Of a stretch of 62,195 nt of DNA, positions 1 through 62,195 are shown piece after piece. Source of the DNA: a virus (taxonomy: Duplodnaviria; Caudoviricetes); the IMG/VR virus record IMGVR_UViG_3300042539_001868, positions 1 through 62,195 of that record. One strand, given 5' to 3'. The translations under genes were made by a program, and so were the position numbers. Position 1 is the first letter of the stretch; each line of letters starts with the position of its first letter. The notes beneath the pieces are model-generated. The model saw only the letters and a program-made list of their open reading frames with translations. It ran no database searches and was not told the DNA's origin.

Positions 1-894
1 GTTTATGAACCACTTGGAAACTACGGTTCAATACAAGACCCTGATAAAAATTGTCAAACTAACGAAGGTGTGATTAACGTTTATCCTGTATCCAAATATG
101 TTTCAGGACTTGTCGATGATGAATGGTCTGGTTTGAATTGGTTTGATACCAACAGTAGAGTTAAAAAACAAATCGAAGAATGGTATAAAGACGAAACTAA
201 AAATAATAACCCATCTGATGATGAACTAAAGTCGTGGATAACTAAAAACAAAATAAAGTTATTCAATGGTGAGTGGACTGAAAAATTAGTTGATTTAAAT
301 AAAGACACTATCGACAGGGGGATAAAGAATGAAACTCAAGCGATGGATATCCTAAAAGAAAAATTAGGTTCAAATGTTCAAATTAGAAGATTTTGTTCAG
401 GTAGCGTACAAGACACTAGAATGGGTCAAGATTTGGCCGTAAAGATTGGTGATAAAGAAGAATTTTTTGTACAAGTTAAACCTCTTAAAAAAGTTGAAAG
501 TAAATATGACTCCGATGGTGATACCTTCTTTGTTGTATCAAGTCCAAGTTTTGATAATAAAAGATATAAACCTCAAAACGTTGATTTATTCTTTTTTGTT
601 AATAATGAAAATGGAGAATATATAGGGTTTAGAAATAAACCAAATAAAATTTATACACAATACGCAGGACTTGTAAGATTTTATGAACCTTGGGAATTAA
701 CTAACATTTCATTTGAACAATCAAAATTGTACAAACCAAGTTCCAAAAAAGTAAGTAAAGTAGAAGATGACATTTTCAAAGTTGGAGAAAGAAGACTTCA
801 AAATTTAGAATTTAGAAGAAAACAAATTGAAAAATTAATTGACGACGAACTTCAAAAATTAAAACAAACTAAGACAAATAACTCCGAAAAATAA
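1..894 (+). CDS. Hypothetical protein, 5'-truncated; possible PD-(D/E)XK nuclease-like domain
   Basis: Frame 1 is open from base 1 to TAA at 892-894, so the track start at 70 (GTG) is probably not the real start. Segment E..AM..L...DTRMGQDLAVKIGDKEEFFVQVK resembles the D...QxK variant of the restriction-endonuclease-like fold. Confidence 0.45.
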   Translation, partial: VYEPLGNYGSIQDPDKNCQTNEGVINVYPVSKYVSGLVDDEWSGLNWFDTNSRVKKQIEEWYKDETKNNNPSDDELKSWITKNKIKLFNGEWTEKLVDLNKDTIDRGIKNETQAMDILKEKLGSNVQIRRFCSGSVQDTRMGQDLAVKIGDKEEFFVQVKPLKKVESKYDSDGDTFFVVSSPSFDNKRYKPQNVDLFFFVNNENGEYIGFRNKPNKIYTQYAGLVRFYEPWELTNISFEQSKLYKPSSKKVSKVEDDIFKVGERRLQNLEFRRKQIEKLIDDELQKLKQTKTNNSEK

Positions 895-945
895 AAAAAT
901 AATTTCCCAAACACTTGAAAATTAAGATTTTTTAAAGCTTGGATA

Positions 946-952
946 TATTTAT
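946..952 (+). promoter_or_regulatory. TATTTAT putative late-promoter element upstream of the scaffold/capsid operon
   Basis: TATTTAT 22 nt before ATG 975; the same heptamer precedes many structural genes on both strands (see findings). Confidence 0.55.
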
Positions 953-974
953 TAGATAAAACCAAACAAAAAAA

Positions 975-2420
975 ATGGCAAAAAACAAATCTTTAGTAGA
1001 AGAAGCAATCATTCAGATGAAAATTCTGGAAGAAACGGTTGCAGAAAACGCAAAAGGAATACTTGCTTCAACAATGAAGGAAGAAATCAGCGAACTAGTA
1101 AAAGAATCTCTTTCTGAACAAGAAGAAGACGAGATTGAAACAGATGTTAAAATGTCTATGGGCTCAGAAGAAGACTCTGAAGATGAATCTGAAGAAGATT
1201 CAGAAGAAGAATCTGAAATGGGTGGTATGGATATGGATATTGATAACATGGATATGGATATGTCCTCTGATGATGACGTAATTGACCTTTCTGACGAAGA
1301 TGACGACGAAGTTCTTCGCGTTTTCGAATTAATGGGACCTGATGATAACATCGTTGTAAAAAAAGATGATGCAGGAAACATAAACCTTAAAACTGACGAA
1401 AATGAATACATGATTGTTGGTGAAGGTGAAGAAGAAGAGGAAGAAATGTACGAAGAAGAAGAGGAAGAAGAAATGTACGAAATGGACATGACTTCAGACA
1501 TGTACGAAGAAGAATCTATCGAAGACATCGTTTCAAAAGTATTCGACAAATCAGAAGATGATGAAGAAATGAACGAAGAGGAAGAAGAGGAAGAGGAGAA
1601 TGAAGAAGTAGTTTATGAAATCGAGTTCGATGAAGAAGAAATGGATGAAGAAGAAATGTACGAATCTGACGAAGAAATGGAAGAAGAAGACATGGAAGAT
1701 TCTATGAACGAATCCAAAATGAAAGTAAAAGCAAAAGGGGTAGGAATGGGTTCACCTAAATTTAAATTTAATCAAAAACCTAACATGAGTGGTGGTTTCA
1801 AAACAAAAATGAAAAAAGGAAACGCTACAATGGGAACAGGTAAAGCTAAGTTTGAATACAAAGAAGGTGAAAACATGAAAATGAAAATGAGACCCGTAAA
1901 GAAAACAGTTAAAAAAATGGAAACAAAAGAAGCGTCTCGTACTTTAGGTTCAGGTTCGATGTTTAGAAAAGGCGGTTTACCAAAACCAAGAGCTCACTCT
2001 AAATTTAACACCGCAATCAAAGAAAGTGAAAATTCGAGAGAATTAGAACTTTTAAGAGAAAAGAACGAAGAGTACAGAAAAGCACTTAACGTTTTCAGAA
2101 ATAAATTAAACGAAGTTGCGGTATTCAACTCAAACTTAGCTTACGCTACACGTTTGTTCACTGAACACTCTACTTCAAAACAAGAAAAAATCAACATCTT
2201 AAGAAGATTTGACGGAGTTGAATCTTTAAAAGAATCGAAAAACTTGTATAAAACAATTAAGGATGAATTGTCTCCATCCTCAACTCAAACAATGAACGAA
2301 TCAGTTGAACGTGTAATTGAAAAAACACCTTCTACAGGTTCAGTAAATTTAATTGAGTCGAAAACTTATGAAAATCCACAATTCTTAAGAATGAAGGATT
2401 TAATGACTAAAATAAAATAA
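975..2420 (+). CDS. Prohead core/scaffold protein (gp22-like)
   Basis: Directly upstream of the major capsid gene. Very acidic N-half, C-terminal coiled coil (LNEVAVFNSNLAYATRLF), and many L/I/V/M-x-E|S/A sites typical of T4-type prohead protease substrates. Confidence 0.75.
   Translation: MAKNKSLVEEAIIQMKILEETVAENAKGILASTMKEEISELVKESLSEQEEDEIETDVKMSMGSEEDSEDESEEDSEEESEMGGMDMDIDNMDMDMSSDDDVIDLSDEDDDEVLRVFELMGPDDNIVVKKDDAGNINLKTDENEYMIVGEGEEEEEEMYEEEEEEEMYEMDMTSDMYEEESIEDIVSKVFDKSEDDEEMNEEEEEEEENEEVVYEIEFDEEEMDEEEMYESDEEMEEEDMEDSMNESKMKVKAKGVGMGSPKFKFNQKPNMSGGFKTKMKKGNATMGTGKAKFEYKEGENMKMKMRPVKKTVKKMETKEASRTLGSGSMFRKGGLPKPRAHSKFNTAIKESENSRELELLREKNEEYRKALNVFRNKLNEVAVFNSNLAYATRLFTEHSTSKQEKINILRRFDGVESLKESKNLYKTIKDELSPSSTQTMNESVERVIEKTPSTGSVNLIESKTYENPQFLRMKDLMTKIK
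1428..1481 (+). repeat. In-frame GAA-rich tandem duplication (E6MY/E7MY) in the scaffold
   Basis: gaagaagaagaggaagaaatgtac followed by gaagaagaagaggaagaagaaatgtacgaa. Confidence 0.8.
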
Positions 2421-2451
2421 TAAAATAAAAAAAAAACAAAAAACCTAAAAA

Positions 2452-4299
2452 ATGGGAGCATTATTAGAATCAGGTCTTGTTGGTAACATCGGTTTAAAAC
2501 ACCTTAAAGTTATCAAAGAAGATACAATCAACAAATGGGATAAATTAGGATTCCTAGAAGGCCTTAAAGGTCACCTAAAAGAGAACGTTGCTCAGTTATA
2601 TGAAAACCAAGCATCTTTCTTAATCAATGAAGCTACGTCAGATGGTTCATCAGGTTCTTTCGAAACTGTTGTATTCCCTATCGTTAGACGTGTGTTCTCT
2701 AAATTATTAGCTAACGACATCGTGTCAGTTCAAGCTATGAACTTACCTATCGGTAAATTATTCTACTTCGTACCAAAAATTCAAGGTTACAGTGGTGGAA
2801 CTAACACTCAATGGAGTGATGTATCAAGTGGTGACCACTACGCACCTGTAGGTTCTCCTGGTAACTACCCTGGAAATCCAAACGCTGGTTACACAAGTGG
2901 TGCTCCTTACGCTAAAAACCTTTACGATTTATTCTACGAAGGAAATGAAGCTGCTTTAGACCCTCCAGGTTTATTTGACTATTCAAAAGGTCGTTGGTCA
3001 GCAATTACTGCTAGTACTGAGATTCAAGTATGGTCAAATGGTTCTTTAGCTTCAGCTACAACTGAATACGCTACTGCAACTAACGTACGTAAAATCATCA
3101 TCAAAATGTGTGGTTTTGCTGATAGCGGAGCAGGTAAATTAATCGGTCCTGATGGTAATGAAATGGATACAGAATCTTTCTTATCTGATTTAATTATCTT
3201 CACAGGAGCAGGTTTATCTTCACAAGATGGTAACCCTTGTCCTATCTCTACAGGTCCATTATTGTTCCGTGTGGTAACACAACAATACGGTAAAGGTATC
3301 GTTAACTACGGTAATACAACTCAAACTAATTGGCCAGCGGCTTCAGGTAACAATCCTGCAGGTAACGGTGGTTCATTTAAGAACATCTGTGATGCTAACG
3401 GTTGTATCTATTTAGAAGTTGACTTATCTTGTCCAGTATGTGCTGACTGTAACGCAACATCTTTAGATGGTTATACAGGAGCTACAATCACTGCTAACAC
3501 AACAACTTCATTCTACGCTGCTTTCAGACGTTATGAAGAATTAGAATTCGAAGACAAAATTGGTGAGGTTTCTTTCGATTTAGAATCAGTAACTGTTTCT
3601 GTAACTGAAAGAAAATTAAGAGCACAATGGTCTCCTGAATTAGCTCAAGACGTTGCGGCATTCCACAACATCGATGCTGAAGCTGAATTAACGGCTTTAT
3701 TATCTGAACAAGTTGCGGCTGAAATTGACCGTGAAATCTTACGTGACTTACGTAAAGGTGCGGCTTGGAACTTACGTTGGGATTACAACGGATGGAGAAG
3801 AATTTCTTCAACAACTTCTTACACTCAGAAAGATTGGAATCAAACATTGATTACTGCAATTAACCAATTGTCAGCACAAATCCACAAGTCAACACTTCGT
3901 GGTGGAGCTAACTGGATTGTTGTATCAAGTGAGGTTTCTGCTATCTTTGATGACTTAGAATACTTCCACGTATCTAATGCTTCACCTGAGCAAGACCAAT
4001 ACAACATGGGTATTGAAAGAGTTGGTACTTTAGCTGGACGTTACCAAGTATACCGTGACCCTTATTTCCCACCTAACCAAGTGTTAATCGGACATAAAGG
4101 AACATCGTTACTTGATACTGGTTACATCTACGCACCGTATGTACCATTACAATTAACTCCTACAATGTACAATCCATTCAACTTCACACCGATAAAGGGT
4201 ATTATGACCCGTTACGCGAAAAAAATGGTGAATAACCGCTTCTACGGAAGAATTACCGTTGATGGTGTTCGTACATTTGATTTAAGAGAATTGAGATAA
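2452..4299 (+). CDS. gp23: Major capsid protein, T4 gp23 family
   Basis: Motifs PIVRRVF..L.ANDIVSVQAM..P.G..F, RKLRAQWSPELAQD..AFH.IDAEAEL...LSEQVAAEIDREI, YAPYVPL and GIMTRYA; codon usage of a highly expressed gene. Confidence 0.97.
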   Translation: MGALLESGLVGNIGLKHLKVIKEDTINKWDKLGFLEGLKGHLKENVAQLYENQASFLINEATSDGSSGSFETVVFPIVRRVFSKLLANDIVSVQAMNLPIGKLFYFVPKIQGYSGGTNTQWSDVSSGDHYAPVGSPGNYPGNPNAGYTSGAPYAKNLYDLFYEGNEAALDPPGLFDYSKGRWSAITASTEIQVWSNGSLASATTEYATATNVRKIIIKMCGFADSGAGKLIGPDGNEMDTESFLSDLIIFTGAGLSSQDGNPCPISTGPLLFRVVTQQYGKGIVNYGNTTQTNWPAASGNNPAGNGGSFKNICDANGCIYLEVDLSCPVCADCNATSLDGYTGATITANTTTSFYAAFRRYEELEFEDKIGEVSFDLESVTVSVTERKLRAQWSPELAQDVAAFHNIDAEAELTALLSEQVAAEIDREILRDLRKGAAWNLRWDYNGWRRISSTTSYTQKDWNQTLITAINQLSAQIHKSTLRGGANWIVVSSEVSAIFDDLEYFHVSNASPEQDQYNMGIERVGTLAGRYQVYRDPYFPPNQVLIGHKGTSLLDTGYIYAPYVPLQLTPTMYNPFNFTPIKGIMTRYAKKMVNNRFYGRITVDGVRTFDLRELR

Positions 4300-4321
4300 T
4301 CAAAATCTTAAATAAAATCCT

Positions 4322-4353
4322 AAAAAGGTCAGAGAAATCTGACCTTTTTTTTT
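4322..4353 (+). terminator. Intrinsic terminator after the capsid gene (probably bidirectional)
   Basis: A5-ggtcaga-gaaa-tctgacc-T9 hairpin. Confidence 0.9.
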
Positions 4354-4396
4354 ATTTATATTGACACAATTGATATTATGGTTATATTTATAATAT

Positions 4397-5077
4397 ATGA
4401 AAAAAATTATTTTAGACCAAAATACAATTAATGAAATAATTAGAATGTATAATGAAGAAATGTTAGGTTCTCCTACCATATCTAAAAAAATAGGAATTCA
4501 CAAAACAGTAATAATTAGAATTTTAAAAGAAAATGGTGTTAATGTAGGTAAATCAGGAAGAAAATTTACAGGTGGTAAATCTGAGACTAATAAAAGATAC
4601 TATAAAAAAAATAGAGAAAAAATTTTAGAGTATTTTTCAGATTGGCAAAAAGAAAACAGAGAACATTTAAATACTTACCACCAAAAATGGAGGGAAAAAA
4701 ATATAGATAAACATAGGGATTATAAACGTAAATATGAAAAACACCGTAAGGATACTGACCCCCTCTATAAACTAATCTCTAATTTCAGAACTGCCATTTA
4801 TCAAGTATTAAAAGAAAGTAACGTAGAAAAAAACGGTCATTATTTTGACATTTTAAAGTACTCTCCTGAAGAATTAATATCTCACTTAGAAAACCAATTT
4901 AAAGACGGTATGACGTGGGATAATTACGGGGAATGGCATGTTGACCACATAAAAGCTATTTCATTATATAACATAAAAGAAATCGGTGATGAAGAGTTTA
5001 TGAAGTGTTGGAGTCTATCTAACCTTCAACCAATGTGGGGAGAAGAAAATATTAGAAAATCAAATAAAGTGTTATAA
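4397..5077 (+). CDS. Free-standing HNH homing endonuclease with N-terminal HTH
   Basis: C-terminal MTWDNYGEWHVDHI...CWSLSNLQPMW..ENIRKSN HNH motif; N-terminal HTH-like segment (ISKKIGIHKTVIIRILK); basic linker. Confidence 0.85.
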   Translation: MKKIILDQNTINEIIRMYNEEMLGSPTISKKIGIHKTVIIRILKENGVNVGKSGRKFTGGKSETNKRYYKKNREKILEYFSDWQKENREHLNTYHQKWREKNIDKHRDYKRKYEKHRKDTDPLYKLISNFRTAIYQVLKESNVEKNGHYFDILKYSPEELISHLENQFKDGMTWDNYGEWHVDHIKAISLYNIKEIGDEEFMKCWSLSNLQPMWGEENIRKSNKVL

Positions 5078-5080
5078 ATA

Positions 5081-5109
5081 AAAAAACCCACTCTTTTGAA
5101 GTGGGTTTC
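5081..5109. terminator. Terminator hairpin between convergent genes
   Basis: aaaaaacccact-cttttga-agtgggttt inverted repeat with a flanking A-run (U-tract on the minus strand). Confidence 0.75.
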
Positions 5110-5126
5110 TAACATTTTAAATTAAA

Positions 5127-5501
5127 TTAACCTCTTATACAAGCCTCGAATTGTTTTAAACACATATTTTCAGAACCTTTTTCCATACAAGATTTGTATT
5201 TACTTGTACATTCTTTACTTTTAAATTCTCTTCTCATTCTGCCTTTTTCTCTGTATTTGTCTCTTATAGGGTTTATTGATTCCCAATCTGTTTTATCAAA
5301 ATCCGTCATAAATTTTTCAGAGTCATCGTCATAATCTTCCCAACTTTTTTTATAGGTCGGCATTTTTTTAATTGCGTCATTATATTCTTTTTCAATAGAC
5401 GAATATTCTGTTTCATCTTCATCAGACCATTCCTGTTCTTTAATAATTCTTTTAACAAGTTTCATTAAATCTGATTCTGTTAATCTTATAACTTTTTTCA
5501 T
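5127..5501 (-). CDS. Small putative internal virion protein with MKKVIRLTESDL leader
   Basis: N-terminus MKKVIRLTESDLMKLVKRIIKEQ, a leader recurrent in large Bacteroidota phages; C-terminal four-Cys helical pair. Confidence 0.6.
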   Translation of the reverse strand: MKKVIRLTESDLMKLVKRIIKEQEWSDEDETEYSSIEKEYNDAIKKMPTYKKSWEDYDDDSEKFMTDFDKTDWESINPIRDKYREKGRMRREFKSKECTSKYKSCMEKGSENMCLKQFEACIRG

Positions 5502-5691
5502 AATATTTTTTTTTAATTTTATTTACATATAAATATCTCAATTTTTAAAAAAATTAATTTATTCCAATAACTGAAATTGAACTATTTGTACCGTATATTT
5601 TAATACCGGGACTAACTGACATTTTATAAAGAGAAGTTAAATCTGAATTTAATTTTTTTTATGTTTTGAGATATTTATTTAGAAAGTTAAC

Positions 5692-6948
5692 ATGAAAAAT
5701 TCTTTAAACGAGGAATTAAATAGAATAAATTTTTTATTTGACTATCAAAAAGGTCGAGTTGTTTCTGAGCAGTTAATTCAAAAAACTAAACAAAAGATTG
5801 GTGATACTAAAACCGCATCAACTGAAGAAATAACTCCTGAGAGTGTTAGTGAATCAAAACAATGGTTGATTTCAAACAATTATGATTCATTATTTACTGA
5901 ATTTGATAGAAAAAATAAAAAAGGTAGAGGTAATAGTATTTTACGAACATGGAAAAAAAACGCTGACCAAGGAATTTCTTCAAAAGAGGAATTAACACCT
6001 GAACAATCTGAAGGTGTTTTTATGTTAAAATTTGCTCTTGAAAGTTATGTCAACGCAAAAGAAAGCTCAAAGAAAAAAATAAAAATAATTTCAATTTCCA
6101 AAGGACAAACTACTGAAGAAGTGTCTGAAGATAAGGTAGATAAAAATCAACTACCTAAAGAATTGGCCGAAGTTAACACGTTAACAGGACCTACTGGGTT
6201 ATTTCAAGATAACTCAACTGAACCAACTGCGAATCTTGATTCATCGATTGATGAAATTATTAAAGGTTTGGAAATAAAAAAACAAGAATTTATTAAAGAA
6301 AATCCCCAATTTGCCGAATTATCTGAGGTAATGTTATGGGAATGTACTGACGTTATTGTTGAAACATCTTCAAGTAGATATGCAAATACTGAGCCAGCCG
6401 AAAAGTTAAACTTTTTATCTCTTTCAAAAATGAGAGCTGAAAAAGGGTACTCTAAAATAATTCAATTATTAAATTCAAAAGGTGTTCTTTTTGGGGATAC
6501 ATATGAAAAAAATAAAACTTTGCCAGGGGCGATTGATTATACAGGAAAAAATGGAGATGGAAGTTCAGGACCTCCACCTCCAAATGGAAAAAGTATGGCT
6601 GATTTAAGATTTGAAGGTAAATTAAATGCTCCAAGATATGTTAAAAGTGATTCTCCTGAATATAAAAAATTATTTGATTTGTCGGTTAAAAATTACGGTA
6701 ATCCTTTGGAAAATCCTAATGACTATTCAATTTACAAATACTTTAATTTCAAAGCCAATTTTCAATTAGTTATACGTAAAGAATATAGATTCCCTCAACC
6801 TGAAAAGAAAGTAGTTACTTATGGCGAATATAAAATTTTCTTTTTAACGACCAAATGGTCTTTAAAAATTAAATTCCCAAAACTTTCTTTAAAGTTAATT
6901 TCAGGTGGAATGAAAAATTCAATTATGGATGCTTGTCCAAGATTTTAA
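5692..6948 (+). CDS. Hypothetical protein with LNEELNRI leader and OmpA-like peptidoglycan-binding motif
   Basis: N-terminal MKNSLNEELNRINFLFDY...VVSEQ leader; central ETSSSR...NFLSLSKMRAEK resembles the OmpA C-terminal N..LS..RA..V motif. Confidence 0.5.
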   Translation: MKNSLNEELNRINFLFDYQKGRVVSEQLIQKTKQKIGDTKTASTEEITPESVSESKQWLISNNYDSLFTEFDRKNKKGRGNSILRTWKKNADQGISSKEELTPEQSEGVFMLKFALESYVNAKESSKKKIKIISISKGQTTEEVSEDKVDKNQLPKELAEVNTLTGPTGLFQDNSTEPTANLDSSIDEIIKGLEIKKQEFIKENPQFAELSEVMLWECTDVIVETSSSRYANTEPAEKLNFLSLSKMRAEKGYSKIIQLLNSKGVLFGDTYEKNKTLPGAIDYTGKNGDGSSGPPPPNGKSMADLRFEGKLNAPRYVKSDSPEYKKLFDLSVKNYGNPLENPNDYSIYKYFNFKANFQLVIRKEYRFPQPEKKVVTYGEYKIFFLTTKWSLKIKFPKLSLKLISGGMKNSIMDACPRF

Positions 6949-6950
6949 CG

Positions 6951-7433
6951 TTAATGAAATCTAACTGAAGACCAAAAATATACCCAATTAAATGATTCTC
7001 TTCTAATTTCAAAAACAGTACCACAACCAAATTCTTTAACATCTTTTTGATATATAAGTTTTTTATGTGGTGGAGAGTCCAACCATTCACTTACAAAAAT
7101 TTTAGCTAGAAATTCGTTTGTTAATCCTTTAACCGATAAAACATTAGCAAACATTAAGGTAATTTCACTAAATTTTCCTTTTTGAGTATGAACTACGGTA
7201 TTGTATTTAACGCTATTTTTTGAGTTTGTTAACGCCCCCTTTTTTAATTTTATATTAAGTGTTAAAGTTTGTAATCCTGAATCGGCTCTTAACTTATTAA
7301 TCTTTTCTTCAATTAAAGTTGATATAACCTCACAATCAAGTTTGTTAAGGACTGTTGAATCTAATTTAGATAATTTTTGTGATTTTACATAACAAAATGT
7401 TAATAATAAAAAAAGTGTTATAATTTGTTTCAT
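6951..7433 (-). CDS. Secreted CAP/SCP-domain protein
   Basis: Signal peptide MKQIITLFLLLTFCYVKS (probable start at 7433, not 7448); CAP motifs INKLR...GL..L, H, EWLDSPPHKKLI and FGCG. Confidence 0.8.
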   Translation of the reverse strand: MKQIITLFLLLTFCYVKSQKLSKLDSTVLNKLDCEVISTLIEEKINKLRADSGLQTLTLNIKLKKGALTNSKNSVKYNTVVHTQKGKFSEITLMFANVLSVKGLTNEFLAKIFVSEWLDSPPHKKLIYQKDVKEFGCGTVFEIRRESFNWVYFWSSVRFH

Positions 7434-7437
7434 AATA

Positions 7438-7445
7438 CAAATATA
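7438..7445 (-). promoter_or_regulatory. Bacteroidota sigma-A -7 element (TAnnTTTG)
   Basis: Minus-strand TATATTTG immediately upstream of ATG 7433. Confidence 0.6.
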
Positions 7446-7470
7446 CAAAACTATTTTTAATTATAAAAAT

Positions 7471-7505
7471 AAAAACCCCACTTTTAAACAAAGGTGGGGT
7501 TTTTT
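7471..7505. terminator. Bidirectional terminator
   Basis: aaaaaccccact...ggtggggttttt hairpin with A and T tracts on either side. Confidence 0.8.
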
Positions 7506-7950
7506 ATTGCTCCTTAAAATTCGGATTTTCAATTAATACGCTAACGGAAATGTTTGAATTATAAATTTTTTCCCAATAGGTGAGAGATAACATTTTATAT
7601 AAAGAAAATACGGTTTCTTTCATTTCTTTTTCATCAATTCTTCCTTCTTCATCTGAACAGTAATTATACGACCAAAGTGATAAGAAAATAATGTCATCGA
7701 TTAACATGTTATCGTAACAATCAAAATTAACATGTTCTTTTAAGAAATCAAAGTCTATGTAAATATTAATGTCGGTTATAAGGTCACTAAAATGAATTCT
7801 TAATTTTAAAACATCAATATGTTTTATAAATGGGTACTTTTTTTTAAATAAAATATTAAGAGCTCTTTCTAGTTTTTTCTCATCATTCATAATCATAATT
7901 ATCTGAAAACTGATAAAAAATTGTTGAAGTAGTCCAAATACGTCTTTCAA
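7504..7950 (-). CDS. Hypothetical protein
   Basis: ORF with phage-like composition; the real start is probably ATG 7896 or 7890 (MIMNDEKK). Confidence 0.5.
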   Translation of the reverse strand: MKDVFGLLQQFFISFQIIMIMNDEKKLERALNILFKKKYPFIKHIDVLKLRIHFSDLITDINIYIDFDFLKEHVNFDCYDNMLIDDIIFLSLWSYNYCSDEEGRIDEKEMKETVFSLYKMLSLTYWEKIYNSNISVSVLIENPNFKEQ

Positions 7951-8006
7951 GGTTTTTTTTAATTTACAATATATATTTTCCTTTAATATTTATAATAAAA
8001 GACATT

Positions 8007-9695
8007 ATGAAAAAATTTATAATCACAACACTTCTTGTTCTTTTATCGGTTTATTTAAAGGGACAATTTTGTTCTCAGACCACATTGGTTAATATGGGAA
8101 ATATTACACCAACGGGGGTAAATCAAAGTGTTACAGGAGCTGCAAGTGCTAAAAGATATTGGACATTTACCGCAACTGCGGGGTGTACTTATACATTAAG
8201 TACATGTACAAGCATAAATAGTAATGACACTTATTTAAGACTTTATTCGGGTACAAATCCTGCAAGTGCGATTTTGGTTACGTCAAATGATGATAACGGA
8301 CCTATTTGTACGGGAACTAAGGCATCGATTGTTTGGACTTGTGTTACAAGTGGACCTTATTCAATTCTTGTAACAAATTATTCATGTGCCAATTTAAGTG
8401 CATCAACCAATTTGGTTTTTCGTGTTGTTTGTGGAGCACCTGCGTTTAATCCTTGTACGGGAACTTATCCAACAATAACGTGTGGAGTAAATGTCAATTG
8501 GACTATTTTATCGGGTAATGGGGGTTACAATCCACCATCAACCACTTGTGGTTTTTCAACACCAGGTCAAGAAAAAATATATGTTTTTACCCCAACTGTT
8601 ACGGGGACTTATACCATAAATCAAACTGCTAGTTTTAATTATATTGATTATTTCTTTAAACCCGTGTCAGGAGGTTGTAGTGGAACAGGATGGACTTGTA
8701 TTGATGATTTAACGGGGGCGTCGTCAAGCATTCCGTTTAGTTTGACCCAAGGCGTTCAATATTATATTATGTTAGACCCAGAGACAACTGGTGGAGGTAA
8801 TGTGACGTTTAATATTGGATGTCCAAGTGCGGTCGTTGTTACACCACCAAATGATAACTGTGCAAATGCTATTAACATTTCATCTCTTCCATTCACTTCA
8901 CCTGTTGTAAGTACAAATAATTCAACCTCTGACGTTCCAACCTCAACAACAAGTTGTGGTACATTTGGGGCTAATCTATGGTATAGTGTCTTGGGTAATG
9001 GAACAACTTATACCGCAACAACGTGTAACGCATCGACTAATTATGATACCGAAATTAGAGTTTATACAGGAGCTTGTGCTAGCTTAAATTCAATGACGGA
9101 GATTGTATGTAATGACGATGATGGTGTTTGTGGAACAGGTACGACAAAATCTACGGTTAATTGGTGTAGTGTTACCGGAACAACTTATTTTATCTCAGTT
9201 GGGTATTTTGTTAATACATTAACCTATGGTAATTTTGTTCTTAATGTAACATCAGGTGTTGGATGTCAAATATTACCAATTGAACTTATGTCTTTTGATG
9301 GGTATAACAACAAAGAATATAATGTAATAAATTGGGTTACGGCAACGGAAAAAAATAATGATTATTTCACACTTCAAAGAAGTTTGGATGGGTTTGATTG
9401 GGAAACTATTGAGATTAGAAAAGGTGCTGGTACAAGTCAACTTTCAATATTTTATGAATATAAAGATTATTCATACATTAAGGATTCACCAAATTATTAT
9501 AGACTAGTTCAATCTGATTATGACGGAACAAAAACAAATTCTTCAATTATTGTTATAACATCAAAGAGTGAAAAGAAATGTAATGAATATCAGTACTACG
9601 ATTTATTGGGTAGGGAAATAAAAATAGAAGACGTTGTTAGTGGGATATACTTGAGAAAGTGTGGTGATAGAATTGAAAAAATAATAAAAAACTAA
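8007..9695 (+). CDS. Secreted Cys/Thr-rich protein with Bacteroidota T9SS-cargo-like C-terminus
   Basis: Signal peptide; PPC-like repeats (DTYLRLYSG..SNDD, PPNDNCANA, YDTEIRVY..CNDD); LPIELMSF..W.TATEKNNDYF.LQRS.DG..YYRLVQ.DYDG Ig-like domain; terminal YDLLGR..GIY..KIIK. Confidence 0.75.
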   Translation: MKKFIITTLLVLLSVYLKGQFCSQTTLVNMGNITPTGVNQSVTGAASAKRYWTFTATAGCTYTLSTCTSINSNDTYLRLYSGTNPASAILVTSNDDNGPICTGTKASIVWTCVTSGPYSILVTNYSCANLSASTNLVFRVVCGAPAFNPCTGTYPTITCGVNVNWTILSGNGGYNPPSTTCGFSTPGQEKIYVFTPTVTGTYTINQTASFNYIDYFFKPVSGGCSGTGWTCIDDLTGASSSIPFSLTQGVQYYIMLDPETTGGGNVTFNIGCPSAVVVTPPNDNCANAINISSLPFTSPVVSTNNSTSDVPTSTTSCGTFGANLWYSVLGNGTTYTATTCNASTNYDTEIRVYTGACASLNSMTEIVCNDDDGVCGTGTTKSTVNWCSVTGTTYFISVGYFVNTLTYGNFVLNVTSGVGCQILPIELMSFDGYNNKEYNVINWVTATEKNNDYFTLQRSLDGFDWETIEIRKGAGTSQLSIFYEYKDYSYIKDSPNYYRLVQSDYDGTKTNSSIIVITSKSEKKCNEYQYYDLLGREIKIEDVVSGIYLRKCGDRIEKIIKN

Positions 9696-9721
9696 GAGAT
9701 AAAGATATTTATAAAATAAAT

Positions 9722-9781
9722 ATGAAAAATTTATTCAATATATCTCAAGTTGTTGATTCTAAATCAATGAAACCTTTCTAA
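9722..9781 (+). pseudogene. Truncated gene remnant or micro-ORF (MKNLFNISQVVDSKSMKPF)
   Basis: 19-aa ORF with its own TATTTAT motif (9706-9712) and A-rich leader, ending against the convergent gene. Confidence 0.35.
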
Positions 9782-10014
9782 TTTGAAGGTTCTTCAGTTT
9801 TACCTTCTTTTTTTGAGATTGTTCTAATTGCTTTTGATATTACTTCAGCCTCACCGATACTGTAAGCTCCGTTATGATATGCCAATTTAACTGCCTGTAT
9901 TAATAAATAAGTTGCAGATTCTTTGTCCATTGTTTTTAACAGAACATCTAAATGTTCTTCATTATATAATGGAACTGAGTCAAAAAGTTTTCCAAATAAT
10001 TCTTCTTCTTTCAT
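9778..10014 (-). CDS. Hypothetical protein
   Basis: 78-aa ORF coupled by an ATGA overlap to the upstream gene. Confidence 0.7.
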   Translation of the reverse strand: MKEEELFGKLFDSVPLYNEEHLDVLLKTMDKESATYLLIQAVKLAYHNGAYSIGEAEVISKAIRTISKKEGKTEEPSN

Positions 10015-10655
10015 TTTTCTTTAATTTCGTAAAAATAATTAGTTTCATCACCTGAACTCCACTTTTCACCTTTTTCACAAGTAAACTCATGGGTTGAAAC
10101 TTTAAAATCAGGAAACTTTGTTTCGTGACTTATCAAACTTTGGTCAAACCATTTTATTCTGTTATTAGGTTGAGCGGCAAATTGTCCATTGTCCAACCTA
10201 ATGACATTATATGATTTGTGTTCGTTTGGTGTTTCAGATAATGTTGTATTAATTAAATTAGGATTTGAATTGCAAGAATCAATAGTAAACATGTACTCAC
10301 CCATCTCAGTTTCTTTGTTTTTCATGTATACACCACATCTGAGACCTTTTAAAGTATCTTTTTGAAGAATAGTAATGTCGTAAGACAAACAGTCCCATAT
10401 TTGAAGAAAATCAAGAGGATAATCTTTATCTTCAATTTTTAATGGTTTCCATACGTAAGCAGATATTGGTAGTTTGTCGTAAAGAGCCCCATAGTCAGTT
10501 AATAGTGATTCTATATAAAGAGCCTTTCCTTTAATTGATTTTGCACTAACCCATACACAAGGAGTTAATTCACCAAATCCTTTTTGAAAATCATATAAGT
10601 ATTCTTTTCTTATATAACATTGGATTGGTGGTAAATTAATAATAAAATTGTTCAT
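10011..10655 (-). CDS. Conserved phage hypothetical protein
   Basis: NLPP..CYIRKEYLYD, LQIWDCLSY and EHKS...LDNGQFAAQPNNR motifs recur in aquatic phage proteins; function unknown. Confidence 0.65.
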   Translation of the reverse strand: MNNFIINLPPIQCYIRKEYLYDFQKGFGELTPCVWVSAKSIKGKALYIESLLTDYGALYDKLPISAYVWKPLKIEDKDYPLDFLQIWDCLSYDITILQKDTLKGLRCGVYMKNKETEMGEYMFTIDSCNSNPNLINTTLSETPNEHKSYNVIRLDNGQFAAQPNNRIKWFDQSLISHETKFPDFKVSTHEFTCEKGEKWSSGDETNYFYEIKEK

Positions 10656-10674
10656 AAAATGTAAAAGGTATCGA

Positions 10675-10686
10675 TATTTATAAATA
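10675..10686. promoter_or_regulatory. Palindromic TATTTATAAATA between divergent genes
   Basis: A perfect 12-bp palindrome gives TATTTAT on both strands between starts 10655(-) and 10688(+). Confidence 0.5.
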
Positions 10687-10687
10687 T

Positions 10688-11551
10688 ATGAAAAAGTTTT
10701 ATAAAAATCTTAATGAGGCAACGGGAGATAGTTCTTCGGGTTCATTTAGAATGCCATTACAACCAAAAGAAAAAAAATGGAGTAAGGATTCATTAGCTCC
10801 GTTTAATATTAAGATAGGTTCTGATGAAGATAAGACAAACATAGATACAAGTTCTAAAAAGGCCAGATATGCAGAAAGACCAAAAGTGGCTTTCTTTAAT
10901 AAAGGAAAAGAACAAGTTTCAGAATGGATTGAAGTTACCAATGATTTATTTTTAAAAGAAGTTAGTGTTGAAAAAGAAACAAAATTAAGAAATTTAATAA
11001 AGAAGGTTTTAAGAGAATCAAATTCATCAGTTACTGCCGGTTTATATAACGGACCGATGGAGTTAGGTTTGAAAAAATGGAAAAAACAATTAAAACCATT
11101 TGATATCGAAGTTGAAAATTCACAGAATACAAAAAGTAAAAATTCTAAATTAAAAGATAATGTTTTAACTAAAGTTGGTGTTTGGGAAAAAAATCCTGAC
11201 GGAAGTTACGATATCCCAACCCATGACGCAGGTGGAAAAAAACAAACAAAGATAAACGAAGATTTGGCGGTTTGGTTTGGAACTAAGAAAAAACCAAAAG
11301 GCTCAAAACAACCAAAAGGACCGTGGGTTAATATCTGTAAAAAAGTTGATGGTAAACATCCACCATGTGGGAGAAGTGAAGCTACAGATAAGGCATATCC
11401 AAAATGTAGAGCTGCGGGAGTTGCAGGTAAAATGAGTGATTCACAAAAAAAGGCAGCATGTGCTCAAAAAAGAAGAGCCGAAAAAACAAATCCTAAATCA
11501 GGAACGGGGAACAAACCAAAAATGGTATCTTATAAACCAAGAAAGAAATAA
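10688..11551 (+). CDS. Basic modular putative virion protein (C-terminal DLxxWF..WV..PCGR..YPKC module)
   Basis: Two similar N-terminal modules after LNE|A and LRE|S, then a Cys-containing basic module after INE|D. Confidence 0.6.
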   Translation: MKKFYKNLNEATGDSSSGSFRMPLQPKEKKWSKDSLAPFNIKIGSDEDKTNIDTSSKKARYAERPKVAFFNKGKEQVSEWIEVTNDLFLKEVSVEKETKLRNLIKKVLRESNSSVTAGLYNGPMELGLKKWKKQLKPFDIEVENSQNTKSKNSKLKDNVLTKVGVWEKNPDGSYDIPTHDAGGKKQTKINEDLAVWFGTKKKPKGSKQPKGPWVNICKKVDGKHPPCGRSEATDKAYPKCRAAGVAGKMSDSQKKAACAQKRRAEKTNPKSGTGNKPKMVSYKPRKK

Positions 11552-11578
11552 AAAAACCCCTTATTTAAGGGGGTTTCC
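11550..11578. terminator. Terminator hairpin between convergent units
   Basis: aaaaaaacccctta-tt-taagggggttt hairpin. Confidence 0.75.
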
Positions 11579-11743
11579 ATTTAATTTAACTTCTACTTCA
11601 GGGTCAAACCATCCGTAAACTTCATTGTCAATTTTTGTAAAATCTTTACATAAAATGTGCATTACAATTTTACCACCAACTGTTCTGTTTAACAATAGAC
11701 ATCTATATTTAATTCAAAGACAAACGGCAAAAGCTAAAAGAGC

Positions 11744-12007
11744 TTAATTTATAATATTTTCTTTTGATGGGTTGAGAGAATCAGGTTTGGTTTTTTCAAC
11801 CCATCTTATTCTTTCCACCTTTACAGTATCAAAAACCTTTTCTTGAACTTTTACCTTAATTGTATCATATACAATTATATGTTCTTCTTTAGGAAATTTT
11901 TCATAACTTTCACTTATACTACTCAATATAAACATGAACAAACCTATAATGATTGGAGATAACAAAACAAAAAATCCAATATAAAATAATGACTTAAACT
12001 TTTTCAT
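11744..12007 (-). CDS. Small membrane-anchored protein
   Basis: N-terminal hydrophobic helix (LFYIGFFVLLSPIIIGLFMFIL) followed by YDTIKV/FDTVKV repeats. Confidence 0.65.
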   Translation of the reverse strand: MKKFKSLFYIGFFVLLSPIIIGLFMFILSSISESYEKFPKEEHIIVYDTIKVKVQEKVFDTVKVERIRWVEKTKPDSLNPSKENIIN

Positions 12008-12425
12008 TTACGATGTTGTGATAAATGTTAGTTAATGAATGTTTTACGTTTGACCTAATCTCATCTTCCATTTTTTGTCTTCTAACTTCTACTTCGTTAT
12101 CAAACATATGAATTAATCTGTCAAAAGACTTTGGAAGTATATCAATATTATAACTGTAATTATGATTTACTATTGTTAATTGTTTTATTTCAATAATAAT
12201 GAAAATTTGTTTTTCATCGTTTTTGATGTATCTTTTACCTGAAATGGGCGAAATTAAAAGTTTTGAGTTTTCTTTGTTGATTAAATTTTTACAGATAGAT
12301 AAACATTCATTTTCGAATTCACCTTTTGGTTCTTTTTCTAAATTACTTGCTCTGAATATTTTAAGTGCTGTCTTTTGAAAAAATCTAACAAATTTATGTT
12401 TCAGTGTTGGTTTACTTAAATTCAT
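11994..12425 (-). CDS. Hypothetical protein
   Basis: 143-aa ORF preceded by a host-type promoter element. Confidence 0.7.
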   Translation of the reverse strand: MNLSKPTLKHKFVRFFQKTALKIFRASNLEKEPKGEFENECLSICKNLINKENSKLLISPISGKRYIKNDEKQIFIIIEIKQLTIVNHNYSYNIDILPKSFDRLIHMFDNEVEVRRQKMEDEIRSNVKHSLTNIYHNIVNEKV

Positions 12426-12429
12426 AACA

Positions 12430-12437
12430 CAAATATA
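12430..12437 (-). promoter_or_regulatory. Bacteroidota sigma-A -7 element (TAnnTTTG)
   Basis: Minus-strand TATATTTG 4 nt upstream of ATG 12425, the same spacing as at 7438-7445. Confidence 0.6.
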
Positions 12438-12465
12438 GGAATAATTAAATTATAATCAAAAAAAA

Positions 12466-12954
12466 TTATTTCAAATTCAACAGTTTTAAAAAATCTAACC
12501 AGACATTCAAATCGGTTTCATTTCTTCCTATATTTGCCGAATAACAACAAAGAACAATATTATCTTCAGTATAACCCTTATTTCTATCCAATCTGTCAAT
12601 TGAAGGTTGTTGCGGATGTTTCCTTATAGTTGTTGGTATTAAAGGTATATTAAACCAACAACATAATCCATTTTGTTTTTTATAAATTTTATTAATTATT
12701 TCTACAGTCAGATTATTTTCGATACCTCTATATTTAGAATCATGAATTAATGTGTTTTGCCACAATCTTATTCTTCTTTCTTTTTGTTTTTTACCCTCTT
12801 CTTTTCTAAAATTAGAATCTAATCTTTTTTTTCGTTTATATTCTCTTGTCACTTTGAGTACACAATCAATACACTTTGTACCCCTTTGTGATTTGTAAAA
12901 ACTATCTAAAGATTTTTCTATGTTACAAACAGAACATTTTTTTTGTATATCCAT
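12466..12954 (-). CDS. HNH-type endonuclease with zinc finger
   Basis: CSVC...CIDC zinc finger; QNGLC, PSIDRLD..KGY..DNIVLCC..AN..N HNH-like motif. Confidence 0.8.
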   Translation of the reverse strand: MDIQKKCSVCNIEKSLDSFYKSQRGTKCIDCVLKVTREYKRKKRLDSNFRKEEGKKQKERRIRLWQNTLIHDSKYRGIENNLTVEIINKIYKKQNGLCCWFNIPLIPTTIRKHPQQPSIDRLDRNKGYTEDNIVLCCYSANIGRNETDLNVWLDFLKLLNLK

Positions 12955-12986
12955 ATTAATAAATATATGGGTATACTATAATTTAC

Positions 12987-13010
12987 AAAAAAAAGTGGTA
13001 TTAACCACTT
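12987..13010 (-). terminator. Terminator of the 13009-13704 gene
   Basis: aagtggt-atta-accactt hairpin with an A8 run (U-tract on the minus strand). Confidence 0.65.
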
Positions 13011-13704
13011 ATTTTTTTTTCCATTTACCACCTTTTTCTTTATATCTTTTAGCGGCGGCTCCGTTACAATAAGCACTTGGACAGACTTTATATCTTGATT
13101 TTGCCCAACTCAAACAACTTTGCCATAGTGAAGGATTTGTTGGAACATTCTTTTTTTTCTTTTCAGACAATTCTGATTCCATCATATAGTTATTGTCATC
13201 CATCATGTCATCATGTGGAGCGTTAATTTCATTCATAAGAAAATCAAACACTTGGTCCATGTTGTTTTTAGCTTCAGCAATATGGTCTTGAGCCCAATCA
13301 TGTCCGTTTTCCAAAATACCCTCAACTTGAGACGGGTCTAAATCCATTAATAGTTCAGTTTGTCTATTCATTTGTTCTAAGTTTGAAAAGAACATATATC
13401 TAGAACTTTCAGCATCATGAGATTCCATTATGTCTTCACTACCTTTAGCATTATTTAAATAATCAAAAGATTTTTCACCATAAATTTCATATAATTTTTT
13501 AAAAATTTGTTGTGGGTTTTTTCTTAAATAACGAATAACATCGTTTGGAATATAAGGACCGTATTTTTTTCCAAACATTGATTTAATATCTTTTTCTCTT
13601 GGTTCAGTACCTCTTTCAGGGTCTGCGGTATAATCTTGTTCCTCTAACACTCTTTTAACTAAATGAGCGATTTCGGATTCTTTTAATTTTATAATTTTTT
13701 TCAT
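13009..13704 (-). CDS. Putative internal virion protein with MKKIIKLKESE leader and DUF5872-like C-terminus
   Basis: Leader MKKIIKLKESEIAHLVKRVLEEQ; C-terminal PTNPSLW....AKSRYKVCPSAY.NG...KRYK.KGG.W module. Confidence 0.6.
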   Translation of the reverse strand: MKKIIKLKESEIAHLVKRVLEEQDYTADPERGTEPREKDIKSMFGKKYGPYIPNDVIRYLRKNPQQIFKKLYEIYGEKSFDYLNNAKGSEDIMESHDAESSRYMFFSNLEQMNRQTELLMDLDPSQVEGILENGHDWAQDHIAEAKNNMDQVFDFLMNEINAPHDDMMDDNNYMMESELSEKKKKNVPTNPSLWQSCLSWAKSRYKVCPSAYCNGAAAKRYKEKGGKWKKK

Positions 13705-13725
13705 ATCTCTTATAAATATATTGTT

Positions 13726-14772
13726 TTATGAGTTTAGCCCATTTCCTCCTAAAGTTATGGCATCTAATTGTATTACTGCCTTACCTTGATTATCCGTCCA
13801 TACAGGATGTGGTGGAGATACCGTAAAAGTATTTCCTGAACAAATAACACAAACAGTACTTTCAGTATTTGCACTTTTTGGAGAAGTACAAGTAATACAG
13901 TCTCCATATTCTAAAACTATCGTATCAACAGTACTATCAAATACATCTGTAACAACTTCAGTAAATGTGAAACAATTATTAATAAATTGATTGTTTTTAG
14001 TTACGTATAATTCGTAAACACTATTGGAGGTAGGTATAAATGAATAAGTATTGTAGAAGGTTAATAAGTCCACAATATAAACTGAACTATCAACGCAGTT
14101 TACAAATTTCAATGATTGAAATCCATTTGCTATATAACATTCTACACAAGTTATCAAATATTCGTTTACGGTAATCCCTGTTGGACTATCAACTAAATTT
14201 TCTAAAGACACGCATTTAATGTTTTCATCAACCATTAAAGAATAAACTTCACCAGGATTAACGTTAAAGTTAAAACTAAAATCAAGATTATAAATTTCTT
14301 CAGTAACACAATCAATTGCTTCCCATTTATTATTACAACTTAAACAATCTTCAAATTGACCAGTTGACGGAGTCATATTTGTGTCAGGGTCGTTAGTGGA
14401 TACATCGACAAATTGGGCACAAATCGCGGGGTCGGTATAAAATTTGTAGTATCCTTCAACAATTGGAGTACTACCAAAACCTACACAAAAAATAGGAATT
14501 GAAACGTAATATTCTGTTATACCATCACAATCTAAAAATTTGAAAGATTGATAATTATTGTCCAAGTAACACCTACAACAATCAGAATAAAGAGAGTATG
14601 AATTGTATGATGGTGTAATATCGGTTTCTTCAAGCACCTCACCGCACAATAATTGACTACCCGGTATTGAGCTTTTAAAAGACCAAATCTCGCCTATGTT
14701 AACTGTGTTAGTCCCAAAATCAACAACATACGTATCCTTACTTATACAACTTGTTAAAATATAATATGCCAT
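13726..14772 (-). CDS. Cys-rich virion appendage protein with four tandem Cys domains and a PPHPxWTD C-terminal anchor
   Basis: Four ~70-aa units (strand-C...G..Y...C...CxxC), then SANTESTVCVICSGNT..PPHPVWTDNQG..IQL.AITLGG. Confidence 0.65.
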   Translation of the reverse strand: MAYYILTSCISKDTYVVDFGTNTVNIGEIWSFKSSIPGSQLLCGEVLEETDITPSYNSYSLYSDCCRCYLDNNYQSFKFLDCDGITEYYVSIPIFCVGFGSTPIVEGYYKFYTDPAICAQFVDVSTNDPDTNMTPSTGQFEDCLSCNNKWEAIDCVTEEIYNLDFSFNFNVNPGEVYSLMVDENIKCVSLENLVDSPTGITVNEYLITCVECYIANGFQSLKFVNCVDSSVYIVDLLTFYNTYSFIPTSNSVYELYVTKNNQFINNCFTFTEVVTDVFDSTVDTIVLEYGDCITCTSPKSANTESTVCVICSGNTFTVSPPHPVWTDNQGKAVIQLDAITLGGNGLNS

Positions 14773-14776
14773 ATTA

Positions 14777-14941
14777 TTAGTTGTTTAATCCATTAGGCCC
14801 ACCTAATGTTATTGCGTTCATTTGAATTACATCGTTACCTTGATTATCAGTCCATGTTGGATGTGGAGGGATAACTGTTACAGTATTTCCGGAACATTCT
14901 ACACAAACTGTATTTTCTGTATTTGCACTTGTTGCTGGCAT
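14777..14941 (-). CDS. 54-aa protein missed by the ORF track; stand-alone paralogue of the C-terminus of 13726-14772
   Basis: ATG 14941 to TAA 14777 translates as MPATSANTENTVCVECSGNTVTVIPPHPTWTDNQGNDVIQMNAITLGGPNGLNN. Confidence 0.85.
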   Translation of the reverse strand: MPATSANTENTVCVECSGNTVTVIPPHPTWTDNQGNDVIQMNAITLGGPNGLNN

Positions 14942-14962
14942 GTTGATTTTTAATTATTTTGT

Positions 14963-16426
14963 TTATTTGTAATTGACAATTTGAAACTTAATTTGTCGTT
15001 TATATGTATTGACTTCACCAGTACTTATAACTTGAATATCAATATAATATTCATTTGGTATTTTATCTCTTGTATCAAAAATAAAATAGTACTCGTTAGG
15101 TGTTTTATTTATTTGAGTCCAATCTTGAACCTGAACTTCTGTTTGACCCTCTCTAACATAAACTCTATATTTGGCATCAACTTTTTGTAAAAGTTTTTGT
15201 GTTGTATAAGCTTGTTTTATAACAACACCAACTTTTCTAATATCGGTATTAAAGATTTTTTCATCTTGTTTAATACCATAATAATCAAAACCATAAATTT
15301 TTGGTTCTTGACTTGTAGTCCCTATTTGAATAGAATTTTTGAATGGATATAATGTAAAGTCATTAAGTATACTTGGTAGACTTGTATTATTTAATTTTAA
15401 GTTATACCATTTATCAGAAAATGTACAAGGGGTTTTATAACCAGCCAAAGGTGGTATTACAACTTCATAAACTCCACGAGTTCTTTGACAAGTTGTCAAA
15501 CCTGTCAAACCTTGAATAGGGTCTCCTGTATTATCTAATATATCTACTAAAGGTGTTTGGTCTAGGTTGATAGGATTTCCATCTTCATATAAATAAAGGT
15601 ATAACTTATTAGTTTTACCTAATGTAAATAAATTCCTATCATCATCTATTAAATCGTTATATGTTGTTTCAAGATACGGTTCGTAAAATGTCTGAGTGTG
15701 TCTTGTAAAAAATTGTACCTCATAGTTTTCAGTTAGTCCTGTTAAGTTTTCTACTTGTGGAACAAAGGCAATACCCCATCCTGAAACATTTTCAATTGTA
15801 CCATTAAGAACTGAGTTGATTTCATTTGTCATATCAAATGAAATGTTTTCATTTCCAAATTCAAAATGTTGTACATCAACTATGGTAAGAGCACTGTAAT
15901 TAACATTACCTTGGTTTGTATTACTATAAATCCCTGGTTCAGTCCAAGTTCCTATGGTAGTTGTTTGATACCAATTCGAAGGTCTATCAGAAAAATTTTT
16001 GTCGTACGTTATTTCATACTTCAAATCCGCAAAATCATACCCAACACCTTCATCCCAAATTTGGGGTAAATTAGGATTATCGTCAATAAAAGGAATTCTA
16101 AAAAGAATCAAATCAAAAGATGTCGCTCTTCTTCTTAGTTGTGATGTTTGAGTATTTAAATCTTCAGGGGAAAAAGTTGAAGTGTTTGTCATCCTTAAAA
16201 TATGTTTCAATGTGTCAGTACAACCTGTTGTAATTGTACCATCAAATATTTTTTGTTTTAATAGAGTTAAATCTAAATTAAATATAAAACGAGAATGACC
16301 ATTTAAGGCTTGTGAAAAAGCGGTAGCGCCGTAAAAAAGTTCTGTCACAGGATTCCTACCCGTGTTAGTAAAACTATTGGAAATTATTGTGTTATTTCTA
16401 CTGAAATACGAATTATTTATTGACAT
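14963..16426 (-). CDS. Putative virion structural protein
   Basis: 487 aa, beta-rich; SRFIFNLD, WDEGVGYD and FFTRHT..FYEPYLE motifs recall DNRLRE-like phage structural proteins; TATTTAT upstream. Confidence 0.5.
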   Translation of the reverse strand: MSINNSYFSRNNTIISNSFTNTGRNPVTELFYGATAFSQALNGHSRFIFNLDLTLLKQKIFDGTITTGCTDTLKHILRMTNTSTFSPEDLNTQTSQLRRRATSFDLILFRIPFIDDNPNLPQIWDEGVGYDFADLKYEITYDKNFSDRPSNWYQTTTIGTWTEPGIYSNTNQGNVNYSALTIVDVQHFEFGNENISFDMTNEINSVLNGTIENVSGWGIAFVPQVENLTGLTENYEVQFFTRHTQTFYEPYLETTYNDLIDDDRNLFTLGKTNKLYLYLYEDGNPINLDQTPLVDILDNTGDPIQGLTGLTTCQRTRGVYEVVIPPLAGYKTPCTFSDKWYNLKLNNTSLPSILNDFTLYPFKNSIQIGTTSQEPKIYGFDYYGIKQDEKIFNTDIRKVGVVIKQAYTTQKLLQKVDAKYRVYVREGQTEVQVQDWTQINKTPNEYYFIFDTRDKIPNEYYIDIQVISTGEVNTYKRQIKFQIVNYK

Positions 16427-16448
16427 TTATAACTTTTAATTATAAATA

Positions 16449-18014
16449 TCAATTAATTCTGATTTGTTGATTTAAGATTGTATTATTGGCGTCGGCCAAA
16501 ATTGCCAAAATTTCTGCGGTTGTTTGTCCATTACCCGCGGCTACAGGAACTGGAGGCATTGTTGCGGTAGGATGAACGTGACCTATTACATATGAAAAAA
16601 TCTTTTGAAGTAATTTCATTAACTCATCACCCCTAACCATAGGATATGTAATATTTAAAATACTCTTTTCATCACCTATAAATTTATCTTGTGATATACC
16701 GTAAAGAGTTTCATTTAGATTTATCGCACCTTTAGGGCCTGATGAATCTTGGGACAATAAATAAAGTCTTTGACCTCCTAAAATTCCATAAGTAATATTG
16801 CTTGCGGTATAATCCGCAGGGTATATTGTTGATTTGTTATATTTCCCTTGAGGTCCCACTTCAGGTTTACCTTGATTGTTACCTTGGGTGACAAAAAAAC
16901 CAGTTTCTAAAGTACCTAAATCTAATGTTATTTTAGTATAAAAATATAAATAATTAATAATTTCTTTAACATCATTAAATGAGTTAACGTCTAAAGAAGG
17001 ATTACCTCTTTGATAAGTTATTTTAGATGGCGTTACCACAAACGGAAAACCATTTGTAAAATTCTGTTGACTGTTAACAGTATAACCTGTTATTTGTAAA
17101 TAACTTTCAAATAAACCTCTAATGAATTTATTAATTAAATTAACAACTTCACTTGCCGGTGTGGCAAAAAACCTTAATTCTTCCAGTGGTCCTGTGTAGT
17201 TTGTTCCGACACTTAATTGTGTAATAGTCCCGTCTTTAAATGTTGAGGTATTTGTTAAAGGTCCTGGAACAACATTATATAAACCAACACTTCCATTAAA
17301 ACTGTCTTGTAAATTTTCTAAATTATCAATATTCCAAATGATAACTTTTTTTACCACATTTATATTTTCAGTAAATGAGAAACGTGTCTCAGGTTCACCA
17401 GCAATTTTTGTTTCTGTAAAATTTGAGAGTTGAAGAAATGACCTTAGAGTATTACCTACAGGCAATCTATTTTTTGATAATTCGTTAGTTTTTCCGGCTC
17501 TGATTAATACTTCGTTTTCTTTTATAACAATATCCGCAGTTCCTCGACCTAAAATCGCATTGTCTCCGGGTTCAGGAAAAACACCTTTACTTTTAGATTC
17601 TTTATAGGTGCCGTCCGTATTTTTTATACTTGAATTTTGAATGATTCGATTACCAGACGCTAAAAACTTTTTTGACCCTTGATAGTATTCAAAAGGTGAA
17701 GTTCTTGGGTCTGAAAAAGGTCCTTGTATATAAAATTGACTTTGAAATGGAAAATCTTTATTTTGATAAATTATATGGACATATTCATTTATCTTTGGCG
17801 TTTGATAAACAAAAAAAGGAAGTAATGGTAAAAAAACAATTGGGTCTTTACTAGTCCACTTATCTAATTCTTCATTCCAATCAGGAATTGATTCAATAAT
17901 GTCTCTATAATTTTTAGTTTCAGGTATTACACGTAATCTACCTAACATCATAGGGTCATTATCGTCTAATACAATACCGGGAAAAATTATTTGATGGTCT
18001 TCTTTACTACTCAT
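16449..18014 (-). CDS. Baseplate central spike/hub, gp5/VgrG-like
   Basis: N-terminal OB-fold signature [17 protein letters not shown]...PLLP...P..NE.V; C-terminal RGDELM..L...HVHP with an HxH spike-tip motif. Confidence 0.7.
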
Positions 18015-18225
18015 TAGGATTTGTTCTTAACTTATATTCTTTTAATAATAAATTATACGTATTTTCTAATTTATCTAAATGATGAGTTAATTTTATTAAA
18101 CTTTCTTTTGTATTTGAAAAATCTTCTTGGATAAAATCCATAGCAAATGTTAAATCTTTATTTGGTGAGGATTTGTATTCTTTGATAATTTTTAAAACTT
18201 TTTCTGAATCTTCTTTTTTTCCCAT
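18007..18225 (-). CDS. Hypothetical coiled-coil protein
   Basis: 72-aa ORF overlapping the spike gene start. Confidence 0.65.
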
Positions 18226-18228
18226 AAC

Positions 18229-20178
18229 TTAAAACTTTTTTCCATTTGCACTACTTGGTAATGAAACACCCCATGGTGGTACGGCTAACGGTGGTATAGC
18301 GACTTGAACTTTACCATTTTCGGCGTCTTCTTTAGCCATCGCTTTCATTTGACCAAATCTACTTAGAATATCTAAATTTGGACTACCATCAGGCATTGCT
18401 CCTGTAGGAATACCGATTTTTTGATATTCTTCAATTGTACCCATAAACGCTCTCGCTTCTGAATACCCATCACATAATCCTGACGCAAACAACAATGGTA
18501 ATGGTATGCCTTGTCCCCACCCTGTTGTTGCAATTGTTAATAACTGAAGAATTTCATCGATAACGCTTTTACATCGGCGCCAATCTCGAATAAAAGATGC
18601 CACCACTATTAATAATTGAATTAATTTTAAAACCATTACTATTCGTTTATCGGCCTTTTCTCTAGCCAAATCTCTAATTATCGCCTGTAGTAAATTGAAA
18701 ATATCTTTTTTAATTATATTAAATAATTCTCTAACAAAAATCGCACCTATTTTAGAAATTAATTGAGTTACAAATTTTTTGAATTTCTTTATAAAATCCA
18801 TATAAGATTGAATTTCATCTGTTTGTGCATCAAATATCATTGATAGGTTACTTTTTATAGCTTTAAACATAACAATTATTGGTAAAATAATTTTTGGTGT
18901 TAATAAAGCCCTAATAAGTCCATCACAAATTAATTTTATGAAATTAAAATCAACCGATGCTTTTATATTTGCCGAAAACGCCAAACCAAAACCTGGCCAT
19001 CTAGGGTTACTTGTTAACACATTAGTTAAATTATCCGCTGAAGATTCTAAATCAGTTTCGTCTTCCACAAATAACATTTCATTTAAAGCATCTACTAATT
19101 GAGCTGAATTGACAGGTAATTTTACATTATCACAATCTTGAAATTCAACAACCCCATTTTTAATGTTAGTTACCGTTTGTTCAATATTTCTTAAATCAAT
19201 ATCGGTAAATTCAAAAAATGATTCGTCAATACCATCAACATCTGAAAGTTTTGAAATACCACTAACATCTATTTCTCTCGCATTATCAAAACATAAACCT
19301 AAAATTCTTTGGATAATTATTGATAATTTAGTTGCGTCATCGGTTCTTTGAATACCAAAATCGCCTTCAATTGATATTGCACCACATATAGAATCTATAA
19401 TGGACGCTTGTATATTCACAAAATCAGTAATAGTGATACTACGATAATAATCAGATAAAAATTCAATAACTTTATTAATGTTATTTGCTCTATTAACTAA
19501 CGTTACTTTAAACCATCCGCCAGGCACTAAAGTAATTGGGTGTACATCAAAATATTGTATGTCAAACAAAGGTTGACCTGACCTACCTGTATAAAGTTGA
19601 CCATTATCTACAGAATATGGATTACCACTTTGAATTCTGGTATATAATTCTTTATTAAGTGAAAATGGATATATCCCTACTTGAACAGGGAGTTTTTCGT
19701 ACATGGTTCTTCCGACTTTTGTTGCCGGGTCTATCTTTAGACTACCCCTTAAATCTATTGAACTAACTTTAATATAGACACCTGTAGCGCCTGTAGTTGC
19801 TTGGTAAGTTTGTTGTTGACTACAACCAATAGCGTTAACGGATTCCTCCAATAAAATTTTCTCAATTTCAGGTCTGATTTTATTTATTGTTTTTATCAGT
19901 ATCCTTTTTAAATAACTTATAGTATTTGCACCCTTACCACCTGTTATTTTGGATATGTCTAACAATTCCTCAAACTGTGATTTGATTTGTCTTTGGAATT
20001 CTTTTGGTTGGTCTTTTAATTGGTTAACCTGAGTTGTAACTTCGGATTTGGATTTTTCTAAAGAATCTCCCGTTCTTTTTTTCGCACCGTCGTATTGACC
20101 TTTTAAATCATTATAAGCTTTCGCAGAATTGATTTTACTCTTTATTTCGTCATATCCGCTATTAGTATCTAACGCCAT
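18229..20178 (-). CDS. Hypothetical, probably structural, protein
   Basis: 649-aa ORF in the same operon as the spike gene; helical C-terminal half; no recognisable catalytic motif. Confidence 0.6.
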   Translation of the reverse strand: MALDTNSGYDEIKSKINSAKAYNDLKGQYDGAKKRTGDSLEKSKSEVTTQVNQLKDQPKEFQRQIKSQFEELLDISKITGGKGANTISYLKRILIKTINKIRPEIEKILLEESVNAIGCSQQQTYQATTGATGVYIKVSSIDLRGSLKIDPATKVGRTMYEKLPVQVGIYPFSLNKELYTRIQSGNPYSVDNGQLYTGRSGQPLFDIQYFDVHPITLVPGGWFKVTLVNRANNINKVIEFLSDYYRSITITDFVNIQASIIDSICGAISIEGDFGIQRTDDATKLSIIIQRILGLCFDNAREIDVSGISKLSDVDGIDESFFEFTDIDLRNIEQTVTNIKNGVVEFQDCDNVKLPVNSAQLVDALNEMLFVEDETDLESSADNLTNVLTSNPRWPGFGLAFSANIKASVDFNFIKLICDGLIRALLTPKIILPIIVMFKAIKSNLSMIFDAQTDEIQSYMDFIKKFKKFVTQLISKIGAIFVRELFNIIKKDIFNLLQAIIRDLAREKADKRIVMVLKLIQLLIVVASFIRDWRRCKSVIDEILQLLTIATTGWGQGIPLPLLFASGLCDGYSEARAFMGTIEEYQKIGIPTGAMPDGSPNLDILSRFGQMKAMAKEDAENGKVQVAIPPLAVPPWGVSLPSSANGKKF

Positions 20179-20184
20179 AAAATA

Positions 20185-20559
20185 TTATTTTTTTAATTTA
20201 TATGGTTCGTCTTTTTTTGACAAATCTTTTTCCAACAAATTTTGTAATAACGTATCGTCCATATCTATATCTGAAATAGAAAAAGATTCTTTACTAACAT
20301 TCGATTTTTCCCAAATGCCTGATTGTAACTTAGATAAGGTTAATTTCTTTTCTACGCAATCATTTACGATTTTTTGTTGTTTTTCAATTACCGGACCTAA
20401 CACAGTCATGTCTTCAGGTTCTTTCATCATACTTAACATTTTATTTTGAATCCTTATTGCAGTATTTCTTTGTTCAACTAATTCGTTATAAATCTCTTGC
20501 ATTAAAGATAATATGGATTCTTTTGTTAAGTTGATTTCTTTTTTTACCGGTCTTCCCAT
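20185..20559 (-). CDS. Hypothetical coiled-coil protein
   Basis: 124-aa ORF with TATTTAT just upstream (20565-20571, minus strand). Confidence 0.65.
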   Translation of the reverse strand: MGRPVKKEINLTKESILSLMQEIYNELVEQRNTAIRIQNKMLSMMKEPEDMTVLGPVIEKQQKIVNDCVEKKLTLSKLQSGIWEKSNVSKESFSISDIDMDDTLLQNLLEKDLSKKDEPYKLKK

Positions 20560-20585
20560 GTTTTATAAATATTAAATGAAGGGTT

Positions 20586-21338
20586 TTATTTAACCATCTT
20601 TTCTATTAAGTCAAAATAGATAGTCCTGTATTTTTTCATAGAACTTCTGATTTCTTTAGTACTTAAATTTGTCATATCTCTAAGAGAAAGAAGAATAATG
20701 TTTTTGTTAAATTTGTTATTATCGCTACCTATAAAGATATTATCGTAATTTTCGAATATTTCGTACAAAGCATGACCAAGTTTTATTTCGTTATCAGTCA
20801 AGTTTCCACTTTTAATAAATTTATCTAATTCATCTAAAAACTTTTTTATTATTTGTTCTGAACTTATAGATTCTGTATCAATACTGTATGAATATTCAGG
20901 GTTGTTCTCCAAATTAGTGGAGATATCTTCATATGATATTTTTCTATTTGTTTCCTTTTGGTCTTTGATAATTTGACCCATTAGATAGTTTTTACAAATA
21001 GTACCAAAGTATGAGTAAGCTTTCTTTTCTTTTGATGGTTTAAATTTATCAACTTTAGTCATCAAAAAAGAATGTGTGTCGATATGGATTTCATAAAAAT
21101 CCATATCTTTTCTGTACAGTTTATATCTTCTTATTATGGAAGATATCATTTTGTCTAATGGTTTTCTCAAAAAATCGTTGTAGATTTTGTTCTTTTCCTC
21201 AAAAGTTGTTGATTCTAAGTATCTAACAACCGCCAATTCTTCTCGAACATCAAAATAATTTGCTTGTTTTGGTTTTCTACCTTTCTTTTTTAAATCAACA
21301 CTAGTATCACCTGTTAGATTTAAGTTTTCGGTCATCAA
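20586..21338 (-). CDS. Phage late sigma factor, T4 gp55-like
   Basis: Region-2-like segment KVDKFKPSKEKKAYSYFGTICKNYL matches the gp55 family pattern F.P.K...F.YFT.I..N; YFD..EE.A N-terminus; C-terminal HTH-like helices. Confidence 0.7.
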   Translation of the reverse strand: MMTENLNLTGDTSVDLKKKGRKPKQANYFDVREELAVVRYLESTTFEEKNKIYNDFLRKPLDKMISSIIRRYKLYRKDMDFYEIHIDTHSFLMTKVDKFKPSKEKKAYSYFGTICKNYLMGQIIKDQKETNRKISYEDISTNLENNPEYSYSIDTESISSEQIIKKFLDELDKFIKSGNLTDNEIKLGHALYEIFENYDNIFIGSDNNKFNKNIILLSLRDMTNLSTKEIRSSMKKYRTIYFDLIEKMVK

Positions 21339-22150
21339 ATTTCATTTGATTCAAACGTTATGGCTCTATCATTGATAAAGAAATATTCTTTCTTAGCCGA
21401 GTCAATCCAAAACTTAACTTCATTTTCAGTTAAAACGTCTTGACCGTTTTTGTAATTCCAAAATATAGAACCATTCCTCAAGTTAACATGTTTATAACCT
21501 ATTCTAGGTATACTCATTATTTTTACGGAGTTATGTGTTAACCTTAAAAATAATTCATAACCAAAAGTTAATTTGAATGATGGTTTTAACATTCCCCAAT
21601 CAACAAAGGTAGATTTTTTTATAACCATACCTGAAATTTGAAAGTTCTGAAATTGTTGTAAAGTTTCATTTGTTAAGAAACCAATTTCTGAGGAAATATT
21701 CATAGCAAATGTTGCTTCATTAGTGAAACCAACAAAAAGACCTTTTTCATCAGTATCAACAACTATTGGTAAGAACACGTCAACATCTGAATATACTTTT
21801 GAATATTCATTAACATTCTTAAACCAAATACTTGAGTATTCGTCATCGAATTCAAAAATTGAAATCCACTTTGATTTTGCAGATTGAACTCCAAAGTTTA
21901 TTTGTTTTGAGAAATTAGGTTCTTTAGTCCATTCATATTTTACAACATTTAAATCACCAAAATCAAAGTTATTAAGATGTTCAACTAATGTAGTTTCATT
22001 TGTATGAACAATTACTAATTCATTTATTTGAGTTTTTTGTGTTTTTAAAGATTCAATACATTTGTTAAAGTAATCCTCAAATCCAAAAGGCATTGCCGAT
22101 TTTATTGGTAATATTACCGATACGTCAAATTTTTCAATGTTATTTTCCAT
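21335..22150 (-). CDS. Glycosyltransferase, GT2/GT-A fold
   Basis: VSVILP, NFSKQINFGV..AKSKWISIFEFDD; probable start at ATG 22150 (MENNIEK). Confidence 0.8.
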   Translation of the reverse strand: MENNIEKFDVSVILPIKSAMPFGFEDYFNKCIESLKTQKTQINELVIVHTNETTLVEHLNNFDFGDLNVVKYEWTKEPNFSKQINFGVQSAKSKWISIFEFDDEYSSIWFKNVNEYSKVYSDVDVFLPIVVDTDEKGLFVGFTNEATFAMNISSEIGFLTNETLQQFQNFQISGMVIKKSTFVDWGMLKPSFKLTFGYELFLRLTHNSVKIMSIPRIGYKHVNLRNGSIFWNYKNGQDVLTENEVKFWIDSAKKEYFFINDRAITFESNEI

Positions 22151-22151
22151 A

Positions 22152-23213
22152 TTATTCAGTTGTTTCAAATTTAGATAATTGTTCTTCAAATGAAGTCAAT
22201 CTTGTGTTTATGTATCTTTCAAAAAGTTGAATTGCAACTTTTTCAAATTCTTCTTTTGTTGATAAGTTCTCAACAGTTTTCAACATCTCCTCTTTCAATT
22301 CAGGTTTAACATTATCTTCCAACCAATTTTGTAAAAAGTCGGCGATAAAATCAACAACTTGATTTTTATTATTTACCCAAAGTCCATTATTCTCATTCAT
22401 CCAACTTGGTAATAAGTTTGGAACTAAACCTAAAACAGGTACTCCAACTTTCATAGATTCTAATGGGAAAGTTCCAAAACCACTTGTTTCATCAACCCAA
22501 ACAGATAAGAAACAATCTTTAAGAGTGCTAGCAAATTCTTTTTCAGAAAGACCTCTCATGTCTCTAAATGTAATCCATCTGTATTGAGGGAATTTAATAT
22601 AGAAAGTTTTAATTATGTTTATTGCGTCTCTTTGGTCTCTTGAATGGATGGCAATTATTGGTTTTGCAGGTAAACTTTGTTTTTCAAAATTATCCGAAAT
22701 AAAAGGTTTTAAAATGTCAAAAGAAACGTTTCTCATAACATTTTCAATAAATTCTTTTTGGAATTCTGAAGTCGTGATACATTTCATAAAACCTAATTGT
22801 GACCAAGTTTGACCTGGTTGTAATGTTTCTAACATATGGTCATATGCTTGACACAACACTATTTTACCACAAGGTAATTTAGACAGTTGACTCATCACAA
22901 ATCCATATAATTCAGGAATAATAACAAAATCTTCAGGCGCAACTTCTAAGTTTTGACCTTCGATTGCTTTGTGAGGAATTTTTTCCATATATTCTTTACC
23001 TAACCAACCTTCTACTCCTGAGTAATCAGGTTTCTCATGTAAAATAATTGCGTTATAACCTGCGTTTATTAATGTCATGGCTAAGTTATAAATGTAACTT
23101 ATAGACGCTTTAGCATTTCCTTTTGTGTCTTGAACAATCAAATAAATTCTTGATTTTTTTGATTTCAAGTTTTCAATAGATTTTTCGACTTTTGAAATTT
23201 GTTCTTGATTCAT
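22152..23213 (-). CDS. Glycosyltransferase, GT4-like/GT-B fold
   Basis: DFVIIPE motif; C-terminal SGFGTFPLESMKVGVPV is the GT-B nucleotide-sugar-binding motif. Confidence 0.75.
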   Translation of the reverse strand: MNQEQISKVEKSIENLKSKKSRIYLIVQDTKGNAKASISYIYNLAMTLINAGYNAIILHEKPDYSGVEGWLGKEYMEKIPHKAIEGQNLEVAPEDFVIIPELYGFVMSQLSKLPCGKIVLCQAYDHMLETLQPGQTWSQLGFMKCITTSEFQKEFIENVMRNVSFDILKPFISDNFEKQSLPAKPIIAIHSRDQRDAINIIKTFYIKFPQYRWITFRDMRGLSEKEFASTLKDCFLSVWVDETSGFGTFPLESMKVGVPVLGLVPNLLPSWMNENNGLWVNNKNQVVDFIADFLQNWLEDNVKPELKEEMLKTVENLSTKEEFEKVAIQLFERYINTRLTSFEEQLSKFETTE

Positions 23214-23217
23214 ATTT

Positions 23218-23487
23218 TTAGTATTTGTTTATTAATTTTTTATTCAGTAAACTGTTAAAGGCGATTTTGAATGGTAATGATAAACCACTTGTTTTAGCAC
23301 CTAGGGTTTCATCTAAATCGTCGTTTTCGGTTAATATTGTGTCAGTTAACATTTTAACCATTTCATATTTTACAACACTGATGTGATTTTCAGCGACGCC
23401 TGAGTTAATCATTGGAGGTTCTATATTGATATAGTCTTCAATAGCGTCCAAGTCCAAAAAATAATGTTCTCCTAATATTTTTAACAT
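23218..23487 (-). CDS. Hypothetical protein
   Basis: 89-aa ORF overlapping its neighbour within the operon. Confidence 0.7.
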   Translation of the reverse strand: MLKILGEHYFLDLDAIEDYINIEPPMINSGVAENHISVVKYEMVKMLTDTILTENDDLDETLGAKTSGLSLPFKIAFNSLLNKKLINKY

Positions 23488-24083
23488 AATTCCATTTCTT
23501 TAAGTTTTTGTTCTAACTCTTTTAATGTTGTAATTGAGTGAGTCCAATTTATGTGTTTATTATATTCCGTCTCATACTTGATAATAAATTTATTTGACGG
23601 ACACTCCAATAATAAGGTAGGATTCGAAGTAAGTAAAACATCTATTTCATCCCACATAGAATTTATTGTATGATTACTGTAAAATTTTACTTTTTCCAAA
23701 AGACATCCAAACTTTGATAAGAAAAATAAAGATGCCGGTTTTGATTTACCCATTTCATCTGAAACAATAGTTAAATCGTTGTTATCTCTTAACTTTACAT
23801 ATAATTCATTTAAATCGTTGAATGTTGTGTATTCTGTTGATTGTGCATGACCAAAAATTTCCATAGGAAATTCTTCGTAAATAAATGAATAAAGTTCTTC
23901 TTCGTTTTGAAATGTGAAATGTTCAGACAAATTCAAACTTGTAACAGGTAAACTCATTTTATATTCAAATGAATTTTCATCTTCAATACCTTCAGTCTTA
24001 TCAATCATAAATTTTTGATAAGTTTGTTCGATTTTACCTATGGTGTTTCTTAATACACCGTTGATTTCAATTCCAATTCTCAT
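23481..24083 (-). CDS. HAD-fold 5'(3')-nucleotidase-like protein with a degenerate motif I
   Basis: MRIGIEINGVLRN aligns to the IGIDIDGVL motif; C-terminal ..YNK pattern as in NT5C-type HADs. Confidence 0.6.
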   Translation of the reverse strand: MRIGIEINGVLRNTIGKIEQTYQKFMIDKTEGIEDENSFEYKMSLPVTSLNLSEHFTFQNEEELYSFIYEEFPMEIFGHAQSTEYTTFNDLNELYVKLRDNNDLTIVSDEMGKSKPASLFFLSKFGCLLEKVKFYSNHTINSMWDEIDVLLTSNPTLLLECPSNKFIIKYETEYNKHINWTHSITTLKELEQKLKEMELC

Positions 24084-24808
24084 TCTTCGTATCTTTTCAA
24101 GATTTTAGTAATCAAAGGATTTCTAACGATATCACCATCACCGAACTCAAATACACCAATATCGTTAACATCTTTGAATTTTTTAATAACATCATAAAGC
24201 CCACTGTGAGTTTTATCTTTGTAACGGTCGGTTTGTTCTAAATCACCTGATATTAAAAATTTAGAATTAAATCCAATCCTTGTCAATAGAAGTTTCATTT
24301 GATTTGGAGTGGCGTTTTGTGCTTCTTCAAATATTAAAATTGAATTATCAATGTTCATACCTCTCATATACGCCAATGCAAAGACTTCAATGATATCATT
24401 TTCTTTTAATCTTTCTCTAGCCTCTTTCCCGATTATTTTATTCATCAAATAGTAAGATGGGAATATATACGGGTCTAATTTTTCTTCTACATTACCAGGA
24501 AGAGAACCTAATTTTTCTTCCGCTTCAACCGCGGGTCTTACAATAATAATTTTTTCATATTGGTTGTTAGGGTCCGCCAACAAATCCAAAGCCGCCTTCA
24601 TAGCTATGTAACTTTTACCAACGCCAGCAGGTCCTGAACAAATTGTTATTTGGTTTTTACATAGAATGTCATAATATTTCTTTTGATTCTCGGAAAGATA
24701 TTTTTCTTTGGATTTTTTCTTAATAGTTTCAATGATAAATTCTTTCCTATTAAAGATTTTTTTCGGTTCATCACTGTTACTTGAGGTGATTTTCTTTTTT
24801 TGTACCAT
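24080..24808 (-). CDS. phoH: PhoH family ATPase
   Basis: Walker A GPAGVGKS, RPAVEAEEKLGSLPG, LAYMRG, EEAQNATP.QMK..LTRIG, GD..Q.D and DIVRNP. Confidence 0.95.
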   Translation of the reverse strand: MVQKKKITSSNSDEPKKIFNRKEFIIETIKKKSKEKYLSENQKKYYDILCKNQITICSGPAGVGKSYIAMKAALDLLADPNNQYEKIIIVRPAVEAEEKLGSLPGNVEEKLDPYIFPSYYLMNKIIGKEARERLKENDIIEVFALAYMRGMNIDNSILIFEEAQNATPNQMKLLLTRIGFNSKFLISGDLEQTDRYKDKTHSGLYDVIKKFKDVNDIGVFEFGDGDIVRNPLITKILKRYEE

Positions 24809-25388
24809 ATATTTGTTTTGGGTTTAATTTATTATAGTACGATATTGGTTGATTCCAAATCGCACATTTTTTTCCATAGAATTCATAGACTGAATTCCAA
24901 AATAAAAAATCTTTTTGATTCACTTTTGGTATATGGGATTCCGGCCATCTACATTCGGACAAACAAGAATAATGTGATAAAACATTACCAGTGTCAATGT
25001 GTCTAAAAATAGGTTTACTAGCAATTAGTCTTATTTTATTATCGTAATCCAATTGTTCTCCAACCATCATACCAATAAAATTTTGTTCTTCACATTCTTT
25101 ATACTTTATATATATGTTTTCGTGAAATAATGTATCATCATCTAAAAAACAAAAATAACCCGATTTAATTTTAGATAAAACTTCTCTACGTTTTTTATAC
25201 GCTTCAGTATCTTCACAATCCACATTGTATATTTTAATTCTTTTATCATCGTTTATAAAATCGTTATTTAAATCTTCTCTTCTATTAGATTTTGATATAT
25301 GCCAAGTTATATCGTCATTCATCAATATTGAATTGTAAATTAATTCCAAATTGTCAAATCTATATAAAGGTGTAATTATATGTAACAT
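24777..25388 (-). CDS. GT-A fold glycosyltransferase
   Basis: IITP..R..NL, YFCFLDDD (DxD), IDTG and YYN motifs. Confidence 0.7.
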   Translation of the reverse strand: MLHIITPLYRFDNLELIYNSILMNDDITWHISKSNRREDLNNDFINDDKRIKIYNVDCEDTEAYKKRREVLSKIKSGYFCFLDDDTLFHENIYIKYKECEEQNFIGMMVGEQLDYDNKIRLIASKPIFRHIDTGNVLSHYSCLSECRWPESHIPKVNQKDFLFWNSVYEFYGKKCAIWNQPISYYNKLNPKQIYGTKKENHLK

Positions 25389-25389
25389 T

Positions 25390-26019
25390 TTAGGTACTGT
25401 ATATTTTATATTTTGATAAATCAGGGTATGGTAATTCTATATCTTCATTAACTTTTTTATTACCATTATAATCATAAAATTGATTCATCAATAATAAACC
25501 TCTGGCGGATATTTCAGGTATCATGTAAAAATTCCATCCTAACATATCAAAGTAATCATCGTGGTATGAACATTCATTTCTACCACTATATCTAGCTCTT
25601 TTAAACCATTTATAAGCGGTTTCATCATCGGTCAAAATTGCCCCGCCTTTAGTTAATTTCAAATGTTTGTAAGGTCCTGTAAAAGAAATACACATATGTG
25701 TATTTGGTATATACATATCCGCAGTAAATCTTAAAGCACTATCCCAAACTTTAGTAGGGTATAGTTGATAGGCCCCTTTTAATGTAGACCCTTCCGAATT
25801 TAAAAATTTAACTTTTCCGCCGGCGTGAATTATTTCACAAGGAACCGATGGGTATGTTCTACTAGGTATTCCAATTTCTTTACCTTTAATATTTTCATAA
25901 TATAAAGAAAGAAACAATGCGTTACTTTGATTATCTAATGCAACACAATATGGTGCTCCAGTATAGTCGCAAATTTTAGACTCAAATTCTTCTGTTATTT
26001 TATACGCGTTTTTAGACAT
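25390..26019 (-). CDS. DegT/DnrJ/EryC1/StrS PLP-dependent sugar aminotransferase, short form
   Basis: FE..ICDYTGAPYCVALD...AL, DSA, SF.G..K.L...GGAILTDD and GWNFY motifs; only 209 aa. Confidence 0.8.
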   Translation of the reverse strand: MSKNAYKITEEFESKICDYTGAPYCVALDNQSNALFLSLYYENIKGKEIGIPSRTYPSVPCEIIHAGGKVKFLNSEGSTLKGAYQLYPTKVWDSALRFTADMYIPNTHMCISFTGPYKHLKLTKGGAILTDDETAYKWFKRARYSGRNECSYHDDYFDMLGWNFYMIPEISARGLLLMNQFYDYNGNKKVNEDIELPYPDLSKYKIYST

Positions 26020-26632
26020 TTTCTCTAATAATTTTACAAGGATTGCCGTAGGCCACTACATTATCTGGTATGTTTTTTGTTACAACAGAGCCAGCACCAA
26101 TAAAAACATTATCCCCTATTTTTATATTGTTAATTATTTTAGACCCAATACCTATTTGAGTCCTCTCCCCAACATAAACTCCACCTGAAATACTTACAGA
26201 AGGATTTATTGATGTATATTTACCGATAAAGCAATCATGTCCTATTGATGAATTTCTATTAATATTAACATAATCTTCCACAGTCGTATTATTGGCGATA
26301 CAAACTAAAGGTTCAATTCTTATTCCACTACCAAAATAACTATAATTCGATATCTCAGAAGATTTATGAAATAAATTAATAAATGATTTAGAATTTAAAC
26401 CGAGTTTTTTGATTAAATCGTATTTACCCTTTGGGTTAGCAAAACATAATAATAGATTTTTTTTGTCTATTAAATTATCCACAATTTCAAAATCAATAAA
26501 TTCCAATCCATTAGAATACCTTTTTTGATTATCAAATAAATAAATTTTGGGGGTTAAATATAACGAATTTAGTATGTCGCATATACTTAAAAAGTGGGGT
26601 TGAGTAAAACCGACTATCGTTATTTCATTCAT
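26012..26632 (-). CDS. Sugar O/N-acetyltransferase, NeuD/PglD family (hexapeptide repeats)
   Basis: IN..S.IGHD..IG, IG.G hexapeptide repeats and GAGSVVTKNIPDNVVAYGNPCK. Confidence 0.9.
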   Translation of the reverse strand: MNEITIVGFTQPHFLSICDILNSLYLTPKIYLFDNQKRYSNGLEFIDFEIVDNLIDKKNLLLCFANPKGKYDLIKKLGLNSKSFINLFHKSSEISNYSYFGSGIRIEPLVCIANNTTVEDYVNINRNSSIGHDCFIGKYTSINPSVSISGGVYVGERTQIGIGSKIINNIKIGDNVFIGAGSVVTKNIPDNVVAYGNPCKIIRENV

Positions 26633-27329
26633 AAACTAAATCAAATTTATTTAAATTATTTATGATTAACTCTCTTTTATGGGTGAATAATAAATCTAAA
26701 ATGGAGGTGTAAGGGTTACTAAAATCCAAATTTTTACCTTGAATAAAAATTAATTTTATATTATTTTCTTTAAAATTATCGAAAGAATATAAATTCTTGC
26801 CTCCTATCGAATTTAGGTATTCATTTCCATTAAAATATTTAACTATTTCGATTACTCCGAACTCTTTTTTTTTATCTGTAATTTCGCAACTACTATCAAT
26901 TATTTTGGTTTTAATGTCTAAGTAACTACAAATTTTTTTTATAATATTTAAATTGAATTGTGATATTGTGATTTCTTGTGGAATGAAAATAGGATTAATA
27001 ATTTTTTCTATTACTATTTCGTAATTTTCGTTTTTTGAATACAAATGATAAAGTTTATTTTTAAATTTTCTAAAGTAGTTGCCTTTAAATAAAACATTAG
27101 TGTCTGTACATCTTTTATTTGAACTCGCATTATTAATCTCTACATTTATAATGTTATTGTCTTTAATAACATTTCTAGTCATATATCCTGATTTTTTAAA
27201 TGATACATGGTCTAAATTTACATAAACATCACAGTTTTTAATTGTTTGGAAATAACCTACATACGGAAAAAAATACGGTTGCATAATTGCAACTCTTGTA
27301 TTATGTGTGATTATTTGTTTTGTTTCCAT
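26625..27329 (-). CDS. wbqC: WbqC family protein
   Basis: AIMQPYFFPYVGYFQ.I...D..V.LD.V.F, Y.N.IGG..LY and SILDLLF. Confidence 0.9.
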   Translation of the reverse strand: METKQIITHNTRVAIMQPYFFPYVGYFQTIKNCDVYVNLDHVSFKKSGYMTRNVIKDNNIINVEINNASSNKRCTDTNVLFKGNYFRKFKNKLYHLYSKNENYEIVIEKIINPIFIPQEITISQFNLNIIKKICSYLDIKTKIIDSSCEITDKKKEFGVIEIVKYFNGNEYLNSIGGKNLYSFDNFKENNIKLIFIQGKNLDFSNPYTSILDLLFTHKRELIINNLNKFDLVYE

Positions 27330-28137
27330 ATCCTAATTTTTTGAACTCTAATGGTGATAACACATTTAAGTCCATCTCATTCATAATAGTATGAATCCTT
27401 TTTAATAAATCAATATTGGTTGTCTTTTCCTTATTTCTATAATATAGATTATCCTCAAGACCAATCCTTAATCCATCAAAATATAGTAATCCCATCATAT
27501 TACATTTCAATTGGTCTTTACCGATTCCTCCTAAACAAGTCATAGAATTTTTTGGTAGATTATTCACTATTGATGAAATACTTGAAATGTCAGATTGTGC
27601 GTTATATATATTACCCAATATAACATTAATATAATGAGGACCTTTTAATATATTCTTTGAAATTAGATAGTTTGTGTAATTTATCATACCACTATCAAAA
27701 CACTCAATCTCAGGTATAACACCATAATCATCCATTTTTTGGATTAACTTTAAAATCATATCAGGTTCATTCACGGATGATGATTTTGGAAAATTAAGGG
27801 ATGACATTGTTAGAGAACCCATATCAGGATAAAGTTCTAATACCTCAGAACGTTTTTCGAATTCAGGATGTAATCTTCCTGTTAAAGAAACACAAATAGA
27901 TAAACCAGGACAATGTTTTCTTATCCCTGTAATAATTTCACCATATACGTCTTTTCTATATGTATTAGATAAATCTTTAGGGTCTCTTGCATGTATATGA
28001 GTGACGGTGATACCCAATTCATATGCGTTATGAACTTCCTCAATAATCTCATTTGGAGTTAAAGGTGCGAAAGAGTTTTCCCTTGTAGTTTGAGTTCCTG
28101 TCGGTGTGAAATTTATAATTTTATTTGTTAATGACAT
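27301..28137 (-). CDS. Beta-keto acid cleavage enzyme (BKACE/DUF849, Kce family)
   Basis: PTG...P.TP.EI, metal-binding HIHAR, PDMGSL..SLNF, PEIECFD.G and RIGLEDN. Confidence 0.9.
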   Translation of the reverse strand: MSLTNKIINFTPTGTQTTRENSFAPLTPNEIIEEVHNAYELGITVTHIHARDPKDLSNTYRKDVYGEIITGIRKHCPGLSICVSLTGRLHPEFEKRSEVLELYPDMGSLTMSSLNFPKSSSVNEPDMILKLIQKMDDYGVIPEIECFDSGMINYTNYLISKNILKGPHYINVILGNIYNAQSDISSISSIVNNLPKNSMTCLGGIGKDQLKCNMMGLLYFDGLRIGLEDNLYYRNKEKTTNIDLLKRIHTIMNEMDLNVLSPLEFKKLGYGNKTNNHT

Positions 28138-28162
28138 TGTATTAATATAATAAATTTTTAAT

Positions 28163-28927
28163 TTATTTATAGATTTCTGTGAATAATTTTACACTATCCC
28201 AAACATTAATTTGTTTTTTTACTTCGTATGTTATTATTTTTTTATACCCTATTTTTTTTAAAGAATTTGAAAAACTTTCATGGAATTTAATATCATTTAA
28301 GAGTCCCAAATTATTTTCAGATATATGTATATGATTGATAAATTTAAAATTATTTATTAATTCTTTTTCAGGTGAAAGACTTTCATTAATTAAATTATGT
28401 GTGTCAATCATAGTTGTAATATTCTTTAATCCGGTTTCTTTAATGAAATTAATTATTTCTAAATTATTAAAGAAAAAGTCACCACCATATATTTTAGAGT
28501 TAGGTTCTATTGAGATTTGAATATTAGTATCGTTTAACATATTATCTAATGTTAAAAAAGTCTTGATTAAATCATTTTTTGATGAATTATTAAAATTTCT
28601 TAAATTAGGCGACCCCAAAACTAAAATTTCACAGGATAAAATTTTACAATAATGTATTAGTTTTTCAAAATGAGGAATAACTACAGAATAATTACAAATA
28701 GTATTGCAATTAACATTATGGAATAATGATTGTACGGATTTTACTTTTAAATTGTGAGAATTAATTTTTTTTAAAAAATCGTAAACTAAATCATCATTTA
28801 AAGTCTCCCAATCAAAAAGTTTTGTAAAAACAAATTCAATTAAATCGATATTATAACTTTTTAATTTTTCAAAAACAGATTCATTGTCATAATCCCAGGC
28901 TAAATTACTTAATGCTAAATTCATCAA
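28163..28927 (-). CDS. Sugar-phosphate isomerase/epimerase (xylose-isomerase-like TIM barrel)
   Basis: ALSNLAW, QSLF, LGSP..R, IEPN...YG..F, DT.N, HIHISE and YE motifs. Confidence 0.85.
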   Translation of the reverse strand: MMNLALSNLAWDYDNESVFEKLKSYNIDLIEFVFTKLFDWETLNDDLVYDFLKKINSHNLKVKSVQSLFHNVNCNTICNYSVVIPHFEKLIHYCKILSCEILVLGSPNLRNFNNSSKNDLIKTFLTLDNMLNDTNIQISIEPNSKIYGGDFFFNNLEIINFIKETGLKNITTMIDTHNLINESLSPEKELINNFKFINHIHISENNLGLLNDIKFHESFSNSLKKIGYKKIITYEVKKQINVWDSVKLFTEIYK

Positions 28928-29672
28928 TAAATTTTTTAATTTCCTTTAAAGTTTCTTCTTTACTATTAAAGTAACCATTTTTTTTAAATTTTGTAGTACA
29001 ATTGTACGTTATAGGAATATCGTTTTTTTCAACTTGATTTATATAATCGGGAAAAAAATTTAAAATTTCAATTGTTGGTATAGGTTCGTTAAAAAAATTA
29101 AAAATTTTATCGTCACGATAATTTGTATCGTAAAATAAAACATCTTTATAAAGATTTTCTAAATTATACCATTGGTATAAAGAGTTAATTTTTATTTTAT
29201 TAATTTGATTTCCATTGATTAAATCATATAAAATATTTTTTTTTATTTTTTTTCCAAAAACAGCCGGTAATCTAAAAATTTTTAAATTATTATATTCTAA
29301 AAACTTATCAACAAATAACTCAAAAAAATATCTATTGGTCCCATAACTTAATTCTTTTATATTTGGATAGTAGTCTTCATTAACTAATAATGGTGAATTA
29401 TTGTAAACGTCAATTGTGGAAAATAAAAAAATATTATTATATTTTTTTTTATTTAATATATTAATTAAAAAATTAATATTTTGAATATCTTTTTGTAAAT
29501 TTTTATTTACTAACCATTTGGTTGCCGGTAGACAAGATAACCATAAATTATTTCCGTCAGATACTTCTTTGTCAAAATTGTTAATATTGTTTGTATTATA
29601 TACAAAATCAAAATTTATTTTTTCTTGTAGAGTTTCACCAATTAAACCTGTGTGACCAATTAAAATGTTCAT
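28905..29672 (-). CDS. NAD-dependent epimerase/dehydratase-like protein
   Basis: LIGHTGLIG Rossmann motif, A.KW..N, STIDVY, YG.NR..FE and RLP.VFG..KKN.LYDL. Confidence 0.8.
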   Translation of the reverse strand: MNILIGHTGLIGETLQEKINFDFVYNTNNINNFDKEVSDGNNLWLSCLPATKWLVNKNLQKDIQNINFLINILNKKKYNNIFLFSTIDVYNNSPLLVNEDYYPNIKELSYGTNRYFFELFVDKFLEYNNLKIFRLPAVFGKKIKKNILYDLINGNQINKIKINSLYQWYNLENLYKDVLFYDTNYRDDKIFNFFNEPIPTIEILNFFPDYINQVEKNDIPITYNCTTKFKKNGYFNSKEETLKEIKKFIDEFSIK

Positions 29673-30652
29673 TGAGATATTATTTTTTTTAAAAATTCTT
29701 CTATTATGTAGATACCTTGTATTTTACCTGTAAAACAAGAAATAATATTACCTTGTTTTTTAATTATTGGGTATCTTGAGTCAGATAAATTTTCTGTCTT
29801 TGTTTTAGTCGAAAAAAAATAATCTTTATATGTGAAGTCTTTATTAAAAGATGGGTAATACCCAAGTACTTTACTTTCGATTGACTCCCTTATTTTTTCT
29901 ATATAAACAGAGTCTATTTTTTTTCGGTAGTTTTGAATTTTTTTAAAAGTTTTAAATTTTTTAATCGGAGTAAATTCAACATCGGTTAATGTATATTGAT
30001 TATTTGTATATGGGAACAATGAAAATAATTTTCCATCAACTAGAGTTAAAGAATCAAAATCGGTTTCATTATTTTTTTCATAAATCAAAGATATTGTTAA
30101 TTCATAAAATACATTTTCTTTAATTATTTCGTTTTCATTATTAGTACAATCCACTACAATATCAAAATTTTTTGATAGTTTTTTTAATCTTTTTTTATCA
30201 ATTTTTTCATATACTATTAATCCATTTAATACCTCCTCAAAAAAAAACTTAGCTTTTTTTGCGTCTATAAAACGTTCCTCAGTATTAATACAACCAGAGA
30301 TATCTTTAAGATTAATGTCCGACAATTCAAATTTATAATCAGAATATATTTTTAAAAAAGTATTAAAATCTAAATAAGATTTTAAGTTAGGTACACAGTA
30401 AATGTTTTTATCTATTTTTTTTGTTAAAAATTTATAATCAATTAAAAAATTTTCAAAAGTATTTTTACATAAATCTCTAGTCTCAGAACTTCTTGGATAG
30501 TGAAACCCTAAATGAAGTCTATTTTGATTAAATAATGAAGAACCTAAAAAAATTTCACTATTTTTTTCATATAATTTTATATCATGAGAATCTTTTAATT
30601 TATAAGCTAAATGACACCCAATCCAACCAGCACCAATTATTGCAATCTTCAT
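29669..30652 (-). CDS. FAD-dependent oxidoreductase
   Basis: KIAIIGAGWIG dinucleotide-binding motif, S..NQ.RLH.GFHYPRS and GKI. Confidence 0.85.
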   Translation of the reverse strand: MKIAIIGAGWIGCHLAYKLKDSHDIKLYEKNSEIFLGSSLFNQNRLHLGFHYPRSSETRDLCKNTFENFLIDYKFLTKKIDKNIYCVPNLKSYLDFNTFLKIYSDYKFELSDINLKDISGCINTEERFIDAKKAKFFFEEVLNGLIVYEKIDKKRLKKLSKNFDIVVDCTNNENEIIKENVFYELTISLIYEKNNETDFDSLTLVDGKLFSLFPYTNNQYTLTDVEFTPIKKFKTFKKIQNYRKKIDSVYIEKIRESIESKVLGYYPSFNKDFTYKDYFFSTKTKTENLSDSRYPIIKKQGNIISCFTGKIQGIYIIEEFLKKIISQ

Positions 30653-30658
30653 AAAAAT

Positions 30659-31342
30659 TTATTTTGATAATATTTTATAAACTTTTTCAGTCATAATCGA
30701 ATCACAATCTGAGACTCTAATTTTTATTCTAATATGTGTTGAGTTTAATATTTTATGTTCTTCAATATTTTGATTTTGATTAATTATGTCATATCTTGAC
30801 ATATTACCAATGTTAGGTTTAATATTGTTTAATTTATTTAAAACATGACCAATAAAAATATCATCAGTCCATTCACTATTTGACAAATTTTTATTATTTA
30901 AAATAATTTTTACACATTCATTATCCAATAAAGTACCTGCACCGGAACAAAAATTAAAATCATTATATTGACCAAATATACCATCATAAACATATTTTCT
31001 ATCTTTAATTTGGTTACAATAATCGTAAAATCTGTCTAAATTTATTATTGTAGATAGATTTGTTTTAAAAGTTAAATCATAATTATTTACATTTGAATAA
31101 TCTAAACCGTTTAAAACTTTTAATAATAACGAATACCAATAGTTTTCTTCACATTTTGATATAATTTTATTTCCATCAAGTATATATTCTTCGGAAATTT
31201 TTGAATCACAGTAAAGAAATAAAATGTCAATAGGTAGATTTTTAATTTTAGAGTCTTCAACAATTTTATCCCAAAATTTTTTGTATGTTATAAAATTTAT
31301 ATCTTCAGTCTCATGAGACATTACCAAGATTAGAATTCTCAT
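30659..31342 (-). CDS. Glycosyltransferase, GT31/Fringe-like
   Basis: E....L..K..., KTNLST, FCSGAG and DDIFIG motifs. Confidence 0.6.
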   Translation of the reverse strand: MRILILVMSHETEDINFITYKKFWDKIVEDSKIKNLPIDILFLYCDSKISEEYILDGNKIISKCEENYWYSLLLKVLNGLDYSNVNNYDLTFKTNLSTIINLDRFYDYCNQIKDRKYVYDGIFGQYNDFNFCSGAGTLLDNECVKIILNNKNLSNSEWTDDIFIGHVLNKLNNIKPNIGNMSRYDIINQNQNIEEHKILNSTHIRIKIRVSDCDSIMTEKVYKILSK

Positions 31343-31344
31343 AA

Positions 31345-31983
31345 TTATATTTTTAAATAATCTTTATAAACCCAAATACTATCTGATTGTAATTTATAAT
31401 CAGACGTGAAGGAAAAATAAATCTCAATAAAATTTTTCTTAATTAAAAAATCTTTAATTTCTTCATAAAGTTTTTGATTTTTCCAAACTTCTTTGTGTTC
31501 ACATTCAATATGTAAAGATTTAAGATATGATAATTTTTCATTAAAACTTTCTAAAACTTCATATGTTAAACCCTCAACATCAATTTTACAAATATCAATT
31601 TCATGATTAATGATGTCTAATAGTTTTTCACCCCTAATGGTGTTAACAATAATTTTATTAGTTTTTGTTTTTTCATACCAATCATCCGCTCTATCTATTA
31701 AAGAACTTGTACCTGCACTCACATCGTCTCCAACTACTTGATTAAAATAATGTTCTCCTTCAGTATTTGAAATTGCCGATTCTACTAAATTTATATTAGG
31801 GTATTTTTCTTTAATTTCCTTTATTTTAATCGGATTTGGTTCCACAACCCAAACATCTTTATCGTTAAGACCAAACAATTTTTTTAAATAATTAGCGTCA
31901 TTTCCATCTCTAGAACCTATTTCAAGAATTTTTTTAACATTAATATTTGTTTTATTTACAATAACATTGTGATAGTTTTTCAT
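31345..31983 (-). CDS. FkbM family methyltransferase
   Basis: ILEIGSRDG, VEPNP, AIS..EG, SSL and KIDVEG..YEVL. Confidence 0.9.
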   Translation of the reverse strand: MKNYHNVIVNKTNINVKKILEIGSRDGNDANYLKKLFGLNDKDVWVVEPNPIKIKEIKEKYPNINLVESAISNTEGEHYFNQVVGDDVSAGTSSLIDRADDWYEKTKTNKIIVNTIRGEKLLDIINHEIDICKIDVEGLTYEVLESFNEKLSYLKSLHIECEHKEVWKNQKLYEEIKDFLIKKNFIEIYFSFTSDYKLQSDSIWVYKDYLKI

Positions 31984-31984
31984 T

Positions 31985-32695
31985 TTATAATATATAATTT
32001 AATAATTTATTTATTTCTATTTCATTTTTTTTATATGGACGTAAAGAGTGACAATCAATATAGAATCCATTTTTTAGTTTTTCAACATCATAATTCCAAT
32101 TAACCCTGTCAATTCTATTTTCATAAAACCCACCCTCTCTGTCGGGGAATTTAAATTCTATTTTTTTATTATTTTTAATTTTGTCGTATAAATGAACTTG
32201 GTCAGTATACCAACCTATGTTAGGTATTTTCTTTATAAAAGTAATCCAATCATCTTCTAAATTAAATAACTCAATAAAATCTTCTGAATTTCCTGCAACA
32301 TAACACATTGGATATTGATTTATATTTTTTGTTTGGGGATGGTGAGAGGACATTATAATGAAATCATTATTTTTGTATTTGGATAAATCATCAATAAAAT
32401 ATTTTTTAGATAGTGGTATCATATCAATATCTGATATTATACAATTACCTTTTAAATATTTGGGTAAATAAAATCTAACAAGTTGGGATAATAGTCCTTC
32501 GTCGTAATTTGGTATTGGGTTAAGTTTTATTATGATACCATATTCATCATTAATAATTTCTTCTTTTTCATTTGTAACAAGACCTAATACAGGTGTAATG
32601 TTTAAAAATTTTTTCCATACTCTTGAGACTATCGGCCAAAAATCTAAATATAGGGGGTTATTGTTAGACCCCACCAACGCGTAATTTACTATCAT
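31985..32695 (-). CDS. Putative glycosyltransferase (DxD)
   Basis: YLDFWPIV..W, SQ.VR, ISDIDMIPL, PMCY, W..DQ, RIDR..W and ID.H..RP; glycan-cluster context. Confidence 0.55.
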   Translation of the reverse strand: MIVNYALVGSNNNPLYLDFWPIVSRVWKKFLNITPVLGLVTNEKEEIINDEYGIIIKLNPIPNYDEGLLSQLVRFYLPKYLKGNCIISDIDMIPLSKKYFIDDLSKYKNNDFIIMSSHHPQTKNINQYPMCYVAGNSEDFIELFNLEDDWITFIKKIPNIGWYTDQVHLYDKIKNNKKIEFKFPDREGGFYENRIDRVNWNYDVEKLKNGFYIDCHSLRPYKKNEIEINKLLNYIL

Positions 32696-33356
32696 ATTTT
32701 AATAAGACTAAATGGTCATTACCTAACGGTTTATCAAATTCGTCAATTCTACCCCCAACAAATAAAGTATCTTCCCTTTTAGTTGGAAAAGGTTTTTTTT
32801 CAAAAAACTCATCATGAGTACAATTATCATTTATGTATTTACTGTATATTTTTTTTAAAAATTTTTGGTCGACACCGTAAACATGTTTATTTTCTTTTTG
32901 GAATTCTAAAATTTCATTTCTAATATTTTTAATACTTCCTTTTATTCCCCACATACCGGCCAAAATACCTATAGAATCATTACCAAATGGTATTTTATGT
33001 GCGGGATGGTCCCTCATAATATGTAAAGTTTTTTTACTGTTAATCCATTCATCAACCGCAAATTTTTCCCTAAAATTTATTCTAGAGTCGCAATCTCTAA
33101 AAATAGAGTATTCAGAATTATCATTTTCAACACATAAAAATCTCCAAAATTCACCGTAAATTTTAGAACCTGTCATATCAATTAATTCAATTTCATTTTT
33201 TTTTAATTCTTCAATTGTTTTTTTTGGGACTGTATTATCATAATAGATAATCATTTTCCAATTCGGATATATTTTTTTACTTAATTCGGAGTTTTTAATC
33301 GCCCCAACATTGTAAATTGGTTTATCACCCCACAAACTAAAACTTAAATAATTCAT
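32664..33356 (-). CDS. Putative glycosyltransferase
   Basis: SFSLWG, FWRF, RDCDSR...RE..AV.EW..S.K..HIMRDHP.H, AGMWG and DQ.FL; GT-A-like family seen in glycan loci. Confidence 0.55.
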   Translation of the reverse strand: MNYLSFSLWGDKPIYNVGAIKNSELSKKIYPNWKMIIYYDNTVPKKTIEELKKNEIELIDMTGSKIYGEFWRFLCVENDNSEYSIFRDCDSRINFREKFAVDEWINSKKTLHIMRDHPAHKIPFGNDSIGILAGMWGIKGSIKNIRNEILEFQKENKHVYGVDQKFLKKIYSKYINDNCTHDEFFEKKPFPTKREDTLFVGGRIDEFDKPLGNDHLVLLKYDSKLRVGGV

Positions 33357-35599
33357 TTATTAGAACTTAAAAAGTTTATTGATTTTTCAAAATCAACAAC
33401 GTGTCCTGAAGTTCCGTGAGAATTTAATTGGTAATGTTTTAATATGTTTGATAACATTGAAACTTTTTTATTTTTTATAATATAAAAAAAACTTATTGAC
33501 CTTTCGTGTGCGTGACCCGCAGTATCTGTATTATTTAAGTCGTAAATAAGTTTCTCAAACCATTTCATGTACTCGTTAAAAGTATCTTTATTAAAAGTAG
33601 AATTACTTGTAGATGACCAAATCTCATTTGGATTTTTTTTAATCGATTTATCTATCATTTCATAAACATCAATACCATAATTTTTTTTAATTGACGGTAT
33701 CAAATATTTTACCCATTTTTCATTTTTAATGTATTGATAATTAGACATTAGTATTGGTACATAACCTATAAAATCAAAACCCTGAGTAATCTTTTCATTA
33801 TATAAATTATTAAACTCGTCAGAAATAATTATGTCATACTCAAAAAGATTTATGTAATCTGAGTTAATTAAGTTATTTTTCCATAACGCATACCAACCTG
33901 TAAAAGAAGTGAATAATGGATATTGTTCTATATTAAACGGTAAATTTCTAGCAATTATAACATTATTTAATTTTTCAATTTTATCAACCTGTTTATCACC
34001 AACAAACACATATTTTAAATCTGTAAAATTAGAAAATTTATTAATTTCTAAATATTTTAATAATACGTCTTGGTCGTGTATAAAAATGAATGTTGATATT
34101 TTTTTATTAATTCCATTATTCATATTTTTTGATAAAAAAGGAAACAAAATGTTTTTATAATCATCTTGCATTTTTTGTGATTTATTAAAATCTTCATTTC
34201 TAGTTACTGATTCGTAATGATAAGAAACGCAATCAGAACATAAATAATTTTTTAAATTTAAATTTAAACATTGAATGTTTAATTCAACATCCTCAAAACA
34301 ATTAGAATAATTTTCATTATACATACCGCATTTTATAAAAATTTCTTTTTTTATCATCATCAACGCACCTGTATTACCTAACACTTCTTTCGTTACTCTA
34401 TCAAATTTGTAATAAGAACCAATATTTTTATGATTTATAGATAATTGTTTATTTTTTTCAACATAATTGAATACAATACCATTGTGTTGGATTGTATTAT
34501 TTTTAAAATGTAATCTGGCTCCGACAGTCCCAACTTTATTTTGTGTCTTAAATACATTAAGCATTTCATATAAAACATTATTAAGTATTTTAATATCGTT
34601 ATTACAAAAAAATAAAAATTCGTATTCGTCACTAACGTGATTTTTTACAACATCATTATTTATTTTTGCAAAATTATAATAATCATATTCTATTAATTTT
34701 ATGTTATTATAAGTGGAAATAAATTGTTTTATCCAAACTTTTTCTTCATCGGTAGAACCTGTATCAGCAATAAAAATGTCAAACAAATTTTTATTACAAT
34801 GGTCATAAAAAGATTTAATACAATCAAATAACATTTCAATTTTTCCTTTAGTTGGGATTATAATTGCGACTTTACCAATATTTTTAATTATCTTTTCTTT
34901 AATTTCAGGAACATATATTTTTTCAGGTTTTAAATCCAACGGTAAAACATATTTCCATTTGTCCAAGAAAAAATCTTTAGAAATAAAAAATTCTTGATTT
35001 GGTTGTCCAACTGATTCATGAGTAATTTCAAATGAAGACGTAACCCCAATTTTAACACCATCTAAATAATTTGGAATACAAAATCCATGGTCATAAAAAT
35101 GAAATTTACCAATAGTCTCATCAAAATTATGTTTAATTTTTGTTTTATCAAAAGATATAAACAATCCGTCAATTGTTACAACAGGTATTAAAAATGGTAA
35201 CTTAGGTGAATATTTACTTAACCATTTTTTTTGACCTTCAGGATGATGATAAACTTGACCAACCATTGTTTGGTTCATTTTTTCCCAATATACTCCTGAC
35301 TCAGGAAAATAACAACTTCCTGCCTTTCCAATTATACCAAAATCAGAATTATTGGAAAAATCTTCTAATAATTTTTTACCCCAACCTTTTTCTAATTTTA
35401 TATCATTATGACAACAAACTACAATATCAAATTTTGATTCTGATATTCCTTTGTTGTATAGTTCAGTTAATTTAAACTGATTAAAATTTTGATATTCCAA
35501 AATTTGAACATCATTTAAACCACAACTTTGTAACAAATGTTGTCTAAATTTGTTATTATATGTATCATCTTTATGAGTTGAGTAAACAATTGTTATCAT
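33353..35599 (-). CDS. Multidomain glycosyltransferase (GT-A + GT2 + third GT-like domain)
   Basis: Domain 1 CCHNDI..IDGLF..FHFYD; domain 2 AIIIPT..DTGS..NFAK.NN..CNNDI..TGALM..FEDVE; domain 3 FEYD..HAHER. Confidence 0.8.
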   Translation of the reverse strand: MITIVYSTHKDDTYNNKFRQHLLQSCGLNDVQILEYQNFNQFKLTELYNKGISESKFDIVVCCHNDIKLEKGWGKKLLEDFSNNSDFGIIGKAGSCYFPESGVYWEKMNQTMVGQVYHHPEGQKKWLSKYSPKLPFLIPVVTIDGLFISFDKTKIKHNFDETIGKFHFYDHGFCIPNYLDGVKIGVTSSFEITHESVGQPNQEFFISKDFFLDKWKYVLPLDLKPEKIYVPEIKEKIIKNIGKVAIIIPTKGKIEMLFDCIKSFYDHCNKNLFDIFIADTGSTDEEKVWIKQFISTYNNIKLIEYDYYNFAKINNDVVKNHVSDEYEFLFFCNNDIKILNNVLYEMLNVFKTQNKVGTVGARLHFKNNTIQHNGIVFNYVEKNKQLSINHKNIGSYYKFDRVTKEVLGNTGALMMIKKEIFIKCGMYNENYSNCFEDVELNIQCLNLNLKNYLCSDCVSYHYESVTRNEDFNKSQKMQDDYKNILFPFLSKNMNNGINKKISTFIFIHDQDVLLKYLEINKFSNFTDLKYVFVGDKQVDKIEKLNNVIIARNLPFNIEQYPLFTSFTGWYALWKNNLINSDYINLFEYDIIISDEFNNLYNEKITQGFDFIGYVPILMSNYQYIKNEKWVKYLIPSIKKNYGIDVYEMIDKSIKKNPNEIWSSTSNSTFNKDTFNEYMKWFEKLIYDLNNTDTAGHAHERSISFFYIIKNKKVSMLSNILKHYQLNSHGTSGHVVDFEKSINFLSSNK

Positions 35600-35600
35600 T

Positions 35601-36431
35601 TTAATTTAAATTTTGATTGTAATAATTTGCAGCGTTTAATTCTGATTTTTTGTATTTGTCTATATTTCTTTGTGTATCGTATCCTGAAGAATCTGACCAA
35701 AAACAATGTATGAAATTTTTTCTATAATCAATAAATTTATAACCTTTTAAATACATTTCTCTAAACCATTTTGTACCCAAATCTAATCCGTATTCGCCAA
35801 ATAAAGAAACGTCACCCAAAGGTTTACATTCTTTCATTACTATTTCTCTATTTATTAAACACGACCATTCATTCATTCTACATTCAGGTAATGGTTTTGG
35901 ATTATTTTTATCTATCATACTTATTTGAGTCCTTACATGTGGGTAACTTAAAGTATATAAAACATCATAACTAATATCAACTTCATTAAAAATTTCACCA
36001 CTACAAAGATTATTACTTTTCGCGGGACAATTCCAACACTGACCTATTTGACCAATACTAAGATTTTCACCAATTAAATTTAGCATGTCCCCGATAATAT
36101 CGCCAGTATAAAGAACATCATTATGAGTTACAAATACGAATTTTTTATCACTTTTTTCAAATCCATATTGATATCTAACTTTAAATCTATCATTTTCATT
36201 TTTATAATCAATTGACGATGAAATAAAAGAATATGTATTTGGTTCGTAAACAATTAAATTATCAAAATAATCATAAATCCAAGTCACATTTTCATTGTTT
36301 GGTTGTTGTTTTTCTTTTATTAAAAAAATTTTGTCTATATGTTGTTTTGAATGTTTTAATAGACTTTTTAGAGTACTTAATGTTTGCCAAGGTTTACCAT
36401 AAACATTAATTATAACATCAACTTTATTCAT
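35601..36431 (-). CDS. GT2-like glycosyltransferase
   Basis: VDVII.VYGKP, FVTHND and DLG..WF; glycan-cluster context. Confidence 0.6.
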   Translation of the reverse strand: MNKVDVIINVYGKPWQTLSTLKSLLKHSKQHIDKIFLIKEKQQPNNENVTWIYDYFDNLIVYEPNTYSFISSSIDYKNENDRFKVRYQYGFEKSDKKFVFVTHNDVLYTGDIIGDMLNLIGENLSIGQIGQCWNCPAKSNNLCSGEIFNEVDISYDVLYTLSYPHVRTQISMIDKNNPKPLPECRMNEWSCLINREIVMKECKPLGDVSLFGEYGLDLGTKWFREMYLKGYKFIDYRKNFIHCFWSDSSGYDTQRNIDKYKKSELNAANYYNQNLN

Positions 36432-36988
36432 TTTTTCTTTAAAACAAAAAGAGTATTTTTAAAATATCTACAATAATCTTCGGGTTGATTTCTTAAATCT
36501 TCAGTTTCTTTTTCTAAAAGAACAAACCCTTTTTCTAAAATTATTGGTAAAATTTCATTATTATTTAATTCATTAACATGTCCATATCCCCCCTGACCTC
36601 TTACCGCCCAAGAAAAAATTAAATATTCGTTACAAATAGAAGTCATATTTTCTATAAAAATTTCTTGAAATTCTTTTGGGATATGTTCGCCAACTTCTAA
36701 ACATAAAACATTACCTTTTTCGTAATGTTCAAAAACTTCAGTTAAATTTTTTTGTCTGATGTCCAAATCTTCATGTAGTTTTATGGGGTCACCTTCAAAA
36801 CCAATTAATTTAACATGACCATTTTCTTTTAATTCTTTTAAATAATCACCAACACCACATCCTAAATCGTAGATTATTTTGTTTTTATCATATGATAAAA
36901 ATTTGCAAATCCAATTACTAACTAATTTTGAATGTATATGGTGTGATACTGCGGAGTCTTTTCTCCAAAAACCTGTCTTATCTATCAT
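36428..36988 (-). CDS. Class I SAM-dependent methyltransferase
   Basis: YDLGCGVG motif I, CLEVGEHIP and FSWA..GQGGYGHVNE. Confidence 0.85.
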   Translation of the reverse strand: MIDKTGFWRKDSAVSHHIHSKLVSNWICKFLSYDKNKIIYDLGCGVGDYLKELKENGHVKLIGFEGDPIKLHEDLDIRQKNLTEVFEHYEKGNVLCLEVGEHIPKEFQEIFIENMTSICNEYLIFSWAVRGQGGYGHVNELNNNEILPIILEKGFVLLEKETEDLRNQPEDYCRYFKNTLFVLKKK

Positions 36989-36996
36989 TTTTTTTA

Positions 36997-37605
36997 TTAA
37001 ATTCCTGTTGAACCAAATCCGTTACTATTCCTGTCTTTATTTGCCGTCTCATTTTTTTCTTCCAACTCAACCCACGCTCCATTAACAACAGGACAAAGAA
37101 CCGCTTGAGCAACTTTCATTCCTTTTGTTATTTTAAATGGTTCGTTATTTGTGTTAAATAAAATAACTTTAACCTCTCCTGTGTATCCGTTATCAACAGT
37201 TCCAGGTGAGTTTAAACACATTAATCCTTGATTAATTGCTAGCCCACTTTTTGACCTAACTTGAATTTCAAAACCGTCTTTAATATCAAATGATAGTCCT
37301 GTAGGAATCAATGCTCTTCCAAAAGGCTCTAATACAACCTCTTCAGTTGAATATAAGTCAAAACCTGAATCGCTTGGATAATTGTATTTTGGAGCTACCG
37401 CATCAGGATGTAATTTTTTATAACCAAGTAAATGAGTTGGTTTGTAATTTCTCATTTCTTCATCAAGTTCCTTAACATCAATCCCACTAGCCTTAAATAA
37501 TTCATTATAATCAAAATTATCTAAATCACCATTATCCATAACACCTTTTAATTTTTCGGCATACTCTCTAAGAGCATCCAAATCCATATTTTCACCTAAA
37601 TTCAT
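36997..37605 (-). CDS. dut: Trimeric dUTPase with acidic N-terminal extension
   Basis: DSGFDL, IPTGL, RSKSGLA, NSPGTVDNGYTGE, KVAQ and R..NGFGSTG motifs. Confidence 0.95.
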   Translation of the reverse strand: MNLGENMDLDALREYAEKLKGVMDNGDLDNFDYNELFKASGIDVKELDEEMRNYKPTHLLGYKKLHPDAVAPKYNYPSDSGFDLYSTEEVVLEPFGRALIPTGLSFDIKDGFEIQVRSKSGLAINQGLMCLNSPGTVDNGYTGEVKVILFNTNNEPFKITKGMKVAQAVLCPVVNGAWVELEEKNETANKDRNSNGFGSTGI

Positions 37606-38324
37606 TTTTTTAAACTTTTTAATTTTTTTATAACCTCAATTAAAACCTCAACATCTCTTTCACAATATTTTGAAATCTCTTCTAATTTATTGTCAATCCA
37701 ATAACTGTCATGTACTTTATCACCGGTAACTTCACCATCTTTAGATGTTGGTATATCCAAACAAGAACATAACAAATCCAAAGAACCAATTGAAGTATAA
37801 GAACCATATTGCCAAATTTCTTTTGTGTCTATGGCCTTAACTTCCCAAGGTTTTGTATCATATGATGGAAGAATTGAAGGTGGTAATATTCCATTAACAA
37901 TCATTCTTTTTGCTAACATTGGAATATCAAAGTTCTTTAAGTTGTGTCCACATAAAAAGAAATCCAATCTTCCACATCTATCTAAAAGTTTTTGAACATT
38001 TTCTAAAAGAACTTTTTCATCATCTCCTGAGAAAGTTTGTTTTTTAATTTCTCCATTATCCATAACAAAGGCGGCACTCACACAAACAATTTTTGAAAAC
38101 TCAGGTACAAGACCTGCACGTTTCTTAAAAACTTCGTTCATTAATTGAGTTGATTCCATTCCAACTTGATTGTCTTCAGGAAATCTTTTTAAAAACCAAT
38201 CGAAATATTTTTCAAATTGGTTTGCCATATTTGGATTTAAATTTTGACAAATTTCATAGTCAGGACAACACCCAACGGTTTCAATGTCCAAAAACAATAT
38301 TTTACTAATCGGAATATTAATCAT
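37602..38324 (-). CDS. DEDD 3'-5' exonuclease (PolB exo2-like)
   Basis: ExoI FLDIET, ExoII GHNLKNFDIP and ExoIII YCERDV. Confidence 0.9.
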   Translation of the reverse strand: MINIPISKILFLDIETVGCCPDYEICQNLNPNMANQFEKYFDWFLKRFPEDNQVGMESTQLMNEVFKKRAGLVPEFSKIVCVSAAFVMDNGEIKKQTFSGDDEKVLLENVQKLLDRCGRLDFFLCGHNLKNFDIPMLAKRMIVNGILPPSILPSYDTKPWEVKAIDTKEIWQYGSYTSIGSLDLLCSCLDIPTSKDGEVTGDKVHDSYWIDNKLEEISKYCERDVEVLIEVIKKLKSLKK

Positions 38325-38325
38325 T

Positions 38326-39543
38326 TTACTTTACAATTGATTTGTACCACTCAGCTCTATCTTTTGTTATATTTTTTAAATGATATTTGTCTTTAACAGT
38401 TTCATATAATCTGTTGCCCATATCTTCTATCATATTTGGATTTTGAATCAACTTTTTAATGTATTTGTGCCAATCACTATGATTGTTAACTTCATTAACT
38501 AATAGAGCATTACCATCAGTAAATTCACCATTTTTCAATGAATGTTTCAAATCAATAGTATACGGACCTACATTAGATGCGATTAACGCTTTCTTATAAA
38601 ATCCCGCCTCAATAACTTTTAATTGTGATTTAACTCTATTGAATATATGATTTTTAATTGGTGCTAATGAAATGTCTAATTTAGAATAATTCATTGCGTA
38701 ACTTGTTACAGGTTTTGTCCAAACTCTTAAATAAGGAAGTGACTTATCTGATTTAAATTCACCTTCTTTAAATTCCATTAAGAACTTTTTATAGTCCTCA
38801 TCAATAATTTTGTAATTATCGGTGAACAATTCTTCATATCTCGCCCAAACTGTTTCGTGAGGTAAAATATCTCTTTTCTTTTGTTCACCTGTTTCTTTAT
38901 TGATTTCGGTTACATAACCTCTAGTATCAAACCCACAAATTACATATTGAATTTTACTATTGAGGTCAGCTCCATTTTTACTAACAACACCACGAAGTAA
39001 TTCCAAATCATGTAAGTGAGATGAACCACCTAACCAACCAACTCGGATTCTATCTGAAGGTAACGTAGGTTCTTTAAATTGATTTTCATCAGGATTAATT
39101 CCATTTGGAAAAACTACAACATTTTTGTTTAACTTTTTTATTTCATTTGCAAAAACTTCAGTAGTTGTTGTGACATACTGAGCGTGACGCAAGTTTTCCA
39201 TAATTTTCTTATCAATTTGATTTTGAACAATTATAGAGTGAATTGGATGTTCTTTTGTCGGTAACCAATAGTCGTCTAAATCAACAACTGTAACAATACC
39301 CATATCTTTTAATCCTTTAAGGATACTTGGAGTCATGTTATAGTCATGCCCAATATTTCTGTGGATATGGACTATTTGATATTTTTTCCAATAATTTGGG
39401 TCTTGAATTTTAGGTTGATAATCAATATCCACGTGAAAATCATCGGGGTACATATTTTGTAACATTACATGGGGGTCGACTGAACGAAATTTCCCAACTC
39501 CACTTGTGTCTGATGGGAGAACTAAAACATTAATTTTTGACAT
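38326..39543 (-). CDS. Glycosyltransferase, GT4-like/GT-B fold
   Basis: G.G.FR...P, DLDDYW, VGWLGG.SH..DL and DISLAP....FN..KS.LK.IEAG...ALIAS. Confidence 0.85.
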   Translation of the reverse strand: MSKINVLVLPSDTSGVGKFRSVDPHVMLQNMYPDDFHVDIDYQPKIQDPNYWKKYQIVHIHRNIGHDYNMTPSILKGLKDMGIVTVVDLDDYWLPTKEHPIHSIIVQNQIDKKIMENLRHAQYVTTTTEVFANEIKKLNKNVVVFPNGINPDENQFKEPTLPSDRIRVGWLGGSSHLHDLELLRGVVSKNGADLNSKIQYVICGFDTRGYVTEINKETGEQKKRDILPHETVWARYEELFTDNYKIIDEDYKKFLMEFKEGEFKSDKSLPYLRVWTKPVTSYAMNYSKLDISLAPIKNHIFNRVKSQLKVIEAGFYKKALIASNVGPYTIDLKHSLKNGEFTDGNALLVNEVNNHSDWHKYIKKLIQNPNMIEDMGNRLYETVKDKYHLKNITKDRAEWYKSIVK

Positions 39544-39596
39544 AAATACTAAATTATATGGAAAATATAATCTAATACTTTTGGATTATCAACTTC

Positions 39597-39631
39597 AAAA
39601 AAAAATCCACACATAAAATGTGAGGATTTTT
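39597..39631. terminator. Terminator hairpin
   Basis: A-run then aatcc-a-cacat-aaa-atgtg-a-ggatt then T-run, downstream of 39650-40246(-). Confidence 0.6.
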
Positions 39632-39649
39632 ATTAAATTTGTAATACTT

Positions 39650-40246
39650 TTATTTACCGACTTTTTTAATCTTGGTTACTTTACCTTCAAATACATGACT
39701 ACCTACTTTAAAAGTAAAAAGGTCATTACTTTTGTTAACTGATTCAATTAATAAACCATTCTCAGACAAAACTTCTTTAACAGTTTCTTTAAGTATTGCT
39801 TTTAAATCTGTATGAGATAAACCTAAATTATTAGAAACACTTTCAGTTCTTCTTTGAGGTATAGGACCTGTTTGTTTACCTGACGCGTCAACATTCATAA
39901 GTCTTGCTGCCTTATCTACTAAATCGTTAGAAAGTGATGGCCCACCAACTGATGGTTGTTGAATAGGATGTTCAATCATTAATTGTTTAATTTCATCAGG
40001 TAACTTAGATGTTAATATTCTATCTTTGGTAGCTAATTGTGATTGTTGAGGTTGTTGTATAGGTCTTGATTCCTGAATATATTCTTGAGGTAAATTGTAT
40101 TTTGCTTGAGGAACTTGGTAATCTTCTACTTCAGGCATATTTGGTAAAGGTAATGAAGAATTACCTGCTCTTGGTATTGATTGATGTTTTTCCATGATTT
40201 TTTTAGAAATCATTAATTTTTGTATTAATTCGTTTTCTGCTGACAT
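39650..40246 (-). CDS. Hypothetical (putative virion) protein
   Basis: SKLPDEIK..MIEHPI motif, L/IxE|S sites and C-terminal VG..VFEGKVT. Confidence 0.6.
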   Translation of the reverse strand: MSAENELIQKLMISKKIMEKHQSIPRAGNSSLPLPNMPEVEDYQVPQAKYNLPQEYIQESRPIQQPQQSQLATKDRILTSKLPDEIKQLMIEHPIQQPSVGGPSLSNDLVDKAARLMNVDASGKQTGPIPQRRTESVSNNLGLSHTDLKAILKETVKEVLSENGLLIESVNKSNDLFTFKVGSHVFEGKVTKIKKVGK

Positions 40247-40251
40247 AAATT

Positions 40252-40644
40252 TTATTCTTGTTGGTCAAAGTTTGCGTTTATTATAACTCTTAACATACTC
40301 TTATCTCCCGTTCTATTGTAACCTGGTCTTGGAGTGTTAAATTTTTCTCCTGAAGGTTTGAATGAAAGAATCTTGTCAACCCTAAAAAGACGCCAACCTG
40401 GTAATGGTTGTTCACCTTTGTAAGCGGTATGAGAAGACCCTTGTTCATCCCAAGCTCTCAAAACAGGATTATCAGATTTACTATAACCGAAACAAACAGG
40501 TTCAATTTGACGAAGTCCTCGTCCACCTGGCTCGTCACCATCATAATAAATGATAATCTTATTTTTTTTCTTAATAGCGTCAACGATAGAATCGATTGAT
40601 GCTACTTCTAAAATAAGGGATTTAACTGTGTTGTAAAGTTTCAT
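40252..40644 (-). CDS. WYL-domain protein
   Basis: I.DAI......I.Y...R.IEP..FG....LRAW....GWRLFRVDKI is the WYL fold signature. Confidence 0.8.
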   Translation of the reverse strand: MKLYNTVKSLILEVASIDSIVDAIKKKNKIIIYYDGDEPGGRGLRQIEPVCFGYSKSDNPVLRAWDEQGSSHTAYKGEQPLPGWRLFRVDKILSFKPSGEKFNTPRPGYNRTGDKSMLRVIINANFDQQE

Positions 40645-40937
40645 TATAAACCTGGAGTTGTGTATGGTTTGTTAGGTTGGAATTTGTTTACAACAATTTC
40701 AGCTTTACGCTCCACGATATCTTGAATCGCACCTGCGTTTTGATTGTAAACATCTAAAAATCCACCCGTACCTTTTCCTTGTTCATCACCATCAGCTAAA
40801 GCGTCAGGATTTGTTGATGAGTAAAGATTTGCTTTATTAAAATCATTTTTTGGAAACAATTTAGCTCTTTCAGCTTCCGCAATTGAACTTAAAGTGTTTT
40901 TTGGTTGTTCGAAATTTAAAGGTTCTACTTGTGCCAT
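40644..40937 (-). CDS. Hypothetical protein
   Basis: 97-aa ORF with YS..NPDALADGD..GKG motif; part of the operon. Confidence 0.7.
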   Translation of the reverse strand: MAQVEPLNFEQPKNTLSSIAEAERAKLFPKNDFNKANLYSSTNPDALADGDEQGKGTGGFLDVYNQNAGAIQDIVERKAEIVVNKFQPNKPYTTPGL

Positions 40938-40941
40938 AATA

Positions 40942-41412
40942 TTAAATTATTTTATTTATTAGTTCGTTTATTCTTTTTAGACTTTCTGTTATCGCAACAT
41001 TAAAATCATTAGTATTTGAATGATGACTTTTTGCTAGTCTATTCATGTTTTTTAAATTATTTTTTTCATGAGGTTGGATAAATTGATTTGATAACGCAAT
41101 CGACCTATTTTTTTTCAGACTATGAACATCATCCCTCATAGAGTCTAAGCATTGGTTCACCCATTCTTTAACATAATAACCACCATTCAAAATAAATGGT
41201 AAATCACTATCCATTCCTTTGAAGGAATCAAACCAATTTTTAATTCTTTTTAATTGTTGATAAGTTATTTCTCCTGACTCACGAAGTTCTTGGTTTCTTT
41301 TATATCCTTCGGTAGTCTCACTTGCACCTTTAGCCGATTCGAAACACTTATTCAAATATTCAGTTACTTCTTTTGGTATTGGTATATTTTTTCCGTATAA
41401 ATCCTTATTCAT
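40942..41412 (-). CDS. Hypothetical (putative virion) protein
   Basis: G..R..EL....ITYQQLKRIKNWF...LNGG..K.WV module; C-terminal ITESLKRINELI. Confidence 0.6.
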   Translation of the reverse strand: MNKDLYGKNIPIPKEVTEYLNKCFESAKGASETTEGYKRNQELRESGEITYQQLKRIKNWFDSFKGMDSDLPFILNGGYYVKEWVNQCLDSMRDDVHSLKKNRSIALSNQFIQPHEKNNLKNMNRLAKSHHSNTNDFNVAITESLKRINELINKII

Positions 41413-42292
41413 TTGTTTTTAACGCTTTGATAAGTTGATTAATACTTATACCTTCTTTTTCTGCCAATTTTTTTATTGACTTAATATTTTTCAATAAAAT
41501 TTTATTCAACCCAGAATTTTTACTAACAACATCTGAGTCATTTCTATCTCGTTTTGAAAGTATGTCTTCCACCATTTTTTCCATGGCTCTTTTTTGTTCT
41601 TCATCAATATTACTATTTTCAGATACTATTTTTTCTAACAATGAAGACATCATATCTTTTTGTTGTTCTTCAATAGTTTTTTCAGATAAACGTTGTTTTA
41701 ACTTACCACCTTTTCTTTTAGCTTTAGGAAGTTTACCAAATTCTTTTGCTCTATGTTTTGGATTATCAACACCCATATCTTTTAATGTTTTTACCGTATT
41801 CTTAAAATCCATGTTTTCAGTTTCTTCATATCCAAAAGCATCTGAATAATCAACTTCTGAAACAACATTATCTTGTTCGTCTTCACTTTCACCCCAATAT
41901 ACACGATATCCTCTAGTTACAGGGTCATTTGACACACGAGACATAGGTATGGTTTGGTCCATAGTTTTTCTTGGATGGTTCAACATGTTTAAAAAAGGAA
42001 CTTTTGAGTTTGTGAATGTTCCATCAGAATCAACTAACTCATCAAGTTCTTCTACATCTTTTAAATCTTTTTCTAATTCTTTTTTGTTCGGTTTAGTTTT
42101 TTTATTTAAAAACTTATCCATAACTTTTTTTACTTTATTTGCGTCCTTTTTTTTGAATTCTTTTTTCTCATCTTTTTTTCTTGATTCAGATATTGTATCG
42201 GCAATCGAATAATAAAGGGAAATATTTTCGCCTTTATCTTTCAAGAAGAAATAACAATTATTTTTAAAGTATTCTTGGTTATAAGAAATCAT
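41405..42292 (-). CDS. Hypothetical (putative virion) protein
   Basis: Multiple ISE|S, LDE|L, VSE|V and LSE|K sites with alternating basic and acidic blocks; TATTTAT upstream. Confidence 0.6.
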   Translation of the reverse strand: MISYNQEYFKNNCYFFLKDKGENISLYYSIADTISESRKKDEKKEFKKKDANKVKKVMDKFLNKKTKPNKKELEKDLKDVEELDELVDSDGTFTNSKVPFLNMLNHPRKTMDQTIPMSRVSNDPVTRGYRVYWGESEDEQDNVVSEVDYSDAFGYEETENMDFKNTVKTLKDMGVDNPKHRAKEFGKLPKAKRKGGKLKQRLSEKTIEEQQKDMMSSLLEKIVSENSNIDEEQKRAMEKMVEDILSKRDRNDSDVVSKNSGLNKILLKNIKSIKKLAEKEGISINQLIKALKTNE

Positions 42293-42305
42293 ACTCTTTT
42301 TCTCA

Positions 42306-42332
42306 ATAAATACTTCGAAACAATGTATTTAT
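42306..42332. promoter_or_regulatory. Back-to-back GTATTTAT elements driving divergent structural operons
   Basis: ataaatac (42306-42313) and gtatttat (42325-42332) form an inverted pair in the 51-bp gap between 42292(-) and 42344(+). Confidence 0.6.
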
Positions 42333-42343
42333 CATAAAAAAAG

Positions 42344-45300
42344 ATGGCATCTCAAAATATTAACCAATATGTTTATCCGAACTTGTTCCCGCAACTTAGT
42401 TTGGAATCATATGATATGTCTTTAACCTCAGATGAAAGAGATTTCAATCAAGAAGTTGTGTTCTCACCGTATCTGATTGCACAAACATATGGTAATAGAT
42501 TGCCTTTTTATTTTGACATTAATAACACAAATTCCGCTCAAAATTTAACACTCAATTATAAAGAGTATAATAGGAATAATATTTTTGTTTCTGAGAATTA
42601 TTACAATCCTGATAATATAGATTTTTCTTGTGTAACATCGGGTCAATCATGCGATATAGGACTCACAGGTATTGATAATGGTTTAGTTCAAAACATGACA
42701 GGAGAAACAATAACATTTACAAATGGATTGTTACCTAATTTACTCAAATTCGATAGAATGAGTTTTGATAGAAGATTAAAACTTTTCCAAGTCACTGGAA
42801 ATACAAGTGACCCAAATATTAGATTTTCAGGATTTTCTGATAGAGTTTTATACGAAGTTGTAAGTAAGTTTAGTCCATTTGAAGGTAGATATCACGAACT
42901 ATACGGAGGTTTTTATCAAGGTTTTTACAAATTATTTGGTTACGATTATGAAATTTTTCCTGAAAGGATGAATAAGGGGTGGACGGTTGAAATGATTTTA
43001 AAACCAAGATTTGTAAACGAATATGAACCAACTGAAGGTGAAACAACCTTAAATAAAATATACCCAAATAATAAAAATACTTTCTTTTATTTTGGAGGTA
43101 GGGCGGAAAATAAATTTTATCATCATGCCGATGGTACTCAAGAATGTTATACAGGATATACAAGAGTTACATCAGATTTAACAACTCTTGAAACTTGCGC
43201 TTGTTGTAATACAAGTGTAACAAACAGTAGATGTATATATGTTTACCCTCCAAGGTCTGTAAATAACGTTCACGACCCACATGTAAATTATGGATGTGAT
43301 TTATGTGGTGGAAATAAAGAAAAACGAATTAGTTGTGGTTGTGATTGTAATAGTACTGCTTGTGAAACTTGTGGTTGGGAGTGTCAGACTCATATTTGTC
43401 CAACACCAAGCCCAACACCAACACCAACACAATCAGTAACTCCAACACCAAGCCCTACTTCAGGATTGTTACCTACAATAACACCAACTCCAAGCCAAAC
43501 GACTGGATTAACACCAACTCCAAGTCCCACTCCCGGATTAACACCAACTCAAACCGTAGTGACTGATATTTTCAGAGGTTTATATTTGAATGACTTTAAT
43601 ACAATTATTGGAAATCCAACTGAGGAACAAAATGTTTATAATTGGGTTCAAAACAATAAAATCAACCATGTTTATTGTTATGATTTAACTCCAATTTTGG
43701 CAACACTTACAGGTCGAAATAATGTTAGAAATTTTAATACGACCATTAGAAACTACGGTGTTTTAAAAATTGCGGGTATCGGTGCTACGGAAAAGACATT
43801 AATTGGTAGTGGTACTACAGGTCAAAACTCAAGAGTTTATTATAATAATGAGTGTACTCAACCTTCACAAAAATACGATATTTTAAATATCGAAAATGAA
43901 TATTGGAATTATAATGGTGCGAGCCCTTATATAAATCCGGGAACAAATGGTCAAATAAGATATGACAACGGTACTAACTTAGATTGGAAATCTCAAAACG
44001 GAAACGTTTATCAATACGGTATTACAAATAATATTGAATCTGATGTATACCAAGGAATAATTCGTGACGGAAAAAATAGCCCTCCAACCCCACCATTCAA
44101 TTTAAAAGTACCTGATACAACAATTGCTCTTGATTTAGTTAATAACTCAAGAAGATTATTAATAGATTGTTATTTGACAACCGCACAATTCACATCATCA
44201 CCTGATGCAGGTTTCAATCATATTTTAACAAGATTAACACTTTTAGGAAACGCGTCATTATCATCGTCCAAAGTCACTGAAATTGTTATATTGTTCAACG
44301 CTAAAGACGCGTTTATGAAATCTTATTTCGTTGCCAATCCTTTAGATTCCGCCTACAATACCGTATTGTCATCATTTAATAGTAATACTTTTTCAGGTAA
44401 AGCGGGTGTGAAGTTAGTTGGTTTTATGATGTTTGGTTATCAACAAGTTAAAGACATTTTAAATGTTCAACAACAAAATTTATTTTTACCACCAACTCCA
44501 ACACCATCTTTAGAAGTATGTGATGTTATTAAACCTGTTTGCACACCTACATGTACTAAATGTGATACTTGTACAACTTGTGATAATTGTACTTCAGGTT
44601 GGACATCAATTGAAAATACTTGTGAAACCGACCCACTGTTAGATGCAAACGGTATTTCATTTAGATTATGTGGTGACCCTAAAAATCCTCAAATCGGGGT
44701 TAGAGCGATAGTTTTTACAGGACAATGTGAAACTACAGGTACTTGTTCAAACACAGGTTCAACATATGTAACTGGTTACACCATTGTTGATTACTGTAGC
44801 CCTCCGATATATCCTTATTGTTTATCGGTTAATCCCGCATATTTGGAAGAGGAACATTGGTTTCAATTAGATGCTGTTTGGGAAAGATATACTTGGTTAG
44901 ATAATTGTGATTTATGGTACAGAGGTGGTTTAGGTAATATAACTGAGAAACTATATTTGGAAGGTTTAGCCAATAATACTAGCTCTTTAATTACTGTACC
45001 ATATACCCAAGAAAATGGGAAAACATCAGAACAAATTGAATTGATTAATTTAAATTCAAAATGGTTTGATGAAAAAAAATATAGAAAAGGAAGACTCAAA
45101 TTTTATATCAATGGTAAGTTATTTTACACTATTGAAGATTTTGAAGAGATTATTCCAAGAGCTTTGAGTACGGATAAAGAAAAACAAGTCGGAGTTCCAT
45201 TTAATGTTTCTTGGGGTGGAGGAACACAAGGTTTGAGAGAGAACTTAACCTTCTCATCGATGACACAACCTTACGGACCATACATACAAGACCCTGAATG

Positions 45301-46291
45301 TTTTCCAATTAATGATTTATCGGGAACAACACTTAATAGATTAAAAACTAATATAATAATAGAACAAAATTTTGCGGGAACTTTTGAAGGCGCTATTTCA
45401 CAATTCAGAATGTATGTTACACCATTAAGTGCTCCTGAAATTAAACATAATTTTGATTTATTAAAAAATACATTTAGGATGTTTAATCCTGATTGTCCAA
45501 ATTGTGAGAACCCTTGTCCTCCAAATGATTTTACATATCAAATTATTGAACCAACCACAACAACCACAACCACTTCACCTATTACAACCACGACTACAAC
45601 AATAATACCGACCACGACCACAACTACAATTTTAACACCATTTGGTTTAGGTCGAGAATTATCGGCGGATAAAAGAGATTTAAATTATCTTATTTCAAAT
45701 AAATTACCAAGACCAAAAATTTCAATTTCTGAAAGATATTGGGATGATGAAAGATGGTGGGGAGACCAAGGTAATACACCACAATGTGTTGGGTACGCAT
45801 GGTCACATTGGATTGATGATGGACCTATAATACATGCCGGTAGAAGACCAAATGTAAATCCGACAACTTTATATAGAGAATCACAAAAACGTGACCAATG
45901 GCCGGGTGAAAACTACAATGGAACATCAGTTAGAGGTGGTGCTAAATACTTACAAGAAATTGGTAAGATTAAATCTTACTTATGGGCGTTTGATGTTCAA
46001 ACTTTAATGAATACTGTTTTAACACAAGGCCCTGTTGTTGTTGGTACTAATTGGTATTATAACATGTTTTTTCCTGATAGGAATGGATTAATAAGAGCGT
46101 CTGGTAGATGGATGGGAGGTCACGCCTACGTTATAAATGGTGTTAACACAAAAACACAATTATTTAGAATCAAAAATAGTTGGGGTAGAAATTGGGGTCA
46201 AAAAGGAAGAGCGTTTATAAGTTTTTCTGATATGACAAGATTGATAAGAGAAGGTGGAGAAATATGTTTAGGAACTGAAAATAAATTTTAA
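42344..46291 (+). CDS. Large virion protein: LamG-like scaffold with Cys-rich/PT inserts, inserted TIM-barrel-like domain and C-terminal papain-like (C1A) peptidase
   Basis: LamG-like GWTVEMILKP, KFYINGKL and F.G.ISQFRMY..PLS..EI..NF; peptidase DQG..PQCVGYA, GGHAYVING and IKNSWG..WG..G. Confidence 0.75.
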   Translation: MASQNINQYVYPNLFPQLSLESYDMSLTSDERDFNQEVVFSPYLIAQTYGNRLPFYFDINNTNSAQNLTLNYKEYNRNNIFVSENYYNPDNIDFSCVTSGQSCDIGLTGIDNGLVQNMTGETITFTNGLLPNLLKFDRMSFDRRLKLFQVTGNTSDPNIRFSGFSDRVLYEVVSKFSPFEGRYHELYGGFYQGFYKLFGYDYEIFPERMNKGWTVEMILKPRFVNEYEPTEGETTLNKIYPNNKNTFFYFGGRAENKFYHHADGTQECYTGYTRVTSDLTTLETCACCNTSVTNSRCIYVYPPRSVNNVHDPHVNYGCDLCGGNKEKRISCGCDCNSTACETCGWECQTHICPTPSPTPTPTQSVTPTPSPTSGLLPTITPTPSQTTGLTPTPSPTPGLTPTQTVVTDIFRGLYLNDFNTIIGNPTEEQNVYNWVQNNKINHVYCYDLTPILATLTGRNNVRNFNTTIRNYGVLKIAGIGATEKTLIGSGTTGQNSRVYYNNECTQPSQKYDILNIENEYWNYNGASPYINPGTNGQIRYDNGTNLDWKSQNGNVYQYGITNNIESDVYQGIIRDGKNSPPTPPFNLKVPDTTIALDLVNNSRRLLIDCYLTTAQFTSSPDAGFNHILTRLTLLGNASLSSSKVTEIVILFNAKDAFMKSYFVANPLDSAYNTVLSSFNSNTFSGKAGVKLVGFMMFGYQQVKDILNVQQQNLFLPPTPTPSLEVCDVIKPVCTPTCTKCDTCTTCDNCTSGWTSIENTCETDPLLDANGISFRLCGDPKNPQIGVRAIVFTGQCETTGTCSNTGSTYVTGYTIVDYCSPPIYPYCLSVNPAYLEEEHWFQLDAVWERYTWLDNCDLWYRGGLGNITEKLYLEGLANNTSSLITVPYTQENGKTSEQIELINLNSKWFDEKKYRKGRLKFYINGKLFYTIEDFEEIIPRALSTDKEKQVGVPFNVSWGGGTQGLRENLTFSSMTQPYGPYIQDPECFPINDLSGTTLNRLKTNIIIEQNFAGTFEGAISQFRMYVTPLSAPEIKHNFDLLKNTFRMFNPDCPNCENPCPPNDFTYQIIEPTTTTTTTSPITTTTTTIIPTTTTTTILTPFGLGRELSADKRDLNYLISNKLPRPKISISERYWDDERWWGDQGNTPQCVGYAWSHWIDDGPIIHAGRRPNVNPTTLYRESQKRDQWPGENYNGTSVRGGAKYLQEIGKIKSYLWAFDVQTLMNTVLTQGPVVVGTNWYYNMFFPDRNGLIRASGRWMGGHAYVINGVNTKTQLFRIKNSWGRNWGQKGRAFISFSDMTRLIREGGEICLGTENKF

Positions 46292-46294
46292 GTT

Positions 46295-46780
46295 ATGAAT
46301 GAGTTAATAATAATAAGTAGTGAAAATTGGGATGGACAAGATGTAAACATTTTGTTTAAACCTGATAATGATGAAATTGTTTTAAATTTAGGTGACGTAA
46401 CACTACCGTTTACTTTTCAACCAAGTTTATTGATTCCTCCAAGGGAAATATATGGCACTTATACTATTGTTACATTGAGTGGTGGATGTCCATATTTTTT
46501 AAATGTGATAAGACCAACACCTACCCCTACACCAACTATAACGGTTACTAAAACGCCAACACTTACTCCTACACCTACAATCACCCCTACGCCAACATTT
46601 GACCCTTGTAAAGTTCCCACACCGACACCATCAATTACTTCAACTCCAACCGTTACACCGACAATTACAATAACTCCATCATCAACTTGTACAAATCCAT
46701 GTGGATGTCCTGACCCAAGCAAGACTCCAAAACCTACGACAACACCAACACCAACTCCGTCTTACAATACTTGTAATTAA
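46295..46780 (+). CDS. Pro/Thr-rich virion protein
   Basis: N-terminal small beta domain ([15 protein letters not shown]...C) followed by a PT-repeat tail with Cys. Confidence 0.7.
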
Positions 46781-46841
46781 CCATACCTTTATTCTTAAAC
46801 TTACTGTTCTATAATTTAATGGACTTAACTATTTATTGTTG

Positions 46842-49800
46842 ATGCAATTAATAACGATTACTGGCGCAACAGGTGTCGGACCTTATAACATATATGTTTG
46901 TGACATCACACTAACCACATGCGTTCAAGTTGCAAGTTCAACCCCAATACCCCCAAGTTACAGTTTTTACTTACCTAATGTATTTGTTGGTGTTAATCAA
47001 GTCATCGTAAAGTTATTAGATTTAAGTGATGGGTGTGAATATTTCAACATCTATTATTGTAACTTTCCAAGTAATACTCCTACAATTACACCAACAGTTA
47101 CTCCAACAATGGATGTTAATTGTAATTGTTTAATTTTCAACAATACATCTTCATCAATACAAAATATTAGTTACACACAGTGTGACGGTAATGTTTTCTA
47201 TGGAACAATCGCAGGTCTTACAACATTATACGTCTGTGGTAAATTACCATCAACGGATGACCCAAGTGTAACAATATCTATTACAAAACCTTGTGTAGAT
47301 GGTTCTTGTCCTCCACCAACACCGACAATTACAACAACTCCAACTGTTACACCTACAAATACATTTACTAACACTACAACACCTACAATAACTCCAACGG
47401 TTTCAATACCATCATTAAATTTATTTTTCCAAGAATGTTGTGACCCAACCAAAACTTTTATAGTTACAGGAATTCCTGGTTATTTAGTATTTCCAATCGG
47501 AAGTGTTCACTATATTCAAACACCAAGTTATTCGGCCTGTTCAGAGGTGATAAACCCAACTTTTGTAAGTGCGGTTTATCCTTACTCATCATCATTATTT
47601 CACTCAGATTGTATTTCTTGTGTGGCAACACATTTATGTCCTTCACCAACACCAACTGTTACCCCAACAACCACCCCAACCCCTGTAACTCCAACAGTTA
47701 CACCTACAATTACAACTACCCCTGTAACTCCAACAGTAACCCCAACTAACACGGTAACACCAACTATTACTGTAACACAAACACGACCAAAAGTAATTTA
47801 TTTAGTTAAACAATGTTGTCCATCAACACCACCTCCTACGTCAACACCAACAGTTACACCTACTAGAAACTCAACAATATACAAAGTTAGAAAATGTTGT
47901 CCAAACGCAATTTATCGAGTGAAGAGATGTTGTCCTTCAACACCACCTCCTACACCAACTCCAACCGTAACACCAACAAGAAACTCAACAATTTATCGAG
48001 TAAAGAAATGTTGTTCTGAGCCAGCTCCTACACCAACCGTAACCGCAACTAACACTCCTACAAGAACTCCAACCAGTACCCTTGTTACCGCAACTCCAAC
48101 TATCACTCCGACAAATACTGTTACACCTACCGTAACACCAACGAATAATTTTACAATAATGACGTTGAGGTCGTGTTGTTTATCACCAGCACCTACCCCG
48201 TCCCCAACAACTACAAACACTCCAACTATAACACCAACAAATACCGTCACTCCAACATCACCGTTGAAAAATGTTTTCTTCCGTGATTGTTGTGATGAAA
48301 CAAATTTATTTTTATTACAAGGAGTTCCTCCTTTTTATTCGACATCAAGTGGTGATACCTACATTGTAGGTAGTTCGGGATTCAATGGTTGTGCAACTGT
48401 AATTCCTCCAACGTCTGTATTAAATGTTTATACGTATACATCATTATCAGCCTCTACGGATTGTAACACTTGTATTGAAACTCAGCCTTGTCCTACACCG
48501 ACTGTGACTCCAACAACAACAGCCACTCCAACAACAACTCCAACTGTTACACCAACTGTGACAATTACAATAACTAACACTCCTACAGTTACACCGACTA
48601 ATACCGTAACACCTACTATAACTGTAACTCCTACTAATTGGACTGTAAGAGAAGCCATTCCTTGTTGTTTATGTAATGGTTTACCTATTCAGTATGTTAG
48701 CGCTCCGATTACTTTATCAGGGGGTATTGTGTTTTTAGGTAGTGATGGTCAGTGTTATCAATTAGGTGACCCTATCAATACATCACCCACAATTACTTAT
48801 GTAAACGGTGGATATGGATTTAGTTGTGAGGCATGTTTCAATGATTGTTTGGGAACTGGTACAACACATCCTTGTCCTACTTCTACTGTAACACCTACTG
48901 TTACTCCTACAATCACACCGACTCCAACTAAAAACTTCACAATAATGACTTTAAGGTCTTGTTGTTTATCTCCAATACCAAGTCCAACAACAACCCCTAC
49001 AATCACGCCAACTATCACAACAACTCAAGTAACACAAACTCCGACACCTACCAATACATCAACACCTGTCACTCAAACTCCGACTCCAACTAACACGTCT
49101 ACACCTGTAACTCAAACTCCAACCCCTACTGTTACTGTAACACCTACTGACAACTTTACAGTTATGACTTTGAGAAGTTGTTGTTTAACTCCTTTACCAA
49201 GTCCAACACCAACAAATACTGTTACTCCTACAATTACTGTAACACCAACAAATTGGTTAGTTAGAGAAGCAATTCCTTGTTGTATTTGTAACGGTCTTCC
49301 TATTCAATATGTTAACGCACCGACAACATTGGCGATTGGTTTAGTTTTCTTAGGTAGTGATGGTCAATGTTATCAACTAGGTAATCCTGTTTATCAAATA
49401 CCTACAATAACTTATGTGAATGGTGGATATGGTTTCAGTTGTGACGCTTGTATATCTGATTGTATTGGAATGGGTATGCCTCATCCTTGTCCTACTTCTA
49501 CCATAACACCAACCCCAACTAATACTCCTACAATATCTGTAACACCTACAATTACTCCGACTAATACCCCAACAATTACACCAACTCCAACTAAAAACTT
49601 TACAATAATGACTTTAAGAAGTTGTTGTTTATTCCCTATTCCAAGTCCTACACCAACAGTTACTCCAACTCAAGTAACTCAAACACCAACTCCGACTAAT
49701 ACCGTAACCCCAAGTATTACTCCAACTATAACTACAACTCCGGTAACACAAACTCCAACACCGACTAACACCGTTACTCCAACAATCACACCTACACCAA

Positions 49801-50366
49801 CTAAAAACTTTACAATAATGACTTTAAGAAGTTGTTGTTTGTTCCCTATTCCAACTCCTACTCCTACTCCATCAATAACCCCTACCATTACAACAAGCCC
49901 TGTAACTCCTACAGTCACTCCGACAAATACTTCTACACCTGTTACTCAAACACCTACGCCTTCAGTAACCTCAACCCCTGTAACTCAAACACCTACTCAA
50001 ACAGTTACTCCAACTCCTACAATTAACTTTACTATAATGACTTTAAGAAGTTGTTGTTTGAATCCTATTCCTACACCAACTGTCACTCCGACAATTACTC
50101 CAAGTTCAGTGACTCCAACTCCAACAATAACGCCAACAATTACTCCGACAATAAACTTTACAATTATGACATTACAATCTTGTTGTTTAGTTCCCGCTCC
50201 AACACCAACGAATACAGTAACCCCTACTATAACCGTAAGTCAGTCTGTAACTCCAACACCATCGGTTACACAAACACCTACCCCATCACAATTGGTGTAT
50301 AAACAGTTTCAAGATTTAAGTTTCTTTGAATTTATGGACAACGTTCCTTACAACTTCCAAAATTAA
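46842..50366 (+). CDS. Mucin-like Pro/Thr-rich fibre/scaffold protein with Cys domains and 11 orphan strand-CC peptides
   Basis: Probable start ATG 46842; N-terminal ~73-aa domain, TPT repeats, four complete 6-Cys-type domains, 7x NFT(I/V)MTL(R/Q)SCC, 4x IYxV(K/R)xCC; C-terminal KQFQD..F.FMD..Y.FQ motif. Confidence 0.8.
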   Translation: MQLITITGATGVGPYNIYVCDITLTTCVQVASSTPIPPSYSFYLPNVFVGVNQVIVKLLDLSDGCEYFNIYYCNFPSNTPTITPTVTPTMDVNCNCLIFNNTSSSIQNISYTQCDGNVFYGTIAGLTTLYVCGKLPSTDDPSVTISITKPCVDGSCPPPTPTITTTPTVTPTNTFTNTTTPTITPTVSIPSLNLFFQECCDPTKTFIVTGIPGYLVFPIGSVHYIQTPSYSACSEVINPTFVSAVYPYSSSLFHSDCISCVATHLCPSPTPTVTPTTTPTPVTPTVTPTITTTPVTPTVTPTNTVTPTITVTQTRPKVIYLVKQCCPSTPPPTSTPTVTPTRNSTIYKVRKCCPNAIYRVKRCCPSTPPPTPTPTVTPTRNSTIYRVKKCCSEPAPTPTVTATNTPTRTPTSTLVTATPTITPTNTVTPTVTPTNNFTIMTLRSCCLSPAPTPSPTTTNTPTITPTNTVTPTSPLKNVFFRDCCDETNLFLLQGVPPFYSTSSGDTYIVGSSGFNGCATVIPPTSVLNVYTYTSLSASTDCNTCIETQPCPTPTVTPTTTATPTTTPTVTPTVTITITNTPTVTPTNTVTPTITVTPTNWTVREAIPCCLCNGLPIQYVSAPITLSGGIVFLGSDGQCYQLGDPINTSPTITYVNGGYGFSCEACFNDCLGTGTTHPCPTSTVTPTVTPTITPTPTKNFTIMTLRSCCLSPIPSPTTTPTITPTITTTQVTQTPTPTNTSTPVTQTPTPTNTSTPVTQTPTPTVTVTPTDNFTVMTLRSCCLTPLPSPTPTNTVTPTITVTPTNWLVREAIPCCICNGLPIQYVNAPTTLAIGLVFLGSDGQCYQLGNPVYQIPTITYVNGGYGFSCDACISDCIGMGMPHPCPTSTITPTPTNTPTISVTPTITPTNTPTITPTPTKNFTIMTLRSCCLFPIPSPTPTVTPTQVTQTPTPTNTVTPSITPTITTTPVTQTPTPTNTVTPTITPTPTKNFTIMTLRSCCLFPIPTPTPTPSITPTITTSPVTPTVTPTNTSTPVTQTPTPSVTSTPVTQTPTQTVTPTPTINFTIMTLRSCCLNPIPTPTVTPTITPSSVTPTPTITPTITPTINFTIMTLQSCCLVPAPTPTNTVTPTITVSQSVTPTPSVTQTPTPSQLVYKQFQDLSFFEFMDNVPYNFQN
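48147..50186 (+). repeat. Seven dispersed 33-bp coding repeats (NFTIMTLRSCC)
   Basis: Copies start at 48147, 48933, 49152, 49596, 49806, 50025 and 50154; copies 4 and 5 share an identical ~44-bp DNA stretch. Confidence 0.9.
48636..49490 (+). repeat. Duplicated 80-aa Cys domain (NWxVREAIPCC...HPC)
   Basis: Copies at 48636-48875 and 49251-49490. Confidence 0.85.
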
Positions 50367-50429
50367 AAGTCAAGGTATTCAGAAAAATTTAAAACGACTT
50401 ATATTTATGATTAAAAAGAATAAAATAAT

Positions 50430-53123
50430 ATGGCTTGTAATAACCAATATATTGTAGAAGATTGTTGTAACTCATCCAACAGTTTTAGAGTGGGCGACAT
50501 TTGTATTGCCGGATTAAATGATGGGGATATTTTTTATACTGAATGTTCAGGATTAACTACAGGTTCAACAAGTTTTACTTTTAGTGGATGTGTTATAGTT
50601 AATAGTTTAGCCTCAGTTTTGGCCAATGCCGCGGACACATTCAGTGCGTTAACCTCGTATACGGCGTGTACTGATTGTCAAACTGCGATAAGTGGTACTC
50701 CTTGTCCAACCCCAACACAAACGGTTACTCCAACTCCAACAACTACAAATACAAGTGGTTTAATATATCTAACCGCTCAAATGTCATTACCCGCTAACTT
50801 AACGGTTGGTATGGTAGTAACAGACTCGAGTGGAAATTGTTGGGAAATTATTGCAACAACAGGTACTACACCAACAATTACTTGGGGTAATCAAATTTTC
50901 CCTGTTGGTGGATGCGCGTCTTGTTTAACGGTAAACCCTTGTCCTACATTAACTCCAACCGTAACACCTACTAATACTCCTACTAATACAGTTACACCTA
51001 CAGTAACACCAACATCATTAGGTTGTCAGGCTTACAATATTCAAGTTAATACAGGAATCAGTGGTTGTACATTTACTTATACAGATTGTAGTGGGGCGAC
51101 ACAAACTGTAACAATTACAAGCGGAATGTCAAATACGGTTTGTGCTTTATTACCACCAACAACAAGTTGTGGAGCATCAGCATACACTATAACAAACATT
51201 GGTAATTGTTGTCAATCTTATCAAATACAAGTAGGTTCAGGAGTAAGCGGTTGTACGTTTAGTTATGTAGATTGTAGTGGAGTTACACAAAATGTTACAA
51301 TCACAAGTGGTAATACAAATATACTTTGTTCATTAACAACACCAACAACAAGTTGTGGTGCATCTGCGTACACAATGACAAACCAAGGATTCTGTTGTCA
51401 AACATATAATATTAATGTTAATTCAAATGTTACAGGATGTACTTTCAGTTATATCAATTGTAGCGGATTTAACCAAACTGTTACAGTATTAAGCGGTTTA
51501 CCACTATCTGTATGTTCTATTATAACACCAACCACAAGTTGTCCGTCATCGGCATATACTATGACAATGTTAGGTAGTTGTTGCTCATATTACAATTTAT
51601 CTGTTGTTGATAGTTCATGTACATTCAATTACATAGATTGTAGCGGAAATAGTCAATCAGTAGTTGTAACAAGTACTGGTTCAACTAATGTTTGTTCATT
51701 GGTCACACCTACAACAAGTTGTAATCCAACAGGATATACAATAACAAGTGCGTCAACATGTAATCCTTGTATTACTTATACTTTAACTAATAATAATTTA
51801 TCACCTTATACGTTTAATTACACTGATTGTAGTGGAGTTACTCAATCGATAACTCTTTCTGGTACAGGAGGAAATGGTGTCATTTGTACCATATCACCAC
51901 CACCTGTTATAAGTGGTGTGACAGTTGTAGCTTCAGGTAATTGTAATCCTTCGACTTGTTATTATGTATCTGTACAAGCGGGCGCAACATACGAGTGTTA
52001 TATTGATTATGATGACCCTATTTCAGGATTCACCACTATTGTAATACCTTCCGCAACTACTGTTAATGTTTGTTCAACAAGTTTACCGGTCGTTTCGGCA
52101 ATATCGGCGGTTTGTTCACCAAGCGATGTAGTGATTATAGCGGGAAGTGCCTGTACTTCTAATGTTAATTCTTTAGGTTATACGTGGGATTGTCCTACAG
52201 TACAATGTAAATGTTGGGATATATACATCGAAGCTCCGACAAATTGTACCGTACCTTATGTTGATTGTGATGGAATAATTCAGTTTTACGCACTCAGTGG
52301 TGGTACAACAGGAAACACAGTTTGTTCTCCTTATCAACCTAATTTAACAAGTTGTGGTGTTACCTATACCGCAACAACTAGTGGAGATTGTGCCGTAGCT
52401 ATTAGTGGACTTTACGAATGTGTACCTTGTACTACAGAGTGTCTTACATTAGGATATGATGAACTTTCAGGTACAATTCAATATTATGATTTGACCGCAA
52501 ATACCTCAACCGTTATTGTAACTTCACTTATTGTTGATGACATTGCCAGTACAAGTAGTTATATTTGGGGTTTCGCAGGTACAAACATATACGAATATCC
52601 GTGGGATAGTTGTCCGCTTTCATTCAGTGCTGCTAGTAGAACTATTACTATAACAGGTTTTACAGGTTCTGTATTAGGTTCAACATCAATTGGAGTTAAC
52701 AACAATCAATTAATATGTAGCGATGGTGGTTCAAACAATATTTATGAATTAGATATAACAACAACAACCGCAATCCAAACTTTAATTTTATCGGCGCCTG
52801 TTGGTAGAGAGTTTGTTAACGATATTTCATATTCGGCAACCGATAAATTATTAACAATTACAAGTGGGGCTAGCGGTTATTATATAACTCAATTTGATTA
52901 TAATACCGCGGTTCAAGAAGTTGATGTTCTTTGGTCGGCAGGTACAATACCATATTCGTTTATTTCGGAGTCTACTAATTTATATGTTGTTGACAACTTA
53001 GGTGATATTTATCAAATCCAAACTACAACACCATATACACAAACTTTTGTACAAACACCTTCATCTCCGTTTAAGTATACGGCACAATACTCAAGGATAT
53101 GTTTCCTTAATAACTTAACATGA
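50430..53123 (+). CDS. Cys-rich fibre/adhesin: 6-Cys domain, incomplete Cys domain, tandem YxDCSG repeats and C-terminal beta-propeller-like domain
   Basis: About seven repeats C..Y.I...GCTF.Y.DCSG..Q.VT...VC...PTTSC; C-terminal DDIA.T, I.ELDIT and ITQFDY...EVD motifs. Confidence 0.7.
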   Translation: MACNNQYIVEDCCNSSNSFRVGDICIAGLNDGDIFYTECSGLTTGSTSFTFSGCVIVNSLASVLANAADTFSALTSYTACTDCQTAISGTPCPTPTQTVTPTPTTTNTSGLIYLTAQMSLPANLTVGMVVTDSSGNCWEIIATTGTTPTITWGNQIFPVGGCASCLTVNPCPTLTPTVTPTNTPTNTVTPTVTPTSLGCQAYNIQVNTGISGCTFTYTDCSGATQTVTITSGMSNTVCALLPPTTSCGASAYTITNIGNCCQSYQIQVGSGVSGCTFSYVDCSGVTQNVTITSGNTNILCSLTTPTTSCGASAYTMTNQGFCCQTYNINVNSNVTGCTFSYINCSGFNQTVTVLSGLPLSVCSIITPTTSCPSSAYTMTMLGSCCSYYNLSVVDSSCTFNYIDCSGNSQSVVVTSTGSTNVCSLVTPTTSCNPTGYTITSASTCNPCITYTLTNNNLSPYTFNYTDCSGVTQSITLSGTGGNGVICTISPPPVISGVTVVASGNCNPSTCYYVSVQAGATYECYIDYDDPISGFTTIVIPSATTVNVCSTSLPVVSAISAVCSPSDVVIIAGSACTSNVNSLGYTWDCPTVQCKCWDIYIEAPTNCTVPYVDCDGIIQFYALSGGTTGNTVCSPYQPNLTSCGVTYTATTSGDCAVAISGLYECVPCTTECLTLGYDELSGTIQYYDLTANTSTVIVTSLIVDDIASTSSYIWGFAGTNIYEYPWDSCPLSFSAASRTITITGFTGSVLGSTSIGVNNNQLICSDGGSNNIYELDITTTTAIQTLILSAPVGREFVNDISYSATDKLLTITSGASGYYITQFDYNTAVQEVDVLWSAGTIPYSFISESTNLYVVDNLGDIYQIQTTTPYTQTFVQTPSSPFKYTAQYSRICFLNNLT

Positions 53124-53138
53124 TAAAAAATATTATAT

Positions 53139-54878
53139 ATGGTAGATTTAGATAATTGTGATGTAATTTATATATCGGGAAACGATATATATGGTTACGT
53201 ATATTCCTCAAATACGTCAACTTTGTTAAACGCATATTTTTCAGGGTTAACACCATCATTGATGGATGACATTGCTCATACCTCAACAAAATTTTGGCAA
53301 ATAAAAACAGGTGGAACAATTGATGAGTGGGATATCACATTATCTCCATTTGGGGCGACTTATAATAGAACAATCACAATACCGGTACCATACAACATTT
53401 ATGCGGCTCTATTTGCAATAGATAATACAACATTAATTTCGTATGATTCAAATAGTTTACAAATTGTTGAGTTAGATATCACAGGTTTAGTTGCAACAGT
53501 TACACCAAAATTTTCAGCTCCTTTAGGTAGGTCTTTTGCAATTCAAGACATAACCTACACAACAACGGGAAAATTAATATGTCCAACATTTTTAGGTGGT
53601 CAATATTATATTTCTCAGTTTGATTATGTAACTGGTTTATTAGAAGTTGACGTACCAATAACACCGACCATAAGTGGTCCGATGAATTTCTTTGTTGATA
53701 GTGGAAATTTTTACGTGATTAACTTTTCAGGTGCGGTATATAACATTGGTTTATCTTCACCTTACCCAATTACTTTCACACAAAACACGGGATACCCAAC
53801 CAAGGGAGCGTCTCAAATTGCAAGTTGTGTAGATGTAGTTTTTTCTCCGCCACCTACACCAACAATAACACCTACTAATACCATAACACCAACTCCAACT
53901 GTGACTCCCGGTTTATATTATGCCGAAGGAAATATTTTATTACCCGTAGGTTTACCACCCGGAACTGTTGTTGTAGATACTAATGGTAATTGTTGGGAGA
54001 TTATCGTTGAATCGGGAACAACAACCAACTTAACTTGGAATGGTGAAATATATCCAAGTGGTTGTACAGACTGTTTAGCCGTACATCCTTGTACTACCCC
54101 AACACTTACACCTACAAATACCGTAACTCCAACACCAACAAGTGAACCTTTATGTGTTTCTAGTGGTGCGTGTGAACCATTTTTATGGGCTGGCTCAACC
54201 CCATATTTGTATGATTTTACGGCAAATACTACAACTAATTTATCACCTTATGTCCCATCTGGTTTTACTTCAGGAGAACCTATTGGAGTTTCTGAAAATT
54301 ATTTATTTACTTGGTCTGAAGGTTCCCAAGAATTATATCAATATCAAATAACATATTGTCCATTTTTGTTTTCAACAGTTTGTACATATAATTTAAGTGG
54401 ATATAGTTATAATTTATTAATGGCGACTATCAACGACAATACAGTATTGTTGGGTGGTGGTAATTATATTGACCAAATAGATTTAAATATCACCGCATGT
54501 ACCGCATCTGCAACAACAATATTTAATCCGGTTTCAACTTTCCCTGGTAGAATTGCAGACGCTGAGATGTTATACACCTCAACAGGTAAATTAATTTGTA
54601 TAACTGAAACATTTACAGGAAGTAGTTATTGGATTACTCAATACTCATATCCATCAGGTACTGTTGAAGTTGATATTGATATTACCGCAATTTGTAGTGC
54701 TAGTACACCTACCACAATGTTTGTACATAATTCTTTATTTTATCTTGGTATGTTGAACGGAGATATTTTCAATATCCAACTTACAAGTCCTTATACACAA
54801 ACTTATGTTCAAAGTTCAGGACAATTTACAATTAATTCAGGTCAATCTGCGACTTGTGCAAACGTGAATTTTACTTAA
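53139..54878 (+). CDS. Putative adhesin with two beta-propeller-like domains joined by PT linkers and an incomplete Cys domain
   Basis: Both halves resemble the C-terminal domain of 50430-53123 (Y.T.TGKLIC, I(S/T)Q(F/Y).Y..G..EVD, SPY). Confidence 0.65.
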   Translation: MVDLDNCDVIYISGNDIYGYVYSSNTSTLLNAYFSGLTPSLMDDIAHTSTKFWQIKTGGTIDEWDITLSPFGATYNRTITIPVPYNIYAALFAIDNTTLISYDSNSLQIVELDITGLVATVTPKFSAPLGRSFAIQDITYTTTGKLICPTFLGGQYYISQFDYVTGLLEVDVPITPTISGPMNFFVDSGNFYVINFSGAVYNIGLSSPYPITFTQNTGYPTKGASQIASCVDVVFSPPPTPTITPTNTITPTPTVTPGLYYAEGNILLPVGLPPGTVVVDTNGNCWEIIVESGTTTNLTWNGEIYPSGCTDCLAVHPCTTPTLTPTNTVTPTPTSEPLCVSSGACEPFLWAGSTPYLYDFTANTTTNLSPYVPSGFTSGEPIGVSENYLFTWSEGSQELYQYQITYCPFLFSTVCTYNLSGYSYNLLMATINDNTVLLGGGNYIDQIDLNITACTASATTIFNPVSTFPGRIADAEMLYTSTGKLICITETFTGSSYWITQYSYPSGTVEVDIDITAICSASTPTTMFVHNSLFYLGMLNGDIFNIQLTSPYTQTYVQSSGQFTINSGQSATCANVNFT

Positions 54879-54928
54879 TTTCTATTTATTAATAGTTAAA
54901 AATTTTTATTTTTCTTATAAAAAGAATT

Positions 54929-56173
54929 ATGAAAATTTTTATACAAATAGCCTCTTTCAGAGACCCACAACTTTCTTTAACTATTAAAAGTATGTTGGAA
55001 AATGCCAAGAAACCTAAAAACTTGGTTATTGGTATATGTAACCAATATAACAAAGATGATGAATTTAATATTGATGAATTCAGAAATGACAAAAGATTTA
55101 AAATTATAGACGTTTTGGATGTTGAATCCAAAGGAGTTTGTTGGGCTAGAAATCAAGTACAACAATTATACAAAGGAGAAGACTATACTCTTCAAATTGA
55201 TTCTCATATGAGGTTTGAAAAAGATTGGGATGATACTTTGATTAAGATGGTAAAACAACTTCAAGAAAAAGGATTTGAAAAACCTTTATTAACAGGTTAT
55301 GTATCATCATTCAATCCTGATAATGACCCCGCGGAAAGAGTTAAAGAACCTTGGAGAATGGCCTTTGATAGATTCATTCCTGAAGGTACGGTATTCTTTT
55401 TACCTGAAACAATTCCTAATTGGCAAAACTTAACTGAACCTATTCCCGCAAGATTTTATTCCGCCCATTTTGCATTCACTTTAGGTAAATTTAGTGAAGA
55501 GGTTCAACATGACCCTGAATTTTATTTTCATGGTGAGGAGATGTCAATTGCGGTTAGAGCCTATACACATGGGTATGATTTATTCCACCCACATAAAGTT
55601 GTTATTTGGCATGAATATACAAGAAAAGGAAGAATAAAACAATGGGATGTTGATAGAGATTGGGTAAATAAAAATAATTCATCACATAAAAAAAATAGAA
55701 AATTATTTGAAATGGATGGTGAAGTTAATGATATTAATTTTGGTAAGTACGGTTTTGGAACTGAAAGAACTTTACGTGATTATGAAATATATTCCGGTAT
55801 TCGTTTCCAAAAAAGAGCAGTACAACAATATACTTTAGATAAACAATATCCTCCAAATCCAACAATTTACAATTCTGAAGAAGAATGGGAAAATAGTTTT
55901 GCAAGTATATTCAAACATTGTATTGATATTAATTTCTCACAAGTACCTGAACAAGATTATGAGTATTGGGTGGTTGCTTTCCACAATGAAAAAGACGAAA
56001 CCATTTTTAGAAAAGATGCCGATAAAAATGAAATTGCTAATATGATGAGAGACCCTGATGGTTATTGTAAAGTATGGAGAGATTTTCAAACAACACATAA
56101 ACCAAAATATTGGGTTGTATGGCCTTATAGCACATCTAAAGGATGGTGTAATCGTTTAACAGGGAATTTGTAA
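54929..56173 (+). CDS. GT60/Gnt1-like polypeptide N-acetylglucosaminyltransferase
   Basis: IFIQIASFRD, GVCWAR, LQIDSHMRF..DWD (DxH), A.FAF, DP..YF.GEE...A.RAYT.GYD.F.P and WH.Y match the GlcNAc-transferase (GT60) family. Confidence 0.8.
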   Translation: MKIFIQIASFRDPQLSLTIKSMLENAKKPKNLVIGICNQYNKDDEFNIDEFRNDKRFKIIDVLDVESKGVCWARNQVQQLYKGEDYTLQIDSHMRFEKDWDDTLIKMVKQLQEKGFEKPLLTGYVSSFNPDNDPAERVKEPWRMAFDRFIPEGTVFFLPETIPNWQNLTEPIPARFYSAHFAFTLGKFSEEVQHDPEFYFHGEEMSIAVRAYTHGYDLFHPHKVVIWHEYTRKGRIKQWDVDRDWVNKNNSSHKKNRKLFEMDGEVNDINFGKYGFGTERTLRDYEIYSGIRFQKRAVQQYTLDKQYPPNPTIYNSEEEWENSFASIFKHCIDINFSQVPEQDYEYWVVAFHNEKDETIFRKDADKNEIANMMRDPDGYCKVWRDFQTTHKPKYWVVWPYSTSKGWCNRLTGNL

Positions 56174-56174
56174 T

Positions 56175-57110
56175 ATGAGAAAATTAGTTATACACCAACC
56201 TACAAATCATCAAAGTAGAAGATATAGGTATTATAATTATTTTTGGGATTTATTATGCGATGAATTATCTAAAAGACATGAAGTAATTACAAATAGATAT
56301 TCTAAAAACATTCATTTTGAAAGACAAACTGTTAGTCTTTTAGGTCATGACAACACAACGACAGACATATTAATGATGGAGTGTGAAATGATAATTCAAG
56401 ATATTGATACATTAGAAATTTATGTATTATCAGTATCCGATGATTTCTCACACGCTTCATTAGGATTGCAAGATAACCCAAATTTAAAAAAAGTTTTTAT
56501 ATCTCAATTTGATTCCCAAAGAGTTTATTCACACTTATCTAACAAGGATAATTTTTCAAAATACTCTCCTTGGATTTATTTCCCATCTAATATTTTCGAT
56601 ATTGAAAAGTATTATAATTTAAGAAAAGAAAAAACTTTAATTGATAAGTTTTATTTCAGAGGAACATCATTAGAAGATAGAAAAATTATAAATCATTTTG
56701 ATAGAACATATTTTGAAGGTGGTTTACCTATAGGTGGATTTGATAACTATGCAAGTGATTTAATTAATTATAAAGTTGCCTTATCAATTGCTGGTAGAGG
56801 TGAGTTTTGTTATAGAGATGTTGAAAACATGGGGATGGGAATACCTATGATTAGATTTGTATATAAAAATAGTATGTATCCAAGTTTAATACCTAACTAT
56901 CATTACATTGCGGTAAACAGACCAACTGACTTAGATTGGGATAGAATGGGTAACGAAGAACATTCTAAAATGATAACTAATAGATTTTTAGAAGTTAAAG
57001 ATGATATAAACTTTTTGGAATTTATATCCAATAACGCTAGAAACTATTATAATGATTATCTATCAACTCATAACAATGTGAGACACACAATTAAACTATT
57101 AGATTTATAA
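56175..57110 (+). CDS. GT90/CAP10-like glycosyltransferase
   Basis: FYFRG, YKVALSI.G.G..CYR..E, LIPNYHYI and L..I..NAR.YY motifs. Confidence 0.55.
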   Translation: MRKLVIHQPTNHQSRRYRYYNYFWDLLCDELSKRHEVITNRYSKNIHFERQTVSLLGHDNTTTDILMMECEMIIQDIDTLEIYVLSVSDDFSHASLGLQDNPNLKKVFISQFDSQRVYSHLSNKDNFSKYSPWIYFPSNIFDIEKYYNLRKEKTLIDKFYFRGTSLEDRKIINHFDRTYFEGGLPIGGFDNYASDLINYKVALSIAGRGEFCYRDVENMGMGIPMIRFVYKNSMYPSLIPNYHYIAVNRPTDLDWDRMGNEEHSKMITNRFLEVKDDINFLEFISNNARNYYNDYLSTHNNVRHTIKLLDL

Positions 57111-57114
57111 AATA

Positions 57115-57747
57115 ATGAATTTTAAAGAAAGAATAACAAAAGAAAGTAATTTAGATGTAAACGATAGTTTGTCGGCTTATATGGGTCATGCGGCACAACA
57201 AAATCATAACGTATATGAAGTTTTTTATAACTTTTTAAATGATGTAAGACCAAAACGTATTTTAGAAATTGGAACTGCTTTAGGGGGGTTTACAAAATTT
57301 TTGAAGTTGGTAAGTGACGAACTTAATTTAGATATTAAAATTTTAAGTCTTGATATTCACTACAATCCTTGGTACGTAGAAATGATTGATTCAGGTATTG
57401 ACATAAGAGTTGAAAATGTTTTTAATTCTGACTATACAGAGGTTTACGACTATGTAAAAAATTTCATGCAATCCGAAGGTACGACCTTAGTTCTTTGTGA
57501 TGGTGGAGATAAAGTAAGAGAATTCAATCTTTTATCAAAACACATCAAAGTAAATGATTTTATCATGGCTCATGATTATGCTGAAAATAGTGAGGTTTTT
57601 AAACAAACCGTAGATAAAAAAATTTGGAATTGGCATGAAATATCTGATAGTGATATAATACATTCTTGTAATGAAAACAATGTAAAAATTTATCAAAAAG
57701 AAAATTTTGAAAACGTGGCATGGACATGTAGGAGGAAAGAACTATGA
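57115..57747 (+). CDS. SAM-dependent methyltransferase (CmcI/Methyltransf_24-like)
   Basis: ILEIGT..GG, DI, LVLCDG and I.AHD motifs. Confidence 0.75.
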   Translation: MNFKERITKESNLDVNDSLSAYMGHAAQQNHNVYEVFYNFLNDVRPKRILEIGTALGGFTKFLKLVSDELNLDIKILSLDIHYNPWYVEMIDSGIDIRVENVFNSDYTEVYDYVKNFMQSEGTTLVLCDGGDKVREFNLLSKHIKVNDFIMAHDYAENSEVFKQTVDKKIWNWHEISDSDIIHSCNENNVKIYQKENFENVAWTCRRKEL

Positions 57748-59420
57748 GTAAAGTAACATTAGTAACAGGTTTATGGGACATAGGTAGAGGTAATCTTAAT
57801 GAAGGTTGGTCTCGGTCTTATAGTCATTATTTAGAAAAATTCAAACAGTTATTATCTACTGATTTGAATTTAATAATTTTTGGAGACACCGAACTTCAAC
57901 AATTTGTTAGTCAACATAGAAGTCATCATAATACGCAGTTTAATCTTCGTGATTTAGATTGGTTTAAAAATAATGACTATTATCAATTAATACAAAATGT
58001 TAGAACTAATCCAAATTGGTACAATCAAACAGGATGGTTAACTGAATCAACTCAAGCAAAACTTGAGATGTACAATCCATTGGTGATGTCAAAAATGTTC
58101 TTGTTACATGATGCCAAAATCATGGATAGATTCAATTCAGATTATTTGTTTTGGATTGATGCTGGTATAACAAACACAGTTCATCCTGGCTATTTTACGC
58201 ATGATAAAGTAATAGACAAACTACCGAACATTATTAGTAAGTTCACATTTGTTTCTTTCCCATACGAAGCTAACACAGAAATTCACGGGTTTGATTTTAA
58301 AAAGATTTGTGAATATGCTGACGATAAAATTACAAAAGTGTCAAGAGGTGGTTTCTTTGGAGGTCCTAAAAGTACAATAACCGATGTTAATAGTATCTAC
58401 TACCATCTGATGATTGATACCTTATCTAAAGGTTATATGGGAACTGAAGAAAGTCTTTTCAGTATTATGACTTATAAGAACACTGATTTAATTGACTACT
58501 CAGAAATAAAAGATAATGGTTTTATTAATCATTTTTTTGAAGAAGTTAAAAACGGAACTACTAAGTTAAAAAACGAATCTAAAACACCTAATGTAAGTAG
58601 ACCTGCCGGAGCAAGTAAAGTTGGGTTATATGTAATTGGTTTTAACAGTCCAAATCAGTTTCAGACTTTGATTGATTCAATGTTAGAATACGATAAGAAC
58701 TTTATTGATAAACCAAGAAAAATATTATTAGATAATTCAACAGATTTATCAACAACTCCATTATATTCAGAGATTTGCGAAAAATACGGATTTGAACACA
58801 TTAAAAAAGATAATTTAGGTATTTGTGGAGGAAGACAATGGATTGCAGAACATTTCAACCAATCCAATTTAGACTACATGTATTTCTTTGAAGACGACAT
58901 GTTTTTCTACCCTAAAAGAGGTGAAGTTTGTAAAAACGGATTTAATAGATTTGTTGATGGGCTATACGATAAATCTCTTAACATCATTCAAAGAGAAAAT
59001 TTAGACTTTTTAAAATTAAATTTTACAGAATTTTATGGTGACAATTCAACTCAATGGAGTTGGTACAACGTACCTCAACAAGTCAGAGAAACAATTTGGC
59101 CTAACAATTCGAAACTTCCTGTTCAAGGATTAGACCCGAACGCTCCGAGAACAAAGTTTGAAGAAATAAAAGTACATATGGGGTTACCTTATTCAACAGG
59201 GGAGGTTTATTATTGTAATTGGCCACAAGTAGTATCAAAGGATGGAAGTCAAAAAATGTTTTTAGAAACAACTTGGGCAAGACCTTTCGAACAAACATGG
59301 ATGAGTCATATGTATCAAGAAACTGTTAAAGGAAAAATTAAATCAGGTATTCTATTATTAACACCAACAGAACACAACCGATTTGACCATTATTCTAAAG
59401 AATTAAGAAAAGAGAGTTAA
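57744..59420 (+). CDS. HtrL/YibB-like GT domain fused to a GT-A domain
   Basis: N-domain TLVTGLWDIGR, SK...L..A, FWIDAG, GGFFGG, MGTEE; C-domain DNS, N.GI.GGR and YFFEDDM. Confidence 0.7.
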   Translation: MSKVTLVTGLWDIGRGNLNEGWSRSYSHYLEKFKQLLSTDLNLIIFGDTELQQFVSQHRSHHNTQFNLRDLDWFKNNDYYQLIQNVRTNPNWYNQTGWLTESTQAKLEMYNPLVMSKMFLLHDAKIMDRFNSDYLFWIDAGITNTVHPGYFTHDKVIDKLPNIISKFTFVSFPYEANTEIHGFDFKKICEYADDKITKVSRGGFFGGPKSTITDVNSIYYHLMIDTLSKGYMGTEESLFSIMTYKNTDLIDYSEIKDNGFINHFFEEVKNGTTKLKNESKTPNVSRPAGASKVGLYVIGFNSPNQFQTLIDSMLEYDKNFIDKPRKILLDNSTDLSTTPLYSEICEKYGFEHIKKDNLGICGGRQWIAEHFNQSNLDYMYFFEDDMFFYPKRGEVCKNGFNRFVDGLYDKSLNIIQRENLDFLKLNFTEFYGDNSTQWSWYNVPQQVRETIWPNNSKLPVQGLDPNAPRTKFEEIKVHMGLPYSTGEVYYCNWPQVVSKDGSQKMFLETTWARPFEQTWMSHMYQETVKGKIKSGILLLTPTEHNRFDHYSKELRKES

Positions 59421-59476
59421 TTGATTTATCTTCACAAGTTTTTCATAGGTATTATATTTATTAGATAATAATAAAA

Positions 59477-59695
59477 ATGCCAACTAACATTACCATTAAT
59501 ACAATTTCAGGTGCAACTCCATATGATATATATCTATGTGATTCACCTATAACAACTTGTATATACATTGCAACAATTTCAAGTGTTCCGTATACATTTC
59601 AAGTTCCTGTATTATTGGAAAGTCAAACATCATTTAATTTAAAGATGGTGGACAATAATAACTGTCAGGCGATAACTCCACTAACATTACCATAG
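59477..59695 (+). CDS. 72-aa virion protein, paralogue of the 46842 N-terminal domain
   Basis: ITI....G..PY.IY.CD...TTC...A pattern shared with 46842 and 60862; TATTTAT at 59455-59461. Confidence 0.75.
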   Translation: MPTNITINTISGATPYDIYLCDSPITTCIYIATISSVPYTFQVPVLLESQTSFNLKMVDNNNCQAITPLTLP

Positions 59696-60859
59696 ATGTC
59701 TTGTCCAACACAATATTGTATTAATAATACTGGTTTAGGTTATGATGATAACTATACAAGTGGCGGTACATATAATAGTAATCCATACTATGTAGGTTCA
59801 TCAAGTGGTTATGTTATATATTTTTCCATATCATCTAATTCTTGGTGTTTATCAAACGCTTTAGGTGGTTCTTGTCTTTTATCAGGAAAATCACCATGTA
59901 CAAGTGTTTGTCCTGATTTATGTGATGAAATATTTTTTAGTGGTGTTTGTCCTACTCCAACACCAAGTCCTACAACAAATTGTGACACCTTTAACTTCGA
60001 TGCAATTTTTGATTGTTTATATGAGCCAACACCAACACCAACTCCAACATCATCATTAACACCAACTCCAACACCTACACCAACAGTAACAAATTTTTGT
60101 AGTATTGTTGGTATCGGAGCATCGATAACAGGAGTAACACCAACACCAACTTCAACATTAACACCAACACCAACCAAAACACCATCAGTTACAAGACCAT
60201 TTAATTTTTCAGGTGATGTTACATTTACTCCAACTGACACAACAATAAAATGCCCATCAAGTAAACAATTTCAAGATTGTTACAATGGAGAAATGTATTA
60301 TACCACAAATCCAATTGTAAATCCAAGCAGTGGTGAAACCACACAATTTATGATTTTCAAAGCCAACGTAAATGGAGTTTCAAAGTGTATCTCATATGTC
60401 GGCATTAATAATCAAGTCATAGGAAAAGATAACATTACTTTAGTTCAAGGACCGATAGGTTTATCTAACTTAGGTGAATGTGCTCTTTGCGTACCTGACC
60501 CAATACCAAGTCCAACACCTTCAATAACGCCTACTAATACCGTGACACCGACCATAACCCCATCGGCAACATTACCTCCAAATCAATATTACGTTTTGAA
60601 AAAATGTTTTAATGAAATACAATATATTATCCAAACTATTGCTCCTATAACCACAGTACCTGGTAATGTAATTGGTAATCAAATAACTAAAGAGTGTTGG
60701 GAATTTATGTACGTTTCTTCAAGTTACCCAACTTTACCTTTGGGTACAGTTGGGACATATATTGATGGTAACTATTTCCCGAATACAAGTGTTACGGTTT
60801 TTACTAATACGGAGTCACTTTCTGCATGTGAAAATTGTGCCTCTAACCCATCTGAATAA
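59696..60859 (+). CDS. Cys- and PT-rich virion appendage protein
   Basis: Cys-rich N-domain, PT linkers and two 4-Cys domains (KQFQDC...CALC and YVLKKC...CENC). Confidence 0.7.
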
Positions 60860-60861
60860 TT

Positions 60862-61089
60862 ATGACATCAATTGATTTGACATCTATAACAGGTTTAACT
60901 TATCCATACACCGTATATGTGTGTAATGTATATGGTGAGGATTGTATTTTAATTGCGGTTATTGAAAATACCGTACCTCCAAATAACGAAATTGCGTTAC
61001 CAATAGAATTTAATCAAGCACCTGCGGTTGGTATTAAAATTATAACAACTGATGGTTGTGAAAGATTTTTAACTTTCGACTGTATTTAA
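60862..61089 (+). CDS. 75-aa virion protein, paralogue of the 46842 N-terminal domain
   Basis: I.L..ITG..YPY.VYVC......C......PP......LP..F......V.K.....GCE pattern. Confidence 0.75.
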   Translation: MTSIDLTSITGLTYPYTVYVCNVYGEDCILIAVIENTVPPNNEIALPIEFNQAPAVGIKIITTDGCERFLTFDCI

Positions 61090-61128
61090 AAAACAATTTT
61101 ACAATATTTATAATTAAAAAATAAGTGA

Positions 61129-62195
61129 ATGGCATTACTCACAAGTAGGGCTCTTGCAACAGGAGTCACAGGAACAGATTTAATACATATTGTTATAACG
61201 GGAGATACTTCACAAAATCCTGCGGGTTCTTCGTATAAAGCCGAAATTGACCAAGTTAAAGATTATCTATCAACTTTTTTTGTCAACTCAACAGGAAATA
61301 CTTCAGGTAATTGTATTACAGATTTATATGTTGATAATTTATATGGTTGTTCTCCAATAACAATTCATGATAGCATTCAAATAAATGGTTCAGGAAATAT
61401 TGGTGTTCTGTCAGTTGCTTTTGGAAGTGGTTGCGAATCTATTGGTGATTATTCATTTGTTCAAGGAGAAAGTTCTGCAACAGGTGAATATGGTTATAAT
61501 TCTACTTCTATAGTATCAGGTGTTATAACATTGGACGCGATTTACGGGGATGTTACTACAGAATTTAATACTGACATAGTATTGGATGATTTTAAATACG
61601 ATAATTTATATAGTGTAATATACACAAGAATTGGTAGTATTATTTTCAATGGTACAAATACAGTTATAACATTAAATGACGCATCAATTACTACAACTCA
61701 AGCTCATATAGGTAGTGATATATTCACTACTCCTTCAGGTAGTGATGTTTTTGTAGGTGGACATTTTTCTAACGCTAAAGGTAAAGATAATTTTTCAATA
61801 GCGATATACTCACATTCTGAGGGTAGTGGCAATAAAACATTTGGTGCTAACTCACACTCAGAAGGGGTGTCGAATATATCAAGAGGAATTGGTTCACACG
61901 CTGAAGGTAGAGGTACAATATCATCCGGTCTTTATTCACACGCAGAAGGTATTGATACTCAAGCAATAGGAGATTATTCACATGCTGAAGGTATTTCTAC
62001 CACCTCACAAGGTGAATATTCACACTCAGAGGGTAATCGAACTAATAGTCAAGGTGAATATTCACACTCAGAGGGTAATCGAACTAATAGTCAAGGTCAA
62101 TACTCCCACGCAGAAGGAGTTGAAACAATATCCGAGGGAACGCATTCTCATGCTGAAGGTAATGGCTCAAAAAGTTATGGGGATTCATCTCATGC
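61129..62195 (+). CDS. Tail-fibre/adhesin with YadA-head-like 14-aa SH(A/S)EG repeats, 3'-truncated
   Basis: Not in the ORF track. ATG 61129 opens a frame with no stop to the window end (MALLTSRALATG...CITDLYVDNLYGCSPI...), followed by at least nine 14-residue SH(A/S)EG repeats. Confidence 0.8.
   Translation, partial: MALLTSRALATGVTGTDLIHIVITGDTSQNPAGSSYKAEIDQVKDYLSTFFVNSTGNTSGNCITDLYVDNLYGCSPITIHDSIQINGSGNIGVLSVAFGSGCESIGDYSFVQGESSATGEYGYNSTSIVSGVITLDAIYGDVTTEFNTDIVLDDFKYDNLYSVIYTRIGSIIFNGTNTVITLNDASITTTQAHIGSDIFTTPSGSDVFVGGHFSNAKGKDNFSIAIYSHSEGSGNKTFGANSHSEGVSNISRGIGSHAEGRGTISSGLYSHAEGIDTQAIGDYSHAEGISTTSQGEYSHSEGNRTNSQGEYSHSEGNRTNSQGQYSHAEGVETISEGTHSHAEGNGSKSYGDSSH
62008..62097 (+). repeat. 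Perfect 42-bp tandem duplication in the SHAEG fibre
   Basis: caaggtgaatattcacactcagagggtaatcgaactaatagt occurs twice (62008-62049 and 62050-62091), followed by caaggt. Confidence 0.95.

What the first reader, a model, noticed from the sequence alone, without database searches (positions are those of the whole stretch)
46842..54878. Candidate split-domain 'scaffoldin' system: orphan strand-CC peptides on a mucin-like stalk and partner proteins lacking exactly that strand
Seen: complete domains in this locus have the pattern [beta-strand]-CC...P....G.V....C(W/Y/S)....CxxC....PC, with six core Cys (e.g. LFFQECC...HLC, KNVFFRDCC...QPC, NWTVREAIPCC...HPC, YIVEDCC...TPC). ORF 46842 also has 11 peptides that contain only the strand+CC; ten are followed by PT linker and one directly by another such peptide. 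Seven are NFT(I/V)MTL(R/Q)SCC (48147, 48933, 49152, 49596, 49806, 50025, 50154) and four are IYxV(K/R)xCC (about 47793, 47871, 47907, 47985). The next two genes each contain the rest of the domain without the strand-CC: GLIYLTAQMSLPANLTVGMVVTDSSGNCWEII...GCASCLTVNPC (50757-50942) and GLYYAEGNILLPVGLPPGTVVVDTNGNCWEII...GCTDCLAVHPC (53910-54092). These have four Cys, leaving two unpaired. Inference: the orphan peptides complete the partners' domains in trans (donor-strand complementation) and are locked by two intermolecular disulfides. A long stalk could then display about 11 propeller-bearing subunits, like a cellulosome scaffoldin or a branched receptor-binding fibre. Two peptide classes and two partners hint at orthogonal specificity. 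I know of no description of this in phages.
Basis: partly seen in the sequence, partly recalled or inferred. Interest (0 to 1): 0.92.

Follow-up and report, generated by a model that had tools for sequence, protein, structure and literature searches.

The report
Split cysteine module in phage fibres
A lake-water phage carries a long proline/threonine stalk protein studded with eleven conserved copies of just the first strand of a small cysteine-rich module, next to two propeller-bearing proteins whose copy of that module lacks exactly this strand, which suggests, but does not prove, a new way of clipping receptor-binding proteins onto a stalk.

Summary
ORF 46836-50366 has 15 CC sites: 4 open complete modules and 11 are isolated strand-CC peptides in PT linker. 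The next two genes each carry one module that lacks strand 1 and the CC.

The module is an undescribed ~70-residue, six-Cys unit. It has no Pfam or PHROG model and no PDB fold match. It is common in aquatic phage fibre-like proteins.

Across 316 proteins, strand-less internal modules occur only in D/E orthologues. PT-flanked orphan peptides were seen only in this ORF (for modules; the last 114 proteins were not scanned for orphans).

The orphans are under purifying selection, with pN/pS 0.12 against 0.41-0.47 in the flanks. Family-wide co-loss of Cys shows that the final PC Cys normally pairs with a CC Cys. D/E keep it.

Independent lake metagenome contigs reproduce the gene, with one 210-base unit variable. 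D/E domains fold as beta-propellers.

Trans-complementation explains both oddities most simply, but binding is untested and the complex prediction gave no verdict. My confidence is about 0.4. The rivals are self-stapling peptides combined with self-sufficient four-Cys modules.

The parts
46836..50366 (+). ORF C, 1176 aa (first ATG at 46842). A PT-rich stalk protein (P+T 490 of 1176 residues, 60 Cys) with an N-terminal ~75-aa domain, one ~60-aa Cys-rich unit, 4 complete modules and 11 orphan strand-CC peptides.
   Evidence: No Pfam family. The N-terminal 275 aa are 30-36% identical to many fibre-like 'surface proteins' with DUF285/BspA C-termini.
47406..47651 (+). Complete module 1 (LFFQECC...HLCP), six Cys.
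   Evidence: HMM row winC/195-270.
47793..48014 (+). Cluster of four class-1 orphan peptides: VIYLVKQCC (47793-47819), TIYKVRKCC (47874-47900), AIYRVKRCC (47907-47933) and TIYRVKKCC (47988-48014). It is built as two 114-nt units that are 80% identical.
   Evidence: (family D8). PSSM scores 6.8-8.7 bits as module strand 1. pN/pS 0.305.
48147..48182 (+). NFT-class orphan 1 (NFTIMTLRSCCL).
48258..48497 (+). Complete module 2 (KNVFFRDCC...QPCP), six Cys.
48630..48887 (+). Complete type-II module (NWTVREAIPCCLCNG...HPCP), eight Cys. This is the module that was folded.
   Evidence: AF2 pLDDT 70.4, strands 4-11, 21-26, 34-37, 42-49, 55-64, helix 66-74. No PDB fold match at E<=1e-3.
48933..48968 (+). 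NFT-class orphan 2.
49152..49187 (+). NFT-class orphan 3 (NFTVMTLRSCCL).
49245..49499 (+). Second complete type-II module (NWLVREAIPCCICNG...HPCP), 77-78% identical to the first.
   Evidence: pN/pS against the first copy 0.30.
49596..49631 (+). NFT-class orphan 4. It lies in the 210-base unit (49587-49796) that one X13 contig lacks.
49806..49841 (+). NFT-class orphan 5.
50025..50060 (+). NFT-class orphan 6.
50154..50189 (+). NFT-class orphan 7 (NFTIMTLQSCCL).
50430..53123 (+). ORF D, 897 aa. Order: complete module (50430-50714, nine Cys), PT linker, strand-less module (50742-50951), PT linker, tandem ~62-aa Cys-rich units (about 51024-52394), propeller-like domain (52395-53120).
   Evidence: The exact sequence is on 11 contigs, in a cluster of 16 members.
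50757..50942 (+). Strand-less four-Cys module of D (GLIYLTAQMSLP...CWEII...CASCLTVNPC).
   Evidence: The same in 8 of 8 D-cluster members that cover it.
53139..54878 (+). ORF E, 579 aa. Order: propeller-like domain (53139-53843), PT linker, strand-less module (53895-54104), PT linker, second propeller-like domain (54153-54875).
   Evidence: AF2 of aa 1-235 gave pLDDT 67.1. Foldseek found 494 PDB chains at E<=1e-3, and all the listed top hits are beta-propellers.
53910..54092 (+). Strand-less four-Cys module of E (GLYYAEGNILLP...CWEII...CTDCLAVHPC), 49% identical to that of D.
   Evidence: Kept in orthologues 97%, 95.5% (553 of 579) and 82% identical.
46295..46780 (+). ORF B, 161 aa: a small N-terminal domain plus a PT-rich tail with 6 Cys. 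Its likeness to the N-terminus of C is weak.
   Evidence: BLASTP E 0.02 over 8 residues only.
42344..46291 (+). ORF A, 1315 aa: a PT-linked multidomain protein ending in a papain-like peptidase. It is the first gene of the same-strand block.
   Evidence: Peptidase_C1 E 3.3e-6. phrog_16701 E 9.6e-53.
54929..56173 (+). Glycosyltransferase of the PF11397 'GlcNAc' family, directly downstream of E. It is a candidate to glycosylate the PT linkers (inference).
   Evidence: PF11397 E 3.4e-70. phrog_24687 E 7.1e-166.

Best explanation
The window is part of a T4-like, low-GC phage from lake water. Genes A to E form one block of PT-linked, Cys-rich modular proteins of the fibre or adhesin kind.

They are built in part from an undescribed ~70-residue module. 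Its order is strand 1, CC, four more strands, a short helix with CxxC, and a final PC. The inferred disulfides are C1-C4, C2-C6 and C3-C5.

My preferred reading is that the module is used here as a split domain:
- ORF C is a long, probably glycosylated stalk. It displays 11 copies (10 in one other assembly) of strand 1 plus CC alone.
- D and E carry beta-propeller domains, which are probably receptor-binding. Each has one module that lacks strand 1 and CC but keeps C4 and C6.
- During assembly a stalk peptide would insert as the missing strand. After release into oxic water, two intermolecular disulfides (C1-C4, C2-C6) would lock D or E to the stalk.

Shown: the anatomy, the complementary boundaries, selection on the peptides, the uniqueness of both features, the C2-C6 co-loss pattern and the propeller fold.

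Inferred: the binding, the disulfide lock, the valency and the glycosylation.
For: 1. Complementary pieces.
- Orphans end ...CCL and the D module starts SGLIY, at the position after CC(L)CN in NWTVREAIPCCLCNGLP.
- AF2 places residues 4-11 of the complete module in a beta-strand.

2. The orphans are functional.
- pS is 0.55 but pN/pS is 0.12.
- Their PT flanks give 0.41 and 0.47. The two complete type-II modules give 0.30.
- The hydrophobic positions F, I, M, L are kept in 7 of 7 copies.

3. C6 normally needs a CC Cys.
- Over 375 modules in 202 proteins: CC with C6 309; CC without C6 1; single N-strand Cys without C6 33 (plus 3 cut); single with C6 7.
- Odds ratio 1457, nominal p 2.8e-38. The rows are related.
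- DCA gives the best matching as C1-C4 3.50, C2-C6 4.45, C3-C5 4.01.
- D and E have lost both CC Cys yet keep C6 and C4. This holds in two paralogues that are 49% identical and in orthologues down to 82%.

4. Uniqueness and adjacency.
- The 15 modules with no N-strand Cys are accounted for by 8 D-type and 7 E-type cluster members.
- Of 29 further propeller proteins with modules, 28 have CC or a single-Cys strand. The one exception is an E orthologue.
- PT-flanked orphan peptides were found only in ORF C, among the window's five proteins, the 56 non-spurious hits and the 120.

5. D and E have no recognised virion-attachment domain. In 10 of 11 distant loci the same propeller domain is the C-terminal part of ~2200-aa proteins.

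6. The gene structure is reproduced in independent lake metagenomes.
Against: - No physical or structural evidence of binding exists.
- Four Cys is an even number. C4 and C6, once freed, sit 9 residues apart next to a low-confidence tail (pLDDT <50 for residues 74-86). They could bond to each other and make the D/E module self-sufficient.
- The covariation analysis supports strand 1 pairing with strand 2 (positions 5-21 and 9-16). It does not settle whether strand 1 is an edge strand whose loss is tolerated.
- The numbers do not match: 11 peptides per C chain against one acceptor each in D and E. This would need many D/E copies per stalk.
- The NFT class scores only 1.2-4.9 bits as module strand 1. 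It also resembles the unit junction AYTMTMLGSCC of D's 62-aa repeats, so its origin is ambiguous.
- Only one lineage shows the arrangement, so there is no independent co-occurrence or co-evolution test.
- A lineage prone to recombination in PT linkers could have produced both fragments without any functional link.
- No close ORF C orthologue was retrieved, so conservation of the orphans across lineages is unknown.
Confidence: 0.4

Rival explanations
1. Two independent features. The orphan strand-CC peptides associate with each other, between the chains of an oligomeric fibre or within one chain. They form short beta-ladders stapled by disulfides that stiffen or bundle the PT stalk. This would work like the interchain cystine knots of collagens (recalled). 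The D/E modules would be self-sufficient four-Cys variants with C3-C5 and a new C4-C6 bond.
For: - All 22 orphan Cys find partners without needing 11 copies of D/E.
- The module family occurs in proteins with collagen triple-helix repeats, which match tail-fibre PHROGs. These carriers are probably trimeric.
- Class-1 peptides come as two units of strand-CC, an 18-residue linker, then strand-CC. This is long enough to fold back in parallel.
- Amphipathic, conserved peptides fit any strand-strand interface.
- Cys number varies naturally in the family: 33 four-Cys modules with a single N-strand Cys and no C6.
Against: - It leaves unexplained why strand-less modules occur only in the two genes next to the only orphan-bearing gene.
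- ORF C has no collagen repeat or other recognised oligomerisation motif.
- Seven NFT peptides is an odd number for pairing within one chain, although 6 are seen in one contig.
- When the family loses the C6 partner it usually loses C6 too (33 of 40). D/E did not.
Confidence: 0.27
2. By-products of recombination in PT linkers. Unequal or illegitimate recombination between the many PT-coding stretches chopped modules at their boundaries in this lineage. This left strand-only and strand-less pieces. The pieces are tolerated spacers or have some unrelated role, such as a glycosylation sequon, metal or host binding.
For: - PT-coding DNA forms 50-copy repeat families across the ORF.
- A unit of 210 bases is present or absent between assemblies.
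- Nine of 11 orphans start with or follow an N-x-T triplet.
- Glycosyltransferase and methyltransferase genes lie on both sides.
Against: - Neutral remnants should decay. The NFT peptides show pN/pS 0.12 at pS 0.55, stricter than the complete modules.
- The flanking motif CCLxPxP is invariant in 7 of 7 copies.
- The strand-less modules keep all four Cys and the module consensus in two paralogues 49% identical, and in orthologues.
Confidence: 0.13
3. Assembly artefact. ORF C is a collapsed or chimeric repeat, and the orphan peptides do not exist in this order in any phage.
For: - Short-read contigs break at 49601-49840, where two units share a long identical run.
- One contig lacks 210 bases.
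- The exact ORF C protein is not in the 15-billion-protein collection, although D and E are.
Against: - Repeat copies are only 64-84% identical in DNA, too diverged to collapse in general.
- Contigs from four other runs match with 0 differences over 46535-49466 and 46707-50900.
- Ten runs in ten studies, not flagged as the possible source, hold 86-97% of the sampled words.
- A 1176-codon open frame in ~36-39% GC DNA, with selection on the peptides, is not what a chimera gives.
Confidence: 0.04

Closest known systems
Donor-strand complementation/exchange in chaperone-usher pili
   Same: A beta-fold that lacks one strand would be completed by a strand from another polypeptide. Repeating this builds a fibre. 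Here the acceptor lacks strand 1 and the donor peptides match strand 1.
   Different: - In pili the missing strand is the C-terminal strand of an Ig-like pilin, and the donor is the N-terminal extension of the next pilin.
- Pili need a periplasmic chaperone and an usher, and no disulfide locks the donor.
- Here the fold is unrelated (no PDB match) and the donors are internal peptides repeated 11 times on one chain.
- A two-disulfide lock is proposed here, and assembly would be cytoplasmic in a phage.
- Binding is not shown.
Cellulosome scaffoldin with cohesin-dockerin pairs (recalled)
   Same: One long protein with PT-type linkers would display many docking sites for catalytic or binding subunits encoded nearby.
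   Different: - Cohesin and dockerin are complete, separately folded domains that bind non-covalently with calcium.
- No cohesin or dockerin family, nor any Pfam family, matches C, D or E.
- The docking element here would be an 11-residue strand.
Split CnaB2 domain (SpyTag/SpyCatcher) and Gram-positive pilin cross-links (recalled)
   Same: A strand peptide completes a truncated beta-domain and is then fixed covalently.
   Different: - SpyTag/SpyCatcher is engineered, and the bond is an isopeptide.
- Here the split would be natural and the bonds disulfides.
- There is no sequence or fold relation.
Interchain cystine knots of collagens, such as the adjacent-Cys knot of type III collagen (recalled)
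   Same: Adjacent Cys pairs at fixed points of an extended, Pro-rich, probably glycosylated chain. This is the model for the rival reading.
   Different: - ORF C has no Gly-X-Y repeats.
- The CC follows a conserved amphipathic beta-strand that belongs to a globular module family.
Phage tail-fibre and surface proteins with the complete module: collagen-repeat fibres and DUF285/BspA 'surface proteins' from metagenomes
   Same: They share the six-Cys module, the PT linkers, the N-terminal ~275 aa architecture of ORF C (30-36% identity) and the propeller domain.
   Different: - Their modules are complete. In some searches every internal module has CC or a single-Cys strand, apart from one E orthologue.
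- None of those scanned for it carries PT-flanked orphan peptides. The 114 proteins were not scanned for orphans.

Membership tests
Six-Cys 'strand-CC' module (unnamed; defined here by an HMM of 151 seeds) | Strand 1 followed by CC. | tested here: met
   Met for the four modules of ORF C and the first module of D. Not met for D 50757-50942 and E 53910-54092, which start after the CC position.
Six-Cys 'strand-CC' module (unnamed) | Core G-x-C-[WYF], CxxC and final (P)C at conserved spacing. | tested here: met
   C42, C66, C69 and C82 are invariant in 37 of 37 aligned modules, including those of D and E. A profile search returned 65 proteins at E<=1e-3, of which I judged 9 spurious by eye.
Six-Cys 'strand-CC' module (unnamed) | Already described as a curated family or solved fold. 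| tested here: not met
   - No Pfam family on C, D, E, or on module-only proteins P0001, P0007 and P0013.
- No PHROG on P0001 and P0007.
- Foldseek against PDB gave 0 matches at E<=1e-3.
Donor-strand complementation system | The acceptor domain lacks one strand of its fold. | tested here: met
   Shown by alignment and HMM rows. Residues 4-11 of the complete module are a strand in the AF2 model at pLDDT 70. This is at the level of sequence and predicted secondary structure only.
Donor-strand complementation system | A donor peptide on another polypeptide corresponds to the missing strand. | tested here: met
   Class-1 peptides score like module strand 1. The NFT class matches more weakly and ambiguously. 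The shared boundary is PT|N-aromatic-T ... CCL.
Donor-strand complementation system | The donor physically completes the acceptor fold. | tested here: inconclusive
   The one complex prediction ended without a verdict. No coordinates or contacts were available from any model.
Donor-strand complementation system | Donors and acceptors co-occur across genomes. | tested here: inconclusive
   - Both features are confined to one lineage.
- No ORF C orthologue was retrieved.
Cellulosome scaffoldin | Cohesin repeats on the scaffold and dockerins on the subunits. | tested here: not met
   Pfam scan of C, D and E gave 0 families at E<=0.01.
Beta-propeller fold (D C-terminus, E both ends) | Repeated four-stranded blades around an axis. 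| tested here: met
   - AF2 model of E aa 1-235: 17 strands, pLDDT 67.1, pTM 0.69.
- Foldseek: 494 PDB chains at E<=1e-3. The listed top hits (BamB, WD40, prolyl-oligopeptidase propellers) have TM 0.37-0.57 on the query.
- Atlas look-alikes are DUF4394/DUF6923 at 0.92, a lead only.
- The blade number is not determined.
- There is no sequence-level family.
Collagen-type interchain cystine knot | CC next to a Gly-X-Y triple helix. | tested here: not met
   No collagen repeat in ORF C. Collagen repeats do occur in other carriers of the module.

The most novel reading that the evidence does not exclude
A natural split-domain docking system in a phage. A glycosylated PT stalk displays ten or eleven strand-1+CC peptides of two classes. 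Propeller-bearing receptor-binding proteins capture these peptides with strand-less modules by strand insertion. Two intermolecular disulfides then lock the complex after lysis. The result would be a multivalent, bottle-brush adhesin whose valency can change by gain or loss of 210-base units.
Probability: 0.35. Interest if true: 0.9.

Novelty: new variant of a known kind. Interest (0 to 1): 0.74.

Why it matters
If the split-module reading is right, it would be the first case I know of with these two properties:
- a phage attaches receptor-binding proteins by donor-strand-type complementation;
- a strand insertion is locked by disulfides.

Two full-text searches found no such description.

It would also offer a small natural peptide/domain pair that becomes covalent on oxidation, which could serve as a protein-ligation tool. 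And it would offer a mechanism for tuning adhesin valency by repeat number.

Some results stand whichever reading is right:
- There is a widespread, uncurated six-Cys module of aquatic phage fibres, with an inferred disulfide map.
- Eleven isolated strand peptides are kept under strong selection in a mucin-like stalk.
- Free-thiol counting and non-reducing gels on two small recombinant domains would decide between the readings.

Tried and rejected
Complex prediction. I sent the D strand-less module (70 aa, 37-row alignment A3) with a 34-aa NFT orphan segment (7-row alignment A4). The tool's verdict was 'no answer'. Scores were 0.58, 0.58 and 0.57; controls were 0.39, 0.01 and 0.00; the margin asked for is 0.20. 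I count it neither for nor against binding.

Looking for relatives' DNA:
- E against viral contigs gave no relative.
- D against metagenome contigs gave 11 loci that share only the propeller domain at 30-34% identity. None has the module.
- Near relatives are withheld by the tools.
- The search for related loci with alignment A2 failed for lack of a conserved stretch.
- A degenerate DNA pattern for the NFT peptide found 0 matches in viral contigs.
- megablast of 46000-55000 against phage records gave no match.

Sequence searches of PDB with D, E and a propeller profile returned only four D matches at E 0.6-0.7 and none for E or the profile. Pfam at E<=10 on the propeller units gave only one sub-threshold Glyco_hydro_2 hit (E 0.012, 16.8 bits against a cut-off of 23), which I take as chance.

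Mean-field DCA on 315 modules (Meff 262) was noisy. Gap-prone columns dominate, and I use only the Cys matching and the strand 1-strand 2 couplings.

B and C N-termini are alike over only 8 residues, E 0.02. I dropped the 'shared anchor domain' idea.

Readings considered and set aside:
- Decayed-remnant reading: rejected on pN/pS.
- Gross mis-assembly: rejected, except for one 210-base unit.
- Reading D's GLIYLTAQMS as strand 1 with CC changed to MS: rejected, because it aligns in length and pattern with strand 2 (xxVEIVSLP) of complete modules.

Rows dropped:
- Nine of the 65 hits were set aside as spurious after reading them: P0017, P0021, P0032, P0033, P0034, P0049, P0056, P0061, P0064 (other repeat proteins).
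- In one search, 16 of 391 HMM hits without a usable CxxC/C3 anchor, or counted twice, were not tabulated.

Literature:
- Searches found nothing relevant.
- One search led to PMC12619734. I saw only four passages of it. One cites Freeman et al. 2023 on glycosylated mycobacteriophage virions, which I did not read.
- No supplements were opened.

The second AF2 job went to the propeller domain, so the strand-less module alone was never folded.

Full report
Context.
- The 62,195-base window is the whole record held. It belongs to a tailed phage.
- ORF 2452-4299 matches the T4-type major head protein family phrog_138 (E 5.9e-67).
- By tblastn it is at most 46% identical to any deposited phage. The best hits are an uncultured 484-kb phage, Microcystis phage Mel-JY01 and Flavobacterium phages.
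- GC is 22-39% along the window. No tRNA was found.
- Twenty sequencing runs, all labelled lake water metagenome, hold 86-99% of the sampled words of 46300-50900. Ten of them, from ten studies, are not flagged as possible sources.

The locus.
- Five same-strand genes run from 42344 to 54878.
- A (1315 aa) ends in a papain-like peptidase.
- B (161 aa), C (1176 aa), D (897 aa) and E (579 aa) have no Pfam family.
- All are chains of small Cys-rich domains joined by Pro/Thr linkers.
- Directly downstream lie a PF11397 'GlcNAc' glycosyltransferase (E 3.4e-70) and an HtrL_YibB protein, and an RMNT/CmcI-type methyltransferase.
- Upstream, on the other strand, lie a double GT2 protein, an FkbM methyltransferase and a phrog_7162 glycosyltransferase.
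- Glycosylation of the PT linkers is therefore a reasonable inference but was not tested. Virion glycosylation by phage enzymes is reported for mycobacteriophages. I know this only from a passage of PMC12619734 that cites Freeman et al. 2023.

The observation.
- The seven NFT peptides share a longer invariant motif, PT-x-NFT[IV]MTL[RQ]SCCL-x-P-x-P.
- The four class-1 peptides form two 114-nt units that are 80% identical.

The module.
- A profile of the four type-II modules was searched against 1.84 billion representative proteins. It found 65 proteins at E<=1e-3.
- After reading them I set nine aside as unrelated repeat proteins.
- The rest carry one to eight copies of a ~70-residue unit. Its pattern is strand-CC, then P....G....D..G.C[WYF], then CxxC, then (N)PC. 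The copies are often in tandem without linkers.
- The carrier proteins also have collagen triple-helix repeats that match tail-fibre PHROGs, DUF285/BspA repeats or PKD domains.
- Proteins made mostly of this unit have no Pfam or PHROG match.
- An AF2 model of the complete module 48630-48887, with a 37-row alignment, has pLDDT 70.4. It shows five strands and a C-terminal helix that holds the CxxC. Strand 1 is residues 4-11, just before the CC.
- Foldseek found no PDB chain at E<=1e-3.
- I conclude that this is an uncurated module of aquatic phage fibre or adhesin proteins.

Disulfide map by natural variation.
- I anchored 375 modules from 202 proteins on their CxxC.
- 309 have CC and the final Cys (C6). 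One has CC without C6.
- 33 have a single N-strand Cys and no C6, plus 3 cut at the protein end. Seven have a single Cys with C6.
- The association is very strong (odds ratio 1457, nominal p 2.8e-38). The rows are related sequences, so the p-value overstates independence.
- Mean-field DCA on 315 distinct modules gives C1-C4, C2-C6 and C3-C5 as the best perfect matching (3.50, 4.45, 4.01).
A module without CC has two Cys (C4, C6) without their usual partners.
- It does not follow that they stay free. They lie nine residues apart and could bond to each other.

Uniqueness.
- Fifteen modules have no N-strand Cys and are not cut by a protein end. They are accounted for by eight D-type and seven E-type members of the two 90% clusters.
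- The other rows without CC are N-terminally truncated metagenome fragments. One further row has a single Cys further upstream.
- A search with E found 114 further proteins that share the propeller domain, and 29 of them have modules. Twenty-eight have CC or a single-Cys strand. The one exception is an E orthologue 82% identical, with the same strand-less module.
- PT-flanked strand-CC peptides were seen only in ORF C.
- Five other 'CC then PT linker' sites turned out to be the C-terminal ends of a different ~100-residue domain.

Selection.
- Among the seven NFT peptides pS is 0.55 and pN/pS 0.12.
- The 12 codons on either side give 0.41 and 0.47. The class-1 peptides give 0.31. The two complete type-II modules give 0.30.
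- The peptides are therefore old and constrained. They are not decaying remnants.

Origin of the peptides.
- On a PSSM of the ten residues before CC in 318 module starts, class-1 peptides score 6.8-8.7 bits. The module mean is 8.0, and 133 other CC contexts average -4.3.
- NFT peptides score 1.2-4.9.
- The NFT class shares its N-boundary (PT|N-aromatic-T-aliphatic) and CCL with the type-II modules of the same ORF.
- It also resembles the unit junction AYTMTMLGSCC in D's 62-aa repeats. Its descent from strand 1 is likely but not certain.

D and E.
- The ~235-aa units at the end of D and at both ends of E are 33-38% identical to each other.
- They are 31-35% identical to the same unit in the eleven distant loci. 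In ten of these it sits near the C-terminus of ~2200-aa proteins. The eleventh is a 421-aa frame in an 8-kb contig.
- The AF2 model of E aa 1-235 (pLDDT 67.1, pTM 0.69) matches 494 PDB chains at E<=1e-3. All the listed top hits are beta-propellers.
- A receptor-binding role is inferred from this position in large fibre proteins. It was not shown.

Assembly.
- Contigs of four runs from other samples lie on the stretch with no differences in their long pieces.
- One contig omits 49587-49796, exactly one orphan-plus-linker unit.
- These are short-read contigs, so the number of units between 49541 and 49867 needs long reads.

Weighing.
- The split-module reading explains four things with one idea: the peptides are conserved, the D/E modules lack just this strand but keep C4 and C6, both oddities sit in adjacent genes of one lineage only, and D/E have no other attachment domain.
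- Against it stand the lack of any binding evidence, the possibility of an internal C4-C6 bond, the 11-to-2 count, the ambiguous origin of the NFT class, and a sample of one lineage.
- I put it at about 0.4.
- The rival is self-stapling peptides plus self-sufficient four-Cys modules, at about 0.27. It fits the trimeric, collagen-bearing carriers of the module but leaves the co-occurrence to chance.
- Recombination by-products with some other role get about 0.13, and artefact about 0.04. The remainder is for explanations I have not thought of.

Limits.
- No model coordinates were returned by the tools.
- The complex job gave no verdict.
- DNA of close relatives was withheld.

Noticed in passing
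window 49587-49796: One 9,874-base contig of run X13 goes from 49586 straight to 49797. It therefore lacks one 210-base orphan-plus-linker unit. This is either a copy-number variant of the stalk or a short-read collapse at a ~40-base identical run.
   Followed up: partly
window 54929-56173, 57115-57747, 57744-59420, 33353-35599, 38326-39543, 31345-31983: Glycan-handling genes lie on both sides of the PT-rich block. They are a PF11397 'GlcNAc' transferase (E 3.4e-70), an RMNT/CmcI-type methyltransferase, an HtrL_YibB protein, a double GT2 protein, a phrog_7162 glycosyltransferase and an FkbM methyltransferase. They may decorate the PT linkers.
   Followed up: partly
window 51024-52394 (D aa 199-655), 47118-47297 (C aa 95-154), and L001-L011 ORF ends: A second uncurated Cys-rich unit of ~60 aa (C-x-x-Y-x-[IL]-x-V...Y.DC.G...VC...C) is repeated in tandem in D, with CC at the unit junctions. 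It occurs once in C. It also follows the propeller domain in the ~2200-aa proteins of distant loci.
   Followed up: no
window 42344-46291: ORF A is a 1315-aa PT/T-linked protein with 39 Cys. Its last ~210 residues are a papain-like peptidase (Peptidase_C1; phrog_16701 E 9.6e-53). This is unusual cargo for a fibre-like protein.
   Followed up: no
window 47868-50189 (orphan peptides): Nine of the 11 orphan peptides begin with or are preceded by an N-x-T triplet (NST, NFT). One of the two type-II modules has NWT. This could be a sequon or merely T-rich context.
   Followed up: no
window 27301-36431, minus strand: A stretch of very low GC (21.5-26%) holds BKACE, a xylose-isomerase-like TIM barrel, an FAD oxidoreductase, methyltransferase and glycosyltransferase genes. 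It looks like a sugar-modification island.
   Followed up: no
window 2452-4299: The major head protein is 615 aa. Only residues 345-592 match phrog_138, so it has a long N-terminal extension of unknown nature.
   Followed up: no
window 46836-50366: The exact ORF C protein (TTG or ATG start) is absent from the 15-billion-protein collection, although D and E of the same contig are present. No relative closer than 36% identity was found in the 646-2058 aa range.
   Followed up: partly
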